Below, one piece after another: positions 1 to 53,304 of a stretch of 53,304 bases of DNA. The notes below the pieces were generated by a model. That model did not search any database. It worked only from the letters and a program-made list of their open reading frames with translations, and was not told the DNA's origin. The position numbers were made by a program, and so were the translations under genes. The stretch lies in IMG/VR virus record IMGVR_UViG_3300018045_000005, positions 1-53,304 of that record, one strand, 5' to 3'. The DNA is from a virus. Its lineage: Duplodnaviria > Caudoviricetes. Numbering within the stretch: position 1 is the first letter of the stretch; every line of letters starts with the position of its first letter.

Positions 1-55
1 CTGCTGGTGGTACTGCACCTGCTGGTGGTACTGCACCTGCTGGTGGTACTGCACC
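1..55. repeat. 55-bp terminal overlap identical to 53250-53304 (circular contig; 3 copies of an 18-bp unit)
   Basis: ctgctggtggtactgcac x3 + c is present at both ends of the window. Confidence 0.95.
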
Positions 56-706
56 CATATTAGGATCAACCATAGCACCTTGAGGTAAAGTAGCGGCTAC
101 CGTACCGAAAGTAGCTGAAGCATCTGGACCACCTTGAGATACAATCTCAATACCAGCCTGATACAATTCAACCATTTGAGCATTTAAATACACACCTGGG
201 CTTTGAGCAGGGTTATTACCAACAACGTTAAATACTACTCGGATATAGTCACCGCGTTTGATCTCTTTCTCACTCTGCATAACTTCATGAGGTTGATAAT
301 GATCACGGTGAAAACAACGAATATCAAAGTTAGTTGACATATTCAACACCCAGTGACCAGGATACCCTTCTTTACTATTAGGTAATACACCCTTTTTATT
401 AGGGATAGGGGAATCACCGTCAACAATCTTCCATGCGAAATCAGGTCGTTGGAACTCACCATTAGGCCAACCTTTAGCACCAGTTGAACCAGCTTGATAA
501 ATTTGAGCACCCCATTCAGTTTCAGCCCAATGTGACTCGCCCTGCTTAGGGATAGCCAAACCTAAATAGATGTTACTTTTAGCTTGACCTGTAGCCGGAT
601 CAATAACAGGCTGATTTGTTTTATCATCTTTGATTACATTACGCACCATCGGATGACCCGCAACTAAACGTCCTACCGGACTGGTAATTTCAATAGCTTC
701 ACTCAT
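1..706 (-). CDS. Phage ssDNA-binding protein-like (OB-fold type), 5' part; continues across the join to 53029
   Basis: Not in the ORF track. ATG at 706 after AAGGTG; MSEAIEITSPVGRLVAGHP...FAWKIVDGDS...EGYPGHWVL...KRGDYIRV...SPGVYLN. 706 + 221 nt = 309 codons in frame after removing the 55-bp overlap. Lies between exonuclease and polymerase. Confidence 0.75.
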   Translation of the reverse strand, partial: MSEAIEITSPVGRLVAGHPMVRNVIKDDKTNQPVIDPATGQAKSNIYLGLAIPKQGESHWAETEWGAQIYQAGSTGAKGWPNGEFQRPDFAWKIVDGDSPIPNKKGVLPNSKEGYPGHWVLNMSTNFDIRCFHRDHYQPHEVMQSEKEIKRGDYIRVVFNVVGNNPAQSPGVYLNAQMVELYQAGIEIVSQGGPDASATFGTVAATLPQGAMVDPNMGAVPPAGAVPPAGAVPPA

Positions 707-720
707 AATATTTTCACCTT

Positions 721-1875
721 TTACTTAAATGCTTTTTCAGCATCTTTAGTTTCGATTTTAGAAACGACCATACTTGATGTACGACTCGCAATTTTATTAA
801 CATTATCTTCAGGAACACCTAGTTTTATAGCCTGTGTAGGTGTAATCACAGTTTTCTTTGAAATATCTAAACCAAATAATAAACCAATATTAATGATGGA
901 TTCTTCAGATAATTCAGAATTCCATTTCAACCTACTACTCTTAGGTTTTAAAGCGTAGTTTTTAACAGGTTTACCACTTTTCAAAGTGTAATAAACTTGT
1001 TGCTCAACTGCATCTTTACGGTCATCAATCATTGACGATATACGTTCAAGTAATAATAATTCTTGACCAGAATCATTACCATCAACTTTACTACCACCTA
1101 CGTTCAATACGTAATCAATACCAGACATCACCGCCCTACGATTAGCTTCACAATGGAACATCGCTTTACAATTAGTACAGTGTGTACCACTACGACAAGT
1201 AGCGTTTGCACCTAATGCTTCATGACCGGAATGATGTAGTTTATTAACATAACCTCGTAAGTCACTGGCTTTTATTTTCCAGCTTCTAACTTTATCACCA
1301 TGATAATATCTTGGTTGAACAATAGTCATCACGATATAAGTGAACTGATCAGCTAAACCATTCACTCCTAGTTCTTCTAAATACCCCTGAGCGTAACCGA
1401 TAAGTTGATTATTTTCATATTCATCTACATATTTATGCCCGTATTTAAAATCCCAAATGTAAAGAGTTTTTTCCTTATCATCATAGGCTCTACAATCCAC
1501 TGTTCCCCAACACTGAGTTTCATGAATCGCAGTAGGGTAAACCTTAGTTTCAACTTGTCGAGTTATACCCATATTCTTGTCGGAACAAGTCTTCAATATA
1601 GAGTCGGTATAAATCTCAACATTCTCGATCATTTCCGAAGTAACAATAACCCCGTTAGGTGCCATTTTATTCAAGAAATCAACCGATGTTTTAATACCAC
1701 CTGAGTTAAGTGAAAAAGACTGTAAAATCTCAGAAGCAACCCAGTGAGCGGCATCACCTTCTTCAGATTCAACAGTTGATTCACCATCATCAAATGCAAA
1801 TTCCATTTGTACCGACCCTGGACAGTTACCCCATCTACCACTGGCAGATATTGATAAAATTGCATGTTCCGACAT
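721..1875 (-). CDS. PD-(D/E)XK (Cas4-like, DUF2800-type) exonuclease
   Basis: HAILSISA..RW..CPGS N-terminus, GTVD...WDFKYG, NNQL..YA, IVQPR, C-terminal CxxCxxxxxC cluster. Confidence 0.85.
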   Translation of the reverse strand: MSEHAILSISASGRWGNCPGSVQMEFAFDDGESTVESEEGDAAHWVASEILQSFSLNSGGIKTSVDFLNKMAPNGVIVTSEMIENVEIYTDSILKTCSDKNMGITRQVETKVYPTAIHETQCWGTVDCRAYDDKEKTLYIWDFKYGHKYVDEYENNQLIGYAQGYLEELGVNGLADQFTYIVMTIVQPRYYHGDKVRSWKIKASDLRGYVNKLHHSGHEALGANATCRSGTHCTNCKAMFHCEANRRAVMSGIDYVLNVGGSKVDGNDSGQELLLLERISSMIDDRKDAVEQQVYYTLKSGKPVKNYALKPKSSRLKWNSELSEESIINIGLLFGLDISKKTVITPTQAIKLGVPEDNVNKIASRTSSMVVSKIETKDAEKAFK

Positions 1876-1883
1876 ATTAATAC

Positions 1884-2597
1884 CTACTCAACTTCTACTA
1901 ATTTATCCCAAAGAGCATCTAACGTAGCCTGATCCGTAACTTCTTTCAAAGCCATTAGATTAGCAACACCAACCATCACCAACTCATTCATAACAGTATC
2001 AAGTGAAATGACACCAAGTTGGACATTACCTGTAATTTCCGAAACCAAGTCTTCGGCAGTAACGTCTAATTCGTCATCACTAGCAGTCTCTACCACTGGT
2101 GGAGGTGTTGGTACTGATGTCTGCTCTACTAAAACGGCTGGTGGTGTCGGTACTGATGTCTGCTCTACCACTGGTGGAGGTGTCGGTACTGCTGGTTCAG
2201 AGGTAACACCGCCTGTAATCTCAGCTTTGACACGATTAAATACATCATCGGGGATATTACGTCTACGAGACCAAACACCTTTAGCGGTTTTCTTTTTAGA
2301 AGAACTATGGATGCGTTCATCCCAAGGTGTACCTTCCTTATCAATCTCTACATCATCTTCACGGGCAACAGCTCCCTGTAATGGGGCACTCGTTCCAGTA
2401 GTTGATTCTTGAGATTGAGTGGTCACATCTGTCGCAGATTCCGCAGGCTTTCCCGCAAAAGCTTCTTCAGCCGACTTTACTACAGGTTGTGATACTTCGA
2501 CATCACCCATGATGTCTTTAATAGCTTCTAATACTTTATTCGCTTTAACTAAAGATGAACTATCATCTAAATTAACTTGAATACTTACTTTACACAT
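1884..2597 (-). CDS. Hypothetical replication-module protein with D..G.PWD.RIH domain and Pro-rich repeats
   Basis: 237-aa ORF with RBS GAGG; DKEGTPWDERIH...WSRRR; three (S/A)VPTPP repeats. Confidence 0.8.
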   Translation of the reverse strand: MCKVSIQVNLDDSSSLVKANKVLEAIKDIMGDVEVSQPVVKSAEEAFAGKPAESATDVTTQSQESTTGTSAPLQGAVAREDDVEIDKEGTPWDERIHSSSKKKTAKGVWSRRRNIPDDVFNRVKAEITGGVTSEPAVPTPPPVVEQTSVPTPPAVLVEQTSVPTPPPVVETASDDELDVTAEDLVSEITGNVQLGVISLDTVMNELVMVGVANLMALKEVTDQATLDALWDKLVEVE

Positions 2598-2618
2598 CGT
2601 CTTTTCCTCTCTTCGTTA

Positions 2619-2647
2619 TTGACGGTGTGGTCATTATGGAATAAAAT
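2619..2647 (+). promoter_or_regulatory. sigma70-type promoter for the helicase operon
   Basis: TTGACG-17 nt-TAAAAT. Confidence 0.7.
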
Positions 2648-2661
2648 GCCTACATCGTCAA
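2633..2661 (-). promoter_or_regulatory. Overlapping opposite-strand sigma70-type promoter for the exonuclease/SSB/polymerase operon
   Basis: On the minus strand TTGACG-17 nt-CATAAT. Confidence 0.7.
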
Positions 2662-2702
2662 TAGTGAGTTTGAAAAAAATGAATAATATTTTAAAAGGTG
2701 CA

Positions 2703-4376
2703 ATGAACATCTCTTTACGAAACTATCAAATGGAAGTTTCTAATAAAATCGATCAATCATGGGATGACGGTAACGAAAATGTACTAGCTGTATTACCGAC
2801 GGGTGCTGGTAAAACCGTGATCATGGCATACAAAGTTAGTCAAAATAGAGGTGTGACCACTGTTATAGCCCATCGTGCAGAATTAGTTAACCAAATATCT
2901 ACCACTTTGGCTAAATTCGGATTACATCATCAGATTGTCGCATCTAAATCTACAATAAAGGATGCTGTTAAATCACACCTTGAAGAATGTAGGGCTTCTT
3001 TTTACGATCCAAATTCTAAAATCATCGTAGCCAGTGTTGATACGTTAAATAAACGTAAAGGAAAAATGGATCACCTTTTAAATCAATGTACGTTAACTTT
3101 AATAGATGAATCCCACCATGTACTACGTGATAATAAATGGGGTAAATCAGTATCACTGTTTCCGAACGCTAAATTATTAGGGGTTACGGCTACACCGATC
3201 CGAACAGACCGTAAAGGGTTAGGTAGTCATGCCCACGGTGTATTTGACGACATGGTTTTAGGTCCATCAATGAGATGGTTGATCAACAATGGGTATTTGA
3301 CAGATTACAAAATATTTTCACCACCTTCAGACTTAATATTGACCGAAGAAGATATTAGTAAAAATACAGGTGAGTTCAAATCAGATAATGTTAAAAACGC
3401 TGTTCAGAAATCACACCTTGTTGGTGACGTAGTTGAACAATATCTTAAAATCGCACCAATGAAACAAGGTATCACTTTCGCAGACTGTATCGACAATGCT
3501 ACTTTGATCGCTGAAAAATTCAAAAAAGCAGGTGTTAAAGCGGAAGTGATACACGGTGGCACCCCTGACCATATACGTTCAAAATTCATCAAACAGTTTA
3601 AAAATAAAGAACTTCAACAGTTGGTGAATGTTGATCTATTTGGTGAAGGGTTTGATGTACCTGGTATCGAAGTGGTGTCAATGGCTAGACCAACAATGTC
3701 ATTCGCTTTATTCTCACAGCAATTCGGTAGATGTTTGAGAATAATGGACGGTAAACAATTCGCTATCATCATCGACCATGTAGGTAACGTTATCAAGTTT
3801 GCTCGTACACACGGGTTACCTGACGCAGAAATCGAATGGACTCTGGACGCTGGTGAATTTTCATCTAAAACAAACGGTGTTAACGACGCTATACCAGTTA
3901 AAGCGTGTGTAGAATGTCATCAGACTTACGAAAAGATATACAAACAGTGTCCTTTTTGCGGTCACCACCAACCACCTGCCGAAAGAAGTGGTCCGGAATT
4001 CGTAGATGGTGACTTAACCGAATTAGACGCTGAAACTTTAGCAAATATGAGACGAGACATAAATAAAATCGACGAATCAACACAATCGATGTATCAACGT
4101 ATGAAAAACGCTGGTGCTTCAGAAATGGTCGCAAGATCAGCAATCAAAAGACATGGTGAACGAAGAGAAGAAATAGATAAGTTACGAGATTCAATGGCGT
4201 GGTGGTGTGGTTACCATAAAGCTGTTGGGGAAACAGAAGATATGATCTACAAGAGATTTTATTTCAAGTTCGGCATCGATATAAACACTGCTCAAACTCT
4301 AAGTAAAAAAGAAGCAATCGAATTACAAGGTAAGGTTAACAATGACACCAATCGAATTACAGTCATGGGTGTATAG
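2703..4376 (+). CDS. Superfamily 2 (DExH) helicase with C-terminal zinc finger
   Basis: LPTGAGKT, IDESHH, TATP, QQFGR, CxxC-x10-CPxC. Start moved to ATG 2703 behind AAGGTG. Confidence 0.93.
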   Translation: MNISLRNYQMEVSNKIDQSWDDGNENVLAVLPTGAGKTVIMAYKVSQNRGVTTVIAHRAELVNQISTTLAKFGLHHQIVASKSTIKDAVKSHLEECRASFYDPNSKIIVASVDTLNKRKGKMDHLLNQCTLTLIDESHHVLRDNKWGKSVSLFPNAKLLGVTATPIRTDRKGLGSHAHGVFDDMVLGPSMRWLINNGYLTDYKIFSPPSDLILTEEDISKNTGEFKSDNVKNAVQKSHLVGDVVEQYLKIAPMKQGITFADCIDNATLIAEKFKKAGVKAEVIHGGTPDHIRSKFIKQFKNKELQQLVNVDLFGEGFDVPGIEVVSMARPTMSFALFSQQFGRCLRIMDGKQFAIIIDHVGNVIKFARTHGLPDAEIEWTLDAGEFSSKTNGVNDAIPVKACVECHQTYEKIYKQCPFCGHHQPPAERSGPEFVDGDLTELDAETLANMRRDINKIDESTQSMYQRMKNAGASEMVARSAIKRHGERREEIDKLRDSMAWWCGYHKAVGETEDMIYKRFYFKFGIDINTAQTLSKKEAIELQGKVNNDTNRITVMGV

Positions 4377-4830
4377 ACACGGTATCACCCCTCAAGCGTT
4401 GAATGAGTTACTAGCACTCTTTAACGCAACCGATCAACACGTTGAGAGTAATCATGAGAGTGGTAAATCTGAATCAGCAGTACAAGCAGATGTGAGATTA
4501 AAAGCATCCAAAAAAGGATGGTTACTATGGCGTAATAACGTCGGTGCACTGCTTGACAAAAGAGGTATCCCCATCCGTTACGGTTTAGCGAATGAAACTA
4601 AAGCTATGAATAAAAACACCAAGTCGTCAGATTTAATCGGCATCAGACCTATCCTGATCCAACCACGCCATGTTGGTACAACCATTGGTCAATTCGTCGC
4701 AATCGAAACTAAAAAAGCAGGATGGAAGTTCAAAGGTGATGATCATGAGAACGCCCAATTAAAGTTCCATAAGATTGTTGTATCGAAAGGTGGTCATGCA
4801 AGTTTCGCATCAGGTGTTGACATCATCTAA
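4342..4830 (+). CDS. VRR-NUC domain nuclease
   Basis: SESAVQ, LWRNNVG, SSDLIG, FVAIETK, QLKF; adjacent to the helicase. Confidence 0.85.
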   Translation: MTPIELQSWVYRHGITPQALNELLALFNATDQHVESNHESGKSESAVQADVRLKASKKGWLLWRNNVGALLDKRGIPIRYGLANETKAMNKNTKSSDLIGIRPILIQPRHVGTTIGQFVAIETKKAGWKFKGDDHENAQLKFHKIVVSKGGHASFASGVDII

Positions 4831-4845
4831 ATAAATCTTTATTAT
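4817..4845 (+). promoter_or_regulatory. sigma70-type promoter upstream of the TetR-like gene
   Basis: TTGACA-17 nt-TATTAT. Confidence 0.55.
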
Positions 4846-4872
4846 CCATTACGTCAATAAGAGAATATAAAT

Positions 4873-5193
4873 ATGAGTATTAAAACTAAAAGAATGGAGT
4901 TGGTTGACCGTAAAAAACAACTAATTAATATCGCTATCAAATTATCAGAAGAAAAAGGGTATCAAACTGTAACCCGTAAAATGATCGCTGATGAAGCGGA
5001 TGTTAGAGAAGGTACTGTAACTCACAGTTTGGGTACGATGGAAAATATCAAACGTGACATCATGAGACATTCTATCAAAGACGGTAATATTAAGGTTCTG
5101 GCTCAAGGATTATCAGTTGGTGATAAACACGCTGTGAAAGCACCGGATGAATTGAAACAGAAGGCCGCTGATATGATCGCTAGTATGAATTGA
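4873..5193 (+). CDS. TetR-like helix-turn-helix DNA-binding protein
   Basis: RKKQLINIAIKLSEEKGYQTVTRKMIADEADVREGTVTHSLG fits the TetR N-terminal HTH pattern. Confidence 0.75.
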   Translation: MSIKTKRMELVDRKKQLINIAIKLSEEKGYQTVTRKMIADEADVREGTVTHSLGTMENIKRDIMRHSIKDGNIKVLAQGLSVGDKHAVKAPDELKQKAADMIASMN

Positions 5194-5217
5194 AATAAGT
5201 CGTTTATCAAAATAGAG

Positions 5218-5245
5218 AAAACCCACCGTTAAGTGGGTTTTTTTT
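5218..5245 (+). terminator. Rho-independent terminator
   Basis: aaaacccac-cgttaa-gtgggtttt followed by a T run. Confidence 0.8.
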
Positions 5246-5493
5246 ACGCGGGGGAATTGTCACTTCACTTATGTAAAATAACCAATAGTGGCATAAATCA
5301 ATTATATTCAAACCAACCCACTTTGTCTACCTCAAAAAAAACCCCTACCGCCACTGCATTTAACGGTAAGAGTTTAGAGAAAGATTGAAAACCTTTTCAA
5401 CACCTATTATACAAAAAAAATCCAATCGACAAATAGGAAATCCCAAAAACCTACTCATCGACTGGATTTGAAACAGTATTATACCTTAATTAT

Positions 5494-7713
5494 CTAAGAG
5501 TTAGCAAAACGATTTATCATATTAGGCATATCGTAAACCTTACCTTTGCCGATCCGTCTAGGTTCTTCAACTTCAAGGAATTTTTTCAACTCAGCACTCA
5601 TGCGACGGGCATCCTTATCAGGTAATTGTAACTCTCTACACACGTCGGTAGCGGTCATCTGTCTAACGCGGGTTTCATCAGCGTTGTAATTCTTCAATAG
5701 CAATTCTTGAATAGGATTTACCGCAGTGAAAGCATCATTGGACTCAATCAACATATTCATCTCTTCAGGACGCAACCAAGTAACATCAATATTATTCAAC
5801 ATCATGGTTTTAATCTGTGCCCAAAACTGTTGCACGTCAACATTATGATCCGGATTCATACCTTTACCGACTTTAAGAGACCAAAAACGTCTGTTTCCAG
5901 TCGGATCATGAAGATAATCATTAGGGTTAACCGTCGCACAAAATATTGTTTTACGTGGGTATTTTGACTCAGCATGAGCGAATGGGTTACGGAATTCATC
6001 AAAATCACGGGTTATGAAGGACTTAAGGTGGGCTATATCCGACTTTCTAAAGGTAGCGTCCAATTCACCCAACTCGACCATCCAATAGGATATGGACTGT
6101 TTCACGCTGTCTCGATCAGCAGGGTTAAGTGTCACCCCCTCTTTAAAGATGTCAGCATTAGAACCGCACAGTTTTGAAAACCAACGTGTCTTACCAAGGT
6201 TCTGAGCACCTTGTAACACTAATACCCCTGATGACTTAGCACCGTACGGGGTGTATATCAAATCCAATGCAGATATAGCCCATTTACGAATAAGCATACG
6301 ACCCATTTTGATGTCTTTAAGGTCCAAGGTCTTAACCATATCCTCAAATCTATCCACACCATCCCAAGGTTTACTATCGATCCAATTTACAACTGGGTGG
6401 TAAGCATTGTTGTTCGCGTATAAGAGGGCAAAACTTTGTAAGTTGTCAACCGGATACTCAACCGTGATCGCTAATGATCTGAGCGTTGCCAAGGCACTGT
6501 TTTTACTGTTATCAGCAACAAAATTTGCACCAGGTATACTAATTTCAACCTCTTTACTCATAATGTTGTAGCGACAGACAACCTTGAAATGCTCAATCAG
6601 TTGGCAAAAATTTGGAAAGTTACCCTTCGGTTTACCGTTACCTTTCACATCGGTAAAACCAATATGGAAATAATCCCAACCTTTACCGATCATTGAACCG
6701 TCACCGTCGGTAGATGTAGGTTTCTCAGGTGCGGGTGTATTTTCTAAAGTCTTTTCTTTACCACCTTTATAAAAATCCTGTTGCTGTGATTTAGCCCGTC
6801 CGATAGTGGTACCTAAATAACTACGATGGGCTGTCCACTTATCTCTCGCTAAACCAGACTCCCACATCAAGTCTTGGATACGCTCACAGTTGTTACCTGT
6901 CCAAAATGCTAATCGTTGAGCAAGTGAAGCATCGGCACTTGATCTGTCAAAATCCTTACCCTCCATTTGGGCAGGAAATGCTTCAGCCAAAACATCTACA
7001 TTACATTCCCACAAGTCTTTAAAACTGACACTATTCCCACCAAAGGCTGATTGTGCAGACTTAGATTTAAGCATCTTCTTAACTAATTCAGCGTTACTCT
7101 CCGGACCATTCCATGAAGGATCAGGTTCGGTTGTCCATTCATCAGAATTATACTTAACAGAGGGGGTGAAATATTTATCAACTAAAGGTTGTAGATAGGG
7201 GGTGTAATCTAAATAAGCGTTACCAGTCATGGTATCAAGATGACCAAAAGCCACGAAACGGTCTTGGTGATAGAACTCTAACCCTAACTCTATATTCTTA
7301 CATGAGTGTTCAGGTGGTGTACCGTAGCCAAAAATATGAAGACCTGTACCGGAACTGGAAATTTCAATAGCCGCCCCAGGTAACATATTAATCACATCGA
7401 GTGCTGTCTGAGTATATTGACCATTTTCAATACACCCGTCAATGTCCACAAACCAAAATGGATCGGTTGCAGTGAAAGAGAAACCTAGACCGAACTGAGA
7501 TAGTGGGTCCAATCGTTGAATATCTTTTAACCCTTTTAAGGCATCTTCAGAAGAGAGCCAAATGTTAGGGTCATGAGCGTTAGACAAACCGCCAGTTTTT
7601 GCATTTAAAGGTAACTTATCGGTTTTACCATTACCCCTTGGAACTAATTTATAAACAATGAATTGATCATAATTACCGAATGATTCTATCGGTGCTGGAA
7701 TTTTTTCTAACAT
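5494..7713 (-). CDS. DNA primase-helicase (prim-pol N-terminus, VapE/SF3-like ATPase, C-terminal winged helix)
   Basis: FVDIDGC, EISSSGTGLHIF, DRSSAD, GAQNLGKT, ELGELD, DPTGNRRFW. Confidence 0.9.
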   Translation of the reverse strand: MLEKIPAPIESFGNYDQFIVYKLVPRGNGKTDKLPLNAKTGGLSNAHDPNIWLSSEDALKGLKDIQRLDPLSQFGLGFSFTATDPFWFVDIDGCIENGQYTQTALDVINMLPGAAIEISSSGTGLHIFGYGTPPEHSCKNIELGLEFYHQDRFVAFGHLDTMTGNAYLDYTPYLQPLVDKYFTPSVKYNSDEWTTEPDPSWNGPESNAELVKKMLKSKSAQSAFGGNSVSFKDLWECNVDVLAEAFPAQMEGKDFDRSSADASLAQRLAFWTGNNCERIQDLMWESGLARDKWTAHRSYLGTTIGRAKSQQQDFYKGGKEKTLENTPAPEKPTSTDGDGSMIGKGWDYFHIGFTDVKGNGKPKGNFPNFCQLIEHFKVVCRYNIMSKEVEISIPGANFVADNSKNSALATLRSLAITVEYPVDNLQSFALLYANNNAYHPVVNWIDSKPWDGVDRFEDMVKTLDLKDIKMGRMLIRKWAISALDLIYTPYGAKSSGVLVLQGAQNLGKTRWFSKLCGSNADIFKEGVTLNPADRDSVKQSISYWMVELGELDATFRKSDIAHLKSFITRDFDEFRNPFAHAESKYPRKTIFCATVNPNDYLHDPTGNRRFWSLKVGKGMNPDHNVDVQQFWAQIKTMMLNNIDVTWLRPEEMNMLIESNDAFTAVNPIQELLLKNYNADETRVRQMTATDVCRELQLPDKDARRMSAELKKFLEVEEPRRIGKGKVYDMPNMINRFANS

Positions 7714-8366
7714 TATTTTAAACCTTTTATAGGTGCTATCACATCTTCTCTATTATCAAACTGGAACCTCACGCAAGGTTTACCATCCACTAATTCAATA
7801 ACTCCACTTTTCGATTGTTCGACAGGCATTAAGAAATGTAAGGCGTTATTAATCGACTTACCTTTTGAGCCGTAAAGTTTAAATTCTAATACATCTCGAA
7901 GACAACCTCTACGTCTTTTGTTATTAATATCTATACCGATTGATTCTGAAATTTCACGAAGGCTCATTAATCTAACATGCGGGTACTCTTCAAATTTATA
8001 TAAATTATCAAGCTTTTCACTAATATCTGTATGTACCGATTTCTTACCGAAACACTTTAAATATTTCAAACGCCCATAAATAGAATTTATGAGAAGGTCT
8101 TTACTCATATACGGAATTTCACCTACATCTATACCCCAAAAGTTACATGTTTCATTAACATCTAACCCACAATAATTCATCAAATCCATCTTATTTATTG
8201 AGTCGATATTAGGTGGTTTTTCGATGTGAAATCCGATCATTGAATCACGTAAAAAAAGGGTCAAATTATCGTTGTCTAAATCGTCCAATTTTAGACCCCA
8301 TTTTTTAGTAAAAATTTCGAGACTTACGCCTGTTTTTAACAAATTTATCTTTTTTAGAGGATTCAT
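7713..8366 (-). CDS. Hypothetical DNA-binding protein (two HTH-like repeats plus a winged-helix-like region)
   Basis: 217-aa ORF coupled to the primase; internal repeat (..KWGL../..FWGI..); segment resembling the primase C-terminus. Confidence 0.6.
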   Translation of the reverse strand: MNPLKKINLLKTGVSLEIFTKKWGLKLDDLDNDNLTLFLRDSMIGFHIEKPPNIDSINKMDLMNYCGLDVNETCNFWGIDVGEIPYMSKDLLINSIYGRLKYLKCFGKKSVHTDISEKLDNLYKFEEYPHVRLMSLREISESIGIDINNKRRRGCLRDVLEFKLYGSKGKSINNALHFLMPVEQSKSGVIELVDGKPCVRFQFDNREDVIAPIKGLK

Positions 8367-8847
8367 TTCGATTTCTCAACTTTTATTTTGGCGAAATTAT
8401 AAAACTTATTGACTATATCGTCAACGAAATTTGAAATTTTAAAAATTTAAAAATTAAGCTTAAAAATTTTAAAAATGAAATTTATAGGTAAATATACGTA
8501 AAAATCATCAAAATACCGTCGATGCGTCGATAAAAACGCAAAATCCCATATATACCCTAATATATTAGTAATAGCGTTTTACCCACAATATCGCCTTTTA
8601 CCCTATTTTAGTATTACCCCTTATATTCTTATCTTATATATATATACATACACTTATAGTACATAACATAGGAAAACCACCGTGGATTCTGGCTTTGAAG
8701 ACCGTCGATAAAACCGTCGATGAAGGTCTATTATGTCGAACTACGTAATTTTTCCTTATTCAACCACTTAGTTGAATAGGGCTGTAGCCCGCTCTGGGAG
8801 CGGTTTTGAGCGTTATTCCCTAGTAAAATTTGGAAATCTTTCTAACA

Positions 8848-8895
8848 CAGCGGATCGACGACGCCCACTGACGCCCAGATTGCCAGTAAGTACCT
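8848..8895 (-). other. Candidate cohesive-end site (cosQ + cosN-like)
   Basis: Minus strand AGGTACT-22 nt-GGGCGTCGTCGA-TCCGC, compared with lambda GGGTCCT...GGGCGGCGACCT-CGCGG; lies in the largest non-coding region. Confidence 0.5.
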
Positions 8896-9055
8896 TTTGA
8901 TGAAATATGAACCACAATGAACCATTCATAAACCCTCTGAAACATCGTGAAACATCGTGAGACTAGACTTCTAACCCTAACCTATACCGACATAGCCCCT
9001 AAACAACAAACGCCCCATATTGATCATTTCAGGACGTTTCACGATAACCAACCTT

Positions 9056-9125
9056 TAGACGTAAAAAAACCGCTAAAAAGCGGCTTAAAATAGACGTAAA
9101 AAAACCGCTAAAAAGCGGCTTAAAA
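9056..9125 (-). terminator. Tandemly duplicated Rho-independent terminator (35 bp x2)
   Basis: tagacgtaaaaaaaccgctaaaaagcggcttaaaa occurs exactly twice; minus strand gives a stem-loop plus T7. Confidence 0.85.
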
Positions 9126-9235
9126 ATTACGTTGGTATAAGGCTAAAAATGATGAAGAGGAAAACCCCATATTCTACACTGTCAAACAGAAAAACCAGTG
9201 GGGCGAATCCAAACATTAAACACGCCTTAATTAAT

Positions 9236-9445
9236 TTAATTAATGTCATCTAGCACCCCCTTAAATATTTGCGGGTAACATTCAGCAATAATTAAAGCAT
9301 TATCAAGGCTTACTGATTGCACACCATTTAAAAATTTATTCAAGAATTTATACTCTATCCCCGTACGTGTTGATATATCACCCTGTTTGATTTTAGCGGC
9401 CTTAAATGCCACGCCTAAAGATTGCCCAAACTGTTTACCATTCAT
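9236..9445 (-). CDS. XRE/Cro-type HTH protein
   Basis: IKQGDISTRTGIEYKFLNKFLNGVQSVSLDNALIIA. Confidence 0.75.
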   Translation of the reverse strand: MNGKQFGQSLGVAFKAAKIKQGDISTRTGIEYKFLNKFLNGVQSVSLDNALIIAECYPQIFKGVLDDIN

Positions 9446-9663
9446 ACTAAACCCCCCTCACTGTAAAAGCGGCTAACAATATCTTGAACGCTTGTATATT
9501 TTAAATTAAGCATAAAATTAACTTGTTGCTTATGTGGTAAACGGTTCGCCTTTTGTGACTTAACCACAAATAAGCGGGTACTGTCTAAACTATTAAGAAT
9601 GGTTAACCGTTGGACGCTATCACCAAACATAAGCGGCTTTTTATTAAATCTTTTAGTTTTCAT
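9442..9663 (-). CDS. Hypothetical protein
   Basis: 73-aa ORF with GGAGG RBS, overlapping its neighbours. Confidence 0.7.
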   Translation of the reverse strand: MKTKRFNKKPLMFGDSVQRLTILNSLDSTRLFVVKSQKANRLPHKQQVNFMLNLKYTSVQDIVSRFYSEGGLV

Positions 9664-10183
9664 TTGCTAAAACCTCCACATATTCACAAGGGTTTTCAAT
9701 CAAATATAACTCATCAACTTTCGCAACAACATTGTGGAAATATTCCAATAAAAGCCCCCATTGGTTAAAATCCCAATTTATATACATATTACCCCAGTCT
9801 AAAAGATCATTACTGTAATGAGGTATAAACCCACTACACGGTGCCATGCGTTCTATTAACCACTTTTTAAAGCCGTCTTTATTCACCATTAATAAACCAA
9901 CTAACTCGTTTAAATCAGCATAAGCAAATATGCGGTCTGTTTCAAAGTTGTATTCTTTAGGACTGGATAGAGACTCAAATTCTAAGAATTTTAAATTATA
10001 TTCACCTTTCACCGTTTCAACGTATTGGACACAATAAGCGGCTCTATCTATCTTAATTTCACAATCATCATAATTTAACTCTAAATGCTCTAATTCCGAT
10101 TCGATACAGTTATCTAAATTTACATCATGTACCGATTGATAGAACCCCTGGAAAGGTACTTGTACTAATACTTTATTCATCAC
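9653..10183 (-). CDS. Acidic hypothetical early protein (SPKEYNFETD motif)
   Basis: 176 aa, D/E-rich; PFQGFY and SPKEYNFETDRIF motifs. Confidence 0.75.
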   Translation of the reverse strand: MMNKVLVQVPFQGFYQSVHDVNLDNCIESELEHLELNYDDCEIKIDRAAYCVQYVETVKGEYNLKFLEFESLSSPKEYNFETDRIFAYADLNELVGLLMVNKDGFKKWLIERMAPCSGFIPHYSNDLLDWGNMYINWDFNQWGLLLEYFHNVVAKVDELYLIENPCEYVEVLANEN

Positions 10184-10511
10184 TTAAACCTTCTTTTAAA
10201 GCGTCATAATCTACCATTGTGCATTTATTAACCTCAAATATATAATCACATAAATATGCACCGTTGTTATCTTGTAACCCTGCACCGTTTTCAATAACAC
10301 TTAAATTAATCAGACCGTCGTCATTAAAAATATTATTGGTTAAATGTTTATGATCAAACCCAACCCTATCAGCCGCACCAATTAACGCGGCCTTAATCGA
10401 ATCATACTCGCCCACATTAAACCCACCTTTAGAAAATTGAGAGGTTCCAGCACCGTTAACGCTATCCCAATTACTAACCAAACAATCTATACAATCAATT
10501 TTAAAACTCAT
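10173..10511 (-). CDS. Acidic hypothetical early protein
   Basis: 112-aa ORF with GAGG RBS in the operon. Confidence 0.7.
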   Translation of the reverse strand: MSFKIDCIDCLVSNWDSVNGAGTSQFSKGGFNVGEYDSIKAALIGAADRVGFDHKHLTNNIFNDDGLINLSVIENGAGLQDNNGAYLCDYIFEVNKCTMVDYDALKEGLSDE

Positions 10512-10529
10512 TTTTCTAACCCTCTTCTT

Positions 10530-11342
10530 TTAATACACTAAACCTAAAGCTTCAATATCAGTCACAAACTCTTCAATTAAAGCGGGTAAACGTTCTAATA
10601 ATAAATCTTTGTTTTGTAATTGTTCTAACGTTGCATCATGCCAAATTGCTGAACTTCTAGCCGCTTGTAAATTTGGCTCAACTGCTTTATTGAACGTGCT
10701 AGGAATTTGGATAAATTCAAAACCTAAAATTAACGCCTCTTTAAATTCTAATGCCTCTTTGAAGGTGTCAAAAGGACAATAAGCCCAACCATTAACAAAA
10801 CCCTGATATGTGAATTTAGAAGCATATTGATAACCACCTTTTTCATTATCTTTATGTTCAATTTCCTCAATAACTAGATCAATAATATCCTGTTTTCCTA
10901 GACCTTTGATAAAGTCAAAAAACCCGCGTGTAGATTGCCCAAATGTAATAGGGAAATCTTTAAATTTTAAACGCTCAATATAGCTTGTAGGTGCGTTTAA
11001 AGGTTTGGTCATATCTTCACGGTCTTTAGCGTGATACATAGTATTTGCAACATAATGTAGAGGTTCATAACTGCTCATTAAGTGCCATTTAATAAGGTGC
11101 TTAAGTTCTGGGAAATGTTTTTTAATCTCTTCGTGAATACAACCACCTGTTTGAAAATAACGGTCATTTTTATTCCCTGTTTGATTGCTGTAAATATCGC
11201 CAGTAATAGAGAATGAATTATGACCGTTGCCGCATTGATCATCATAACGAACCGTTACATAAATCGTGCTTTTCACCCCGTAATATGTGATATGTTTAGA
11301 AAAATTTAATTTCTGGCTTTTGGTTAATATTGAGTTTTTCAT
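10530..11342 (-). CDS. Hypothetical early protein with Cys/His motifs
   Basis: YDDQCGNGHNSFSITG, GGCIHEEI, KWHL, PLHY; has its own upstream promoter. Confidence 0.8.
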   Translation of the reverse strand: MKNSILTKSQKLNFSKHITYYGVKSTIYVTVRYDDQCGNGHNSFSITGDIYSNQTGNKNDRYFQTGGCIHEEIKKHFPELKHLIKWHLMSSYEPLHYVANTMYHAKDREDMTKPLNAPTSYIERLKFKDFPITFGQSTRGFFDFIKGLGKQDIIDLVIEEIEHKDNEKGGYQYASKFTYQGFVNGWAYCPFDTFKEALEFKEALILGFEFIQIPSTFNKAVEPNLQAARSSAIWHDATLEQLQNKDLLLERLPALIEEFVTDIEALGLVY

Positions 11343-11381
11343 TTTCTTTTATCCTTTTGGGTTTTTATTTAATTCGTACTT

Positions 11382-11411
11382 AGTATACGATTAATTTAAT
11401 CAGGTTGTCAA
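11382..11411 (-). promoter_or_regulatory. sigma70-type promoter
   Basis: TTGACA-18 nt-TATACT on the minus strand. Confidence 0.7.
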
Positions 11412-11413
11412 TT

Positions 11414-11815
11414 TTAATTTACAATTAAATCTATTAATTCTTTAATCTCTTGTTTTAATAACTCCATTGTATAATCCTGATATTTATTGCAATTTATAAA
11501 TCCATATAAACTCCACTCATTATCATCAGCTTTCATAATGTTCAAATAGTCATCATTTAAATAAGGTCTATCATTAAAAACAAAATCTAAAACTTTAGAT
11601 AAAATACGTTGCTGATTATTACCAGCTAACCAATTAAGGCCGCGTTGATCAAATACGTTAAAAGATAATTCGTTAATATTATCGTTCGGTAATAACTCAT
11701 TTAATGCCGCGTAAACGTTTGATAAAACTTGATAAGGGTCATCTAACTCAACATCGTCATTGATAACAACTTGTAACGAACGCTTACTTTCTGCAAATTT
11801 AATTTGAACTTTCAT
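11414..11815 (-). CDS. Hypothetical early protein
   Basis: 133-aa ORF in the operon with a GGGG RBS. Confidence 0.7.
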   Translation of the reverse strand: MKVQIKFAESKRSLQVVINDDVELDDPYQVLSNVYAALNELLPNDNINELSFNVFDQRGLNWLAGNNQQRILSKVLDFVFNDRPYLNDDYLNIMKADDNEWSLYGFINCNKYQDYTMELLKQEIKELIDLIVN

Positions 11816-11827
11816 AATAAAAACCCC

Positions 11828-12109
11828 TTAATCAAAATAAGAATTAAATAATTCATTTTCTGTATGGTTGTATACTTCGTTTTCAGCAATACCAAACCAG
11901 CCTTTTATATTACCGTCTACATCACGAATACGACATTCGGACATTTCTACCGAATTAATATCCGACATAATATTTTTAATATTTGTTGAACGTTTAACCG
12001 CCCATGCTTCACCGTCCCAAACGCTAATGGTTAATCCGTTATTAATAAGATGTTCAATTAATGCTTTAATGTCTCTGTATTTATTTTCATTTAATGTGTT
12101 CATTTTCAT
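11828..12109 (-). CDS. Hypothetical early protein
   Basis: 93 aa; ISVWDGEAWAVKRS; overlaps the upstream gene. Confidence 0.7.
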   Translation of the reverse strand: MKMNTLNENKYRDIKALIEHLINNGLTISVWDGEAWAVKRSTNIKNIMSDINSVEMSECRIRDVDGNIKGWFGIAENEVYNHTENELFNSYFD

Positions 12110-12294
12110 TTAACCCCTGTTAAGTATTCTAAAGCCGTGTAAAACTCAATATCTAAATCGAAATTAATATCACATTCACCGTTGAATAATTCAGACCATT
12201 CACCGTCTATATAAATAGCCGCGTAATAATGGTTATCTGTTTTTTCAATCAAATATGTCTCATTCTCTAACTCTTTACTAACACCGTATGACAT
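12106..12294 (-). CDS. Small acidic hypothetical protein, first gene of the leftward operon
   Basis: 62 aa, D/E-rich, directly after a promoter. Confidence 0.65.
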   Translation of the reverse strand: MSYGVSKELENETYLIEKTDNHYYAAIYIDGEWSELFNGECDINFDLDIEFYTALEYLTGVK

Positions 12295-12329
12295 TTTATT
12301 TAATCCATGTTTTGTTTGAATTCGCGTTC

Positions 12330-12358
12330 ATTATACGAATTATTTAAAAGCTTGTAAA
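12330..12358 (-). promoter_or_regulatory. sigma70-type promoter of the leftward early operon
   Basis: TTTACA-17 nt-TATAAT. Confidence 0.75.
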
Positions 12359-12519
12359 GTTTTATTTACAGTTATTTTCATTTTTCGTTATTCCAATTCC
12401 ACCATAAAACCCACTCAACCTGTTGATCTTAAAACAAAATATCGTTATCTATCCTTCAAATCTGAATGGGTAATTTTGCTTATTTGTACGTAATTTCACC
12501 TATCTGTACAGAATTTCAC

Positions 12520-12612
12520 TCACACGTACTACCTTGTATACCTCGCCTTATCACACGTACTACCTTGTATACCTCGCCTTATCACACGGACTACCTTGTA
12601 TACCTCGCCTTA
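12520..12612. repeat. 31-bp tandem repeat x3 between divergent promoters
   Basis: tcacacgtactaccttgtatacctcgcctta x3 with one mismatch in copy 3. Confidence 0.95.
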
Positions 12613-12634
12613 TTCAAAATTTTGTAAATAAAAG

Positions 12635-12663
12635 TTGACAGTTAAAAATGAGAACAATATAAT
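12635..12663 (+). promoter_or_regulatory. Perfect-consensus sigma70 promoter of the rightward operon
   Basis: TTGACA-17 nt-TATAAT with AT-rich upstream sequence. Confidence 0.9.
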
Positions 12664-12693
12664 TGACGACAACAGCAATAAGAGGACGTAGAA

Positions 12694-13062
12694 ATGTTGT
12701 TAAAACAATTAATGTTAGGTGTAGTAAATGTTCCAATGCCGACCAATGCACACTCATTCAAACAGTGTAAGCGTACTAAAACCGTCACGATCCGAGACGC
12801 TGAAGGTGTGACACTGTTGACCAGACCTGCACCAGTTGAAGCGATTGATGCTGATAGAGATTTAATCATCACCCCCGTCATTAAAGGTGTACATGAAGTG
12901 CTACATACTGGTTCTAAATGGCAACCTAATTACCAAGTCAAACCGGATTGGGATTTTATCGATTTAGTGTACTGGGATGGTGCGGTTGACATAGGTGTAC
13001 CAATGCGATCAGTTGTATTAGGTGCTGGGGTGGCACTGATTAGAGAAGGAGATAAATTATGA
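12694..13062 (+). CDS. Hypothetical protein
   Basis: 122 aa, AGAGGA RBS, first gene after the promoter. Confidence 0.75.
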   Translation: MLLKQLMLGVVNVPMPTNAHSFKQCKRTKTVTIRDAEGVTLLTRPAPVEAIDADRDLIITPVIKGVHEVLHTGSKWQPNYQVKPDWDFIDLVYWDGAVDIGVPMRSVVLGAGVALIREGDKL

Positions 13063-13385
13063 AAATCGTAACAAAAAATCCCGTCGAATTAATCAATATT
13101 GAATCTTTATCATCGAATGATATTGTATTAATGGTGAGTGGTCTAGGTAATGCTATTTCACAGCCTTTAATGTTGGAAGATGGTAAATGGGGTGTAAGAG
13201 GTATTAAAGATAATAGATTGTTCGGTGGCACTGACATAGGTATGTTTCATAAAAATAATGTAAGTTTTAAATCTTTCAAAGAAGTGATATTAGTATTCAT
13301 CGACATGGGTTTCACTATCTATACTTTTGATAATAATGCTGAATATCTTCGATTCTTATTAGATCGAGAAGGAGGGAAATTATGA
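13059..13385 (+). CDS. Hypothetical protein
   Basis: 108 aa, ATGA overlap, AGGAG RBS. Confidence 0.75.
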   Translation: MKIVTKNPVELINIESLSSNDIVLMVSGLGNAISQPLMLEDGKWGVRGIKDNRLFGGTDIGMFHKNNVSFKSFKEVILVFIDMGFTIYTFDNNAEYLRFLLDREGGKL

Positions 13386-13750
13386 TCGTATGGTTCGCTA
13401 TTAACACCTTGATGCTCGTACCCGTGTGGCTACTAATCAAACACGGTGGTAAAGATATGAGTGTATTCAAGGTGTTTTTTTATTGGCCTGGTATTTTAGC
13501 CGCGTTACTTTTGGTAACTGTCAGAAATATTAACTATTTCACTGGTCTTAACTTCAAGAGCGTGTTGTCAGTATTTGTACAAAGAGATGCTTTGGTATGG
13601 TTGCACTCTCGTAAAATGAATCGGTTTTTAGAAAGTATCCATAATCGTAACCTACTGGAATTCACGGTTATTTTAATATCAATCGTTGGAGTGTTAAACC
13701 TGTTATTCCGGTTACCAATGAACATGTTTAGAGTTTGGAGAATGTCATGA
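13382..13750 (+). CDS. Small membrane protein (WP motif)
   Basis: Three hydrophobic segments; FFYWPG. Confidence 0.7.
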   Translation: MIVWFAINTLMLVPVWLLIKHGGKDMSVFKVFFYWPGILAALLLVTVRNINYFTGLNFKSVLSVFVQRDALVWLHSRKMNRFLESIHNRNLLEFTVILISIVGVLNLLFRLPMNMFRVWRMS

Positions 13751-14040
13751 GTGATAATCCGGTTAGCCTAATTGTACTTGAAAGACACGTTATTAAAAAA
13801 CGCATGGAACTGATTAATAGTCAGCCTGATATGTCTTATGAGCCAAATTTAGCAGTATATTTGAGTCCTCAATATTATGAAGAGTTGATCAGATATTTAA
13901 CAAACTTAAGACTCAAGTCTCCACACCTATATCCTAGCGGGTGTATTCCGCTTGATAAATTAGAGATTAGAGGTTATCCGATTTATAGAGTCAGTTGGCA
14001 ACAGGATCACCCATCATTCAGAATTTTAGAGGTAGATTAA
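13747..14040 (+). CDS. Hypothetical protein
   Basis: ATGA overlap with the upstream gene; GGAG RBS. Confidence 0.7.
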   Translation: MSDNPVSLIVLERHVIKKRMELINSQPDMSYEPNLAVYLSPQYYEELIRYLTNLRLKSPHLYPSGCIPLDKLEIRGYPIYRVSWQQDHPSFRILEVD

Positions 14041-14041
14041 A

Positions 14042-14779
14042 ATGAGTAGTAATAAACCAAATTGGGCAAACGCTCCAAAAGAAGCAGAATATTTAACGTG
14101 TAACAGATCAGGTAACTGGTACTGGCATACTCAAAAACCTGAGAAGGTAACAAATGGGTTTAATCTAAAACACAGTATCGGTGTTGGGATACCTCTTACA
14201 CCAAATCCTAACTGGGAAAACTCACTTGAGAAGCGACCAGTTGAGTTTGATTATCCGATTTATAAGAAACATTTACATTCGGATTTAGCGGTTCAATTTA
14301 CAGATTTACATAATTTCACGGTGATAATAGGTGATGGTCTTTGTCATAATACTGGTGAGGATCATCATAGTCTCCAACCCCACACCTGTGCTTATGTATG
14401 GGAAGATTGGTCTCCACGTAACGGTTTTGAAGAACTTGCCAATATGTACTCCGGTGTTGAGTATGCTTCTTTTAATCTGAAAGTGAAAGAACCAAACCCA
14501 TACGCTAAACAGTTCACCAATCGTATGAAGCAGAAGATCAAAGAGGCCTTAGAAGCCGCTGATGGTGACTTCAACGCTATCGACTGGTCAACAGTAACGT
14601 ATGACTTCTACGATGTGGCTAATAGCTTTGAAATGGTAAATGAGCAAGTTAAACACGCCACAAAGAAACAATTACAGTCAGGTGGTAGAAGTGGCGGTAA
14701 ATCATTAGTAGATGACTTGAAGGAAGCCAGATGGTCGTTAGATGAAGGTATTAAGGAGCTAGAAGCAGATGACAACTAA
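14042..14779 (+). CDS. Multidomain protein: Trp-rich N-terminal phage domain plus DUF3310-like C-terminus
   Basis: WANAPKEA...GNWYW...WENSLEKRP; C-terminal YDV...KHATKK...G.R..K...DLKEARWSL. Confidence 0.6.
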   Translation: MSSNKPNWANAPKEAEYLTCNRSGNWYWHTQKPEKVTNGFNLKHSIGVGIPLTPNPNWENSLEKRPVEFDYPIYKKHLHSDLAVQFTDLHNFTVIIGDGLCHNTGEDHHSLQPHTCAYVWEDWSPRNGFEELANMYSGVEYASFNLKVKEPNPYAKQFTNRMKQKIKEALEAADGDFNAIDWSTVTYDFYDVANSFEMVNEQVKHATKKQLQSGGRSGGKSLVDDLKEARWSLDEGIKELEADDN

Positions 14780-15341
14780 ATACCCAATGCCAGAACCACA
14801 TCCTCAAGCTGAGTTAATTAAAGCTAAGGCCGATGGTGCAGTAATTCAAGAAAGATTACGTTCAGGTGAGTGGGTATTGATATCAAACACTGAATGGGAT
14901 GAAGCACTAAACTACAGAATCGACCCAACCTGCGACTATTCCATAGCTAAAATTGCTGAGTTGGGTGGTGATCACATGGTTGACCTGTATATGTACTGGT
15001 TATATGGTGGTGAACTGGAACTAGAGTTTTGCAAAAAAGTAACAAATGCACTACTAGCGGGGGAAGACCCCTTTGAAGATTTCGTAAGTTACATAAAAAA
15101 CTTCAACACTATTCGCAAAAAGAAACGCATGGTTACTAAGACACTATGGGTTTGTTCTAAATCATATATGAACGGTGAGAACTCGTATCGACCTGAAGTA
15201 TTTACAGATAAGAATCATGTTTCCCAAGATGACATTATCGAAGCTGGGTATGCGGATCATCGAGATATGGGTAGGCAGAAGTGGTACAAAGTACCGGACT
15301 GCACTAGAGAGGTAGAAGTAGATGAAAACCTGCAAACGTGA
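14769..15341 (+). CDS. Hypothetical protein
   Basis: 190 aa; PHPQAELIKAKADGAVIQ...W.....YRI; AAGGAG RBS. Confidence 0.75.
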   Translation: MTTKYPMPEPHPQAELIKAKADGAVIQERLRSGEWVLISNTEWDEALNYRIDPTCDYSIAKIAELGGDHMVDLYMYWLYGGELELEFCKKVTNALLAGEDPFEDFVSYIKNFNTIRKKKRMVTKTLWVCSKSYMNGENSYRPEVFTDKNHVSQDDIIEAGYADHRDMGRQKWYKVPDCTREVEVDENLQT

Positions 15342-15486
15342 TCCATCATGGTCTAGCTGGGCTAAATATAAAGCTGTTGATGCTGACGGTGGTGCATGGG
15401 AATTAATGATGACTGGTGCTCTTATATTTTATAACGAGAATTACAAAGGTGACTGGAAGAAGTCTCTTAGAAAGATTGAGGATTGA
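15322..15486 (+). CDS. Small hypothetical protein (54 aa, not in the ORF track)
   Basis: GAGG RBS; MKTCKRDPSWSSWAKYKAVDADGGAW...DWKKSLRKIED, resembling the N-terminus of 14042-14779. Confidence 0.6.
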   Translation: MKTCKRDPSWSSWAKYKAVDADGGAWELMMTGALIFYNENYKGDWKKSLRKIED

Positions 15487-15489
15487 CAG

Positions 15490-15684
15490 ATGATTGAATT
15501 AACGGATGAGCAAATAGAGTCTGCGTACAGCACAACACTTAAACAAGGTGTGATGTCGTACAACAGATCGAACATGAAGGAAGCTTTAACAGAGTTTATA
15601 TCCTTACTAACCCTCGAACAACTTAAACCCCTAGTCGAAGCAAAGAACGCCAGAGTGGTTGATTGGGCAACACCCCCCGTGTGA
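15490..15684 (+). CDS. Hypothetical protein
   Basis: 64 aa, GAGG RBS. Confidence 0.65.
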   Translation: MIELTDEQIESAYSTTLKQGVMSYNRSNMKEALTEFISLLTLEQLKPLVEAKNARVVDWATPPV

Positions 15685-15850
15685 GGTATCAGTAGACGTA
15701 ACATCGTATGTTAAGCGTATCAAAGAACTTGAACAACAAAATGTTGAATGTATGACTCGATATGAACATTTAAAAATGATTACTAATTCTACTTACGGTG
15801 GATATGCTGTTAAACCAAAATTACCAAATGGAGATGCTGATGAATCTTGA
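15659..15850 (+). CDS. Hypothetical protein (start uncertain; possibly a frameshifted continuation of the upstream ORF)
   Basis: Fills the gap in the operon but has no convincing start or RBS. Confidence 0.45.
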   Translation: MIGQHPPCEVSVDVTSYVKRIKELEQQNVECMTRYEHLKMITNSTYGGYAVKPKLPNGDADES

Positions 15851-16082
15851 AATGATCATATATGTAAATGTACTAATAATGTTCATCATATTAATCTTGT
15901 TAATGATGATTGAACGTTTTAAAAGTTACAACCCTGTTGGTGAATGGTGCCTTGCGGATTGGATGATAAATTTATTTTTATCAATCATTTGGCCTATAGG
16001 TGTATATTTTATTTCATCTGTATTTCTACCATCGTTTTTCACTTTTATAGGTCGAGAACTAACCAAAGAAAGGGGTTTATAG
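15840..16082 (+). CDS. Small two-TM membrane protein (WP motif)
   Basis: Two hydrophobic segments, LSIIWPI; GGAG RBS. Confidence 0.7.
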   Translation: MNLEMIIYVNVLIMFIILILLMMIERFKSYNPVGEWCLADWMINLFLSIIWPIGVYFISSVFLPSFFTFIGRELTKERGL

Positions 16083-16346
16083 ATGTACTCATTTGAAGTA
16101 ACGATAAATGTTGACCTGATTATCACTTTAGTGATGGTTTGGCTTAGTCTGGGTACTTTAGTTATAGGGTTGATTTCACTGACTGTAACTTTAACACCTA
16201 CTTATTTTAGTAACTTAGAACCTAGTCTGAAAACTACTTTCAAAGCGTGGATTTACTGGCCTTTAATGTTAATTTCATTGATCGCTTTATGGTCCGACTT
16301 TGAGAAACCTGATGTAATCAGACGCTTACACGACGAGGATTTATAA
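16083..16346 (+). CDS. Small two-TM membrane protein (WP motif)
   Basis: Two hydrophobic segments, AWIYWPL. Confidence 0.7.
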   Translation: MYSFEVTINVDLIITLVMVWLSLGTLVIGLISLTVTLTPTYFSNLEPSLKTTFKAWIYWPLMLISLIALWSDFEKPDVIRRLHDEDL

Positions 16347-16559
16347 ATGGCTAATCACGATGATCTAATAACCTTCGGTTTAGTTTACTTATCGATTGGT
16401 ATTTTAATAATGGCTGGGGTGGTATTAACCACCACTGTTACGGTTACTGATCATGATGATTTAGATGGGATTCACTTAGGGTATATTCTAATGTCTTGGG
16501 TTATATGGCCTATATTTTTCTTTATTTTAGCAATCGATTTTTTTCAACGTAGAGATTAG
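16347..16559 (+). CDS. Small two-TM membrane protein (WP motif)
   Basis: Two hydrophobic segments, SWVIWPI. Confidence 0.7.
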   Translation: MANHDDLITFGLVYLSIGILIMAGVVLTTTVTVTDHDDLDGIHLGYILMSWVIWPIFFFILAIDFFQRRD

Positions 16560-16562
16560 TAA

Positions 16563-16835
16563 ATGTCATACCAGTGTCGATGCCGATCATGTGGTGCACG
16601 TAATACCTTAAAACGTCACCCTGATGATTACGTCAGAGATAAAAAGTGCACATCTTGTAAGGCTGTTAACCCTTACAGAGTGGATTGGTATCGAACACTA
16701 GGTGAAGAATCTAAAAAGAATACTTGCCACTGTGACGGGTTGCATTATCCACATCGTAAAGGGTCGTCAGTCTGGTGCCGTGAGCACCCTACTGGACCAA
16801 CTGAAGAAGATTATAAAATGAGATACAAATTATGA
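16563..16835 (+). CDS. Cys/His-rich putative zinc-binding protein
   Basis: CRCRSC, CTSC, CHCDGLHYPHRKGS..C. Confidence 0.75.
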   Translation: MSYQCRCRSCGARNTLKRHPDDYVRDKKCTSCKAVNPYRVDWYRTLGEESKKNTCHCDGLHYPHRKGSSVWCREHPTGPTEEDYKMRYKL

Positions 16836-17155
16836 ACAATATTATCGAATGGTTAAATGGTGAAGACACGGGGATGTCTTCAAGATTTATGGTAGCGGTA
16901 CTGACTGGTACAAAATGGGTGGATGACTTTGATGCTCAACCTCACCCCCACGACGTATCAGATTTTGGCAGATGTTACCGGATGCTTAACGCAATTCCTC
17001 AGTTTAAAAACGACTTAGATAAACTCAAACCTTACGGTGATGTGTGGCCTAAGTTGATCGACAACTGGGATGAAATGACAAGACTTTACGAACGTGATAG
17101 ATCGATTGGTAGATGTCCTGAACTTTATAAATTAATGAAAGAATTAGGAGCGTAA
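16832..17155 (+). CDS. Hypothetical protein
   Basis: 107 aa; WLNGEDTGMSS, PHDVSDFGRC; ATGA overlap. Confidence 0.8.
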   Translation: MNNIIEWLNGEDTGMSSRFMVAVLTGTKWVDDFDAQPHPHDVSDFGRCYRMLNAIPQFKNDLDKLKPYGDVWPKLIDNWDEMTRLYERDRSIGRCPELYKLMKELGA

Positions 17156-17157
17156 TA

Positions 17158-17328
17158 TTGAAGAATTGCGGTGTATGTGAACACGTCAGAACACAGTTGA
17201 CGGTAAATATCAAAACTGGCTACTGTAGTCTAAATGATATGGTTGTACCTCAACATTCTGAGACGGGTAAACCTATTCAATATTTAAGAGTACCTAATAA
17301 TTGCCCACTAAAGGAACGTAAACAATGA
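17158..17328 (+). CDS. Small Cys4 protein (56 aa, TTG start, not in the ORF track)
   Basis: AGGAG RBS; KNCGVCEH...GYC...PNNCPL; stop overlaps the thyX ATG. Confidence 0.65.
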   Translation: MKNCGVCEHVRTQLTVNIKTGYCSLNDMVVPQHSETGKPIQYLRVPNNCPLKERKQ

Positions 17329-18089
17329 GTCATCAAACAGAGTTAAACCCACAATATATTGATCACATGGGTAGTGATATGAGAGCGGTTAACATGGCTA
17401 GACAGTCATTCGGTAAACGTAAAGATGAATCGCAACCCCTAGACGCTAAAGATAAAGGTTTGATCCGATTCTTAGCTGAAGGTATTCGTTCATGTGATAA
17501 AGCTGATCTATTGGATCAGATGACACAATGTGCTGATCCTGAAGAGATGATTGGTCTTGCTAAGAAACTTTTCCCTCAAAAGCATTGGGTGCCACTAGCC
17601 CACAATATGATCAGTATCAGTATGGAAGCACCTGTACCGATCCGTACACAGTGTTTCAAACATAAGATTGGCTTCGTTGAATCAGAAGAATCTCGACGTT
17701 ATATCTCCGATGAACCAGTAGTATTTTTACCTAAACAATTTAACGCGGCACCGTCGAAAGACATCAAGCAGGGTAGTGCTGGTATCCACCATCGTAATGA
17801 CTACTGGCTCAAACGATACAAGCGTCACACTGATAATGCAGTGAACACTTACATTGAGATGGTAGCTGATGGTATCGCCCCCGAAGATGCCCGATTTGTA
17901 CTACCTCAAGGCACTATCGTTAACTGGGGGTGGACTGGTTCACTATTTGGGTTTGCAAGCTTCTATAACCAGCGTAGTGACGCCCATGCTCAGTCACACA
18001 TTCAAGATTTGGCACAGAAGGTGAGTGACATCATTTCACCACTATACCCTACGGCATGGGAAGCATTAACAGGAGTTAAAGCAAAATGA
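17325..18089 (+). CDS. thyX: FAD-dependent thymidylate synthase
   Basis: DHMGSD..VN.AR.SF, KHKIGFVESEESRRY (RHR-x7-S-x-R variant), APEDARFVLPQ, RSDAHAQ. Confidence 0.92.
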   Translation: MSHQTELNPQYIDHMGSDMRAVNMARQSFGKRKDESQPLDAKDKGLIRFLAEGIRSCDKADLLDQMTQCADPEEMIGLAKKLFPQKHWVPLAHNMISISMEAPVPIRTQCFKHKIGFVESEESRRYISDEPVVFLPKQFNAAPSKDIKQGSAGIHHRNDYWLKRYKRHTDNAVNTYIEMVADGIAPEDARFVLPQGTIVNWGWTGSLFGFASFYNQRSDAHAQSHIQDLAQKVSDIISPLYPTAWEALTGVKAK

Positions 18090-18712
18090 TGAACAAGGTG
18101 TACCGAGTTAAAAGTATTAGTCGTAGTGACGCTTCACCTTTCATTTTAGATATTCACTATGCACATCGATTCCCATCGATTAGTTATTACTTTGGTCTTT
18201 TCCGTAACAATGAATTAGTTGGAACGGTGACTTTTGGTACACCACCTTCAGCACCGTTAAAATTAGGTATCGCTGGTGGTAATTTTAAAGAAGATGTTTT
18301 GGAATTAAACAGATTAGTTTTGAAAGATAATTTAAAAAATGAAGCCAGTTTCCTAGTCTCAAAATCTTTAAAAATGTTACCTCGTAATAAAATAATCGTG
18401 TCTTTCGCTGATACATCTCAAGGTCATTCAGGAATAGTTTATCAAGCGTGTAATTTCTTATATTCAGGTCTGTCAGCTAAAAGAACCGACTGGGTTGTTA
18501 GAGGTAAAGAACATTTACATGGTCAAACTATAGCTGATGAATTTAGAGGTTGTAAAAATAGAGCAAAGTTGATGCGTGAGAAATACGGTGATGACTTTTA
18601 CTTAAAACCAAGACCTAGAAAACATCGTTACTTAATGGTGATAGGTGATAAAAAATATAAGAAGTTAGTTATGAAAAATTTAAAATACAAATTAGAGGGT
18701 TACCCAAAATGA
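18086..18712 (+). CDS. Mom-like DNA adenine modification enzyme (GNAT fold)
   Basis: HYAHR, FGLF....LVG...FG.P, LELNRL, SFAD..QGH.G.VYQA.NF.Y.G, KHRY. Confidence 0.85.
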   Translation: MMNKVYRVKSISRSDASPFILDIHYAHRFPSISYYFGLFRNNELVGTVTFGTPPSAPLKLGIAGGNFKEDVLELNRLVLKDNLKNEASFLVSKSLKMLPRNKIIVSFADTSQGHSGIVYQACNFLYSGLSAKRTDWVVRGKEHLHGQTIADEFRGCKNRAKLMREKYGDDFYLKPRPRKHRYLMVIGDKKYKKLVMKNLKYKLEGYPK

Positions 18713-18894
18713 AAGCATATTTAGTAACAGTAACATTCACCAATGGTGGAAAAGAAGGCGTAATGTTCACCGATAAAGCCGATGCATTAGATGCACTTAA
18801 CGGTACTCAATCTGGTTCAACACTGGCTATTAATTGGTTTGAAGCTTACGGTGATACCGACTGTCCTGTTGAGATGGTGGAGATTGAATTATGA
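18709..18894 (+). CDS. Hypothetical protein
   Basis: 61 aa, ATGA overlaps on both sides. Confidence 0.7.
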   Translation: MKAYLVTVTFTNGGKEGVMFTDKADALDALNGTQSGSTLAINWFEAYGDTDCPVEMVEIEL

Positions 18895-20000
18895 GTCACA
18901 CAACATTCAATCAAAATAAAGTTAACCACCTAACCCAACCGATGTTCTTTGGTGAGTCAGTGGGGGTGGCACGTTACGATGAATTACGCTTCCCGTGGGT
19001 TGATAAGTTGACAGAAAAACAACTTGGGTTCTTTTGGAGACCGGAGGAAATTGATCTATCAAGTGACCGTGCAGAGTTTGAAGCATTACCTGAAAATGAG
19101 AAGCATATATTCACATCGAACCTAAAGTATCAAATCCTACTTGATTCAGTACAGGGTCGTTCACCAAATATGGCCTTCTTACCTATCGTGAGTCTACCCG
19201 AAGTTGAGACATGGGTTGAAACATGGTCGTTTAGTGAGACAATCCACAGTCGTTCATACACTCATATTATCCGTAATATATTCAATCACCCTGGTGACGT
19301 ATTTGATCACATTATTGATGTACCGGAAATTGTTGAACGTGCGACAAGCGTAACTGAAGATTATGATGAGTTGATCAGACTGTGTTCAATTAAGACCGGT
19401 GATGATCAACCTTGGACTGATGAACTTCAAATGCAAGCTGAAGATGCACTGTTTAAAACAATGGTCTCAGTCAACGTATTGGAAGCCGTTCGTTTTTACG
19501 TGTCATTCGCTTGTTCATACGCATTTGCTGAACGTAAAGAGATGGAAGGTAACGCTAAAGTTATCAAGATGATCAACCGTGATGAGACACTTCATTTAGC
19601 TTTCACACAGCAAGTATTACAGCACTGGATCAACGGTAAAGATAGTGAAGCAATGCAACAGGCCGCTATTCGTAACTTTGATTTTATCCATAAATGTTTC
19701 AAAGATGCGGCTCAACAGGAAAAAGAGTGGGCTGATTACCTGTTCCAAGATGGTTCAATGATTGGACTTAACGCGGCAATTTTACATCAATACATTGAGT
19801 ATCTAACTAATGTCCGAGTTAAGGCACTGGGTTTAGCACCAATTTATGACGATGTGGTTAACCCTATCCCTTGGGTCAACGCTTGGACTAATAGTGATAA
19901 TGTACAAGTGGCTCCACAAGAATCAGAAATCACGAACTACCTTACTGGTGCCGTTGATTCATCAGTTAAAGATGATGATTTTAAAGATTTTAACTTGTAA
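18891..20000 (+). CDS. nrdB: Class Ia ribonucleotide reductase beta subunit
   Basis: FFWRPEE, LDSVQGR, ETIHSRSY (radical Tyr), LEAVRFYVSF, RDETLH, DGSMIGLN, VQVAPQE. Confidence 0.97.
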   Translation: MSHTTFNQNKVNHLTQPMFFGESVGVARYDELRFPWVDKLTEKQLGFFWRPEEIDLSSDRAEFEALPENEKHIFTSNLKYQILLDSVQGRSPNMAFLPIVSLPEVETWVETWSFSETIHSRSYTHIIRNIFNHPGDVFDHIIDVPEIVERATSVTEDYDELIRLCSIKTGDDQPWTDELQMQAEDALFKTMVSVNVLEAVRFYVSFACSYAFAERKEMEGNAKVIKMINRDETLHLAFTQQVLQHWINGKDSEAMQQAAIRNFDFIHKCFKDAAQQEKEWADYLFQDGSMIGLNAAILHQYIEYLTNVRVKALGLAPIYDDVVNPIPWVNAWTNSDNVQVAPQESEITNYLTGAVDSSVKDDDFKDFNL

Positions 20001-20007
20001 ATAATAG

Positions 20008-20051
20008 TTGACACTTTGACGACATGAAACTACAATTAACCATGTCGTCAA
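20008..20051 (+). promoter_or_regulatory. sigma70-type promoter overlapped by an 11-bp inverted repeat
   Basis: TTGACA-17 nt-TACAAT; ttgacgacatg (20016-20026) and catgtcgtcaa (20041-20051). Confidence 0.75.
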
Positions 20052-20068
20052 TAAAGGAGATAAAAGAA

Positions 20069-20260
20069 GTGCCTGATGAAATGGACGTTATCCAAGATAA
20101 CAATACTAAACATGATGATTACGCGGCTAAAAATATCCGTCGAAAAGTCAACCGACCTAAAGCCAATGGTCGTTGTTCATATTGTGATAAAGAGTTAGTT
20201 GACCCGTTACCTACTCAAATTTATTGTAATGGTGAGTGTGCAACCAAGGATTCAAAATGA
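20069..20260 (+). CDS. Small C4 zinc-finger protein, TraR/DksA-like
   Basis: GTG start after AAGGAG; PDEMD...CSYC...YCNGEC. Confidence 0.55.
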   Translation: MPDEMDVIQDNNTKHDDYAAKNIRRKVNRPKANGRCSYCDKELVDPLPTQIYCNGECATKDSK

Positions 20261-20424
20261 TTAAACTATTACTAAGTGGGGTGCGTTACGTATTCACCCT
20301 ACCTGAAGCAGTTGAGTTCGGTAAAGTAAAAGGTTTAAGAGTGGATGATACCAATCGTAAAGGGGTGTCTAAGAACCCTTTAAACAATGATTATAAAAGT
20401 CAAAAAAGGAAGTCAAAAAGATGA
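20257..20424 (+). CDS. Small basic hypothetical protein
   Basis: ATGA overlap, AAGGA RBS. Confidence 0.55.
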   Translation: MIKLLLSGVRYVFTLPEAVEFGKVKGLRVDDTNRKGVSKNPLNNDYKSQKRKSKR

Positions 20425-20714
20425 GTGATGAATTAGTAGACGGTAAAACTTGCAACTGCTTTAACGAGCACTTGGAAAGACTCGGAGAGAAAGTTATTGC
20501 TGACATTCTCCCAGAAAACGCAGATCGTGACTCGCTCCACCTCGATTGGTCAAATAAGGTTTTTAGATTAGATGGTAAGTCAAACAATGTGATGTTAAAG
20601 CTGAACTGCGAGTATCACAGAGTTAAAAAAGACGGGACACGGTATCGTAACAAAACCAACCGCCCTATCACCGTAGCGATGAGTTTTTGCCCGTTCTGCG
20701 GAACTGAATATTAA
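20421..20714 (+). CDS. Hypothetical protein with CNC...CPFCG zinc ligands
   Basis: 97 aa; N-terminal CxC and C-terminal CPFCG. Confidence 0.75.
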   Translation: MSDELVDGKTCNCFNEHLERLGEKVIADILPENADRDSLHLDWSNKVFRLDGKSNNVMLKLNCEYHRVKKDGTRYRNKTNRPITVAMSFCPFCGTEY

Positions 20715-20738
20715 AAAAAAATAAAGGAAGTCAAAAAG

Positions 20739-21299
20739 ATGAGTGATGAATTAGTAAAAAAGTTTTTAGAAGTATCTAACGTAGCTTTACCAGCTACCCA
20801 TTCGGGAGCGGAAGTTAATCAAGCGATTGAGTTTTATCGTCGTAAGATTTGGCCTTCAGAAGTCCGTGAGACCATGTTGGCTTACGAGAATAATGATCAA
20901 GTTGAAATGTATGATGGTGTTGGTGATCAGTCGTTTATCGTTATCGCTGTCGGTCTCATGGGTGGTGATAACGATGACATGAATAACATCTTATCAGGTA
21001 GTGTTGAAATGTCTGGTATTAAACAGGTTGAGGTTTTAGAACACATCATTACGACTGTTTGTGAGAGTAATTTGACTAAGTTTGATACTACTGATGATGA
21101 AGTTGTTAAGACTTCTCAAAAATACCTAGATTTAGGTATCGAAACATATCGTATTTGGAATGAAAAGCATAAATTATTCGCTACTTTCTCATCGTTTGAT
21201 CAGACTGATCACAATGGTAAAGAGTGGCCCGCTAATAAGCTTGTTAAATCAGCCGTAAACTACCGTGAGCCAGACTTTAGAGCGATCCTTCATGTCTAG
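20739..21299 (+). CDS. MazG-like all-alpha NTP pyrophosphohydrolase
   Basis: SEVRET...EMYDGVGD...ESNLTKF...KLVKS..Y.EPD. Confidence 0.75.
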   Translation: MSDELVKKFLEVSNVALPATHSGAEVNQAIEFYRRKIWPSEVRETMLAYENNDQVEMYDGVGDQSFIVIAVGLMGGDNDDMNNILSGSVEMSGIKQVEVLEHIITTVCESNLTKFDTTDDEVVKTSQKYLDLGIETYRIWNEKHKLFATFSSFDQTDHNGKEWPANKLVKSAVNYREPDFRAILHV

Positions 21300-21528
21300 T
21301 GGTAAGAAACCCTATGTTCCTGTAGGGGATCATCTGATCATCATTTTGGACGGTGATGACGATGGTCTTAAATGGGAGCATCACGCTGAAGGGTTAATAT
21401 CAGCGAGAGAAAGAGGTCATCAGCTAGTCGAAGAGATAGAGGATGCCACACAATGTAAAGTACTACACTGTGTTTACGATTCACAATTTCTACCTTGGAG
21501 TCCTAAATGTCCGTCGAAGAAAAAATAA
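21292..21528 (+). CDS. Hypothetical protein
   Basis: 78 aa, overlapping its neighbours in the operon. Confidence 0.6.
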   Translation: MSSGKKPYVPVGDHLIIILDGDDDGLKWEHHAEGLISARERGHQLVEEIEDATQCKVLHCVYDSQFLPWSPKCPSKKK

Positions 21529-21821
21529 GAACAATCATCGATGAGAAGTGTGACGGTAATGTCGCAACTTTTGCTAATGAAATTGGTTTCACCCGCCAAC
21601 AAGTTTATAACTGGTTAGAAGGTGATGTATTGACTATCTCAACAAAAGCTAAAGAGCGTATTGAAGAACGTTGGCCTGAGTACAATGGTATTTGGTGGTG
21701 GTTAAACTTAGATAATACCAAACACGTTGAAACTTTTGATGAAGTGAGACGTATGGAATTTGATTTAACTAAACCTATCATCATCTACCCTTCCCATATC
21801 GGGTTTAAAGTGAGCCAATGA
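21507..21821 (+). CDS. Cro/XRE-like HTH protein
   Basis: GNVATFANEIGFTRQQVYNWL. Confidence 0.75.
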   Translation: MSVEEKIRTIIDEKCDGNVATFANEIGFTRQQVYNWLEGDVLTISTKAKERIEERWPEYNGIWWWLNLDNTKHVETFDEVRRMEFDLTKPIIIYPSHIGFKVSQ

Positions 21822-22228
21822 TGATCGTTGATGGGTTTTCTATAGGACAGTTGTCTAAGTCTACCGGTTTATCAAAATCGGTGCTTATACAGCGTTATAA
21901 GAAGCTTAAGAGACGTGGTATACCGGTCACTAAAAAGTCAATGAGGTTTAACACCCCTCTTGACTTTTATGGTAAGACTTTAAAACAAATCTCAATCGAG
22001 ACAGGTGTTGGTGTCACGGTCTTAAGTTCTCGTCACAACACTTATATCCACACTCGTAATTTGACACGTTGGCATCGTAAGAAGTACGGTGGTAAATCGA
22101 TCAATGAATGGGTGATAGTGTTGGGGGTGACTCGATCTAAAGTGTTAGAATCTTTAGATCAATTAGGTATGGGTCACGTTGATTGTAATGTTGAGTTGGA
22201 AGATTTGAGGGAAATTGTTAAAACTTAG
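21818..22228 (+). CDS. Protein with repeated short HTH-like motifs
   Basis: SIGQLSKSTGLS, TLKQISIETGVG, SINEWVIVLGVT. Confidence 0.6.
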   Translation: MMIVDGFSIGQLSKSTGLSKSVLIQRYKKLKRRGIPVTKKSMRFNTPLDFYGKTLKQISIETGVGVTVLSSRHNTYIHTRNLTRWHRKKYGGKSINEWVIVLGVTRSKVLESLDQLGMGHVDCNVELEDLREIVKT

Positions 22229-22400
22229 GTACGTATATTGAGTTTTCTATACGCTCAAGTCTTTTATTTGTACGTGCTAAATCCTTTTCCAAATGCTCAA
22301 TCTTAAAAGCGTGGATAGCATTAGATACGTACACTGCAACACCGGACGAACCAGTGGATATAATCAACGCAGTCACAAGGCTTAATAAAAACCGTTTCAT
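22218..22400 (-). CDS. Small TM + coiled-coil protein in the lysis region
   Basis: MKRFLLSLVTALIIST... then a charged coiled coil; AAGGAGG upstream (start could be a nearby GTG). Confidence 0.55.
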   Translation of the reverse strand: MKRFLLSLVTALIISTGSSGVAVYVSNAIHAFKIEHLEKDLARTNKRLERIENSIYVPKF

Positions 22401-22570
22401 TGTATCTGACACTACACCCTCCTTTATAATGTTGCGATTGAATAGTATGTAATAAAACCCATAGTGGATATTAAAGTACCCATAACGGTGGTAATTATAG
22501 TACATAAATAAGGGTGATGTCTTGTTATGCACTTTAACTTATCAAATGCTTGTGCCATTATAAAATAACC

Positions 22571-22960
22571 TCAGATAAACGCCACGAAGGGTGTCGGGTT
22601 AATATATTCATCATTATGGATAATCTCAAAATGTACATGCTCTGTTATTCCTGGGTAGTATTTGTCTAAAGATTGGGTTGATCCAATTATATCACCCTTA
22701 AAGATGGTGTCACCGACTTTTACTAACGGGTTTAAGTAAAAGAATCGATAGTTATATCCGTTCGCTTCAATCTGTACATATCGGATATAACCTCGATCTG
22801 GGTCACGATAAGGCCAACCGATTTTAGTAACTTTACCGTCAACTGGAGATGTAAATAATTCATTAGGTGGAATGGCTAAATCCACACCATTATGGGTTCT
22901 ACCACCTCGACTTGCACCAAATCGACCATCACCCCAAGCATCTTGTTGTCTAATTTTCAT
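22571..22960 (-). CDS. M23 family metallopeptidase, probable endolysin
   Basis: HNGVD (HxxxD), SPVDGKV, VKVGD, HVHFEI (HxH), INPT. Confidence 0.88.
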   Translation of the reverse strand: MKIRQQDAWGDGRFGASRGGRTHNGVDLAIPPNELFTSPVDGKVTKIGWPYRDPDRGYIRYVQIEANGYNYRFFYLNPLVKVGDTIFKGDIIGSTQSLDKYYPGITEHVHFEIIHNDEYINPTPFVAFI

Positions 22961-23532
22961 TACTTTCCCACCTTAATTAAACCACCAAGTAAACCACTAA
23001 TGGGTTTCAACTCACCCCCGTTAGAAGCGTTTAACTTGTTACGTTGTTCTTCACGTAGATCACCAAAGTAGAGTCGTAGGATCAGAACTAGTGGACCTAA
23101 CAATGTACCTATGACTAGAGCCATTTGACTAACCGCTTTAATCATTTCATCATCTTGAGTAATCACAGCGTAAGAAATAGAAACAATCAGGATCATAATT
23201 GATAAAGCAACCGTCCAACCGAATATTAAAGCTATTTTAGGACGCGTTGAGTGTGGGTTAATAGCGTCTTGAATCAACATTGTCCTCAATGTATCACCGC
23301 GTTGCTTGATCGTCTCTATATCGACCTCAAATTGCATCTTAATGATACGGGTACGCTGTTCAGGTTTAAGTGAATTCACGGTTTCTACTATTTGACCACC
23401 TGTTACAGTATCAGGTAATTTCTTATCATCCGGTAAAAACTGGTTCACTGCGGTTAAAATAGCCGCACCCCCTGGTACGACTGTACTGAAGATGCCAGCA
23501 CCTACGGTTTTTGCTATGTCTAAAAGATTCAT
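22960..23532 (-). CDS. Putative holin (soluble N-terminus plus two TM helices)
   Basis: Directly upstream of the peptidase; TRP..., two TM helices, LYFG. Confidence 0.65.
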   Translation of the reverse strand: MNLLDIAKTVGAGIFSTVVPGGAAILTAVNQFLPDDKKLPDTVTGGQIVETVNSLKPEQRTRIIKMQFEVDIETIKQRGDTLRTMLIQDAINPHSTRPKIALIFGWTVALSIMILIVSISYAVITQDDEMIKAVSQMALVIGTLLGPLVLILRLYFGDLREEQRNKLNASNGGELKPISGLLGGLIKVGK

Positions 23533-23533
23533 A

Positions 23534-25210
23534 TTACAATTCCACCACTTCTAATTGACCTAAGTTATCCACTATATTAAACCCGTCGGCATTTGCGTCA
23601 ACGTTTAATTCTGTTAGATCGTCACCATCCCAGTGTATATCTATCAATTCTTCAAATACGTTTGCACCAACACTACCCCAGCCACCAATAGGTTCAAATA
23701 TTTTCTTGAAGCCTTCAATTACAAGTTGTAAGTCCCCACTATCTTCATTAGGTATAGAGTATGTGAGGAAGTCATTAACATCACGGTTGAAAGTACCGAT
23801 GAAGAATTCTTCTGGGCGTAATGCCGTACCTTGTGATAACCCATCACCACTTACGCGGTTTTTAGTAGGTGATACAAACATATTACCGGAACTAACCAAT
23901 GACCCTGTGAAACCGTTATCTGTAATAGAAGCTAGTACATTATTGATAACATAGGCGTTACCACCGTTAGCACCAAATTGACCTCCTATATCACTAATAA
24001 GAACGTTAGTGACGCTATCATTAACTGGGTCGGTTTTACCTGCTCTGAACAACGTGTTTCCTTCTATATAAGAATCGTTAAGACCTGATGGGTCAAACGC
24101 AACTGCCGCCCAAAAAGCTGAAATAGTTCCGATATTACCGTGACAAACCATAGAGTTTGAAGCCGTTAAATAATCATCTTGATAAAAACCTTGTGAGCCA
24201 CCCGAAAATTCAGCCGTCATGTGCCATAAGTTAGACCTTACAACAGAGTTGTATCCAGAAACAATATCTGAACTATTACCTGTTTGGAAGAAGTCTTGAT
24301 GAAGAGGTGATAAGTCTACATGATCTATGAAATCACAGGATACATTGAACTCTATCACGCTATAAATGGTGTCAGCTATCGACCAGTATTCGGTGTCAAC
24401 AAAACCGAAAGAATTAAAGTTGTCGTCGGAACACTGATGTATAAAATTTCTACTTGCTTTAAAGTATTTAGCACCGCCACGGAGTACACTAACCACCCCG
24501 TAAAAATCATTATTATCTAAATAAACGCTTAGAGCGTTCTGGGTTTTTATAACATTACAGTAGCTAGTCCAAGGTTCAGAAGGAAACCAATGTTTTGCAC
24601 CTGTATTACTATTCTTAACAGATAACATCATAGGTAACGGGTAAGTACTATTAGTATATACATTAAGTGCGTAAGTATTACCACCAACTGTCCAGTCTGT
24701 AGAACCAGACCGCGTGGCAAACCCTACACCGTTAATCTCTAATCTAGGGAAACCGTAGGCACTTACCGAACCTGAACCATTGTTACCAATAGCAGGTGTT
24801 CGACCATCAGCATTGGTAATTAATACTCCACCTGACGGTCTATCGTAACCGCCTTTTTCAGATGGATTCGCTGTCAGAACTAGATAAGTGAGACCTCTGA
24901 GGGATGTGGAAGTCATCTCTGACACCCCGTCCCAGTTACACACTATTTTATGCGATTGCCCTACACCACTAGCTTTGTAAGCTTCAGTTGCAGTTCTAAC
25001 TTCATCTGCTGTTGTACACACTGTAGTCACATCCCAAACTTGACTGTCAGGAAACCCAGTCCATAGATTCGCATCTAACTCAGCTACAATCGCATCCTCT
25101 AAAGCTTTAGCACCAGATGAGAGTGAATGTCTTGCTTTTGTAAGTTTATAGAAAGTGTCCCCACCTAATAAAGCGTTACCATTAACACCTATATTTCTTA
25201 AATATTTCAT
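23534..25210 (-). CDS. Putative tail spike/depolymerase, right-handed beta-helix (pectate lyase-like)
   Basis: Asn-ladder strands (LDNNDF, SRNFI, RSNL, EGNT, INNVL) and an HQDFFQ motif. Confidence 0.6.
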   Translation of the reverse strand: MKYLRNIGVNGNALLGGDTFYKLTKARHSLSSGAKALEDAIVAELDANLWTGFPDSQVWDVTTVCTTADEVRTATEAYKASGVGQSHKIVCNWDGVSEMTSTSLRGLTYLVLTANPSEKGGYDRPSGGVLITNADGRTPAIGNNGSGSVSAYGFPRLEINGVGFATRSGSTDWTVGGNTYALNVYTNSTYPLPMMLSVKNSNTGAKHWFPSEPWTSYCNVIKTQNALSVYLDNNDFYGVVSVLRGGAKYFKASRNFIHQCSDDNFNSFGFVDTEYWSIADTIYSVIEFNVSCDFIDHVDLSPLHQDFFQTGNSSDIVSGYNSVVRSNLWHMTAEFSGGSQGFYQDDYLTASNSMVCHGNIGTISAFWAAVAFDPSGLNDSYIEGNTLFRAGKTDPVNDSVTNVLISDIGGQFGANGGNAYVINNVLASITDNGFTGSLVSSGNMFVSPTKNRVSGDGLSQGTALRPEEFFIGTFNRDVNDFLTYSIPNEDSGDLQLVIEGFKKIFEPIGGWGSVGANVFEELIDIHWDGDDLTELNVDANADGFNIVDNLGQLEVVEL

Positions 25211-27861
25211 TCTTCAATAACCTCACCCGTGAATAAATAGACTGGTTGTTCAATAACCTCAAGAGTATCGTTACCAATAACAGCAAACCCGTCAGCATTT
25301 GCGTCAGTATTCACCTCAGATAAGGTATCCCCATCCCAATCAATAGCTTGTTCTAAAACAGACTGTAAACCGTGATAGTAACCGTTAACTGCTAAACCTG
25401 ATGTTGTCGCAGTGGTGTTACCTAAAGTATCAAGAGTATCGTTAAGCAGCGGGTAAAAAGAGATCATGCCAGTTTTATCAACTAATTCAGGCGTCTGTTC
25501 AATTAACTTATGATCTAATGCTTTTTGTTTATAACTATAAGGTAGTACATCACCGATAAACTGTTCAAATTGTAATCCACGTTCTAAGTAGGGTACTTCT
25601 TCAATCAATATTTTATCTAGTTCTACAAGTTGTGAAGCTGAGTCTAACATTCCGGTAATAGGTGCTCTGTAATAAGCCTTTACATTAGTTTCAGTATCAA
25701 AAATAGTCTGAAAACTACTACCATCAACGGCTGTTAATACAACTTCTTCATTAATAGTATCGATAACTCCATTACACGGGATATTTGTAAGATAGGTACT
25801 GTAAGTAACACGTACATATTCCACTTCAGTACCATTACCTACAGTCCTTACATTACCACCGTGTGCTGACATATATGGCATACGTATCTCTAACCCATCT
25901 TGGGAGATATAAGCATTTCTGAACTTAGGGTTTTGATAGTCTCTTTTACTTGCAAGCCACGCGGCTGTAACACCAATACTAGTTGCAATTCTACCATTAC
26001 CAGTAACACCAGCTAATTGATGTGGCCCACTAACACCGTCCATCTGACAGTCAAAGTTTTGAGCACCTATCACTATTTTATTAGACACTTCATTGATTAA
26101 CTCTTCACGCCACAATGCGTTTTGTCTATCACGCAAACCATCGTTAGAGCTAACGTAGGCACTAGGTGCTGTATCGTCTTCATGTCTAACATGACCTGAC
26201 ACACCTATACCACCAATCGTAAAAAAGTCATTCAAGTGTTTGTAAGTCACCCCAGTGTAACCCACTCCTGTGTTGAACATTAACCCTCTAACTTGTTCTA
26301 CATAATCTGAGCCGACTTGACCCGCATCACTTGTACCCCAGTTAATAACAAAATTCATAATGTCGTTATTTATCATATAGGTTAACGTGCTGACTTGCCC
26401 TGAACCGAAAGTACCATCACCTATGATAGGTATACTGTCATCGCCTAAATTATTGTTTAACCAATCTAAATGACCTGTACCGTTGTCTTGCATACGCACC
26501 CATATAACGGGTGTATCACCCATAAATTTCTGCCAGTGCTCTTGCATGATATAGACACTGTTACGATATGTATTTGGTGCGTCTAATTTATTAACCACCC
26601 CTTTATTAATATAGTAACCTCTACCTCCGTGTGTAACCGTCGGTAATGAAGACTTATCAGCAGTGTATTCACCTAACAAAATGGACATTTGGGATTGCCC
26701 TAAGATAGCTATTGCTGGTGCAACAACTAATTCTGCTCTACCCTCAAATACCGCATTAGGGTTGTTAGATGGTCTAGCTTCAACATGATAGATGTTAGGG
26801 TCGGTGACAGTAATTGTCCCACTAAAGCTAGTAGTTGGTGCGTTATCTAATAACACCCAATCTTGAACAACTGTTAAGTTTTGTGCGTTTAAAAGCCTAA
26901 CTTCAACACCTGTTACTGTTCCAGATACATGACCTGAGATAGTCACGCTGACTGGTTGAATACCCGTTCTGGAAATCTCCATAGACCAAAGGTTGTATTT
27001 CTCTTCATGTACCACTACTGAACCAGCACTGTCTACAGGGATAGGGTTTGAAGTTACCTTTATTAGATTATTAATAGGGTCAAGGAGAACAATATCGTCA
27101 TACAGCGTATCTTGCGTAGATGAGGGCTGTAAACCTGTACCTAAATCATTTAAGGTTCTGTAACATTCAAGCTGTAACGGGAATAGAGTGTCCGGATGAA
27201 CACCATCTAAAATAAAGCTTTGTAACTTAGTCTCTACATCTACTATGTCATCATCAGCTTTAATAACTAAGAAATGTCCTATTTTCTCACGCCAGTTTTC
27301 AGCAGTATTATCATCTACATTAGGTGCGTAAATTCCACCTAAGTAGTGGTTAGTGTAATTAACATCATGTGTTTGAATACCGCATAATAAACTTGATACG
27401 GTATCACCATAAGTTATAGTGCCGTCTGACGCAATAAGGTTTAATCGCCAATCGTACAGTCCAGCAACACTATCATATACTTTCTCAACATACACCCATT
27501 CACAGTTATCTAACGTCACCTCTTGACTTCTGATCGTAACGGTTGTTTGGGTTGCACCAGCACAGCCGTTATATTTACTCTTAGACGTGAGGGTGAATTT
27601 ATTATCGTCAGTGTCTAAACCTAATAATGTTCTACCATTACTACTTGTAGCACCATTACCAAATAAAACTAAAAATCCATTCGCACCAGCGTTTACATCT
27701 AATAGTACATTTCTTTTGAGAGGGTTACCGCAGTTAATTAAGATACCACCGTACACGCTGTTAGACATAAAGAATGTATTACCGTCTGTACGCTTTATGT
27801 ACATTCGATTGTCATTCACATCATCGTACTTGTTGTTTAAATCAGGAAGTTGAATACTCAT
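25207..27861 (-). CDS. Putative virion-associated SGNH-type polysaccharide deacetylase with beta-rich domains
   Basis: ILGQSQM (block I), NWGTSD (block III), DGVSGPH (block V). Confidence 0.6.
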   Translation of the reverse strand: MSIQLPDLNNKYDDVNDNRMYIKRTDGNTFFMSNSVYGGILINCGNPLKRNVLLDVNAGANGFLVLFGNGATSSNGRTLLGLDTDDNKFTLTSKSKYNGCAGATQTTVTIRSQEVTLDNCEWVYVEKVYDSVAGLYDWRLNLIASDGTITYGDTVSSLLCGIQTHDVNYTNHYLGGIYAPNVDDNTAENWREKIGHFLVIKADDDIVDVETKLQSFILDGVHPDTLFPLQLECYRTLNDLGTGLQPSSTQDTLYDDIVLLDPINNLIKVTSNPIPVDSAGSVVVHEEKYNLWSMEISRTGIQPVSVTISGHVSGTVTGVEVRLLNAQNLTVVQDWVLLDNAPTTSFSGTITVTDPNIYHVEARPSNNPNAVFEGRAELVVAPAIAILGQSQMSILLGEYTADKSSLPTVTHGGRGYYINKGVVNKLDAPNTYRNSVYIMQEHWQKFMGDTPVIWVRMQDNGTGHLDWLNNNLGDDSIPIIGDGTFGSGQVSTLTYMINNDIMNFVINWGTSDAGQVGSDYVEQVRGLMFNTGVGYTGVTYKHLNDFFTIGGIGVSGHVRHEDDTAPSAYVSSNDGLRDRQNALWREELINEVSNKIVIGAQNFDCQMDGVSGPHQLAGVTGNGRIATSIGVTAAWLASKRDYQNPKFRNAYISQDGLEIRMPYMSAHGGNVRTVGNGTEVEYVRVTYSTYLTNIPCNGVIDTINEEVVLTAVDGSSFQTIFDTETNVKAYYRAPITGMLDSASQLVELDKILIEEVPYLERGLQFEQFIGDVLPYSYKQKALDHKLIEQTPELVDKTGMISFYPLLNDTLDTLGNTTATTSGLAVNGYYHGLQSVLEQAIDWDGDTLSEVNTDANADGFAVIGNDTLEVIEQPVYLFTGEVIEE

Positions 27862-28202
27862 ACTGTCACCATTAAATTGTTCACTGGATTGTAGTGAGTG
27901 AACACGTAGCTGGATACTTCAGCGTCTACCACTTGTTCCACCATCTTCCCCGTGATTAAATCATTTGCGTAAATAGCAAACACGTAAGTCGGTGTTTGAA
28001 AAGTAATATTAAACCCGTCATCAACCTCAACACCAGAACCAGTTTTAAGTACGATATTAACTTCACCACTACCTTCATTTACTATATCACGAGTACCAGT
28101 TATATAATTGATACTCGTATTACCAGTAAATTTATAAATTAGTGATTGCATAAGTGTCTGCAATGGTGAACCCATTCCTAGATTCAAGTCGAGATTGAAC
28201 AT
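27858..28202 (-). CDS. Hypothetical structural/adaptor protein
   Basis: 114 aa, beta-rich, N-terminal FNLDLNLG; coupled to the spike gene. Confidence 0.6.
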   Translation of the reverse strand: MFNLDLNLGMGSPLQTLMQSLIYKFTGNTSINYITGTRDIVNEGSGEVNIVLKTGSGVEVDDGFNITFQTPTYVFAIYANDLITGKMVEQVVDAEVSSYVFTHYNPVNNLMVTV

Positions 28203-28204
28203 AT

Positions 28205-28468
28205 TTACATCACCTGGATCAATACTGGTCCGTTAATTGAGAAATCTAAATCTTTAGTAAGACCCGTTACAACCCACGGTTGGATGGTATCAGTCGTACC
28301 GTCTTTAGTAATAGTGACAATTTGACTCGAACGGAAAGCTACGAATTCTGACAAATTACGTGTTTGACCGTCGATACTAATAGTAGTCCCATTAGCACTA
28401 CCGATATGACTAATCTTAAAAGCTTGGATGTTTTCGTTATCGTAATTTTTAGGTAAGCCGTTATTCAT
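28205..28468 (-). CDS. Hypothetical structural protein
   Basis: Start moved to ATG 28468 (MNNGLPK) after AAGGTG. Confidence 0.65.
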   Translation of the reverse strand: MNNGLPKNYDNENIQAFKISHIGSANGTTISIDGQTRNLSEFVAFRSSQIVTITKDGTTDTIQPWVVTGLTKDLDFSINGPVLIQVM

Positions 28469-28613
28469 CTTCTTCACCTTTCCCCTTATCTTCAGGTTGA
28501 TTCGCTTGTTCAATAATCGTATTAATCAATACGTTCACTTCACGGTGTGGTTGATCTTGTAATACGTTCAAAACATACTGTGCTTGTTCCGGTGTTAATT
28601 CTAATTTAACCAT
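28461..28613 (-). CDS. Small hypothetical protein (50 aa, not in the ORF track)
   Basis: MVKLELTPEQAQYVLNVLQDQPHREVNVLINTIIEQA... Confidence 0.65.
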   Translation of the reverse strand: MVKLELTPEQAQYVLNVLQDQPHREVNVLINTIIEQANQPEDKGKGEEDE

Positions 28614-28633
28614 TTTCTACGTTCTCATTTTAG

Positions 28634-28933
28634 TTATTTACGGATAATGGTGTCACGGTATAATTTTACACCGATAACCATGATTTTACTTATCATATCA
28701 TTAGGTAAAAGTTCTTCAAATATTTTATTCCCTTCACCCCATTCACCTTGTTCAGTTAAATAGTCGTGAAATATCACGGCTTTAATGTATCTAGGATCGA
28801 AACGATTGATGAATATACCGATCAGACGGTATTTATAACTGATACCGTTTGTTTTAAAACCGATAGGTACAACCGTAGAACCGTGTATCAATAGTTTGGT
28901 AGTTTGGTAATGTTTACCGCAAGGTTCTATCAT
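28634..28933 (-). CDS. DUF1353-like protein
   Basis: VPIGFKTNGIS and AVIFHDYL motifs; tail-fiber neighbourhood. Confidence 0.7.
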   Translation of the reverse strand: MIEPCGKHYQTTKLLIHGSTVVPIGFKTNGISYKYRLIGIFINRFDPRYIKAVIFHDYLTEQGEWGEGNKIFEELLPNDMISKIMVIGVKLYRDTIIRK

Positions 28934-28935
28934 GA

Positions 28936-29313
28936 TTAAAACTCTAAGTCATAAGTGAATTGAAGGTTGATCACATCATAGTTATCGGTCAATTTACCAA
29001 AAGGCCATGATGTTTCAACCCTTATGTTTTTGTAAGTTAATGAATTTTTAGGGTAAATCGTGTATTCACCACTCACTGCTTTAGGGTTATCCTCATAACC
29101 GTTAGCGGCAATCACACCTAAACCGTAATAACCCCAGTGTTTTGAGACTGAAGCCATTACGGATAATTTATCATAACTATTTTGATACGCACCGATACCG
29201 TAAGTAAAGTTATCAGTGTATTCTACTGCCGCGCCATAATTTTCATTATTGAACAATTCATTATCATCTGAATGAAGTGACAGCGTGATTAATATTAACT
29301 GTAATGTTGTCAT
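28936..29313 (-). CDS. Small outer-membrane beta-barrel-like protein (PagP-like pattern)
   Basis: SLH...NNENYG...Y...GAYQNSY...S...G...GY; alternating strands; C-terminal YDLEF. Confidence 0.55.
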   Translation of the reverse strand: MTTLQLILITLSLHSDDNELFNNENYGAAVEYTDNFTYGIGAYQNSYDKLSVMASVSKHWGYYGLGVIAANGYEDNPKAVSGEYTIYPKNSLTYKNIRVETSWPFGKLTDNYDVINLQFTYDLEF

Positions 29314-29319
29314 TTTAAT

Positions 29320-29721
29320 TTACCCGTTAAAAACAGGTAACTCAGTCAGAAACTCTACTGTTGTCGGTATTGTTCTATCGCCACTTTTTAACAATACTAT
29401 CTGTGCTTCACAATAGACCCATACTTCAGCTTCATAAGCACCCAACGCTTCAGCATTATTACGAAAAATATTATCATAACCTACATACTTAGAGTAATTT
29501 ATACGAGACGAGTATCCATTATCAGTAATCAACTGACTTAACATTGACTCAACCGCTTGATTAATATCACCTATTAGTTGATCCAGTGTTTTTTTAGAGT
29601 GATTGATTGCGTTTACATCGTCAATCGTTATTTCAACCATGTTGTCTTTAATTAAATGATTCTGTGATCCGTCCGGTTCAAAACCAAAAATTTCATCATT
29701 ATCGTCTTTAAAATATTTCAT
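29320..29721 (-). CDS. Tail fiber assembly/chaperone-like protein
   Basis: Follows the fiber; MKYFKD..F..DGSQ, GY, VW.YC, P...EF..ELP. Confidence 0.65.
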   Translation of the reverse strand: MKYFKDDNDEIFGFEPDGSQNHLIKDNMVEITIDDVNAINHSKKTLDQLIGDINQAVESMLSQLITDNGYSSRINYSKYVGYDNIFRNNAEALGAYEAEVWVYCEAQIVLLKSGDRTIPTTVEFLTELPVFNG

Positions 29722-29725
29722 TTTT

Positions 29726-31189
29726 CTACCTCAGTTCAATCCAGTTATAAATTGTACCGCCTACTACCTTATATGAAGCATCTGTTGGGATTATTACCAT
29801 CCCCCCGTATAAGGAAAGCCCTATTGCTTGGGTCCATACCGCCCCGCCACTTGTAGTTACTTGAAAGGAGCTATTTGAATCACCACGGTAGTAAACTTGT
29901 ATAGGTCGGCCTGTACTGTTGTTATACTGCACGCCTACACTTCTTGATACGTTTTGCCATGATTGATTTGAACCTAATACTGGTATTACTTCGTTACCAC
30001 CGTTACCCTTGTACAATCTTAACTCACCGGAAGAAACCCTAACGGTATCACTATCTGCCAAGGCTTGATTGTCATTTTTAGTGACCGCATTCAAAGCTGT
30101 TGCAACTTGAGCGGGGGTCGATGGGCGCAAATAGTTATCAGTGGTAAAATTCACCTGTGTCATTATGTAATTGATATTAGCATTAGCAGTGGTATATTCT
30201 GATCTAAATAATCTAGCGTTAATATCACCTGCCGCACTTCTTACAGCTATCGCATTACCTGTTGAAGTTTGAGTAATACCCCACCCGTTTAAAGTACCAT
30301 TCAAAGTGGTATTTTTTTGTAATGTTATAGCTGTCTCAGTCAACTTAACAATTTCTGTTAAAGCTGTAGCCGCACCCCCTGTGACACTACTTTTCATCTC
30401 GATTGACATCGTTGCGGTATTATTATCAGTAGATGTCTCAATACGGTAAGCAGAACCGTTTTGTTCAGGAATACCGTTTTGGTGATTGAAGGTTACGTTA
30501 GCGTTACCGTAATTATCATTGATTGTAAGTGCTACACCTCCTGAACCCTTACCGGATACAATGTCACCGTAACTGATCAAATCCACACCGTCGATTCTAA
30601 GTCTAGCGTTTAACCCTTCACGAAATGATAATGAGTTTTCATTATCAGGACGTATAGACCAATCCGAACCAGCATTACCACCTGATAACTTTAATTCACC
30701 ACCAACTTCACCAGAACCGCTATTCTTATGGATCATCACGCTGGATTCGACCTGAAGTACATCAGTACCGTTATCCGTGGTTAAACCGATAAGAGTATTA
30801 CCACCATATAAGGTAGCGGCACCCGCTCTTAAATTCGCTTGACCGACCGAACCTTGAGCCAATCCGTTTACGAAATGCCAAGTACCTGTAGCTTCATGAA
30901 ACCAAAAGTGATCAATATCTGAAGCAGAAGTGTAATTAGCTATTAACGCATTACCCTGCATATCAATGTTAAGCGTCTTAACGTTACCAAGATTATATTC
31001 ACTTGATAAATCAACCCAATTAACACCGTCAAACTTTTCAAACTTATTAGTACCACTGTTCCAGTGAATATAACCTATTGGTGGATTAGCAGGTTTTGAC
31101 ATCTTAGCTAAATCTTCACTTCGATCTTGCAATAGACCCAAAATGTTAGATTTAAGATTTGTATTTTGAGGGCTTAACCAATCAGCCAT
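29726..31189 (-). CDS. Tail fiber protein
   Basis: Gly/Asn/Thr-rich; GDINARLFRS; C-terminal QSWQNV.R..GV.Y.N.TGRPI.V...W.ELR. Confidence 0.85.
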   Translation of the reverse strand: MADWLSPQNTNLKSNILGLLQDRSEDLAKMSKPANPPIGYIHWNSGTNKFEKFDGVNWVDLSSEYNLGNVKTLNIDMQGNALIANYTSASDIDHFWFHEATGTWHFVNGLAQGSVGQANLRAGAATLYGGNTLIGLTTDNGTDVLQVESSVMIHKNSGSGEVGGELKLSGGNAGSDWSIRPDNENSLSFREGLNARLRIDGVDLISYGDIVSGKGSGGVALTINDNYGNANVTFNHQNGIPEQNGSAYRIETSTDNNTATMSIEMKSSVTGGAATALTEIVKLTETAITLQKNTTLNGTLNGWGITQTSTGNAIAVRSAAGDINARLFRSEYTTANANINYIMTQVNFTTDNYLRPSTPAQVATALNAVTKNDNQALADSDTVRVSSGELRLYKGNGGNEVIPVLGSNQSWQNVSRSVGVQYNNSTGRPIQVYYRGDSNSSFQVTTSGGAVWTQAIGLSLYGGMVIIPTDASYKVVGGTIYNWIELR

Positions 31190-31190
31190 T

Positions 31191-34100
31191 TTAATATCCT
31201 CGTGCTATCCAACTGAAATCACCAGTTGTTTTAGTATTAGTTTCATCTAAAAGATAAACAGTAAATTCAGTTGGGTTCGCTTCGTCTAAGAAATCCACAA
31301 TCGCATTAGTGGCGGTGCCACCGTATAAAGCTGTAGGTACAATACTGATAATATCAATGAAATCAACATTGAATGTTTGTAATGACCCTGTAGCCGCATT
31401 GGTAATTGTACCCTTACCAGCATCATTTTTTAACTTACTATCGAGTTTAACTTCCAATCTGTCAAAAATAACCTGATCGTTAATATCACCTGAAGTTGTA
31501 ATATCGATGGTAAACCTTAAATATCTAAAATTGGTAGCGTATACCGACCAGTTATCGACGTAGGTAATCCATATTACACCATCCGCTGATACTTCAATCG
31601 TCGGTGCCACCGTGACCGTACCTGTCACTCTCAAGTAACTTGGTGTAAGGTTGATCAAAGTGGCTGGTAAAATAGCACCGTAGTCATATTCTTCGGTATA
31701 TGAAGCTGTTGTTAAACCTTGACCTTCCAACCAGTTAGTAAAACCTACGTCTAATTCATCTTGAATTGTACTATAACCATTAGCTAAGTAATCAGACCAT
31801 AATTCGTCTAAGCTGACAGGTGCTATTAACTTACCGTTATCTTCGAGACAGTTAACCTTAGTACCTAGAAATTCACTATCAAATTTAACGTTAAGTACAT
31901 AATCTGGTGGTTGAGCAACATTAGCCGTAAAACTACCAACATCTGAGCGATTACCCGCCACGTCGATAGCTGTCACATTATACGTATAAAGACCACCTGA
32001 GTTTTCAAATAGCAGATGGAAGTTACTTGCACTCTCACCAACAATCTCACCACCTCGTTCAATCTCGTAAGATTCAATCGGTATGGTTCCAACCTGACTT
32101 ACGAATTTGAGTAGCACGTTGTTATCAATTACTTCAGCGGTCACCACTGGTGTACTAGGTTTAACAATATTGATACTTAACGCTTTAGCATTATCGCTGT
32201 AAAGACCGCTTGTATCAATGGCTTTAACTAACCATGTGTGATCACCTATGATGTCGGCTGGTCTATCCCATGATGTCGTTTTAATACGATCAATAAATAA
32301 TGCGGTATCCCATGTCGGACCTTTACGTAATTCATATTCTCTAATATCAGGGTCGGTTACAGCATCCCATGATACTGATAAATGTCTATCAACAACTGAT
32401 ACTTGACCTACTGTAACGTCTGATGGTGGTTCAGTTTTACCAATAACAATGTGGGTAGTACAAGCACACTCTGAATACACCCCGATGACATAGAAGGCTC
32501 TTACTCTAATATCGTAGCTGACACCATCATTAAGCGGTGATAAGTGGGTTTCAGTTGTATCACCTGGTACAACTAATGTCTGCCATTCCACGTCGGTTTC
32601 ACGCTTAAATGAGACGTTATAGTTAAACGGTTCAATTTTAGTAGCCGGACTACCCCAATCAACAAATACTCTTGAAACAATAGTACCGTCGGCTTGACGT
32701 AATAAATGATCAGTACCACTCTGTACATCGTTAATAGTGGGTCTAGCGTTCACATCTACGTAATCTAAAATATCAAACGCTTTAACCGTCTTCTTAGGGT
32801 TGTTACGAGAGTATTTACCTGTCTCTGAGACAGCTACTAATTCAACTTCGTAATATGAGCCACTTTCAATATTTTGACCTAATACGTACAACTGTGTATC
32901 GTTTGAGCCAACTGAAACTTTACGAACAACACCTTTCGTATACTTACCGGACTCAATCAAACTAACATCAGTAGTAAGTATTTCAGCGTATCTAATCTCA
33001 ACTCTCTCAACAGGTGTAGCGGATGATTGAATCAACCAACCCACATCGATTGTTGATGAATATGAGTTATCAGGGTTACGTACAAAGTTATCAATGTCAC
33101 TTTCTAAAACTGAGAATAACGGGGGTGACGGTTCTCTCAAACTTGGTGGTACGGTGATACCTGTCTCAAAGTCTGGGATAACACCTGTCCAAGCGTCAAA
33201 TATATCATGTGCCGCATCTACCATAGTCACCGTCGCGTTATAGTCACCAGCACGAGTGATGTTAGTCACTTTAGCATCGATTGATACCTTATCTGACTCA
33301 CCGAATGAGAATAGGTCACCGTCGTTAACACCCGCAACTTGAGTCCAATCTACAATGTTGGTTTCACTTGGATCACCAGAAACGTTGAAGGTCACCGTCG
33401 TACCATCCTGCTTACGAACGAGCATTGAATAGGTTTTACCAGCTTCAATCACCACTCGTTCGTCTAAGGTCAACTCAGTAGCCGTCATGGACTTAATACG
33501 CCCCCAATGCAGACTCACCAACATAGTGTCATAGGTCAACTTAACAGTATCACCATTGGTGTATGTGATCGACTCAATATCCAGATCAACATTGTAAGTT
33601 TCCGGTCGTAATTTAACTTGTGCTAAATGGTATCGTCCAAACTTCCAAGCGTGTTCATGATTACTAATACCCTGTGTGGTCAAAACCTCAAACTTAGTAG
33701 CGTTGGTAATATCATAACCATCGTTGTAAACAATGATTTCATCCTTCTGATTGATGTCAGGGTTGATGAATTCGACACGAAAAGCATGTGGTATATCGAT
33801 AAACTGTTTAGTGGCACTGAACCCATTTGAGTTACGAGGTGTGATCACATGGCTGTATGGTTGCTGTACATCACGAATCACGGTGAACTTATCTGCTTCA
33901 ATATCAAACTTACCAAAACCTGCCGCTGAAATAATTCTTAAACGTTGAGGTAAAGTTTCATCTTTAGAGTGAACCCAGTTATAAGTGATATTGTTCAACT
34001 CACACCAATCGTACCAGTTCTTCAATTTATAAAAATCAATTCTCGATTCATCTATAACATGAAGATTTTGAACCCCAGTCATCGCTTCTAAATAACAGCT

Positions 34101-35783
34101 TGCGGCATTATTACCAACCGTGTAACCACCAGTTAAACCATTTTCATCAAAGTTTGGTAATAGTGACTGAGTGTAAACACTGACATTATCTAAGTTACCG
34201 TTCAGTTGATCAGTGGCCTTCATTCTAATAGCCATTAGAAGAGTATTATCAATGTTGAAATTTTGACCTGTAGTAACTGATCTTAAAGTGGTCCATGAAA
34301 AATCCATGAATACGTAATCGGTATATTTAGCAGTAGTGCTAACACGGGTTAATTTAATATCGTATTGACCACGGGAGGGGAATTTAATATCAAAAGAATT
34401 AGCGAAAGGGTCTTTAGTACCACCTGATATAAATGATTCTTTACTTACTGTCCACGATTCGGTGCCGGTCGGTGCGTATTCAATTTTAATAGCTACACCG
34501 TCACCTTCATTTAATACATTTTCGACTGAAAACCCAATATAGTTTGAACCATTTTTAGTCATACTATCGAGTTCACCATTAACAACTGACACCGTGTAAG
34601 TGTAGTCAGTTATAGTTGATAGTTCATTCAAAGTACGAATTGTAAACTCATCAGTGTAGTCACCGAATCTTGGATTGAAATAAATTTTATTACCGATTAC
34701 AGAAACAATACCGTCTACTACTTGATTCAAAACATACATGGTGTCGTTAAGGTCTTGATCAACCAAGTAACCAATATTGTAACCAGCTTCACCCTTAGAA
34801 CCTTTATCACTCATCGTGTAACAACCTTGAGCGAAAGTAACATCAATACTCGCTTCATCAGCTTCAGGTACAGTAGTTCTCACCGTGGATAGTGGCTCAT
34901 TGTCTTTCTCATAAACCACACTTACCCGATCTTCATAAATATCATCGACGAACAGAGTTACATCATCTTTATAACCAATCTCAATTTCAAAGTCATCAAA
35001 CTCTTCAATGGCAGTCTCACCAATTTTGATCAGAGATAAATCTAACGCAGAATGTGATTTGGTAACTTGACCTTCAGACTTTGAAACCGTAGCTAATCCG
35101 TCAGTGTACAGTCTTTCTAAACCTGCCACTTTCAGATTACCGTAACCGATAGCCATAAGTGAATAAACGTATTGCTCATCACCACCTCTAACCTCGGTAA
35201 ATGGTAGAGCGGCTAATGGTGGTACAACCCAGTTAAAACCGAATAGTTTAGGAACTAGACCGTAAGGGTTTGGACGGTTATTTGTTGAAGTGATAGCGTT
35301 ATACTGATCTGGTTGATCATTGTCACTATAAGGATCGCTAACATCTGAAGTTAGGAAACTAGCAATTAAGGCACCACCCGCTAAGAATATACCAGCAGTG
35401 ATGATACCGCCTACAACCACGCTTCCTGTTAAGATTGATGATACACCCCATACATAGTTAGCCGCGTAAGGAGCGTAAACGGTGATAGCAATCATAGCGA
35501 CAACCATTAAAGCATCACCGATATTACCACCGTGAGGGGTTCTTGAAACAACCATTGTCGTATTAGACTTAGGTTTGACTAAACCCCATTTATCACGAGG
35601 AATGAATTGACCTTCTAATACTACTCTAACATCATCAGACGCATCTTTACCTACGATACTCAATACAGTAGCACCAACAGGTACATTTGCTTGAAGATTG
35701 ATAGGCTCTAAAACAGATGGTCTACCTACGACATTTATGCCTGAATGTGCCGATAATGTTGTTTTTCCATCGAAATGAGTCAT
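31191..35783 (-). CDS. Central tail tip / host-specificity protein (gpJ-like) with FN3 repeats
   Basis: 1530 aa; PYG.VP.LFG, KATDQLNG, PHAFRVEF, GK..PPSDV, FN3-type repeats. Confidence 0.9.
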   Translation of the reverse strand: MTHFDGKTTLSAHSGINVVGRPSVLEPINLQANVPVGATVLSIVGKDASDDVRVVLEGQFIPRDKWGLVKPKSNTTMVVSRTPHGGNIGDALMVVAMIAITVYAPYAANYVWGVSSILTGSVVVGGIITAGIFLAGGALIASFLTSDVSDPYSDNDQPDQYNAITSTNNRPNPYGLVPKLFGFNWVVPPLAALPFTEVRGGDEQYVYSLMAIGYGNLKVAGLERLYTDGLATVSKSEGQVTKSHSALDLSLIKIGETAIEEFDDFEIEIGYKDDVTLFVDDIYEDRVSVVYEKDNEPLSTVRTTVPEADEASIDVTFAQGCYTMSDKGSKGEAGYNIGYLVDQDLNDTMYVLNQVVDGIVSVIGNKIYFNPRFGDYTDEFTIRTLNELSTITDYTYTVSVVNGELDSMTKNGSNYIGFSVENVLNEGDGVAIKIEYAPTGTESWTVSKESFISGGTKDPFANSFDIKFPSRGQYDIKLTRVSTTAKYTDYVFMDFSWTTLRSVTTGQNFNIDNTLLMAIRMKATDQLNGNLDNVSVYTQSLLPNFDENGLTGGYTVGNNAASCYLEAMTGVQNLHVIDESRIDFYKLKNWYDWCELNNITYNWVHSKDETLPQRLRIISAAGFGKFDIEADKFTVIRDVQQPYSHVITPRNSNGFSATKQFIDIPHAFRVEFINPDINQKDEIIVYNDGYDITNATKFEVLTTQGISNHEHAWKFGRYHLAQVKLRPETYNVDLDIESITYTNGDTVKLTYDTMLVSLHWGRIKSMTATELTLDERVVIEAGKTYSMLVRKQDGTTVTFNVSGDPSETNIVDWTQVAGVNDGDLFSFGESDKVSIDAKVTNITRAGDYNATVTMVDAAHDIFDAWTGVIPDFETGITVPPSLREPSPPLFSVLESDIDNFVRNPDNSYSSTIDVGWLIQSSATPVERVEIRYAEILTTDVSLIESGKYTKGVVRKVSVGSNDTQLYVLGQNIESGSYYEVELVAVSETGKYSRNNPKKTVKAFDILDYVDVNARPTINDVQSGTDHLLRQADGTIVSRVFVDWGSPATKIEPFNYNVSFKRETDVEWQTLVVPGDTTETHLSPLNDGVSYDIRVRAFYVIGVYSECACTTHIVIGKTEPPSDVTVGQVSVVDRHLSVSWDAVTDPDIREYELRKGPTWDTALFIDRIKTTSWDRPADIIGDHTWLVKAIDTSGLYSDNAKALSINIVKPSTPVVTAEVIDNNVLLKFVSQVGTIPIESYEIERGGEIVGESASNFHLLFENSGGLYTYNVTAIDVAGNRSDVGSFTANVAQPPDYVLNVKFDSEFLGTKVNCLEDNGKLIAPVSLDELWSDYLANGYSTIQDELDVGFTNWLEGQGLTTASYTEEYDYGAILPATLINLTPSYLRVTGTVTVAPTIEVSADGVIWITYVDNWSVYATNFRYLRFTIDITTSGDINDQVIFDRLEVKLDSKLKNDAGKGTITNAATGSLQTFNVDFIDIISIVPTALYGGTATNAIVDFLDEANPTEFTVYLLDETNTKTTGDFSWIARGY

Positions 35784-36147
35784 AACGTTCTATACATGAA
35801 TTAGAGTTCTCAGAAGTATGTAGCATATACCGTTGATCCAAGTATAAACCTACATGGCGTTGTTTACCTTGACGGAATAATATCACATCGGCTATTAGAG
35901 GTGTATCAGTTTCAACCCATTCGTCATGTTTAACTTGAGCAAGTTGATGTATTTCACCGTCCGAATAAGTGTGATCTAAACTGTCTAAATGGATATTTAA
36001 CACATTGTTATAAACATGATGAACCAACCCGTAACAGTCCATACCTTCAACCGATCTACCGTTTAAAACATAAGGTATACCGACTAAATTATTTAAACAA
36101 TCCTGGGGAATTACCTGGTAAAAATCTGTCTTTGGTTGCTGGTTCAT
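35722..36147 (-). CDS. NlpC/P60 tail-assembly protein
   Basis: GIPY...GRS..GMDCYGLV, HVGLY, MLH. Confidence 0.88.
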   Translation of the reverse strand: MNQQPKTDFYQVIPQDCLNNLVGIPYVLNGRSVEGMDCYGLVHHVYNNVLNIHLDSLDHTYSDGEIHQLAQVKHDEWVETDTPLIADVILFRQGKQRHVGLYLDQRYMLHTSENSNSCIERYDSFRWKNNIIGTFRHKCRR

Positions 36148-36571
36148 TTAGATAATCCGCATCTAATGTTAATGTCACAGTTAATTTAGTGTCATCGTAT
36201 TTCAAATTACCAGCTTTTAAAACCATCGGTGGTAACTCTAAAGTATCAGTACCGTCAAATGATCGTCTGAATAAGAACAATTCTACATCAGGGGGTGTTT
36301 GAATACTTCTAAGTTCGTCAATGAATAAACGATCAATATTATCCACGGTTATATCCACGGTGGGTAATTGACCTTCTTCTTGAGATGGTAAGCTAGTTTG
36401 AAAAGGAAAAGCTATCCAATTATGACCGTCGTAAGTCATATCAGTTTCATCACCAATCAAACGTATTTCTTCAACCCATTCAGCGTGAGTCATCTTTAAC
36501 GCAAACGCAAATACTTCATCAGTCTCTTGAGCAAATATAGCTCTCATACCCTCGGCAGAGATAGCCTTCAT
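36089..36571 (-). CDS. Minor tail protein (DUF1833-type)
   Basis: H.EW...IRL, AFPF...LP, ITVDNIDR, F.P...PGLF; synteny. Confidence 0.8.
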   Translation of the reverse strand: MKAISAEGMRAIFAQETDEVFAFALKMTHAEWVEEIRLIGDETDMTYDGHNWIAFPFQTSLPSQEEGQLPTVDITVDNIDRLFIDELRSIQTPPDVELFLFRRSFDGTDTLELPPMVLKAGNLKYDDTKLTVTLTLDADYLNEPATKDRFLPGNSPGLFK

Positions 36572-36921
36572 GGTAGTAAATCCAGTTCGGCAGTCAAGTA
36601 ATAATGACTGTTACCGATACTTCGATAATTATAAGTCGATGACGTAAAAGCAAATTGACGAACCACCCCCGTGACAGGGTGAGTCATATCAAAACTCAAC
36701 GAACCGTCTCTCAAATCAGTATCGTAAAATGAGATGAATTCAGTGAGTTCAGTTACATTCAAAGTCATACGTAACGGGAACTTGTCCACACGGGCTGTTG
36801 ATCGTCTACGACGCTTTTCAGGACCGATAGACATCTGGCTACGTATGACGTTATCACCGATAGTACCGGATACCTCATTACCTCTAATACGACTTTGTAA
36901 ACCTTGAGACATTACAGGCAT
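36568..36921 (-). CDS. Distal tail protein (gpM-like)
   Basis: IRSQM..GP.K.RRR.T, FY...L.DGSL.F...HP; follows the tape measure gene. Confidence 0.78.
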   Translation of the reverse strand: MPVMSQGLQSRIRGNEVSGTIGDNVIRSQMSIGPEKRRRRSTARVDKFPLRMTLNVTELTEFISFYDTDLRDGSLSFDMTHPVTGVVRQFAFTSSTYNYRSIGNSHYYLTAELDLLP

Positions 36922-39900
36922 TATCGTCTACTCCCTCTTCTCGATGATCCAAATTGAGCCATTGTAGTATCCATACTACCGTTATTTAACTCACTCTTAA
37001 CAGTGTCGCGAATTAGAACCTTGATAGTTTCCATACCGTCACTTGATGAACGGGTTGTTTGCACTTCAGGGGCATCACTACCACGCTGGTCAATGATCTC
37101 AACCTTAGTACCACTTCCCAACCCACCGTTCAATCTATGACGAGGATCAGAACGGGTCAACACCTCTTCAGTATTCTCAGCGATAATTGGTACTTCATTA
37201 GGTTTCAGACCAACTAGACCACCTGTATGATAACGAGCGGCACTAGCAAATATGGAAGGATCAACCATTCTCGACATACCAGATTGACCAACCATACCAC
37301 CAGTGTGATTTAAACCGATACCAGTGATACCACCTAGACCTGAACCCTGCATTGCTTTTAAAATAGCGGCCTTAAGGATCATTTGACCAATTTGAATAAG
37401 GAAGTTTGAAGCAAACTGAGTGAATGACTGACTAGCTCTATTAAACGCATCACTTAGTGACCCCACACCTGATATAGCATCGCTAATACCGTAAGCAAAC
37501 TCAGTAACAGAATTAGTTAATCCGTCAGCTATAGTCTCACGAACCTGTGTACCCGTCATGAGCATATCGGAGGTGGTGCTATCAAATGTAGCTTTTACAG
37601 CATTAAGGCCGTCAATGGCTCTCTGTGCTTCATCAGTACCTAGTTTTTCATAGAATGTAATCGCGTTATCAATAGACTTCCTGATCTGATCATCAAGAGA
37701 TATGAATGACTCTTCGATTTGATTCGCTTTAGTTTCACTAGCACTATCGCCACGCTCTCGTAATCTGGAAATTTCTTCAACTTGACTCTTACGAGTATCT
37801 AATAGTCGATTAACTTCTTTTTCAGCGGTGGTAGCCTTAGATAAACGTTCATCTTGAATTCGCTTATTCTCTTTAGCGATAGCTAACTCTTCATCAGCAA
37901 TGACTTGAGCCTTGAGTAAATTCTTATACTCTTCAACTGCAACCACATCATTCAATCGACCAGCTTTAGTTAAATTAGCAATTAACTCAGAGTATTGATC
38001 GTCGATGTATTGGATTTGTTTATCAATCGAATCGGCAGATAACTTAGCAAGTGCGGCTGTTACCTTCTCAAACTCGGATTGGAGTTTAGAATCGGCTTTA
38101 GCGGCAACCTCTGCCGTCTCACGGTCTCTAGCGGCTTTACGCTTATTATCAGCAATTTCTTCAGCTAATCTACGTTGTAATTCCTCTTCTTCATTACGGG
38201 AATATGGGGCTTCACCACCATCTTCAGCAATTTTAACTTTCTTATATTTTTTCTGAATAGCTTTTAGAGTGTCGCTTAATTCTTTCTCAGCTTGACCTCT
38301 AAGTACATTTAACTCATCTGGGATAGAATAGGCGAATTCTGGAATGAAGGCATATTTAAGTTCAAGACTCATCATTTTAGCGTGATGTTTCCACACCGCT
38401 ATGTATTCTTCACCCCATCTACGAACCTTGTTGAGAAGATCATCCAAGGTCTGCTCGGTGTTTAAAGCCCAATCGATAAGATAAGTAGCACCGACAAATA
38501 AAGCTATTTGTGGGCCTAACACTATTAACGCGGCTCTGAGTTTACCCATTGTGACAGCTAAAGCACCTATACTCACCCTAGCAGTGTTAGCGGCAACACC
38601 CCACCCGTATAAAACTTTAGCTAACTGATAACCTATAAGTGCTTTGATCCAAAATGAAACAGTCTCTAAGTTATCGACAACCCATGTTGTGAACTTCACT
38701 AGATTCAAAAACGCCTTAGCCATAGCATCGACTAACTTAGCACCCCCTTCACCGGATAACAGATCATTCAACTCTCTTAAAGCGTCATTCACATCGGATT
38801 CAGCAACCTCACCAAATCTCTCACGTAAACGGGTCACTGTATTACCAAGACGATTGAAGTTAGCGACTAAAGATGTAGTAGCGGTATCTAAACCACCTTC
38901 CATCTCTTTAGCCGCTTCCATCGTGAACAATAGAAGTTCTTTGGAAGTCAGTTGACCTAATTCCATCATCTTCTTAAGTTCGTGTGCTTCTCTCTCCATC
39001 GCATTAGCGAATGTGGCTACAGCACCAGGGAAACGTTCAGCTAATTGACCTTGTAATTCTTCAGACTGTACAACACCTTTCGACATGATCTGAATCATGG
39101 CTCTCATGGCACCCTGAAGGTCATCAGTGGATAGTTTCATGACCGACGCAGATTCAGCGATACCTAAGAACATCTCTCGAATATCAGCACCAGTCTCACC
39201 AGACTTAGACGCGGCAACAAAGAAGTCAGCGTAGGTGCTTCTAAGAACTTTTAAATCCAAACCTAAGTTATCAGCCGTCCGGCCTATAAAATCCATCTCA
39301 GCGGCTACAGCTTGAGCGTCATCCTTGAATACAGCGGTGAACTTAGCTTGTGCGGCTTGACCAGCACTATAAGCCTTGAATGAATCACCGATGTTACTAA
39401 TCACACCATATAAACCAACGTAAGCGGCAGTGATGGATAATACTTCACCACGTAGACGTTGAGTAACAGACATAGCCTTACGAGACTTATCATCGAATAG
39501 ACTCATGTTATTCGATGTTTCTTTTACAGCTTTACCTTGCTTCTCAACAGCAGTAGTGGAATCGCGTACCGCTTTGTCGTACTGCTTAATCTTAGAACGT
39601 GTTGAATTTAACTCAGAACCAGTGTCATTGATGACTTTATTTAACTTACGATGTTCGTTAGCCAAATCGTCAATATTAACACCAGCTTTACGTGCCGCTT
39701 CAGATAGTTCTTGAGTCGCTTTAACATCTCTGACTTTAACCGCTGAAGCTTTTTTATACTCACGGGTGATTGATGTTAAGGCTTTCTCTTGAAGTGCCAA
39801 CTCTTTAGCAGACGCTTTTTGAAGTTCGTTTAATCGACGGGTGTTATCACGGGCTTCAACAATAGCTTCGTTATCTTTCTTACGAGCCGTTGTGAGGGTA

Positions 39901-40280
39901 TCAAGAGTCTTCTTAGATTCAAGCCACTCTTCTTTTAGATCAGCCGCATTTTTAGCCGCTTCTGAAGTAGCAATCTTTTGTTCTTTAAGGGATTCAGATA
40001 ATTTGGTAAAAGACTCGACAGAAGCTTTAGAAGCGTCACGAGCCTTTTGTAGATTTGTAACCAGCTTTTGAACACTGGTTAGATCGGACATGGTTTTTTG
40101 TAGCTTAGAATACTGGGTATTCAAACCATTTAATACAGCGTCGTTTTCTAACGCCACATCTGTTGCAGACTTAAGTGAATCAATCACCTTATCAGCAGAC
40201 TTAACGAAGGCTTTAAGAACCTTACCAGATTCATCTCTAGCTGAAATGAGTAATTCGATATCGTTATTTTTAGTCGCCAT
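36921..40280 (-). CDS. Tail tape measure protein
   Basis: 1119 aa, helical; QIMSKG.V.SEEL.GQLAE; C-terminal HTGG motifs. Confidence 0.95.
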   Translation of the reverse strand: MATKNNDIELLISARDESGKVLKAFVKSADKVIDSLKSATDVALENDAVLNGLNTQYSKLQKTMSDLTSVQKLVTNLQKARDASKASVESFTKLSESLKEQKIATSEAAKNAADLKEEWLESKKTLDTLTTARKKDNEAIVEARDNTRRLNELQKASAKELALQEKALTSITREYKKASAVKVRDVKATQELSEAARKAGVNIDDLANEHRKLNKVINDTGSELNSTRSKIKQYDKAVRDSTTAVEKQGKAVKETSNNMSLFDDKSRKAMSVTQRLRGEVLSITAAYVGLYGVISNIGDSFKAYSAGQAAQAKFTAVFKDDAQAVAAEMDFIGRTADNLGLDLKVLRSTYADFFVAASKSGETGADIREMFLGIAESASVMKLSTDDLQGAMRAMIQIMSKGVVQSEELQGQLAERFPGAVATFANAMEREAHELKKMMELGQLTSKELLLFTMEAAKEMEGGLDTATTSLVANFNRLGNTVTRLRERFGEVAESDVNDALRELNDLLSGEGGAKLVDAMAKAFLNLVKFTTWVVDNLETVSFWIKALIGYQLAKVLYGWGVAANTARVSIGALAVTMGKLRAALIVLGPQIALFVGATYLIDWALNTEQTLDDLLNKVRRWGEEYIAVWKHHAKMMSLELKYAFIPEFAYSIPDELNVLRGQAEKELSDTLKAIQKKYKKVKIAEDGGEAPYSRNEEEELQRRLAEEIADNKRKAARDRETAEVAAKADSKLQSEFEKVTAALAKLSADSIDKQIQYIDDQYSELIANLTKAGRLNDVVAVEEYKNLLKAQVIADEELAIAKENKRIQDERLSKATTAEKEVNRLLDTRKSQVEEISRLRERGDSASETKANQIEESFISLDDQIRKSIDNAITFYEKLGTDEAQRAIDGLNAVKATFDSTTSDMLMTGTQVRETIADGLTNSVTEFAYGISDAISGVGSLSDAFNRASQSFTQFASNFLIQIGQMILKAAILKAMQGSGLGGITGIGLNHTGGMVGQSGMSRMVDPSIFASAARYHTGGLVGLKPNEVPIIAENTEEVLTRSDPRHRLNGGLGSGTKVEIIDQRGSDAPEVQTTRSSSDGMETIKVLIRDTVKSELNNGSMDTTMAQFGSSRRGSRR

Positions 40281-40590
40281 TACTAAGTTTCTCCACCAGT
40301 TCTAACCATTCCTTGTGACCATCTTTATCAAGTAAAGCACCAACGGCTTTTTGAGTTACAAAACCTTGCGTAATTAACACTTGGTTTTGAATTTTCTTAA
40401 TTATAGATGATTCAAGCCATAGAAGCCACAATGGATATTCTCTAGCAAGAGGGTGACCATTCATCAAACATAAGCTTACACTCGTCTTTAATGAAATAGT
40501 CCAATGTTCAGTTATAGATTCTCTGTCGCTTTCGTCAGTTCTGTCGTCGCACTCGTCAACATCCCTACTACTAACTGTAGATACTTTCCC
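40270..40590 (-). CDS. Tail assembly chaperone gpT part, reached by -1 frameshift (gpGT fusion)
   Basis: The -1 frame is open from the slippery site through MNGHPLAREYP... to the stop at 40270. Confidence 0.85.
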   Translation of the reverse strand, partial: GKVSTVSSRDVDECDDRTDESDRESITEHWTISLKTSVSLCLMNGHPLAREYPLWLLWLESSIIKKIQNQVLITQGFVTQKAVGALLDKDGHKEWLELVEKLSNGD

Positions 40591-40943
40591 ACACTGCCCG
40601 ATTCACTAAATGTCAAAGTAGCAATTTCTTTCAAAATGATAGTTTGGGCAGAGAGTGTCATGTCATTGACAACCCCTTTAGCATCAGGATCATTGGCAGA
40701 GTACGCAATAATTGAAGCAATCAAATCAGGTGACTCGGATACTAACTCGGTGACAATAGAAGTCATATCAACATTTTCACCTTTGTTAAATAAAGTCTTA
40801 CCTTTATCAATCAAACGTTCAAGCTGTTCGGGGTCTTCAGTGAAAATCTGAACAACATCGCTGTAAGATAACCCACGGAATTCAATAGAATCGTCACCCA
40901 CTGGGTATTTATAAACTGGTAATTTTAAATCTGAAAGTTTCAT
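40512..40943 (-). CDS. Tail assembly chaperone gpG
   Basis: Between major tail protein and tape measure; contains G GGA AAG. Confidence 0.88.
   Translation of the reverse strand: MKLSDLKLPVYKYPVGDDSIEFRGLSYSDVVQIFTEDPEQLERLIDKGKTLFNKGENVDMTSIVTELVSESPDLIASIIAYSANDPDAKGVVNDMTLSAQTIILKEIATLTFSESGSVGKYLQLVVGMLTSATTELTKATENL
40584..40590 (-). promoter_or_regulatory. Programmed -1 ribosomal frameshift site GGGAAAG
   Basis: GTG GGA AAG in frame; identical to the lambda G/T slippery heptamer. Confidence 0.9.
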
Positions 40944-40967
40944 ATTGCGTTCTCCTTAACAATATTA

Positions 40968-41759
40968 TTAAGCTGGGTTATAAGGTCTACCATCAACAAT
41001 GATAGCAGGGGTGTTAATATCTAGTTCTATAATTTCGATACCGAAAGCTAACTGTTGCCATTCATCACCTTTAAGTGACTGGTCACCGTTTGGTGTAATT
41101 TTAACAGAAGCCATATAATAATCACGTTGCGGACCAGTAGCGTTATATGAAATAAATCGTAACGCACCTTCAACTTCGTTATTTTTAGATGAAATAATCT
41201 GATCACGTGTGTAACTAGCTTCAGTGTAATCAGCAGTCAATACAGTACCATCAACAATAGCGCCACCAGGCACAATGTAGATACGACCCATCGCTAAATC
41301 AACGGTATAATCATCACCTACGGTAAAGACAGTCGCACCTTCTTTAATAGTTACAGCACTTACGTTACGAGCACCAGTGTCATTATTAGCAAGGTCTTGA
41401 CCTAACTGGTAATAACGATCTTGTATAACAGCACCAATAGCGTAATCAACGACAGCACCACCAGTAACCGTTAAAGCATTTTCATCACCTAACATAAATA
41501 GAGCAACGTTAGGAACACTGATATTATCAGTCGTCAATGAAGCGTTACGTAAGATTTCCATAAGAACAGTTTCATCTTTGGTACGTAAACCTTCTTCCAT
41601 ACCGTAATGGTCTAATGTTTCAGAAGTAACGTTTAGTGAAAAAGCCGACGTACTACCAAAGTAACGCTCACCAGTTAAATTACCGCCAACACGAGGGTCA
41701 AAATATATTTTACCACGCCCTAGACTGTAATTGTTTTCTTGAGTTGTTGTTTGAGCCAT
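40968..41759 (-). CDS. Major tail tube protein
   Basis: NY.LGRGK.YF, ERYFG, EGALRFIS.N..G, LKGDEWQ; synteny. Confidence 0.88.
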   Translation of the reverse strand: MAQTTTQENNYSLGRGKIYFDPRVGGNLTGERYFGSTSAFSLNVTSETLDHYGMEEGLRTKDETVLMEILRNASLTTDNISVPNVALFMLGDENALTVTGGAVVDYAIGAVIQDRYYQLGQDLANNDTGARNVSAVTIKEGATVFTVGDDYTVDLAMGRIYIVPGGAIVDGTVLTADYTEASYTRDQIISSKNNEVEGALRFISYNATGPQRDYYMASVKITPNGDQSLKGDEWQQLAFGIEIIELDINTPAIIVDGRPYNPA

Positions 41760-41801
41760 CTCAAAATCTCCAATATCACAAGTTAAAAAGTAAAACCTTC
41801 A

Positions 41802-42326
41802 TCACGGTAAAGCGTAAGGGTCTTTTATGTTTTCTAAAATACCCAACTTGACGGGTAACCAGAAATAAGAAGCATCAGGTGAAATCTGTGCATCAGGCGG
41901 TCTCACCAAACCACTTGCGACGATTATATCACTGACTAAACCATTACCACCACTATTGTAGTTTTTCATTAGAAAAAATGACGAGTTCATATCCATTAAC
42001 ATAGATAATGACTTCTTCACTTCCGCTAATAACAAGTGTGATGATAACGAAGGGTCTTGATCATCATAGATAGGTGAACGGTTATAAACCCACCCTTGAA
42101 TGAAATATAATTTATTCTCTTTACGAACATTACCTGTACCAGCGTGATCAGGCATTGTCTCCAAATCAGGTGCTTGTAAGATACTAATCATAGTATCAGG
42201 ATCACCATGTCCAAATCTTTCACGGCCTATAAATACATCCTCACCCACGGTTGTTTCGGAAGGTAAGGTATTTACAAGGTGTTGACGTAATGATTTCTCA
42301 ACCGTCATTAAATAACTATCAGCCAT
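41802..42326 (-). CDS. Tail terminator-like protein
   Basis: Position before the tail tube; VFIGR..FG..DP, VRPPD, YFWL. Confidence 0.65.
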   Translation of the reverse strand: MADSYLMTVEKSLRQHLVNTLPSETTVGEDVFIGRERFGHGDPDTMISILQAPDLETMPDHAGTGNVRKENKLYFIQGWVYNRSPIYDDQDPSLSSHLLLAEVKKSLSMLMDMNSSFFLMKNYNSGGNGLVSDIIVASGLVRPPDAQISPDASYFWLPVKLGILENIKDPYALP

Positions 42327-42915
42327 TTAACAATCTCCCAAAATGAGCATTGAATCTAATGTTTAACTGACTCGATATGTCAGCCTGAATATAGTCATTA
42401 TTCTCAATAACTTGATTCATAATCTGAGAAACACTCGGTCCGTAAAGTAAGAATAAACCTTTATGTTTTAATTTTATAGCACCTTTTGAGAAAGGGTGAA
42501 CATTAGGGTTACCTTTAACACGATGTGCTAAACCTATATTACCCGATCCAAGATTCATTAAAAATGCACCAGTTAATGTTCTAGGTGTACCTGGCGTTAT
42601 AGATAACGAAACTCGTTGACCACGTTGGGGTGTCTTAGTTAAGAAACGTGCCAATGAAGTACCTCTCATACGAGCGTTAATAGAAGCTGTAAGATCACCT
42701 CTAGTAGCCTTTCTACTCACTCTCAACCGACCACTTTTCTGATCACCGATATAACTTGACGACAAGGTTGTACGCTTCATCATGTCTTGTTTAAGACGGG
42801 AATGACCCATACCTACGGTGTCATTAATAGCCATTACCGCGGCTTGATTAATACTCTCACCGTAGCTATCAGCTAACTTATCAAAATCAGGTATTGATAC
42901 GGTGTCTAAAATCAT
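42319..42915 (-). CDS. Tail completion protein (gpZ-like)
   Basis: Basic; AIN.T, SLARF, LYGPSV.Q; synteny. Confidence 0.75.
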   Translation of the reverse strand: MILDTVSIPDFDKLADSYGESINQAAVMAINDTVGMGHSRLKQDMMKRTTLSSSYIGDQKSGRLRVSRKATRGDLTASINARMRGTSLARFLTKTPQRGQRVSLSITPGTPRTLTGAFLMNLGSGNIGLAHRVKGNPNVHPFSKGAIKLKHKGLFLLYGPSVSQIMNQVIENNDYIQADISSQLNIRFNAHFGRLLNG

Positions 42916-43235
42916 AGTAGAACCATCTCACACTTGATATAACCCCTGATAGGTTTTAGTACATTAGTTATTTTATACTCTTCACCACTGTCGAAAGTAA
43001 CAATAGCGTTACGCTTCGGTGTGACCTCACTGAGATCAAATACAAAATAAATAACAGACTCGTTACGTTTACCCCAAGAATCTTCAATGGCACCCACGTC
43101 TTCAGGTTCATCAAAATTCTGACGTACATTAATTGATAAAGGTGATTCAAGATCAACAAAAGTATAAACCGCACTCAGTGAGAACGCAGAATGGATACGC
43201 TTTTTACTTTTGTTTCTAATATCTTGAATCGCCAT
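42912..43235 (-). CDS. Head-tail joining protein (gpFII-like)
   Basis: 107 aa, beta-rich; synteny. Confidence 0.65.
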   Translation of the reverse strand: MAIQDIRNKSKKRIHSAFSLSAVYTFVDLESPLSINVRQNFDEPEDVGAIEDSWGKRNESVIYFVFDLSEVTPKRNAIVTFDSGEEYKITNVLKPIRGYIKCEMVLL

Positions 43236-43244
43236 GATTTAACC

Positions 43245-43538
43245 TTATTCAGCCGATGTTCTGCGTCTACGACGTGTTTTAGGTTTTGTTTCTTCAGTTA
43301 CTTCATTAGTATCTTTAGCTACTTCAGTTACTTCATTAGTATCTTTAGCTACTTCAGTTACTTCTTCAGACGATTCAGTATCCTCAATAACATTAGTTTC
43401 TGCAACTTCCAAAGCGTTGTTTTTATCTAAATCAAGAATCTCATCTTTAGTAAAATCAAATTCATGACCAGGTTTAACAGTAACCTGTTCACCTTTTCGG
43501 ATAACTCGGATAGAGTTTTTTGCAATACGTTTAGTCAT
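43245..43538 (-). CDS. Small protein after the capsid gene with an acidic repeat tail (gpFI position)
   Basis: 97 aa; EVTEVAKDTN repeats; RRRRR end. Confidence 0.7.
   Translation of the reverse strand: MTKRIAKNSIRVIRKGEQVTVKPGHEFDFTKDEILDLDKNNALEVAETNVIEDTESSEEVTEVAKDTNEVTEVAKDTNEVTEETKPKTRRRRRTSAE
43292..43364. repeat. 30-bp in-frame tandem repeat x2.4
   Basis: cttcagttacttcattagtatctttagcta. Confidence 0.9.
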
Positions 43539-43559
43539 TATCGTTCTCCTTCGTGACTA

Positions 43560-43587
43560 AAATGAAAGACCACCCGCTAAGGTGGTC
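43560..43587 (-). terminator. Terminator after the capsid gene
   Basis: gaccacc-6 nt loop-ggtggtc followed by tttcattt on the minus strand. Confidence 0.7.
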
Positions 43588-43600
43588 GATATATCAAACC

Positions 43601-44620
43601 TTAAAGTACAGTCGCAGTGAATGTAGCATTAGGGTTTGTTGGAACCATCAGAGGTGCCGATTGAGTCATAGTGTAGACCACTGAAGGGTCTTGCTGTAAC
43701 CACATCTTCGGGAACATCTCAACAGCTTGCATACTAGCCGCATCTTGAATTGCACCGAAACAACGTACACCTTGTACACCGCTAGATGTAAGAGCGATAG
43801 TACCAGCTTCCATTACAGGAACAGTAACACCTTGGTAATTTTCGTAAAGTTCATTATAAACCCACACTTCCAAGATAGCGCCTAGACGACCTTTATACTG
43901 AACAGGCATCCCGTTACCTACTGCTAAATCTAAACTCGCTGTTTGACCAGCCATTTTAGTATCTAGTAAAGCTTTAACTTCAGCATCCTTAGACATGATC
44001 TTCCATACCGAAGGTGTCACTGTCAAACGATCAGGAGCGAAACCAGATAACTCTTGAGTTTGATTAACCCAATCTTCAACATCGTCAACGATAGAAACAC
44101 CAGCTTCACCCCATTTAGAGCCTACAGCTAACGTTACTGTTTGACCAGCATCACGTCCAAAATCAACCACTGTCGTAGGGTAGTTATCACCAGAAACAGT
44201 GGCAGTACCTTTAAGTACAGCTTCAGAAGCCATAACTTCAAGACGACGATTAATCATCTCTTTTTCCATACGCATATTCTCACCAACAGCCGCGTTAAGA
44301 CGTTGCGCAGTGGATAAAGTACCACCAATGTCTTCACCAGCTAAACGCTTAAACTGTTTATTAGGATTAACAACATGTTTAGGTTTAACATAAGCTGGTG
44401 TAAAGCGATTAGTTGTATAACCCTGTTCCGTCATGATCTTACCTTGAGAGGTAGGAGCAACGAAAGGTGCTAGACGACGACCACCTTCAACTTTATCAAA
44501 ATCAATGTGTTCAGTATCAAAAGTCTGAACCATTGGGAAAAGTAAAGCTAACCAGTAGTTTGATACAGGTTTAATGTTACGTTGTACCGCCATAAGGGTA
44601 GTAGTATCGTAAATATTCAT
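43601..44620 (-). CDS. Major capsid protein (lambda gpE family)
   Basis: RRLAPFVAP, F.PAYVKPK, RRLE.MA, VDFGR, MTQSAPL. Confidence 0.95.
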   Translation of the reverse strand: MNIYDTTTLMAVQRNIKPVSNYWLALLFPMVQTFDTEHIDFDKVEGGRRLAPFVAPTSQGKIMTEQGYTTNRFTPAYVKPKHVVNPNKQFKRLAGEDIGGTLSTAQRLNAAVGENMRMEKEMINRRLEVMASEAVLKGTATVSGDNYPTTVVDFGRDAGQTVTLAVGSKWGEAGVSIVDDVEDWVNQTQELSGFAPDRLTVTPSVWKIMSKDAEVKALLDTKMAGQTASLDLAVGNGMPVQYKGRLGAILEVWVYNELYENYQGVTVPVMEAGTIALTSSGVQGVRCFGAIQDAASMQAVEMFPKMWLQQDPSVVYTMTQSAPLMVPTNPNATFTATVL

Positions 44621-44637
44621 TGTAAATATTCCTTTAA

Positions 44638-45012
44638 TTAACCGCTATAAGCAGGTGTTGTTAGTACGATGTTTGATCCGGTGAAAGCTACCGCTTTATG
44701 AACATCAGTGAAAGACGCATCCCACACTAACTTAGCTGGGTCAAATACACCACCTACGTAAGCAGGTGCAGATACAGCACCACCAGAAGCATCAACAGCT
44801 TCAGTTAAGATTGCAACAGGAACTTGAGAACCATCAGTAGCAGTCTGAACAGATTGAATATATTCACCTGTAGTTGTTACTTGACCTAACACCGTCAATG
44901 CCGCTAAAGCACCCGTCGTGATAGTCAATGAATTGGTTACAAGATCAGCTTCACCAGAAATATGCTCAGATACAGCCTGAGTGAAGGTTTCGTTAGAGGC
45001 TAGTTTAGTCAT
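44638..45012 (-). CDS. Head decoration protein (gpD family)
   Basis: TVLG.VT, DGSQ.P.AIL, Y..G.F....L.W. Confidence 0.88.
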   Translation of the reverse strand: MTKLASNETFTQAVSEHISGEADLVTNSLTITTGALAALTVLGQVTTTGEYIQSVQTATDGSQVPVAILTEAVDASGGAVSAPAYVGGVFDPAKLVWDASFTDVHKAVAFTGSNIVLTTPAYSG

Positions 45013-45023
45013 GCCAATACTCC

Positions 45024-45422
45024 TTATTTAACGCCAGTGGCAGTGTTGAGATCAGCTAAGATCGAATCAGAGTCAGACATTCCAGTGTCACCTGCTGAAT
45101 CTTCAGCTTCAATGTTAGGGTTACCTGTCGCATCCATAGCGGCACCAAAACCCTGAGAGTCATCTTCAGCCTTAACAGTTTCGGTAGCTGAATTACCTAG
45201 AATACCGATAGCGGCTTCAACACTCATATCAGTATCATACGCTAAATGAGCCGCCAAAGTAGAACGATCATTAGCTTCATCAGAACCCATGATTGCTTTA
45301 ATTCGGTTACGCTCATTAACAGCACCTTCTTGTTTCATAGCTGTTGCATCAACAACCACTTCGACCGTAGCACCTTCAGGTGTGGAAGCCTTATCTTCTT
45401 GCTTTTGTGTATTGGCACTCAT
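45024..45422 (-). CDS. Nested in-frame scaffolding protein (Nu3-like)
   Basis: GGAGGT RBS 6 nt before the internal ATG (MSANTQKQ...ERNRIKAI). Confidence 0.7.
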   Translation of the reverse strand: MSANTQKQEDKASTPEGATVEVVVDATAMKQEGAVNERNRIKAIMGSDEANDRSTLAAHLAYDTDMSVEAAIGILGNSATETVKAEDDSQGFGAAMDATGNPNIEAEDSAGDTGMSDSDSILADLNTATGVK

Positions 45423-46226
45423 ACCGATACCTCCGTTATTATCATTTAACAATTTATCCGCAAACATAGCGTATGCTTCCACGGGAGCCATAACCATGTC
45501 AACTAACCCAACTTCAACAGCACTGTCAGCATCGTACAGTCCAGCCTTAGTATCTCTTACAACCGAAGCTTCGATATTTCTACCATCAGCTACAGCATCA
45601 ACAAATAGATTATATGATTTATCTAATCTGCCTTCAATTCGTTTTTGTGCGGCTTCACTCAAAGCTTCAAACGGGTTACCATCAACTTTGAATTCACCGG
45701 AGTATAACATTTTAACTTCATAACCTGCATCTTCATACGCTTTCGACATATTAACATGCATTGTAACCACACCGATACTACCGACACCGCCAGCTTTAGG
45801 AACAGTAATCATATTAGCGGCTGAAGCTAATAGGTATGCGGCTGAATAAGCTGAAGCATCTACAATGGCGATATTCGGTTTAGTCATCGCTTTAATACGA
45901 TCTGATGACTCAAACGCACCGTTGACCATACCACCACCGGACTGAATATCAAAAACTACACCGTCGATAGTATCATCAGCTTCAGCCGCATCGATAGCCG
46001 CATTAATGAAATCATAACCAGTATAGTAACCGTTGATATGAAAATTACTACGGTGTGCTAAATACCCGTGAATCGGGATGATAGCAATGTTAACACCTGT
46101 CTCAAACGATTCAACAGTGTACGTAGTCAAAGCTTGACTCATATCAATATTCTGTAGAATATCATCCACTGACGAAGCATATTCTGGTGCTAATAAAGCA
46201 ATCTGATTATTTACTTTAGGTTGCAT
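45024..46226 (-). CDS. S49 family head maturation protease with C-terminal scaffold (gpC/Nu3-like)
   Basis: SGGG, AYSAAY.LAS, GSIGV, GEFKVDGNP. Start moved to ATG 46226 after AGAGGA. Confidence 0.93.
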   Translation of the reverse strand: MQPKVNNQIALLAPEYASSVDDILQNIDMSQALTTYTVESFETGVNIAIIPIHGYLAHRSNFHINGYYTGYDFINAAIDAAEADDTIDGVVFDIQSGGGMVNGAFESSDRIKAMTKPNIAIVDASAYSAAYLLASAANMITVPKAGGVGSIGVVTMHVNMSKAYEDAGYEVKMLYSGEFKVDGNPFEALSEAAQKRIEGRLDKSYNLFVDAVADGRNIEASVVRDTKAGLYDADSAVEVGLVDMVMAPVEAYAMFADKLLNDNNGGIGMSANTQKQEDKASTPEGATVEVVVDATAMKQEGAVNERNRIKAIMGSDEANDRSTLAAHLAYDTDMSVEAAIGILGNSATETVKAEDDSQGFGAAMDATGNPNIEAEDSAGDTGMSDSDSILADLNTATGVK

Positions 46227-47808
46227 CTGGTAATTCCTCTTTAGGATCATTGATACCACTTACGATAATGATACCTTTATCTTCGATAATTTTTTGTTCG
46301 CGTTCAAGCTGGGCGAAAATGTCTCTAAAGTCATTACCCAACTTAGCTGATTCGATTTCATAAGTAGATAGACCACCTTGAATTCGCATTAGAGCGGCTT
46401 TAGTTTCTTTCAATGGATCAATTTGAGCATCAGACGCACCGATCCAAGTACAACCTGTCAAGGCATCTTTGATAAGACCTTGATAAAAATCTTTAGTCTT
46501 GAAACCAGAAGGTAGTAATAAACCACCGCTATGCAACTTCTCTTCAAACCAAAGTTGGTAAATGATCGTAGCGAAAGGATCAGCAAACATTTTCTTACGA
46601 GCCTTCATGTGCTTACCAGTTTCACCAATAGCCGCACGAGCAGAAGAGTAGTTAGTTTGAGTGAAATCTTTAGCGAACTGTTCATAACTTAACCCTAAAG
46701 GTGCCGCTACATGACGTAATAACGATTGTTCAAAGTTATCGCCAACACCACCTGGTTCACTCGCGTTCTGAAGATGTAATTTTTGACCAGGCCATAAATG
46801 AGGGATTCTAGCACCATCGATATTAATGTTATTAGAACTACCCATGTAAGCCGCCACTTGAGCCATATAGTCACTAGCGGCAGTGCTTTCACTACCAGCA
46901 CCTAACTGTTCATACGTTGCGGCAGGGGGTAATTCAGACTCAATGGTGGCGGCAAAAGTAGCGTTCATAACAGCATTTTGCAAGACGACATCTTTATACT
47001 TTTTAGTCATCTTCATTTCTTTAAGAGCCGCAACGATAGGTGCTACTGCTCTCGTCTGAGACGCTCTATTCTGCTCATATAAATGAATGACTTGACGACG
47101 ACCCCAAGGCTTACGAGTAGCAATTCTCTTCCATTTATAAGCGTCGGCACCGATCATCCCATCAGAAGCGTGTGATGTACGAATATGGTGATGAGTGGCG
47201 GCACCGTATCGATCTTTCTCAACACCCGCTATTAAACGAGGGCTATCAGATACACCATTAGGGTTACTCAAACGATCAACATCAATCATTTGAATAGCGG
47301 TGTTCATTGGTCTGCCGCCAGTTTTAATCCACTCAGCAGTTGCTAAAATTTCACCACTGAAGGTCGATGTACCCACACCTAATCTGATTAAGTCAGTGAA
47401 ACTATTTACTCTTTGAGCATCAATCCAGTTATCAGGACTTTCACCCCATAAAGTGAATTCAGTCTCAACCATCTCTTGAAATTCGATTAACCATGATTCA
47501 TCAAACGCTTTATTAAAACGCTTTAGATAATCTAACTTAGGTTTAACGTTCAGAGTGAATTGAGAACCGACGATACTATCTTTATGAGTATCAATCGCAC
47601 CAGCAACATAACCATCATTACGCATTAAATCTCTTGCACGAGAGTCAATAATAATTTTATCACCGGATAATTCACGGTCTGCTGACATACTAGGTGGTTG
47701 CCAAAGTGCGATTTCTTGAGATGTACGACTAGCACCTTCATAGGCACCACCGACCATCTCTTTCACTTCACCAGATGTTGTAATTTTGAAATGAGGTTTA
47801 GTAGACAT
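46216..47808 (-). CDS. Portal protein, lambda family
   Basis: YEGAS, SRARDL.RND, Q.R, NYSSAR, IDPLKE. Confidence 0.95.
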   Translation of the reverse strand: MSTKPHFKITTSGEVKEMVGGAYEGASRTSQEIALWQPPSMSADRELSGDKIIIDSRARDLMRNDGYVAGAIDTHKDSIVGSQFTLNVKPKLDYLKRFNKAFDESWLIEFQEMVETEFTLWGESPDNWIDAQRVNSFTDLIRLGVGTSTFSGEILATAEWIKTGGRPMNTAIQMIDVDRLSNPNGVSDSPRLIAGVEKDRYGAATHHHIRTSHASDGMIGADAYKWKRIATRKPWGRRQVIHLYEQNRASQTRAVAPIVAALKEMKMTKKYKDVVLQNAVMNATFAATIESELPPAATYEQLGAGSESTAASDYMAQVAAYMGSSNNINIDGARIPHLWPGQKLHLQNASEPGGVGDNFEQSLLRHVAAPLGLSYEQFAKDFTQTNYSSARAAIGETGKHMKARKKMFADPFATIIYQLWFEEKLHSGGLLLPSGFKTKDFYQGLIKDALTGCTWIGASDAQIDPLKETKAALMRIQGGLSTYEIESAKLGNDFRDIFAQLEREQKIIEDKGIIIVSGINDPKEELPDAT

Positions 47809-48017
47809 TAAAAGAAACCTTTTAAAGCACCAGGATGTGAACTGGTGGAATTAATACTAGCTTCTAAAGAACTAATATATTGTTGGAGACGAAAAGCAGT
47901 GGTTGAATTATACTCAACTCTTTCACCGTTTTGATCAACATACACTTTAGCTTTTTGACCTGTCATCAATAAATGATATTCAGTTTTAGCTTCCTGTAAT
48001 TGTTCCAATAAAGTCAT
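47808..48017 (-). CDS. Head completion protein (gpW-like)
   Basis: YHLLMTG....V.....GERVEY....L..YI..LE. Confidence 0.9.
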   Translation of the reverse strand: MTLLEQLQEAKTEYHLLMTGQKAKVYVDQNGERVEYNSTTAFRLQQYISSLEASINSTSSHPGALKGFF

Positions 48018-50092
48018 TAGCCTAAAATTCCACCTAGTTCTTTAGCCGTACTATATACTTTTTGTTTTTTAGGTGCAAGGTCATTATCTTCATTCTCACT
48101 AAATACTAAAGAGTTTTTATTCCACTCACTAGCCCATAAAGGGGGTGAATCCCAATTAAAATACTCAATACGTAAATGAAAGCAAACAGCGAAAAAGTAA
48201 ACTATTAAATCTAAAGACTCATTTCGTAACTTTTTAGGGTTGGTCCATTTACCATCAATGTCACGTTGTTCGGCTATTAATTCAGGATAGAAACTATCTG
48301 GTAAAGCTGAAGTAAATCGGATCATACCACCTGGTTCTAATCTATCTAACGCATTATCCACATGGTCTTTAATCTTATTAGTATTGATCATCATAACTGG
48401 GATTTGACCACTAAATTGAGGTTTAACACCTTTAATAGCATTATCAGGGTATGTCACTTCAGTACGTGGTGAATTAGGTCTAGGTTTACCTTTCGCTAAT
48501 AGGAACTTACCAGCTTTACCTTCAGATTTTAATTTCAACCAATAATTATAAACCATACTGGTAACACCTTTAACACCACCGGAGTCACACATCGTGGCTT
48601 TAATGTACATTCTACGACCACTATCATCAGCCAACTCATAAGAAGCATCAATAACTTCTTCTGTCAAAATATCCCAATCTTCAAGATACGATCCTGGCTG
48701 TACCCACAATCTATCACCGTCATCGTCAACTCGGTTCGACTTCTTGATATTAAAACGATCAATTACAATCGAATCAAAAACTAAACCTTTAGACGGGGGT
48801 GCCAATACACCATGAACCTGAACAACCCAATGGTTCTTCTGAACATCGACTGTAGCCACTAGAAATCTAACACCCTCCGGTACAACAGGGTAATCATCAG
48901 CATCAAACTGTTCGACTCGATCTTTTAAATCTTCAGCCGTTCTATCAGAACCTAAACCTCTAGGGAAGTAAGGCTCACCCTGATCAGTGTTAACTGTAGT
49001 TTTTAAAGCACCTTGATCACCAGTTTGCTCAAATTCTTTTTCAGCCTTGATATAGTTAGTAACAAGAGTCTTCCATGAAGCGAATGATGCCGCAACCCCC
49101 ATTAGCCAGAATGAAGCAATATCCGATCTCTCACGTTCCCCATCCAACTCACCGTGATCATTTACAGACATACCATCCGGCACCCATAAACCACTTTTGT
49201 TCAATTCATATTTTGAATCGTGTTGGGTCAAACTTGCACAGTGTGGGCACATCATCTTAGCTGATTCAGCACTTTCAATAATATCGTTACTATCAACCCA
49301 TTTTAATAATTCAAATTTAGGCTCGTAAAAAGTACCGCAATGATCGCAAGGCCAATACCATCTACGACGATCTCCACGGTTGTAAAGAGAAAGAATACCT
49401 TTAGACGGAGGTGCTTCGTGCTTACTATTAGGGATGTAGTTGATGTCGGTAACTTCATGACCAGGTGACGATTCAGCAAGGGTCATAGCATAACTACCAA
49501 AAGTAGTTGTACGTTTACGAGCCAAATCAAACGGTGAACCTTCGTTATCAATGTTCAAAGCCATACGGTCATAATCCGTCAAAGCAACTTTACCGATAGG
49601 TCTACCTGACATCTCATTGATGGTAGGCCAACTTAACGTCAACATCATTCCGGAAGTGTAATGTTTATCATGAGTGTTATCGGAATCTGAACGTTGCATT
49701 AAACGTTTACCGACTTCAGGTGAATGACGATGTAAACGGTCAATACGACGCTTTGAGAAGTCGCGGGCAACACCTTGGGAAGTCTGATAAAGAATCATGT
49801 CAGCAGGGTCACACGTCACCGTATGAGCCACCCAGTTAACTAGAAGTGCATCGGTCTTACCTGACTGAGCAGGACCAACAAATATCTCAGCAATGTAATC
49901 TCTACTTGCCAACACATCCATTGGTTCAACCATATAAGGGGTGGTCTCATTCTTCCAAGGACCAACATAAGCACCAGGGTTATTTACCAATCGATATTTA
50001 CTGGCGGCTTCAGAAACTTCTAAACGCTCAGACGGCTCTAATATCTGTACAACATCTTTCAAAAGGTCATTGAAATTACCATAATTATTCAT
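48017..50092 (-). CDS. Terminase large subunit (lambda GpA family)
   Basis: TPYM.EPMD, AQSGKT, LTDYD, EGSP..LA.KRTTTF, CxxC pairs, VDVQ, RNE.LD. Start could be GTG 50104. Confidence 0.95.
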   Translation of the reverse strand: MNNYGNFNDLLKDVVQILEPSERLEVSEAASKYRLVNNPGAYVGPWKNETTPYMVEPMDVLASRDYIAEIFVGPAQSGKTDALLVNWVAHTVTCDPADMILYQTSQGVARDFSKRRIDRLHRHSPEVGKRLMQRSDSDNTHDKHYTSGMMLTLSWPTINEMSGRPIGKVALTDYDRMALNIDNEGSPFDLARKRTTTFGSYAMTLAESSPGHEVTDINYIPNSKHEAPPSKGILSLYNRGDRRRWYWPCDHCGTFYEPKFELLKWVDSNDIIESAESAKMMCPHCASLTQHDSKYELNKSGLWVPDGMSVNDHGELDGERERSDIASFWLMGVAASFASWKTLVTNYIKAEKEFEQTGDQGALKTTVNTDQGEPYFPRGLGSDRTAEDLKDRVEQFDADDYPVVPEGVRFLVATVDVQKNHWVVQVHGVLAPPSKGLVFDSIVIDRFNIKKSNRVDDDGDRLWVQPGSYLEDWDILTEEVIDASYELADDSGRRMYIKATMCDSGGVKGVTSMVYNYWLKLKSEGKAGKFLLAKGKPRPNSPRTEVTYPDNAIKGVKPQFSGQIPVMMINTNKIKDHVDNALDRLEPGGMIRFTSALPDSFYPELIAEQRDIDGKWTNPKKLRNESLDLIVYFFAVCFHLRIEYFNWDSPPLWASEWNKNSLVFSENEDNDLAPKKQKVYSTAKELGGILG

Positions 50093-50717
50093 CCGATAAC
50101 ACACCTTGTTGTAAAGATTTAGTGGCTATGGAGTCAATACCGTCACTACCATCCTCACCTTGTATTAACGAGTTTTCAAATTTAGCAAATTCTTCACTAC
50201 TAACAAGTTTTCTAGCTGTCTCAATCAATAATTCATCAGACATATCTATAATCAAAGCACGTTGGGCTTCATCTAAACCTACTTCACGGTCAACCTTATC
50301 GGAAAATAAATTAACCGACGACCGGATGATCTTAAAAACTTCTGTTAAAGCGTCATAAATTTCTTCAGTACGCCATAAATCACCAGCCTTCTCTTCATAT
50401 TTTTGACGAGATAAAGCACTATCCCAAAACTCTTTACGAATTTTAACTGGTAATTTATGAGGTGGCATTTGTTCAATTAAACGCACAACCTGTTCATCAG
50501 TGGGGGCGGCTAACACACTGGCGGCATCTGCAATATCATAAACTGGGTAACTATTACGTTCACCAACAGGTTTAACACCAGCTAAACGCACCCCCACCGT
50601 CTTTTTATCAATTCTGAATAATTTGGCTAGTGCGGTTTTAGATAACCCTTCCATCAATGATACGGTAGCTTCCGAACTACGGTGATGTGCCGTAGCCCCA
50701 CTTTTATTTTCTGCCAT
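50085..50717 (-). CDS. Terminase small subunit (Nu1/DUF1441-like)
   Basis: N-terminal HTH (SKTALAKLFRIDKKTV); RKEFW...R..YE..AGDL; directly upstream of TerL. Confidence 0.88.
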   Translation of the reverse strand: MAENKSGATAHHRSSEATVSLMEGLSKTALAKLFRIDKKTVGVRLAGVKPVGERNSYPVYDIADAASVLAAPTDEQVVRLIEQMPPHKLPVKIRKEFWDSALSRQKYEEKAGDLWRTEEIYDALTEVFKIIRSSVNLFSDKVDREVGLDEAQRALIIDMSDELLIETARKLVSSEEFAKFENSLIQGEDGSDGIDSIATKSLQQGVLSDE

Positions 50718-52962
50718 TTAATAAAGGCTCCACTAATTTTTTAGTCTCAGCAATATAGAAATCATAATTTAAATTATCTCGATTGAAGGTAGACATATCG
50801 TTACATTCAGTACATAGCCAACCACCTTGAATTGAAGTAGTTGTCGGATAATATCGACTCTTATTCCCCGTGTGAATTCTAGCATCCCAAGGCATACCTG
50901 CCGTGTCTAAATCAACACCTTCAGGGTTGGAAATATTACGAATTTCATTCGACACTTGATTAAAGAATTCATCAGTCAATCCAGATCGACGCTTCCAACC
51001 ACCCTCAACGTATTTATCAGCCACGGGGATTACTTTCTTCAAATACCCACCTGTTTTAGATACATAATATCTAGTAGTACCCTGTAACTCTTCAGTTTCT
51101 ACAGCATATTCGATATTCAATACATTCGACCGCGGTATTTTAGTACGTAACATGAAGTCGTTAATATCTTCATGATTTTTAATAAACGTTTCAATATCTT
51201 CACCCCTAACCAAAGCGGCTTCAGCGGCCTTAGCAACCACGATCATACTACGGTTCTGGTGCCAACCTAAACGCCCATCATCTTCAACTTTCTTATGCTC
51301 GTAAGCACCGATTCGTTTAAGATCACCACTACCATCATACTCTGCGATATAGTTGTTCACATCTCTAACAAACATTCTTGAATATTCAGCACGTTCCAAT
51401 TCTAGTTTGGTTAAAGTTTCCCACCATTTACAGACCGCATGAACATGATCCTTATAAATACGAGGATATTTAATAGTCAAACCATCAGTATTAATTTGCA
51501 CCATTTCAAGACTTGGTGTTTTGATCAACTGATCAGCCAACATACACAGTGATAATTGACCATTAATAGTGATGGACATTGTATATAAAGGGTCATAGAA
51601 CGGTGAATATTGATTGTTAGAGTCACCGTAAACACCATTCAAAGCAAGTTTTAACATACCGTTTTCAGTAGGGTGAGTCTTCTTCGGGAACTGCTTACGC
51701 TGAAGATAAACACCTTCATAAATATCACAGAACTCTTCCCCTAAATGAGCAGGGTAAAGACGGTTTGAAATACCTAAATTCGGGTAATAACTAGCGACAT
51801 CCCAATCTTCTAAAATATAATCTTCATCAGCGTGAACAATTTGGGATTCAACAGACCCGTGAATACCACCTGTACCAAAATCATATTGGAAACCGTCGAT
51901 AACACAGTTTAAACCGGACTTATCTTTTAAACCACTTACCATTTTAATATTAGGATATTGACTCATCACATCTAGTATTTGAGGGCATTGACTTAAATAC
52001 ACGTAGCCAGATTTACGTTTCAACCCTAAAGATTCTCGATCCGCTGAAGTAACACCTTTCAACTGAATAACAGATTGATCCATCATTTTAGCCATAGCAG
52101 GTGTTACATCAACATATTCAAATACACCTTTAGTTTTGTTGATAACTTTCTTATTCAACCAATCCAAAACCATGTTGAAAGCAGGGTGTTCAAAACTTAC
52201 ATACGGTAACACGACCCCACCTAATGAAATCATAGCACGAGGGGTTTGAAGTGGGATTTTACGATTAGTAACTGGGTCTTTACCGAAGCACTTAATTCCT
52301 GACGCTTCAAGTTCCATAATGAAAAAATCTTTACCGATTTTAGTGTCATTATGGTTCATAAAATCCCGACCGTATTTCTCAGTCAATTCAACTCGAAATT
52401 TAATCTGTTTCATCGAATGTTTAAGAAATGATTTAGTTTCACCAACATCATGTTTGTTATATCTTAAAGTCACGTCTTTCGCGTAATCATCTAACACTGT
52501 GCCAGGTTTATAAGGTAAATCAATAATATTCTCAGAACTCATATTGAATTCTAAAATCTTAAGACTTGTCGCACGAGCCTTATTATCGAAGTGATGGATT
52601 TTAAATAAATCTATTTGTTTAATGAATCTATCATTAGGCCAAATCATCTGATTAAAACCACCAAAACCATCAATAATACTCTGTGACTTCTGATACAAAC
52701 CTTGATACCCGATAGTCGGGTCTTTCATGAATTCATGCATTATTGGGTAATCAAAATTCAAATTATTATAACCGACCAGTACATGATTATCGTTAGCTAA
52801 CCATGTAAGAAAATTGAATAAGTATGTGGAATCATCTCGACGATCACTTATCTCAAAAGTGTAAACATCACCAGTCGAAAAGTTATCAAAAACTACCGAA
52901 AAGAAATTAGGGTATATTTCTTCATCATAAACCCACAATTTTAGTAAATCTAACAAATTCAA
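50704..52962 (-). CDS. Family B DNA polymerase with 3'-5' exonuclease
   Basis: YDEE, GYNN..FD, YN.HDV (exonuclease); DVASYYPN, KLALNGVYG, NTDG, DVNNY; TTG start after AGAGG. Confidence 0.93.
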   Translation of the reverse strand: MNLLDLLKLWVYDEEIYPNFFSVVFDNFSTGDVYTFEISDRRDDSTYLFNFLTWLANDNHVLVGYNNLNFDYPIMHEFMKDPTIGYQGLYQKSQSIIDGFGGFNQMIWPNDRFIKQIDLFKIHHFDNKARATSLKILEFNMSSENIIDLPYKPGTVLDDYAKDVTLRYNKHDVGETKSFLKHSMKQIKFRVELTEKYGRDFMNHNDTKIGKDFFIMELEASGIKCFGKDPVTNRKIPLQTPRAMISLGGVVLPYVSFEHPAFNMVLDWLNKKVINKTKGVFEYVDVTPAMAKMMDQSVIQLKGVTSADRESLGLKRKSGYVYLSQCPQILDVMSQYPNIKMVSGLKDKSGLNCVIDGFQYDFGTGGIHGSVESQIVHADEDYILEDWDVASYYPNLGISNRLYPAHLGEEFCDIYEGVYLQRKQFPKKTHPTENGMLKLALNGVYGDSNNQYSPFYDPLYTMSITINGQLSLCMLADQLIKTPSLEMVQINTDGLTIKYPRIYKDHVHAVCKWWETLTKLELERAEYSRMFVRDVNNYIAEYDGSGDLKRIGAYEHKKVEDDGRLGWHQNRSMIVVAKAAEAALVRGEDIETFIKNHEDINDFMLRTKIPRSNVLNIEYAVETEELQGTTRYYVSKTGGYLKKVIPVADKYVEGGWKRRSGLTDEFFNQVSNEIRNISNPEGVDLDTAGMPWDARIHTGNKSRYYPTTTSIQGGWLCTECNDMSTFNRDNLNYDFYIAETKKLVEPLLNGRK

Positions 52963-52990
52963 TACCTCTTTAATATGGATAATTACTTAC

Positions 52991-53016
52991 GATACGCACT
53001 CGTTAAAATGCGTATC
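52991..53016 (-). other. Intergenic hairpin between SSB and polymerase (no U tract)
   Basis: gatacgca...tgcgtatc. Confidence 0.6.
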
Positions 53017-53028
53017 AGATGTAACTAT

Positions 53029-53304
53029 TTAAACAATATGACCTGCTTGACGCATTTGATCATCAGTCCAATTAGCACCTTTCAAGGCTTGATAAGTGAA
53101 ACCTTGTTGGATAGCTGTCGCTGTCATTTGCGGTTCTGCTGGTGGTACTGCCGCAACTGGTGGTACTGCACCTGCATTATTAACCATACCGTAGTCTGGT
53201 TGTACTGCACCTGCATTATTAACCATACCGTAGTCTGGTTGTACTGCACCTGCTGGTGGTACTGCACCTGCTGGTGGTACTGCACCTGCTGGTGGTACTG
53301 CACC
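53029..53304 (-). CDS. 3' part of the SSB-like gene that starts at 706 (repeat-rich linker plus short C-terminal domain)
   Basis: In frame across the join; (GAVPPA)n, (GAVQPDYGMVNNA)x2, ...GFTYQALKGANWTDDQMRQAGHIV. Confidence 0.8.
   Translation of the reverse strand, partial: GAVPPAGAVPPAGAVPPAGAVQPDYGMVNNAGAVQPDYGMVNNAGAVPPVAAVPPAEPQMTATAIQQGFTYQALKGANWTDDQMRQAGHIV
53163..53304. repeat. 39-bp x2 and 18-bp x3 in-frame tandem repeats
   Basis: gtactgcacctgcattattaaccataccgtagtctggtt x2, then ctgctggtggtactgcac x3. Confidence 0.92.

What the first reader, a model, noticed from the sequence alone, without database searches (positions are those of the whole stretch)
50850..51005. Circularly permuted copy of the PWD-RIH domain inserted in the polymerase C-terminus
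Seen: the polymerase has GGWKRRSGLTDEFFNQVSNEI-RNISNPEGVD-LDTAGMPWDARIHTGNKSR, whereas the 237-aa protein has IDKEGTPWDERIHSSSKKK-TAK-GVWSRRRNIPDDVFNRVKAEI. The same two halves (D..G.PWD.RIH...K and G.W.RR....D..FN.V..EI) occur in opposite order. Inference: a small domain was circularly permuted and grafted into a loop of the PolB thumb region, opened at the K-x-x-x-G-x-W hairpin. It may give DNA binding or processivity (no sliding clamp is seen) or a shared docking site on a replisome partner. I know of no description of this.
Basis: partly seen in the sequence, partly recalled or inferred. Interest (0 to 1): 0.75.

Follow-up and report, generated by a model that had tools for sequence, protein, structure and literature searches.

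The report
Permuted mini-domain inserted in phage polymerase thumb
A phage DNA polymerase carries, inside its DNA-gripping thumb, a rearranged copy of a tiny and very widespread but unstudied protein module that also sits in a small protein encoded three genes upstream, which points to a shared, still unknown, role in phage DNA replication.

Summary
The 752-aa family B polymerase (window 50704-52962, minus strand) has half B (G-x-W-K-R-R ... F-N-x-V-x-x-E-I, aa 654-675) followed by half A (D-x-x-G-x-P-W-D-x-R-I-H, aa 685-703). The 237-aa protein (1884-2597, minus strand) has A (85-103) followed by B (107-127). Both halves match far beyond chance by BLASTP, shuffles and profile-profile comparison, while the polymerase flanks match nothing.

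It is an insertion. More distant PolBs that sit beside the same small-protein gene run straight from the thumb beta-hairpin to the next strand. Other close PolBs carry unrelated inserts at the same site.

It is not peculiar to this phage. All 57 of 121 retrieved homologues in which both halves were detectable have the B-to-A order, and none has A-to-B.

The free A-B module is a very large uncharacterised viral family: 5,980 cluster representatives, no Pfam family, and only PHROG families of unknown function. Its gene almost always lies directly upstream of a Cas4-like exonuclease and a Gp2.5-like SSB. Natural tandem A-B...A-B proteins exist and give a route to the permutation.

The two AlphaFold2 models show the same pattern of bridges and helix on homologous residues, but I could not superpose them. 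Function is untested. My best guess is an extra DNA or partner grip in a replisome with no sliding clamp.

The parts
50704..52962 (-). Family B DNA polymerase, 752 aa (P0002; TTG start; the database copy P0031 is 750 aa)
   Evidence: phrog_1252 E 7.7e-193. Foldseek to archaeal PolB 4k8x E 3.6e-13. VIA Z 16.1 to KOD 8s84. Exo and polymerase motif residues are invariant in A1.
51028..51072 (-). Thumb beta-hairpin (aa 631-645) just before the insert; conserved in all PolB classes compared
   Evidence: DSSP strand E631-645; alignment of the classes.
50845..51027 (-). Whole insert relative to class III PolBs (aa 646-706)
   Evidence: 61 aa here against 6-7 aa in 8 class III PolBs. Unrelated 47-51-aa inserts occupy this site in class II and Barba polymerases.
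50938..51003 (-). Half B in the polymerase (aa 654-675): G-G-W-K-R-R strand plus helix 664-675
   Evidence: B-B probability 96.4%; bridges at 656 and 658, helix H664-675.
50911..50937 (-). Linker between B and A (aa 676-684); its length is hypervariable across homologues
   Evidence: about 0-3 aa in short forms, more than 50 aa in CP-T1.
50854..50910 (-). Half A in the polymerase (aa 685-703): L-D-x-x-G-x-P-W-D-x-R-I-H-T-x-N-K-S-R
   Evidence: A-A probability 98.4%; bridges at 685, 691, 697, 703. phrog_11133 matches 679-703, E 2.6e-4.
1884..2597 (-). 237-aa protein P0001: N-terminal helix, disordered linker, A-B module, Pro-rich linker, C-terminal helical domain
   Evidence: phrog_11133 E 8.8e-13, function unknown. 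No Pfam family apart from a low-complexity hit.
2289..2345 (-). Half A in P0001 (aa 85-103)
   Evidence: P-W-D-E-R-I-H invariant in 29 of 29; bridges at 85, 91, 97, 103; pLDDT 84-94.
2217..2279 (-). Half B in P0001 (aa 107-127)
   Evidence: bridges at 109 and 111, helix H117-128.
721..1875 (-). Exonuclease, 384 aa, directly downstream of P0001; PD-(D/E)XK-type with four conserved Cys (Cas4-like)
   Evidence: phrog_69 E 1.8e-60. A4 invariants C18, C233, C236, C242, D127, K144. Found directly downstream of the module gene in 71 of 80 loci.
2..706 (-). Gp2.5-like SSB / annealing protein, N-terminal 235 aa; continues across the terminal repeat
   Evidence: phrog_7011 E 6.9e-65. 308 aa when read across the junction.
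53029..53304 (-). C-terminal 91 aa of the same SSB: Pro/Ala repeat linker plus a G-x-x-W-T-D tail motif

Best explanation
What it is. The segment is a circularly permuted copy (B then A) of a roughly 50-residue mini-domain. In its free form (A then B) that mini-domain sits between disordered linkers in a small protein encoded at the head of the phage's exonuclease / Gp2.5-like SSB / polymerase operon. In the polymerase it is a domain insertion in the thumb, between the conserved beta-hairpin (aa 631-645) and the next strand (aa 707-710).

Topology. The loop that joins A to B in the free protein is opened, and its two ends are joined to the thumb. The old N- and C-termini are joined by a short linker of hypervariable length.

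Likely origin (inferred). The inner B-linker-A part of a tandem A-B...A-B protein was captured once, early in one PolB subfamily.

Likely function (inferred, not shown). The mini-domain has a basic hairpin (R-I-H...K-x-K...G-x-W-x-R-R). It may give this polymerase, which works in a genome with no sliding clamp, an extra grip on the primer-template duplex. In the free protein the same module would anchor a flexible hub next to the exonuclease and SSB.
For: Homology of both halves in swapped order:
- BLASTP E 2e-5 and 3e-4.
- 0 of 300 shuffles reach either score.
- hhalign probabilities 98.4% and 96.4%, with null results for the flanking polymerase segments.

Same predicted local structure. In the P0001 model, bridges lie at 85, 91, 97, 103, 109 and 111, followed by helix 117-128, with pLDDT 84-94 between disordered flanks. 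In the polymerase model, bridges lie at 656 and 658 followed by helix 664-675, then bridges at 685, 691, 697 and 703, with pLDDT about 86-96. These are the homologous residues: I85/L685, P91/P691, H97/H697, K103/R703, W109/W656, R111/R658.

Insertion:
- 8 class III PolBs have 6-7 residues where this polymerase has 61.
- Of 38 PolB ORFs beside free-module genes, 17 carry B-A or a degenerate form, 5 carry an unrelated insert at the same site, 13 have none, and 3 are cut before the thumb.
- The Rheinheimera Barba polymerase has yet another insert there.

Conserved order. Of 121 homologues, 57 have both halves at i-E below 1e-3. All 57 are B-to-A and 0 are A-to-B. A further 57 have only A, 1 has only B and 6 have none.

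Free form is wider and probably older:
- 5,980 cluster representatives at E 1e-3 or better.
- It is present beside all three polymerase classes.

Duplication intermediates. HMMER reports two stretches in 9 of the 150 listed proteins. I confirmed two full A-B copies in 5 of them, P0152-P0156.

One operon. The record is complete with a 55-bp terminal repeat, so the gene order is P0001, exonuclease, SSB, polymerase.

No clamp or clamp loader was found among 63 ORFs scanned.

Basic core. The 20 residues from R-I-H onward carry +4 to +8 net charge (mean +6) in 97 free modules.
Against: - No 3-D superposition was done. The tools give no coordinates, so 'same fold' rests on matching DSSP patterns from two AlphaFold2 models, which could simply follow from the sequence similarity.
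- The functional part has no direct evidence. The whole module is nearly neutral: mean net charge +0.5 in free modules, and -1 for the window's insert. The polymerase halves are only mildly basic (+1.1 and +2.0).
- Class III PolBs lack the insert in what look like equally clamp-less cassettes, so it is not indispensable.
- In short polymerase forms the first part of A (D-x-x-G-x-P) is missing, so the complete fold is not always kept.
- In 57 of 121 homologues half B is too diverged to be detected by the free-protein profile.
- The 121 homologues were retrieved with the polymerase C-terminus as query (best 120 of 468 hits). They are therefore enriched for polymerases that have the module.
- On the tree the module-bearing polymerases form two groups in an unresolved fork. 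That needs at least 2 changes, so a single gain is compatible but not shown.
Confidence: 0.6

Rival explanations
1. Shared docking handle. The mini-domain binds a protein partner common to the polymerase and the small hub protein, for example the primase-helicase, the SNF2 helicase, the SSB core or a conserved host factor. The polymerase and the exonuclease/SSB hub would then be recruited to the same place. This would be analogous to the way the T7 polymerase thumb loop receives the tails of gp2.5 and gp4 (recalled knowledge).
For: - The module is flanked by long disordered linkers in the free protein, as in hub or adaptor proteins.
- P-W-D-E-R-I-H is invariant in 29 of 29 homologues that share only 25-34% overall identity, and its P, W, D, R, I and H in 65 of 65 modules (E in at least 90%), as expected for an interface.
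- Synteny with replication genes is strict. Of 80 loci, the exonuclease is found in 71, SNF2 in 72, SSB in 60 and the primase-helicase in 38.
Against: - No partner has been identified.
- SSB tails differ between phages that keep an invariant module: a G-W-T-D type, a D-R-I-P-F type and a P-P-R type. The SSB tail is therefore an unlikely universal partner.
- The free module stays invariant whether or not the polymerase carries its own copy.
Confidence: 0.25
2. Structural filler. The insert is one of several interchangeable decorations of a permissive thumb loop. It stabilises the thumb or contacts the polymerase's own exonuclease domain and shares no activity with the free protein. On this view the homology reflects opportunistic capture of neighbouring coding sequence.
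For: - The same site holds at least three unrelated inserts, or none, in related PolBs.
- The linker length is free to vary, and parts of A are lost in short forms.
- The source gene lies in the same operon.
Against: D693, R695, I696, T698, N700, S702, K657 and R658 are 90% or more conserved in 103 polymerases that are only 44-57% identical overall. That is stronger conservation than expected for a filler.
Confidence: 0.1
3. No true permutation. A and B are two independent short motifs that recur in replication proteins in any order and do not form one folded unit.
For: - Each half is only about 20-25 residues.
- In 57 of 121 polymerases only A is detectable with the free-protein profile.
- The halves can be separated by more than 50 residues, as in CP-T1.
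Against: - The two halves always occur together and adjacent in the free proteins; all 150 listed hits match profile positions about 2-49 in one stretch.
- Wherever both are detectable in a polymerase, the order is B-to-A (57 of 57).
- AlphaFold2 models both contexts confidently, with the same bridge residues.
Confidence: 0.05

Closest known systems
Thioredoxin-binding domain of T7 DNA polymerase gp5 (a thumb insertion; recalled knowledge, not tested here)
   Same: A lineage-specific insertion of some tens of residues in the thumb of a phage replicative polymerase that works without a sliding clamp. The replisome also has a gp4-like primase-helicase and a Gp2.5-like SSB.
   Different: T7 gp5 is a family A polymerase and its loop binds a host protein. 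Here the polymerase is family B, and the insert is itself a folded mini-domain homologous to a phage-encoded protein. No binding partner is known.
TPR1/TPR2 insertions of phi29 DNA polymerase (recalled knowledge)
   Same: Family B phage polymerase in which insertions specific to a subfamily are credited with intrinsic processivity in the absence of a clamp.
   Different: The phi29 insertions lie in the palm and fingers region of protein-primed polymerases, not in the thumb. They are not known to be permuted copies of a free-standing domain.
Circular permutation by duplication and truncation, a general mechanism of protein evolution (recalled knowledge)
   Same: The halves are swapped and the junction lies in a loop. 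Natural tandem A-B...A-B proteins exist. The variable linker between B and A in the polymerase corresponds to the inter-copy linker.
   Different: Here the permuted unit is at the same time inserted into another protein's loop. The permutation is exactly what brings the two ends of the insert together.
PHROG families 11133 and 29341 (function unknown)
   Same: P0001 matches phrog_11133 (E 8.8e-13) and phrog_29341 (E 1.6e-5). The polymerase's A half matches phrog_11133 (E 2.6e-4).
   Different: These PHROGs have no annotation. Some GenBank records call members 'RecT', but that label rests only on a chain of BLAST annotations, and P0001 matches no RecT family in Pfam.

Membership tests
Family B DNA polymerase | 3'-5' exonuclease motifs Exo I (D-x-E), Exo II (N-x-x-x-F-D) and Exo III (Y-x-x-x-D). 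The motif definitions are recalled. | tested here: met
   D13, E15, N66/N67, D71, Y168 and D172 are invariant or at least 90% conserved in 103 sequences.
Family B DNA polymerase | Polymerase motifs A (D-x-x-S-x-Y-P), B (K-x-x-x-N-x-x-Y-G), C (T-D) and K-x-Y. The definitions are recalled. | tested here: met
   D388, Y393, P394; K438, N442, Y445, G446; N491, T492, D493, G494; K549, Y554.
Family B DNA polymerase | Overall fold | tested here: met
   Foldseek 4k8x E 3.6e-13, with 385 PDB matches at E 0.001 or better. VIA Z 16.1, rmsd 6.3, 468 residues aligned to KOD 8s84, model 1-752 against chain 129-749.
Family B DNA polymerase | Match to the Pfam family B DNA polymerase model | tested here: not met
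   No Pfam family at E 1 or better. The profile of A1 reaches PDB PolBs only at E 4.9e-4, in the palm. This is a divergent subfamily, so I rely on the motifs and the fold.
Circular permutation of a domain | Both halves homologous, in swapped order | tested here: met
Circular permutation of a domain | Same three-dimensional fold on permutation-aware superposition | not testable with these tools
   No coordinates are available. The only evidence is an identical set of bridge residues and the helix in the two models.
Domain insertion | The flanks are contiguous in relatives that lack the insert | tested here: met
   8 class III PolBs have 6-7 residues at the site, against 61 here.
Thumb processivity insert (T7 TBD-like) | Raises processivity or binds an accessory factor | not testable with these tools
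   Needs biochemistry.
RecT (the label given to homologues of P0001 in two GenBank records) | Match to a RecT family model | tested here: not met
   The Pfam scan of P0001 at E 1 or better gives only a low-complexity FH1 hit. The GenBank labels trace back to BLAST chains.

The most novel reading that the evidence does not exclude
The P-W-D-E-R-I-H mini-domain is a so far unrecognised universal 'replisome handle' of a very large group of phages. One small fold docks both a recombination hub (with exonuclease and SSB) and, after permutation and insertion, the polymerase itself onto the same site on DNA or on a common partner. A subfamily of PolBs has thereby built its processivity or coupling factor into its own thumb.
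Probability: 0.3. Interest if true: 0.75.

Novelty: new variant of a known kind. Interest (0 to 1): 0.55.

Why it matters
First, it defines a very large, unannotated phage protein family: 5,980 cluster representatives, with no Pfam family and no function. The family has an almost invariant 7-residue core and a fixed place at the head of exonuclease/SSB cassettes.

Second, it gives a clean natural example of circular permutation coupled to domain insertion, with the probable source gene in the same operon and tandem-duplicate intermediates still extant.

Third, it marks one loop of the PolB thumb as a permissive cassette site that holds at least three unrelated inserts, or none. That is useful for understanding, and for engineering, clamp-independent polymerases.

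Fourth, it offers a direct handle for experiments on how clamp-less PolB replisomes of siphoviruses are held together.

Tried and rejected
- A hidden third element. I suspected that the polymerase segment after A (G-G-W ... Y-Y-I-x-E) was a degenerate second B, which would make the order B-A-B' and remove the need for a permutation. hhalign of the free-module profile and of pol B against pol 700-752 gave E 0.29 and 0.75. Rejected.
- RecT fusion. Two phage records label homologues as RecT. The genes are 222- and 301-aa orthologues of P0001 in the same syntenic slot, and the label comes from BLAST chains. Rejected.
- Known fold for the module. The VIA search of the P0001 model against 48,161 PDB chains returned only weak matches (Z 5.6 or less), all to the C-terminal helical domain 175-237. 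The module itself was effectively not tested. BFVD returned only uncharacterised family members, 20 at E 0.001 or better. ESM Atlas returned only unnamed viral clusters for the free module and nothing above 0.88 for the polymerase insert. I had no fold jobs left to model the module alone.
- Complex prediction. The module (partner) was folded with the exonuclease, the SSB core and the SSB C-terminal 91 aa. The verdict was 'no answer' (score 0.00, mark 0.32, controls not run). This is no evidence either way.
- Literature. An anywhere-match search for four spellings of the motif found 0 papers. Searches on 'circular permutation / DNA polymerase / thumb / phage' (8 papers) and on 'gp2.5-like / exonuclease / DNA polymerase B / phage / SNF2' (15 listed of 438) showed nothing relevant in their listings. 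I read no paper. Supplements were closed.
- Net charge as a test of DNA binding was inconclusive: the core is basic but the whole module is nearly neutral.
Full report
**Setting**

The window is a complete virus record of 53,304 bases with a 55-bp direct terminal repeat. PHROG scans of 63 ORFs show a siphovirus-type structural module: terminase, portal, major head protein, tape measure and a J-like central fibre.

The replication module comprises:
- a primase-helicase (5494-7713, minus strand);
- an SNF2-type helicase (2577-4376, plus strand);
- a VRR-NUC-like endonuclease;
- an exonuclease (721-1875, minus strand);
- a Gp2.5-like SSB (706 down to 2, continuing across the repeat into 53304-53029; 308 aa);
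- a DNA polymerase (50704-52962, minus strand).

No sliding clamp or clamp loader was found. Read on the circle, the minus-strand gene order is: 237-aa protein, exonuclease, SSB, polymerase. The two proteins of the finding therefore belong to one gene string.

**The observation**

Both quoted strings are present.
- In the polymerase (P0002, 752 aa), half B is aa 654-675 and half A is aa 685-703. Together they span window 50854-51003.
- In the 237-aa protein (P0001), A is aa 85-103 and B is aa 107-127.

BLASTP finds exactly two significant local matches, in swapped order (E 2e-5 and 3e-4). In 300 shuffles of the module, none reached either real score: 30.4 and 27.3 bits, against maxima of 20.0 and 18.1.

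I built a profile of 97 distinct free modules and a profile of the polymerase segment 640-712 from its homologues. They align A to A with probability 98.4% (E 6e-15) and B to B with probability 96.4% (E 1.4e-9). The A alignment ends at query position 25, where the B alignment begins. The neighbouring polymerase segments give nothing (E 0.29-0.75). This serves as a negative control. It also rejects my own idea of a degenerate second B after A.

There is no similarity at the DNA level, so the event is old.

**The polymerase is a divergent family B enzyme**

- It matches no Pfam model at E 1 or better, but matches phrog_1252 at E 7.7e-193.
- The AlphaFold2 model (103-sequence alignment, mean pLDDT 94.8) matches archaeal, bacterial, viral and eukaryotic PolBs. 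Foldseek gives E 3.6e-13. VIA gives Z 16.1 to KOD polymerase, with model 1-752 against chain 129-749.
- The residues of the Exo I-III and polymerase A, B, C and K-x-Y motifs (definitions recalled) are invariant in the alignment.
- The segment in question lies after the K-x-Y strands, in the C-terminal region that aligns with the thumb.

**It is an insertion, but one conserved across a subfamily**

I searched the 5.8-billion-protein collection with pol residues 560-752. That gave 468 hits, of which the best 120 were listed. Nearly all show G-x-W-K-R ... E-[IL], a linker of very variable length, then W-D-x-R-I-H-T-x-N-K-S-K.

I then scored these with half-profiles built from the free proteins only. 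Of 121 polymerases (the 120 listed plus the window's own P0002):

| Halves detected (i-E below 1e-3) | Count |
|---|---|
| Both, order B-to-A | 57 |
| Both, order A-to-B | 0 |
| Only A | 57 |
| Only B | 1 |
| Neither | 6 |

This set is biased towards module-bearing enzymes because of the query used.

An unbiased view comes from the 80 viral contigs fetched with the free protein as query. Thirty-eight of them hold a PolB within the stored flanks. By inspection of their C-termini:

| Class | Count | What lies at the site |
|---|---|---|
| I | 17 | B-A or a degenerate form |
| II | 5 | an unrelated Y-x-T-G-D-H-Y...S-G-K-Y element (these PolBs are 38-49% identical to the query) |
| III | 13 | nothing; the chain runs straight from the R-W-Y-Y-S hairpin to the next strand (22-34% identical to the query) |
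| truncated | 3 | the ORF ends before the thumb |

In the class alignment the window's polymerase has 61 residues where 8 class III enzymes have 6-7. The Rheinheimera Barba polymerase (40.7% identical to the query) has yet another insert at that site. The site is therefore a permissive cassette position in the thumb, and B-A is one of its occupants.

I built a tree of 92 polymerases. Their last 135 residues were removed, and near-duplicates were filtered from 154 rows. The tree was rooted on class III by assumption. It places Barba and the class II pairs outside or beside the module-bearing groups, in a poorly resolved fork. The module label needs at least 2 changes. One early gain is compatible with this but not proven.

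**The free module**

P0001 and 28 relatives share 25-34% identity overall, yet P-W-D-E-R-I-H is invariant. The architecture is a short N-terminal element, a disordered linker, the module, a proline-rich linker and a C-terminal helical domain. In the AlphaFold2 model, residues 81-130 have pLDDT 84-94, and their flanks fall below 50.

A 65-sequence profile of the module was scored against 1.84 billion cluster representatives. It found 5,980 proteins at E 1e-3 or better and 4,253 at E 1e-10 or better. The 146 newly returned proteins among the 150 listed have a median length of about 245 aa. Pfam has no family for it. The two matching PHROGs have no function. ESM Atlas and BFVD return only unnamed viral proteins.

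In the 80 viral loci:
- the module gene is followed directly by the exonuclease in 71;
- the Gp2.5-like SSB is found in 60;
- a divergent SNF2 helicase lies upstream in 72.

The exonuclease family has four conserved cysteines and a D...D-x-K pattern, and so is Cas4-like.

The free module occurs beside all three polymerase classes, so it does not depend on the polymerase carrying a copy. Together with its much larger distribution, this suggests that the free form is the source.

HMMER reports two matched stretches in 9 of the 150 listed proteins. In 5 of them (P0152-P0156) I confirmed two complete A-B copies, with about 120-145 residues between them. Their inner B-linker-A part has exactly the arrangement found in the polymerase, including a variable linker.

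**Structure**

I could not superpose the models, because the tools give no coordinates. The DSSP strings do show the same elements on homologous residues:
- Isolated bridges at I85/L685, P91/P691, H97/H697 and K103/R703 (A).
- Bridges at W109/W656 and R111/R658, followed eight residues later by a 12-residue helix, 117-128 and 664-675 (B).

The topology is consistent with the proposed event. In the free protein, A and B are joined by a loop of about 3-7 residues. In the polymerase those two ends go to neighbouring strands of the thumb sheet (631-645 and 707-710). The old termini are joined by 9 residues here and by almost none in the short forms.

**Function (inference)**

Nothing here tests function. 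Four things favour a grip on nucleic acid:
- the location in the thumb;
- the absence of a clamp;
- a basic core of +4 to +8 in all 97 free modules;
- conserved K657, R658, R695 and H697, plus the N-K-S-K turn, in the polymerases.

Three things weigh against it:
- the near-neutral net charge of the whole module;
- the existence of polymerases without the insert;
- the possibility that the invariant residues are simply needed to hold a tiny fold together.

A shared protein partner is the main rival. SSB tails vary between phages with an invariant module, which argues against the SSB tail as that partner.

I put about 0.8 on the evolutionary and structural reading (a permuted, inserted copy of the free mini-domain). 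For function, I put about 0.4 on a DNA grip, 0.25-0.3 on partner docking, and the rest on a structural or other role.

**Novelty**

Thumb insertions that make phage polymerases independent of clamps, and circular permutation through tandem duplication, are both known principles (recalled). What I could not find described in three full-text searches (listings only, no paper read, supplements closed) is the following combination:
- this mini-domain family;
- its fixed place at the head of exonuclease/SSB cassettes;
- its permuted insertion into a PolB thumb.

Noticed in passing
window 1-55 and 53250-53304; 53157-53304: The record has a 55-bp direct terminal repeat, and the break falls inside the SSB gene. 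The SSB linker is encoded by tandem repeats (an 18-bp unit x3.9 and a 39-bp unit x2.5) that give G-A-V-P-P-A repeats. Read across the junction, the SSB is 308 aa.
   Followed up: yes
window 53029-53130 (-) and SSB genes of L003-L082: Gp2.5-like SSBs in these cassettes end in different tail types after a Pro/Ala-rich linker. One is a roughly 25-aa G-x-T-Y-E...G-W-T-D...L motif, which is the most common and is present in the window. Another is an E. coli-SSB-like ...D-R-I-P-F/Y ending (that resemblance is recalled). A third ends in ...P-P-R. The partners of these tails are unknown.
   Followed up: partly
P0152-P0156; L057:16783-17565: Some proteins carry two full A-B modules with about 120-145 residues between them, around a helical domain. 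One viral contig, L057, has a second module-bearing gene about 6 kb from the first.
   Followed up: partly
L036, L039, L048, L061, L074 (polymerase C-termini): These close PolB relatives (38-49% identity) carry a different 47-51-aa insert at the same thumb site, rich in Y, H, K and G (Y-x-T-G-D-H-Y-x-H...S-G-K-Y). Its nature is unknown.
   Followed up: no
L037, L050, L052, L070, L071 (class III polymerases): Several class III PolBs lack the B-A insert but have their own roughly 50-aa insertion just upstream of the thumb hairpin (W-G-E-G-P-R-K...N-G-W-x-K-x-G-R). It is absent from the window's polymerase.
   Followed up: no
window 721-1875 (-): The exonuclease family has four conserved cysteines (invariant C233, C236, C242; C18 in at least 90%) plus D127, D142 and K144. 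This suggests a Cas4-like PD-(D/E)XK nuclease with an iron-sulfur cluster.
   Followed up: partly
L001 (Stenotrophomonas phage Silvanus), L002 (Pseudoalteromonas phage B8b): Orthologues of the 237-aa protein are annotated as 'RecT' in GenBank through a chain of BLAST annotations. No RecT family matches P0001. The label is probably wrong.
   Followed up: yes
window 17325-22228 (+): This block of nucleotide-metabolism and DNA-modification genes holds a thymidylate synthase, a Mom-like DNA modification protein, a ribonucleotide reductase small subunit and a MazG-like pyrophosphatase. It hints at modified DNA.
   Followed up: no
window 28936-29313 (-): A 125-aa ORF in the tail-fibre region matches a PagP-like lipid A acylation PHROG (phrog_3600, E 1e-9).
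   Followed up: no
L012, L020, L047: In three loci the PolB reading frame ends after about 484-506 aa, just past motif C and before the thumb. The genes may be split, interrupted or frameshifted.
   Followed up: no
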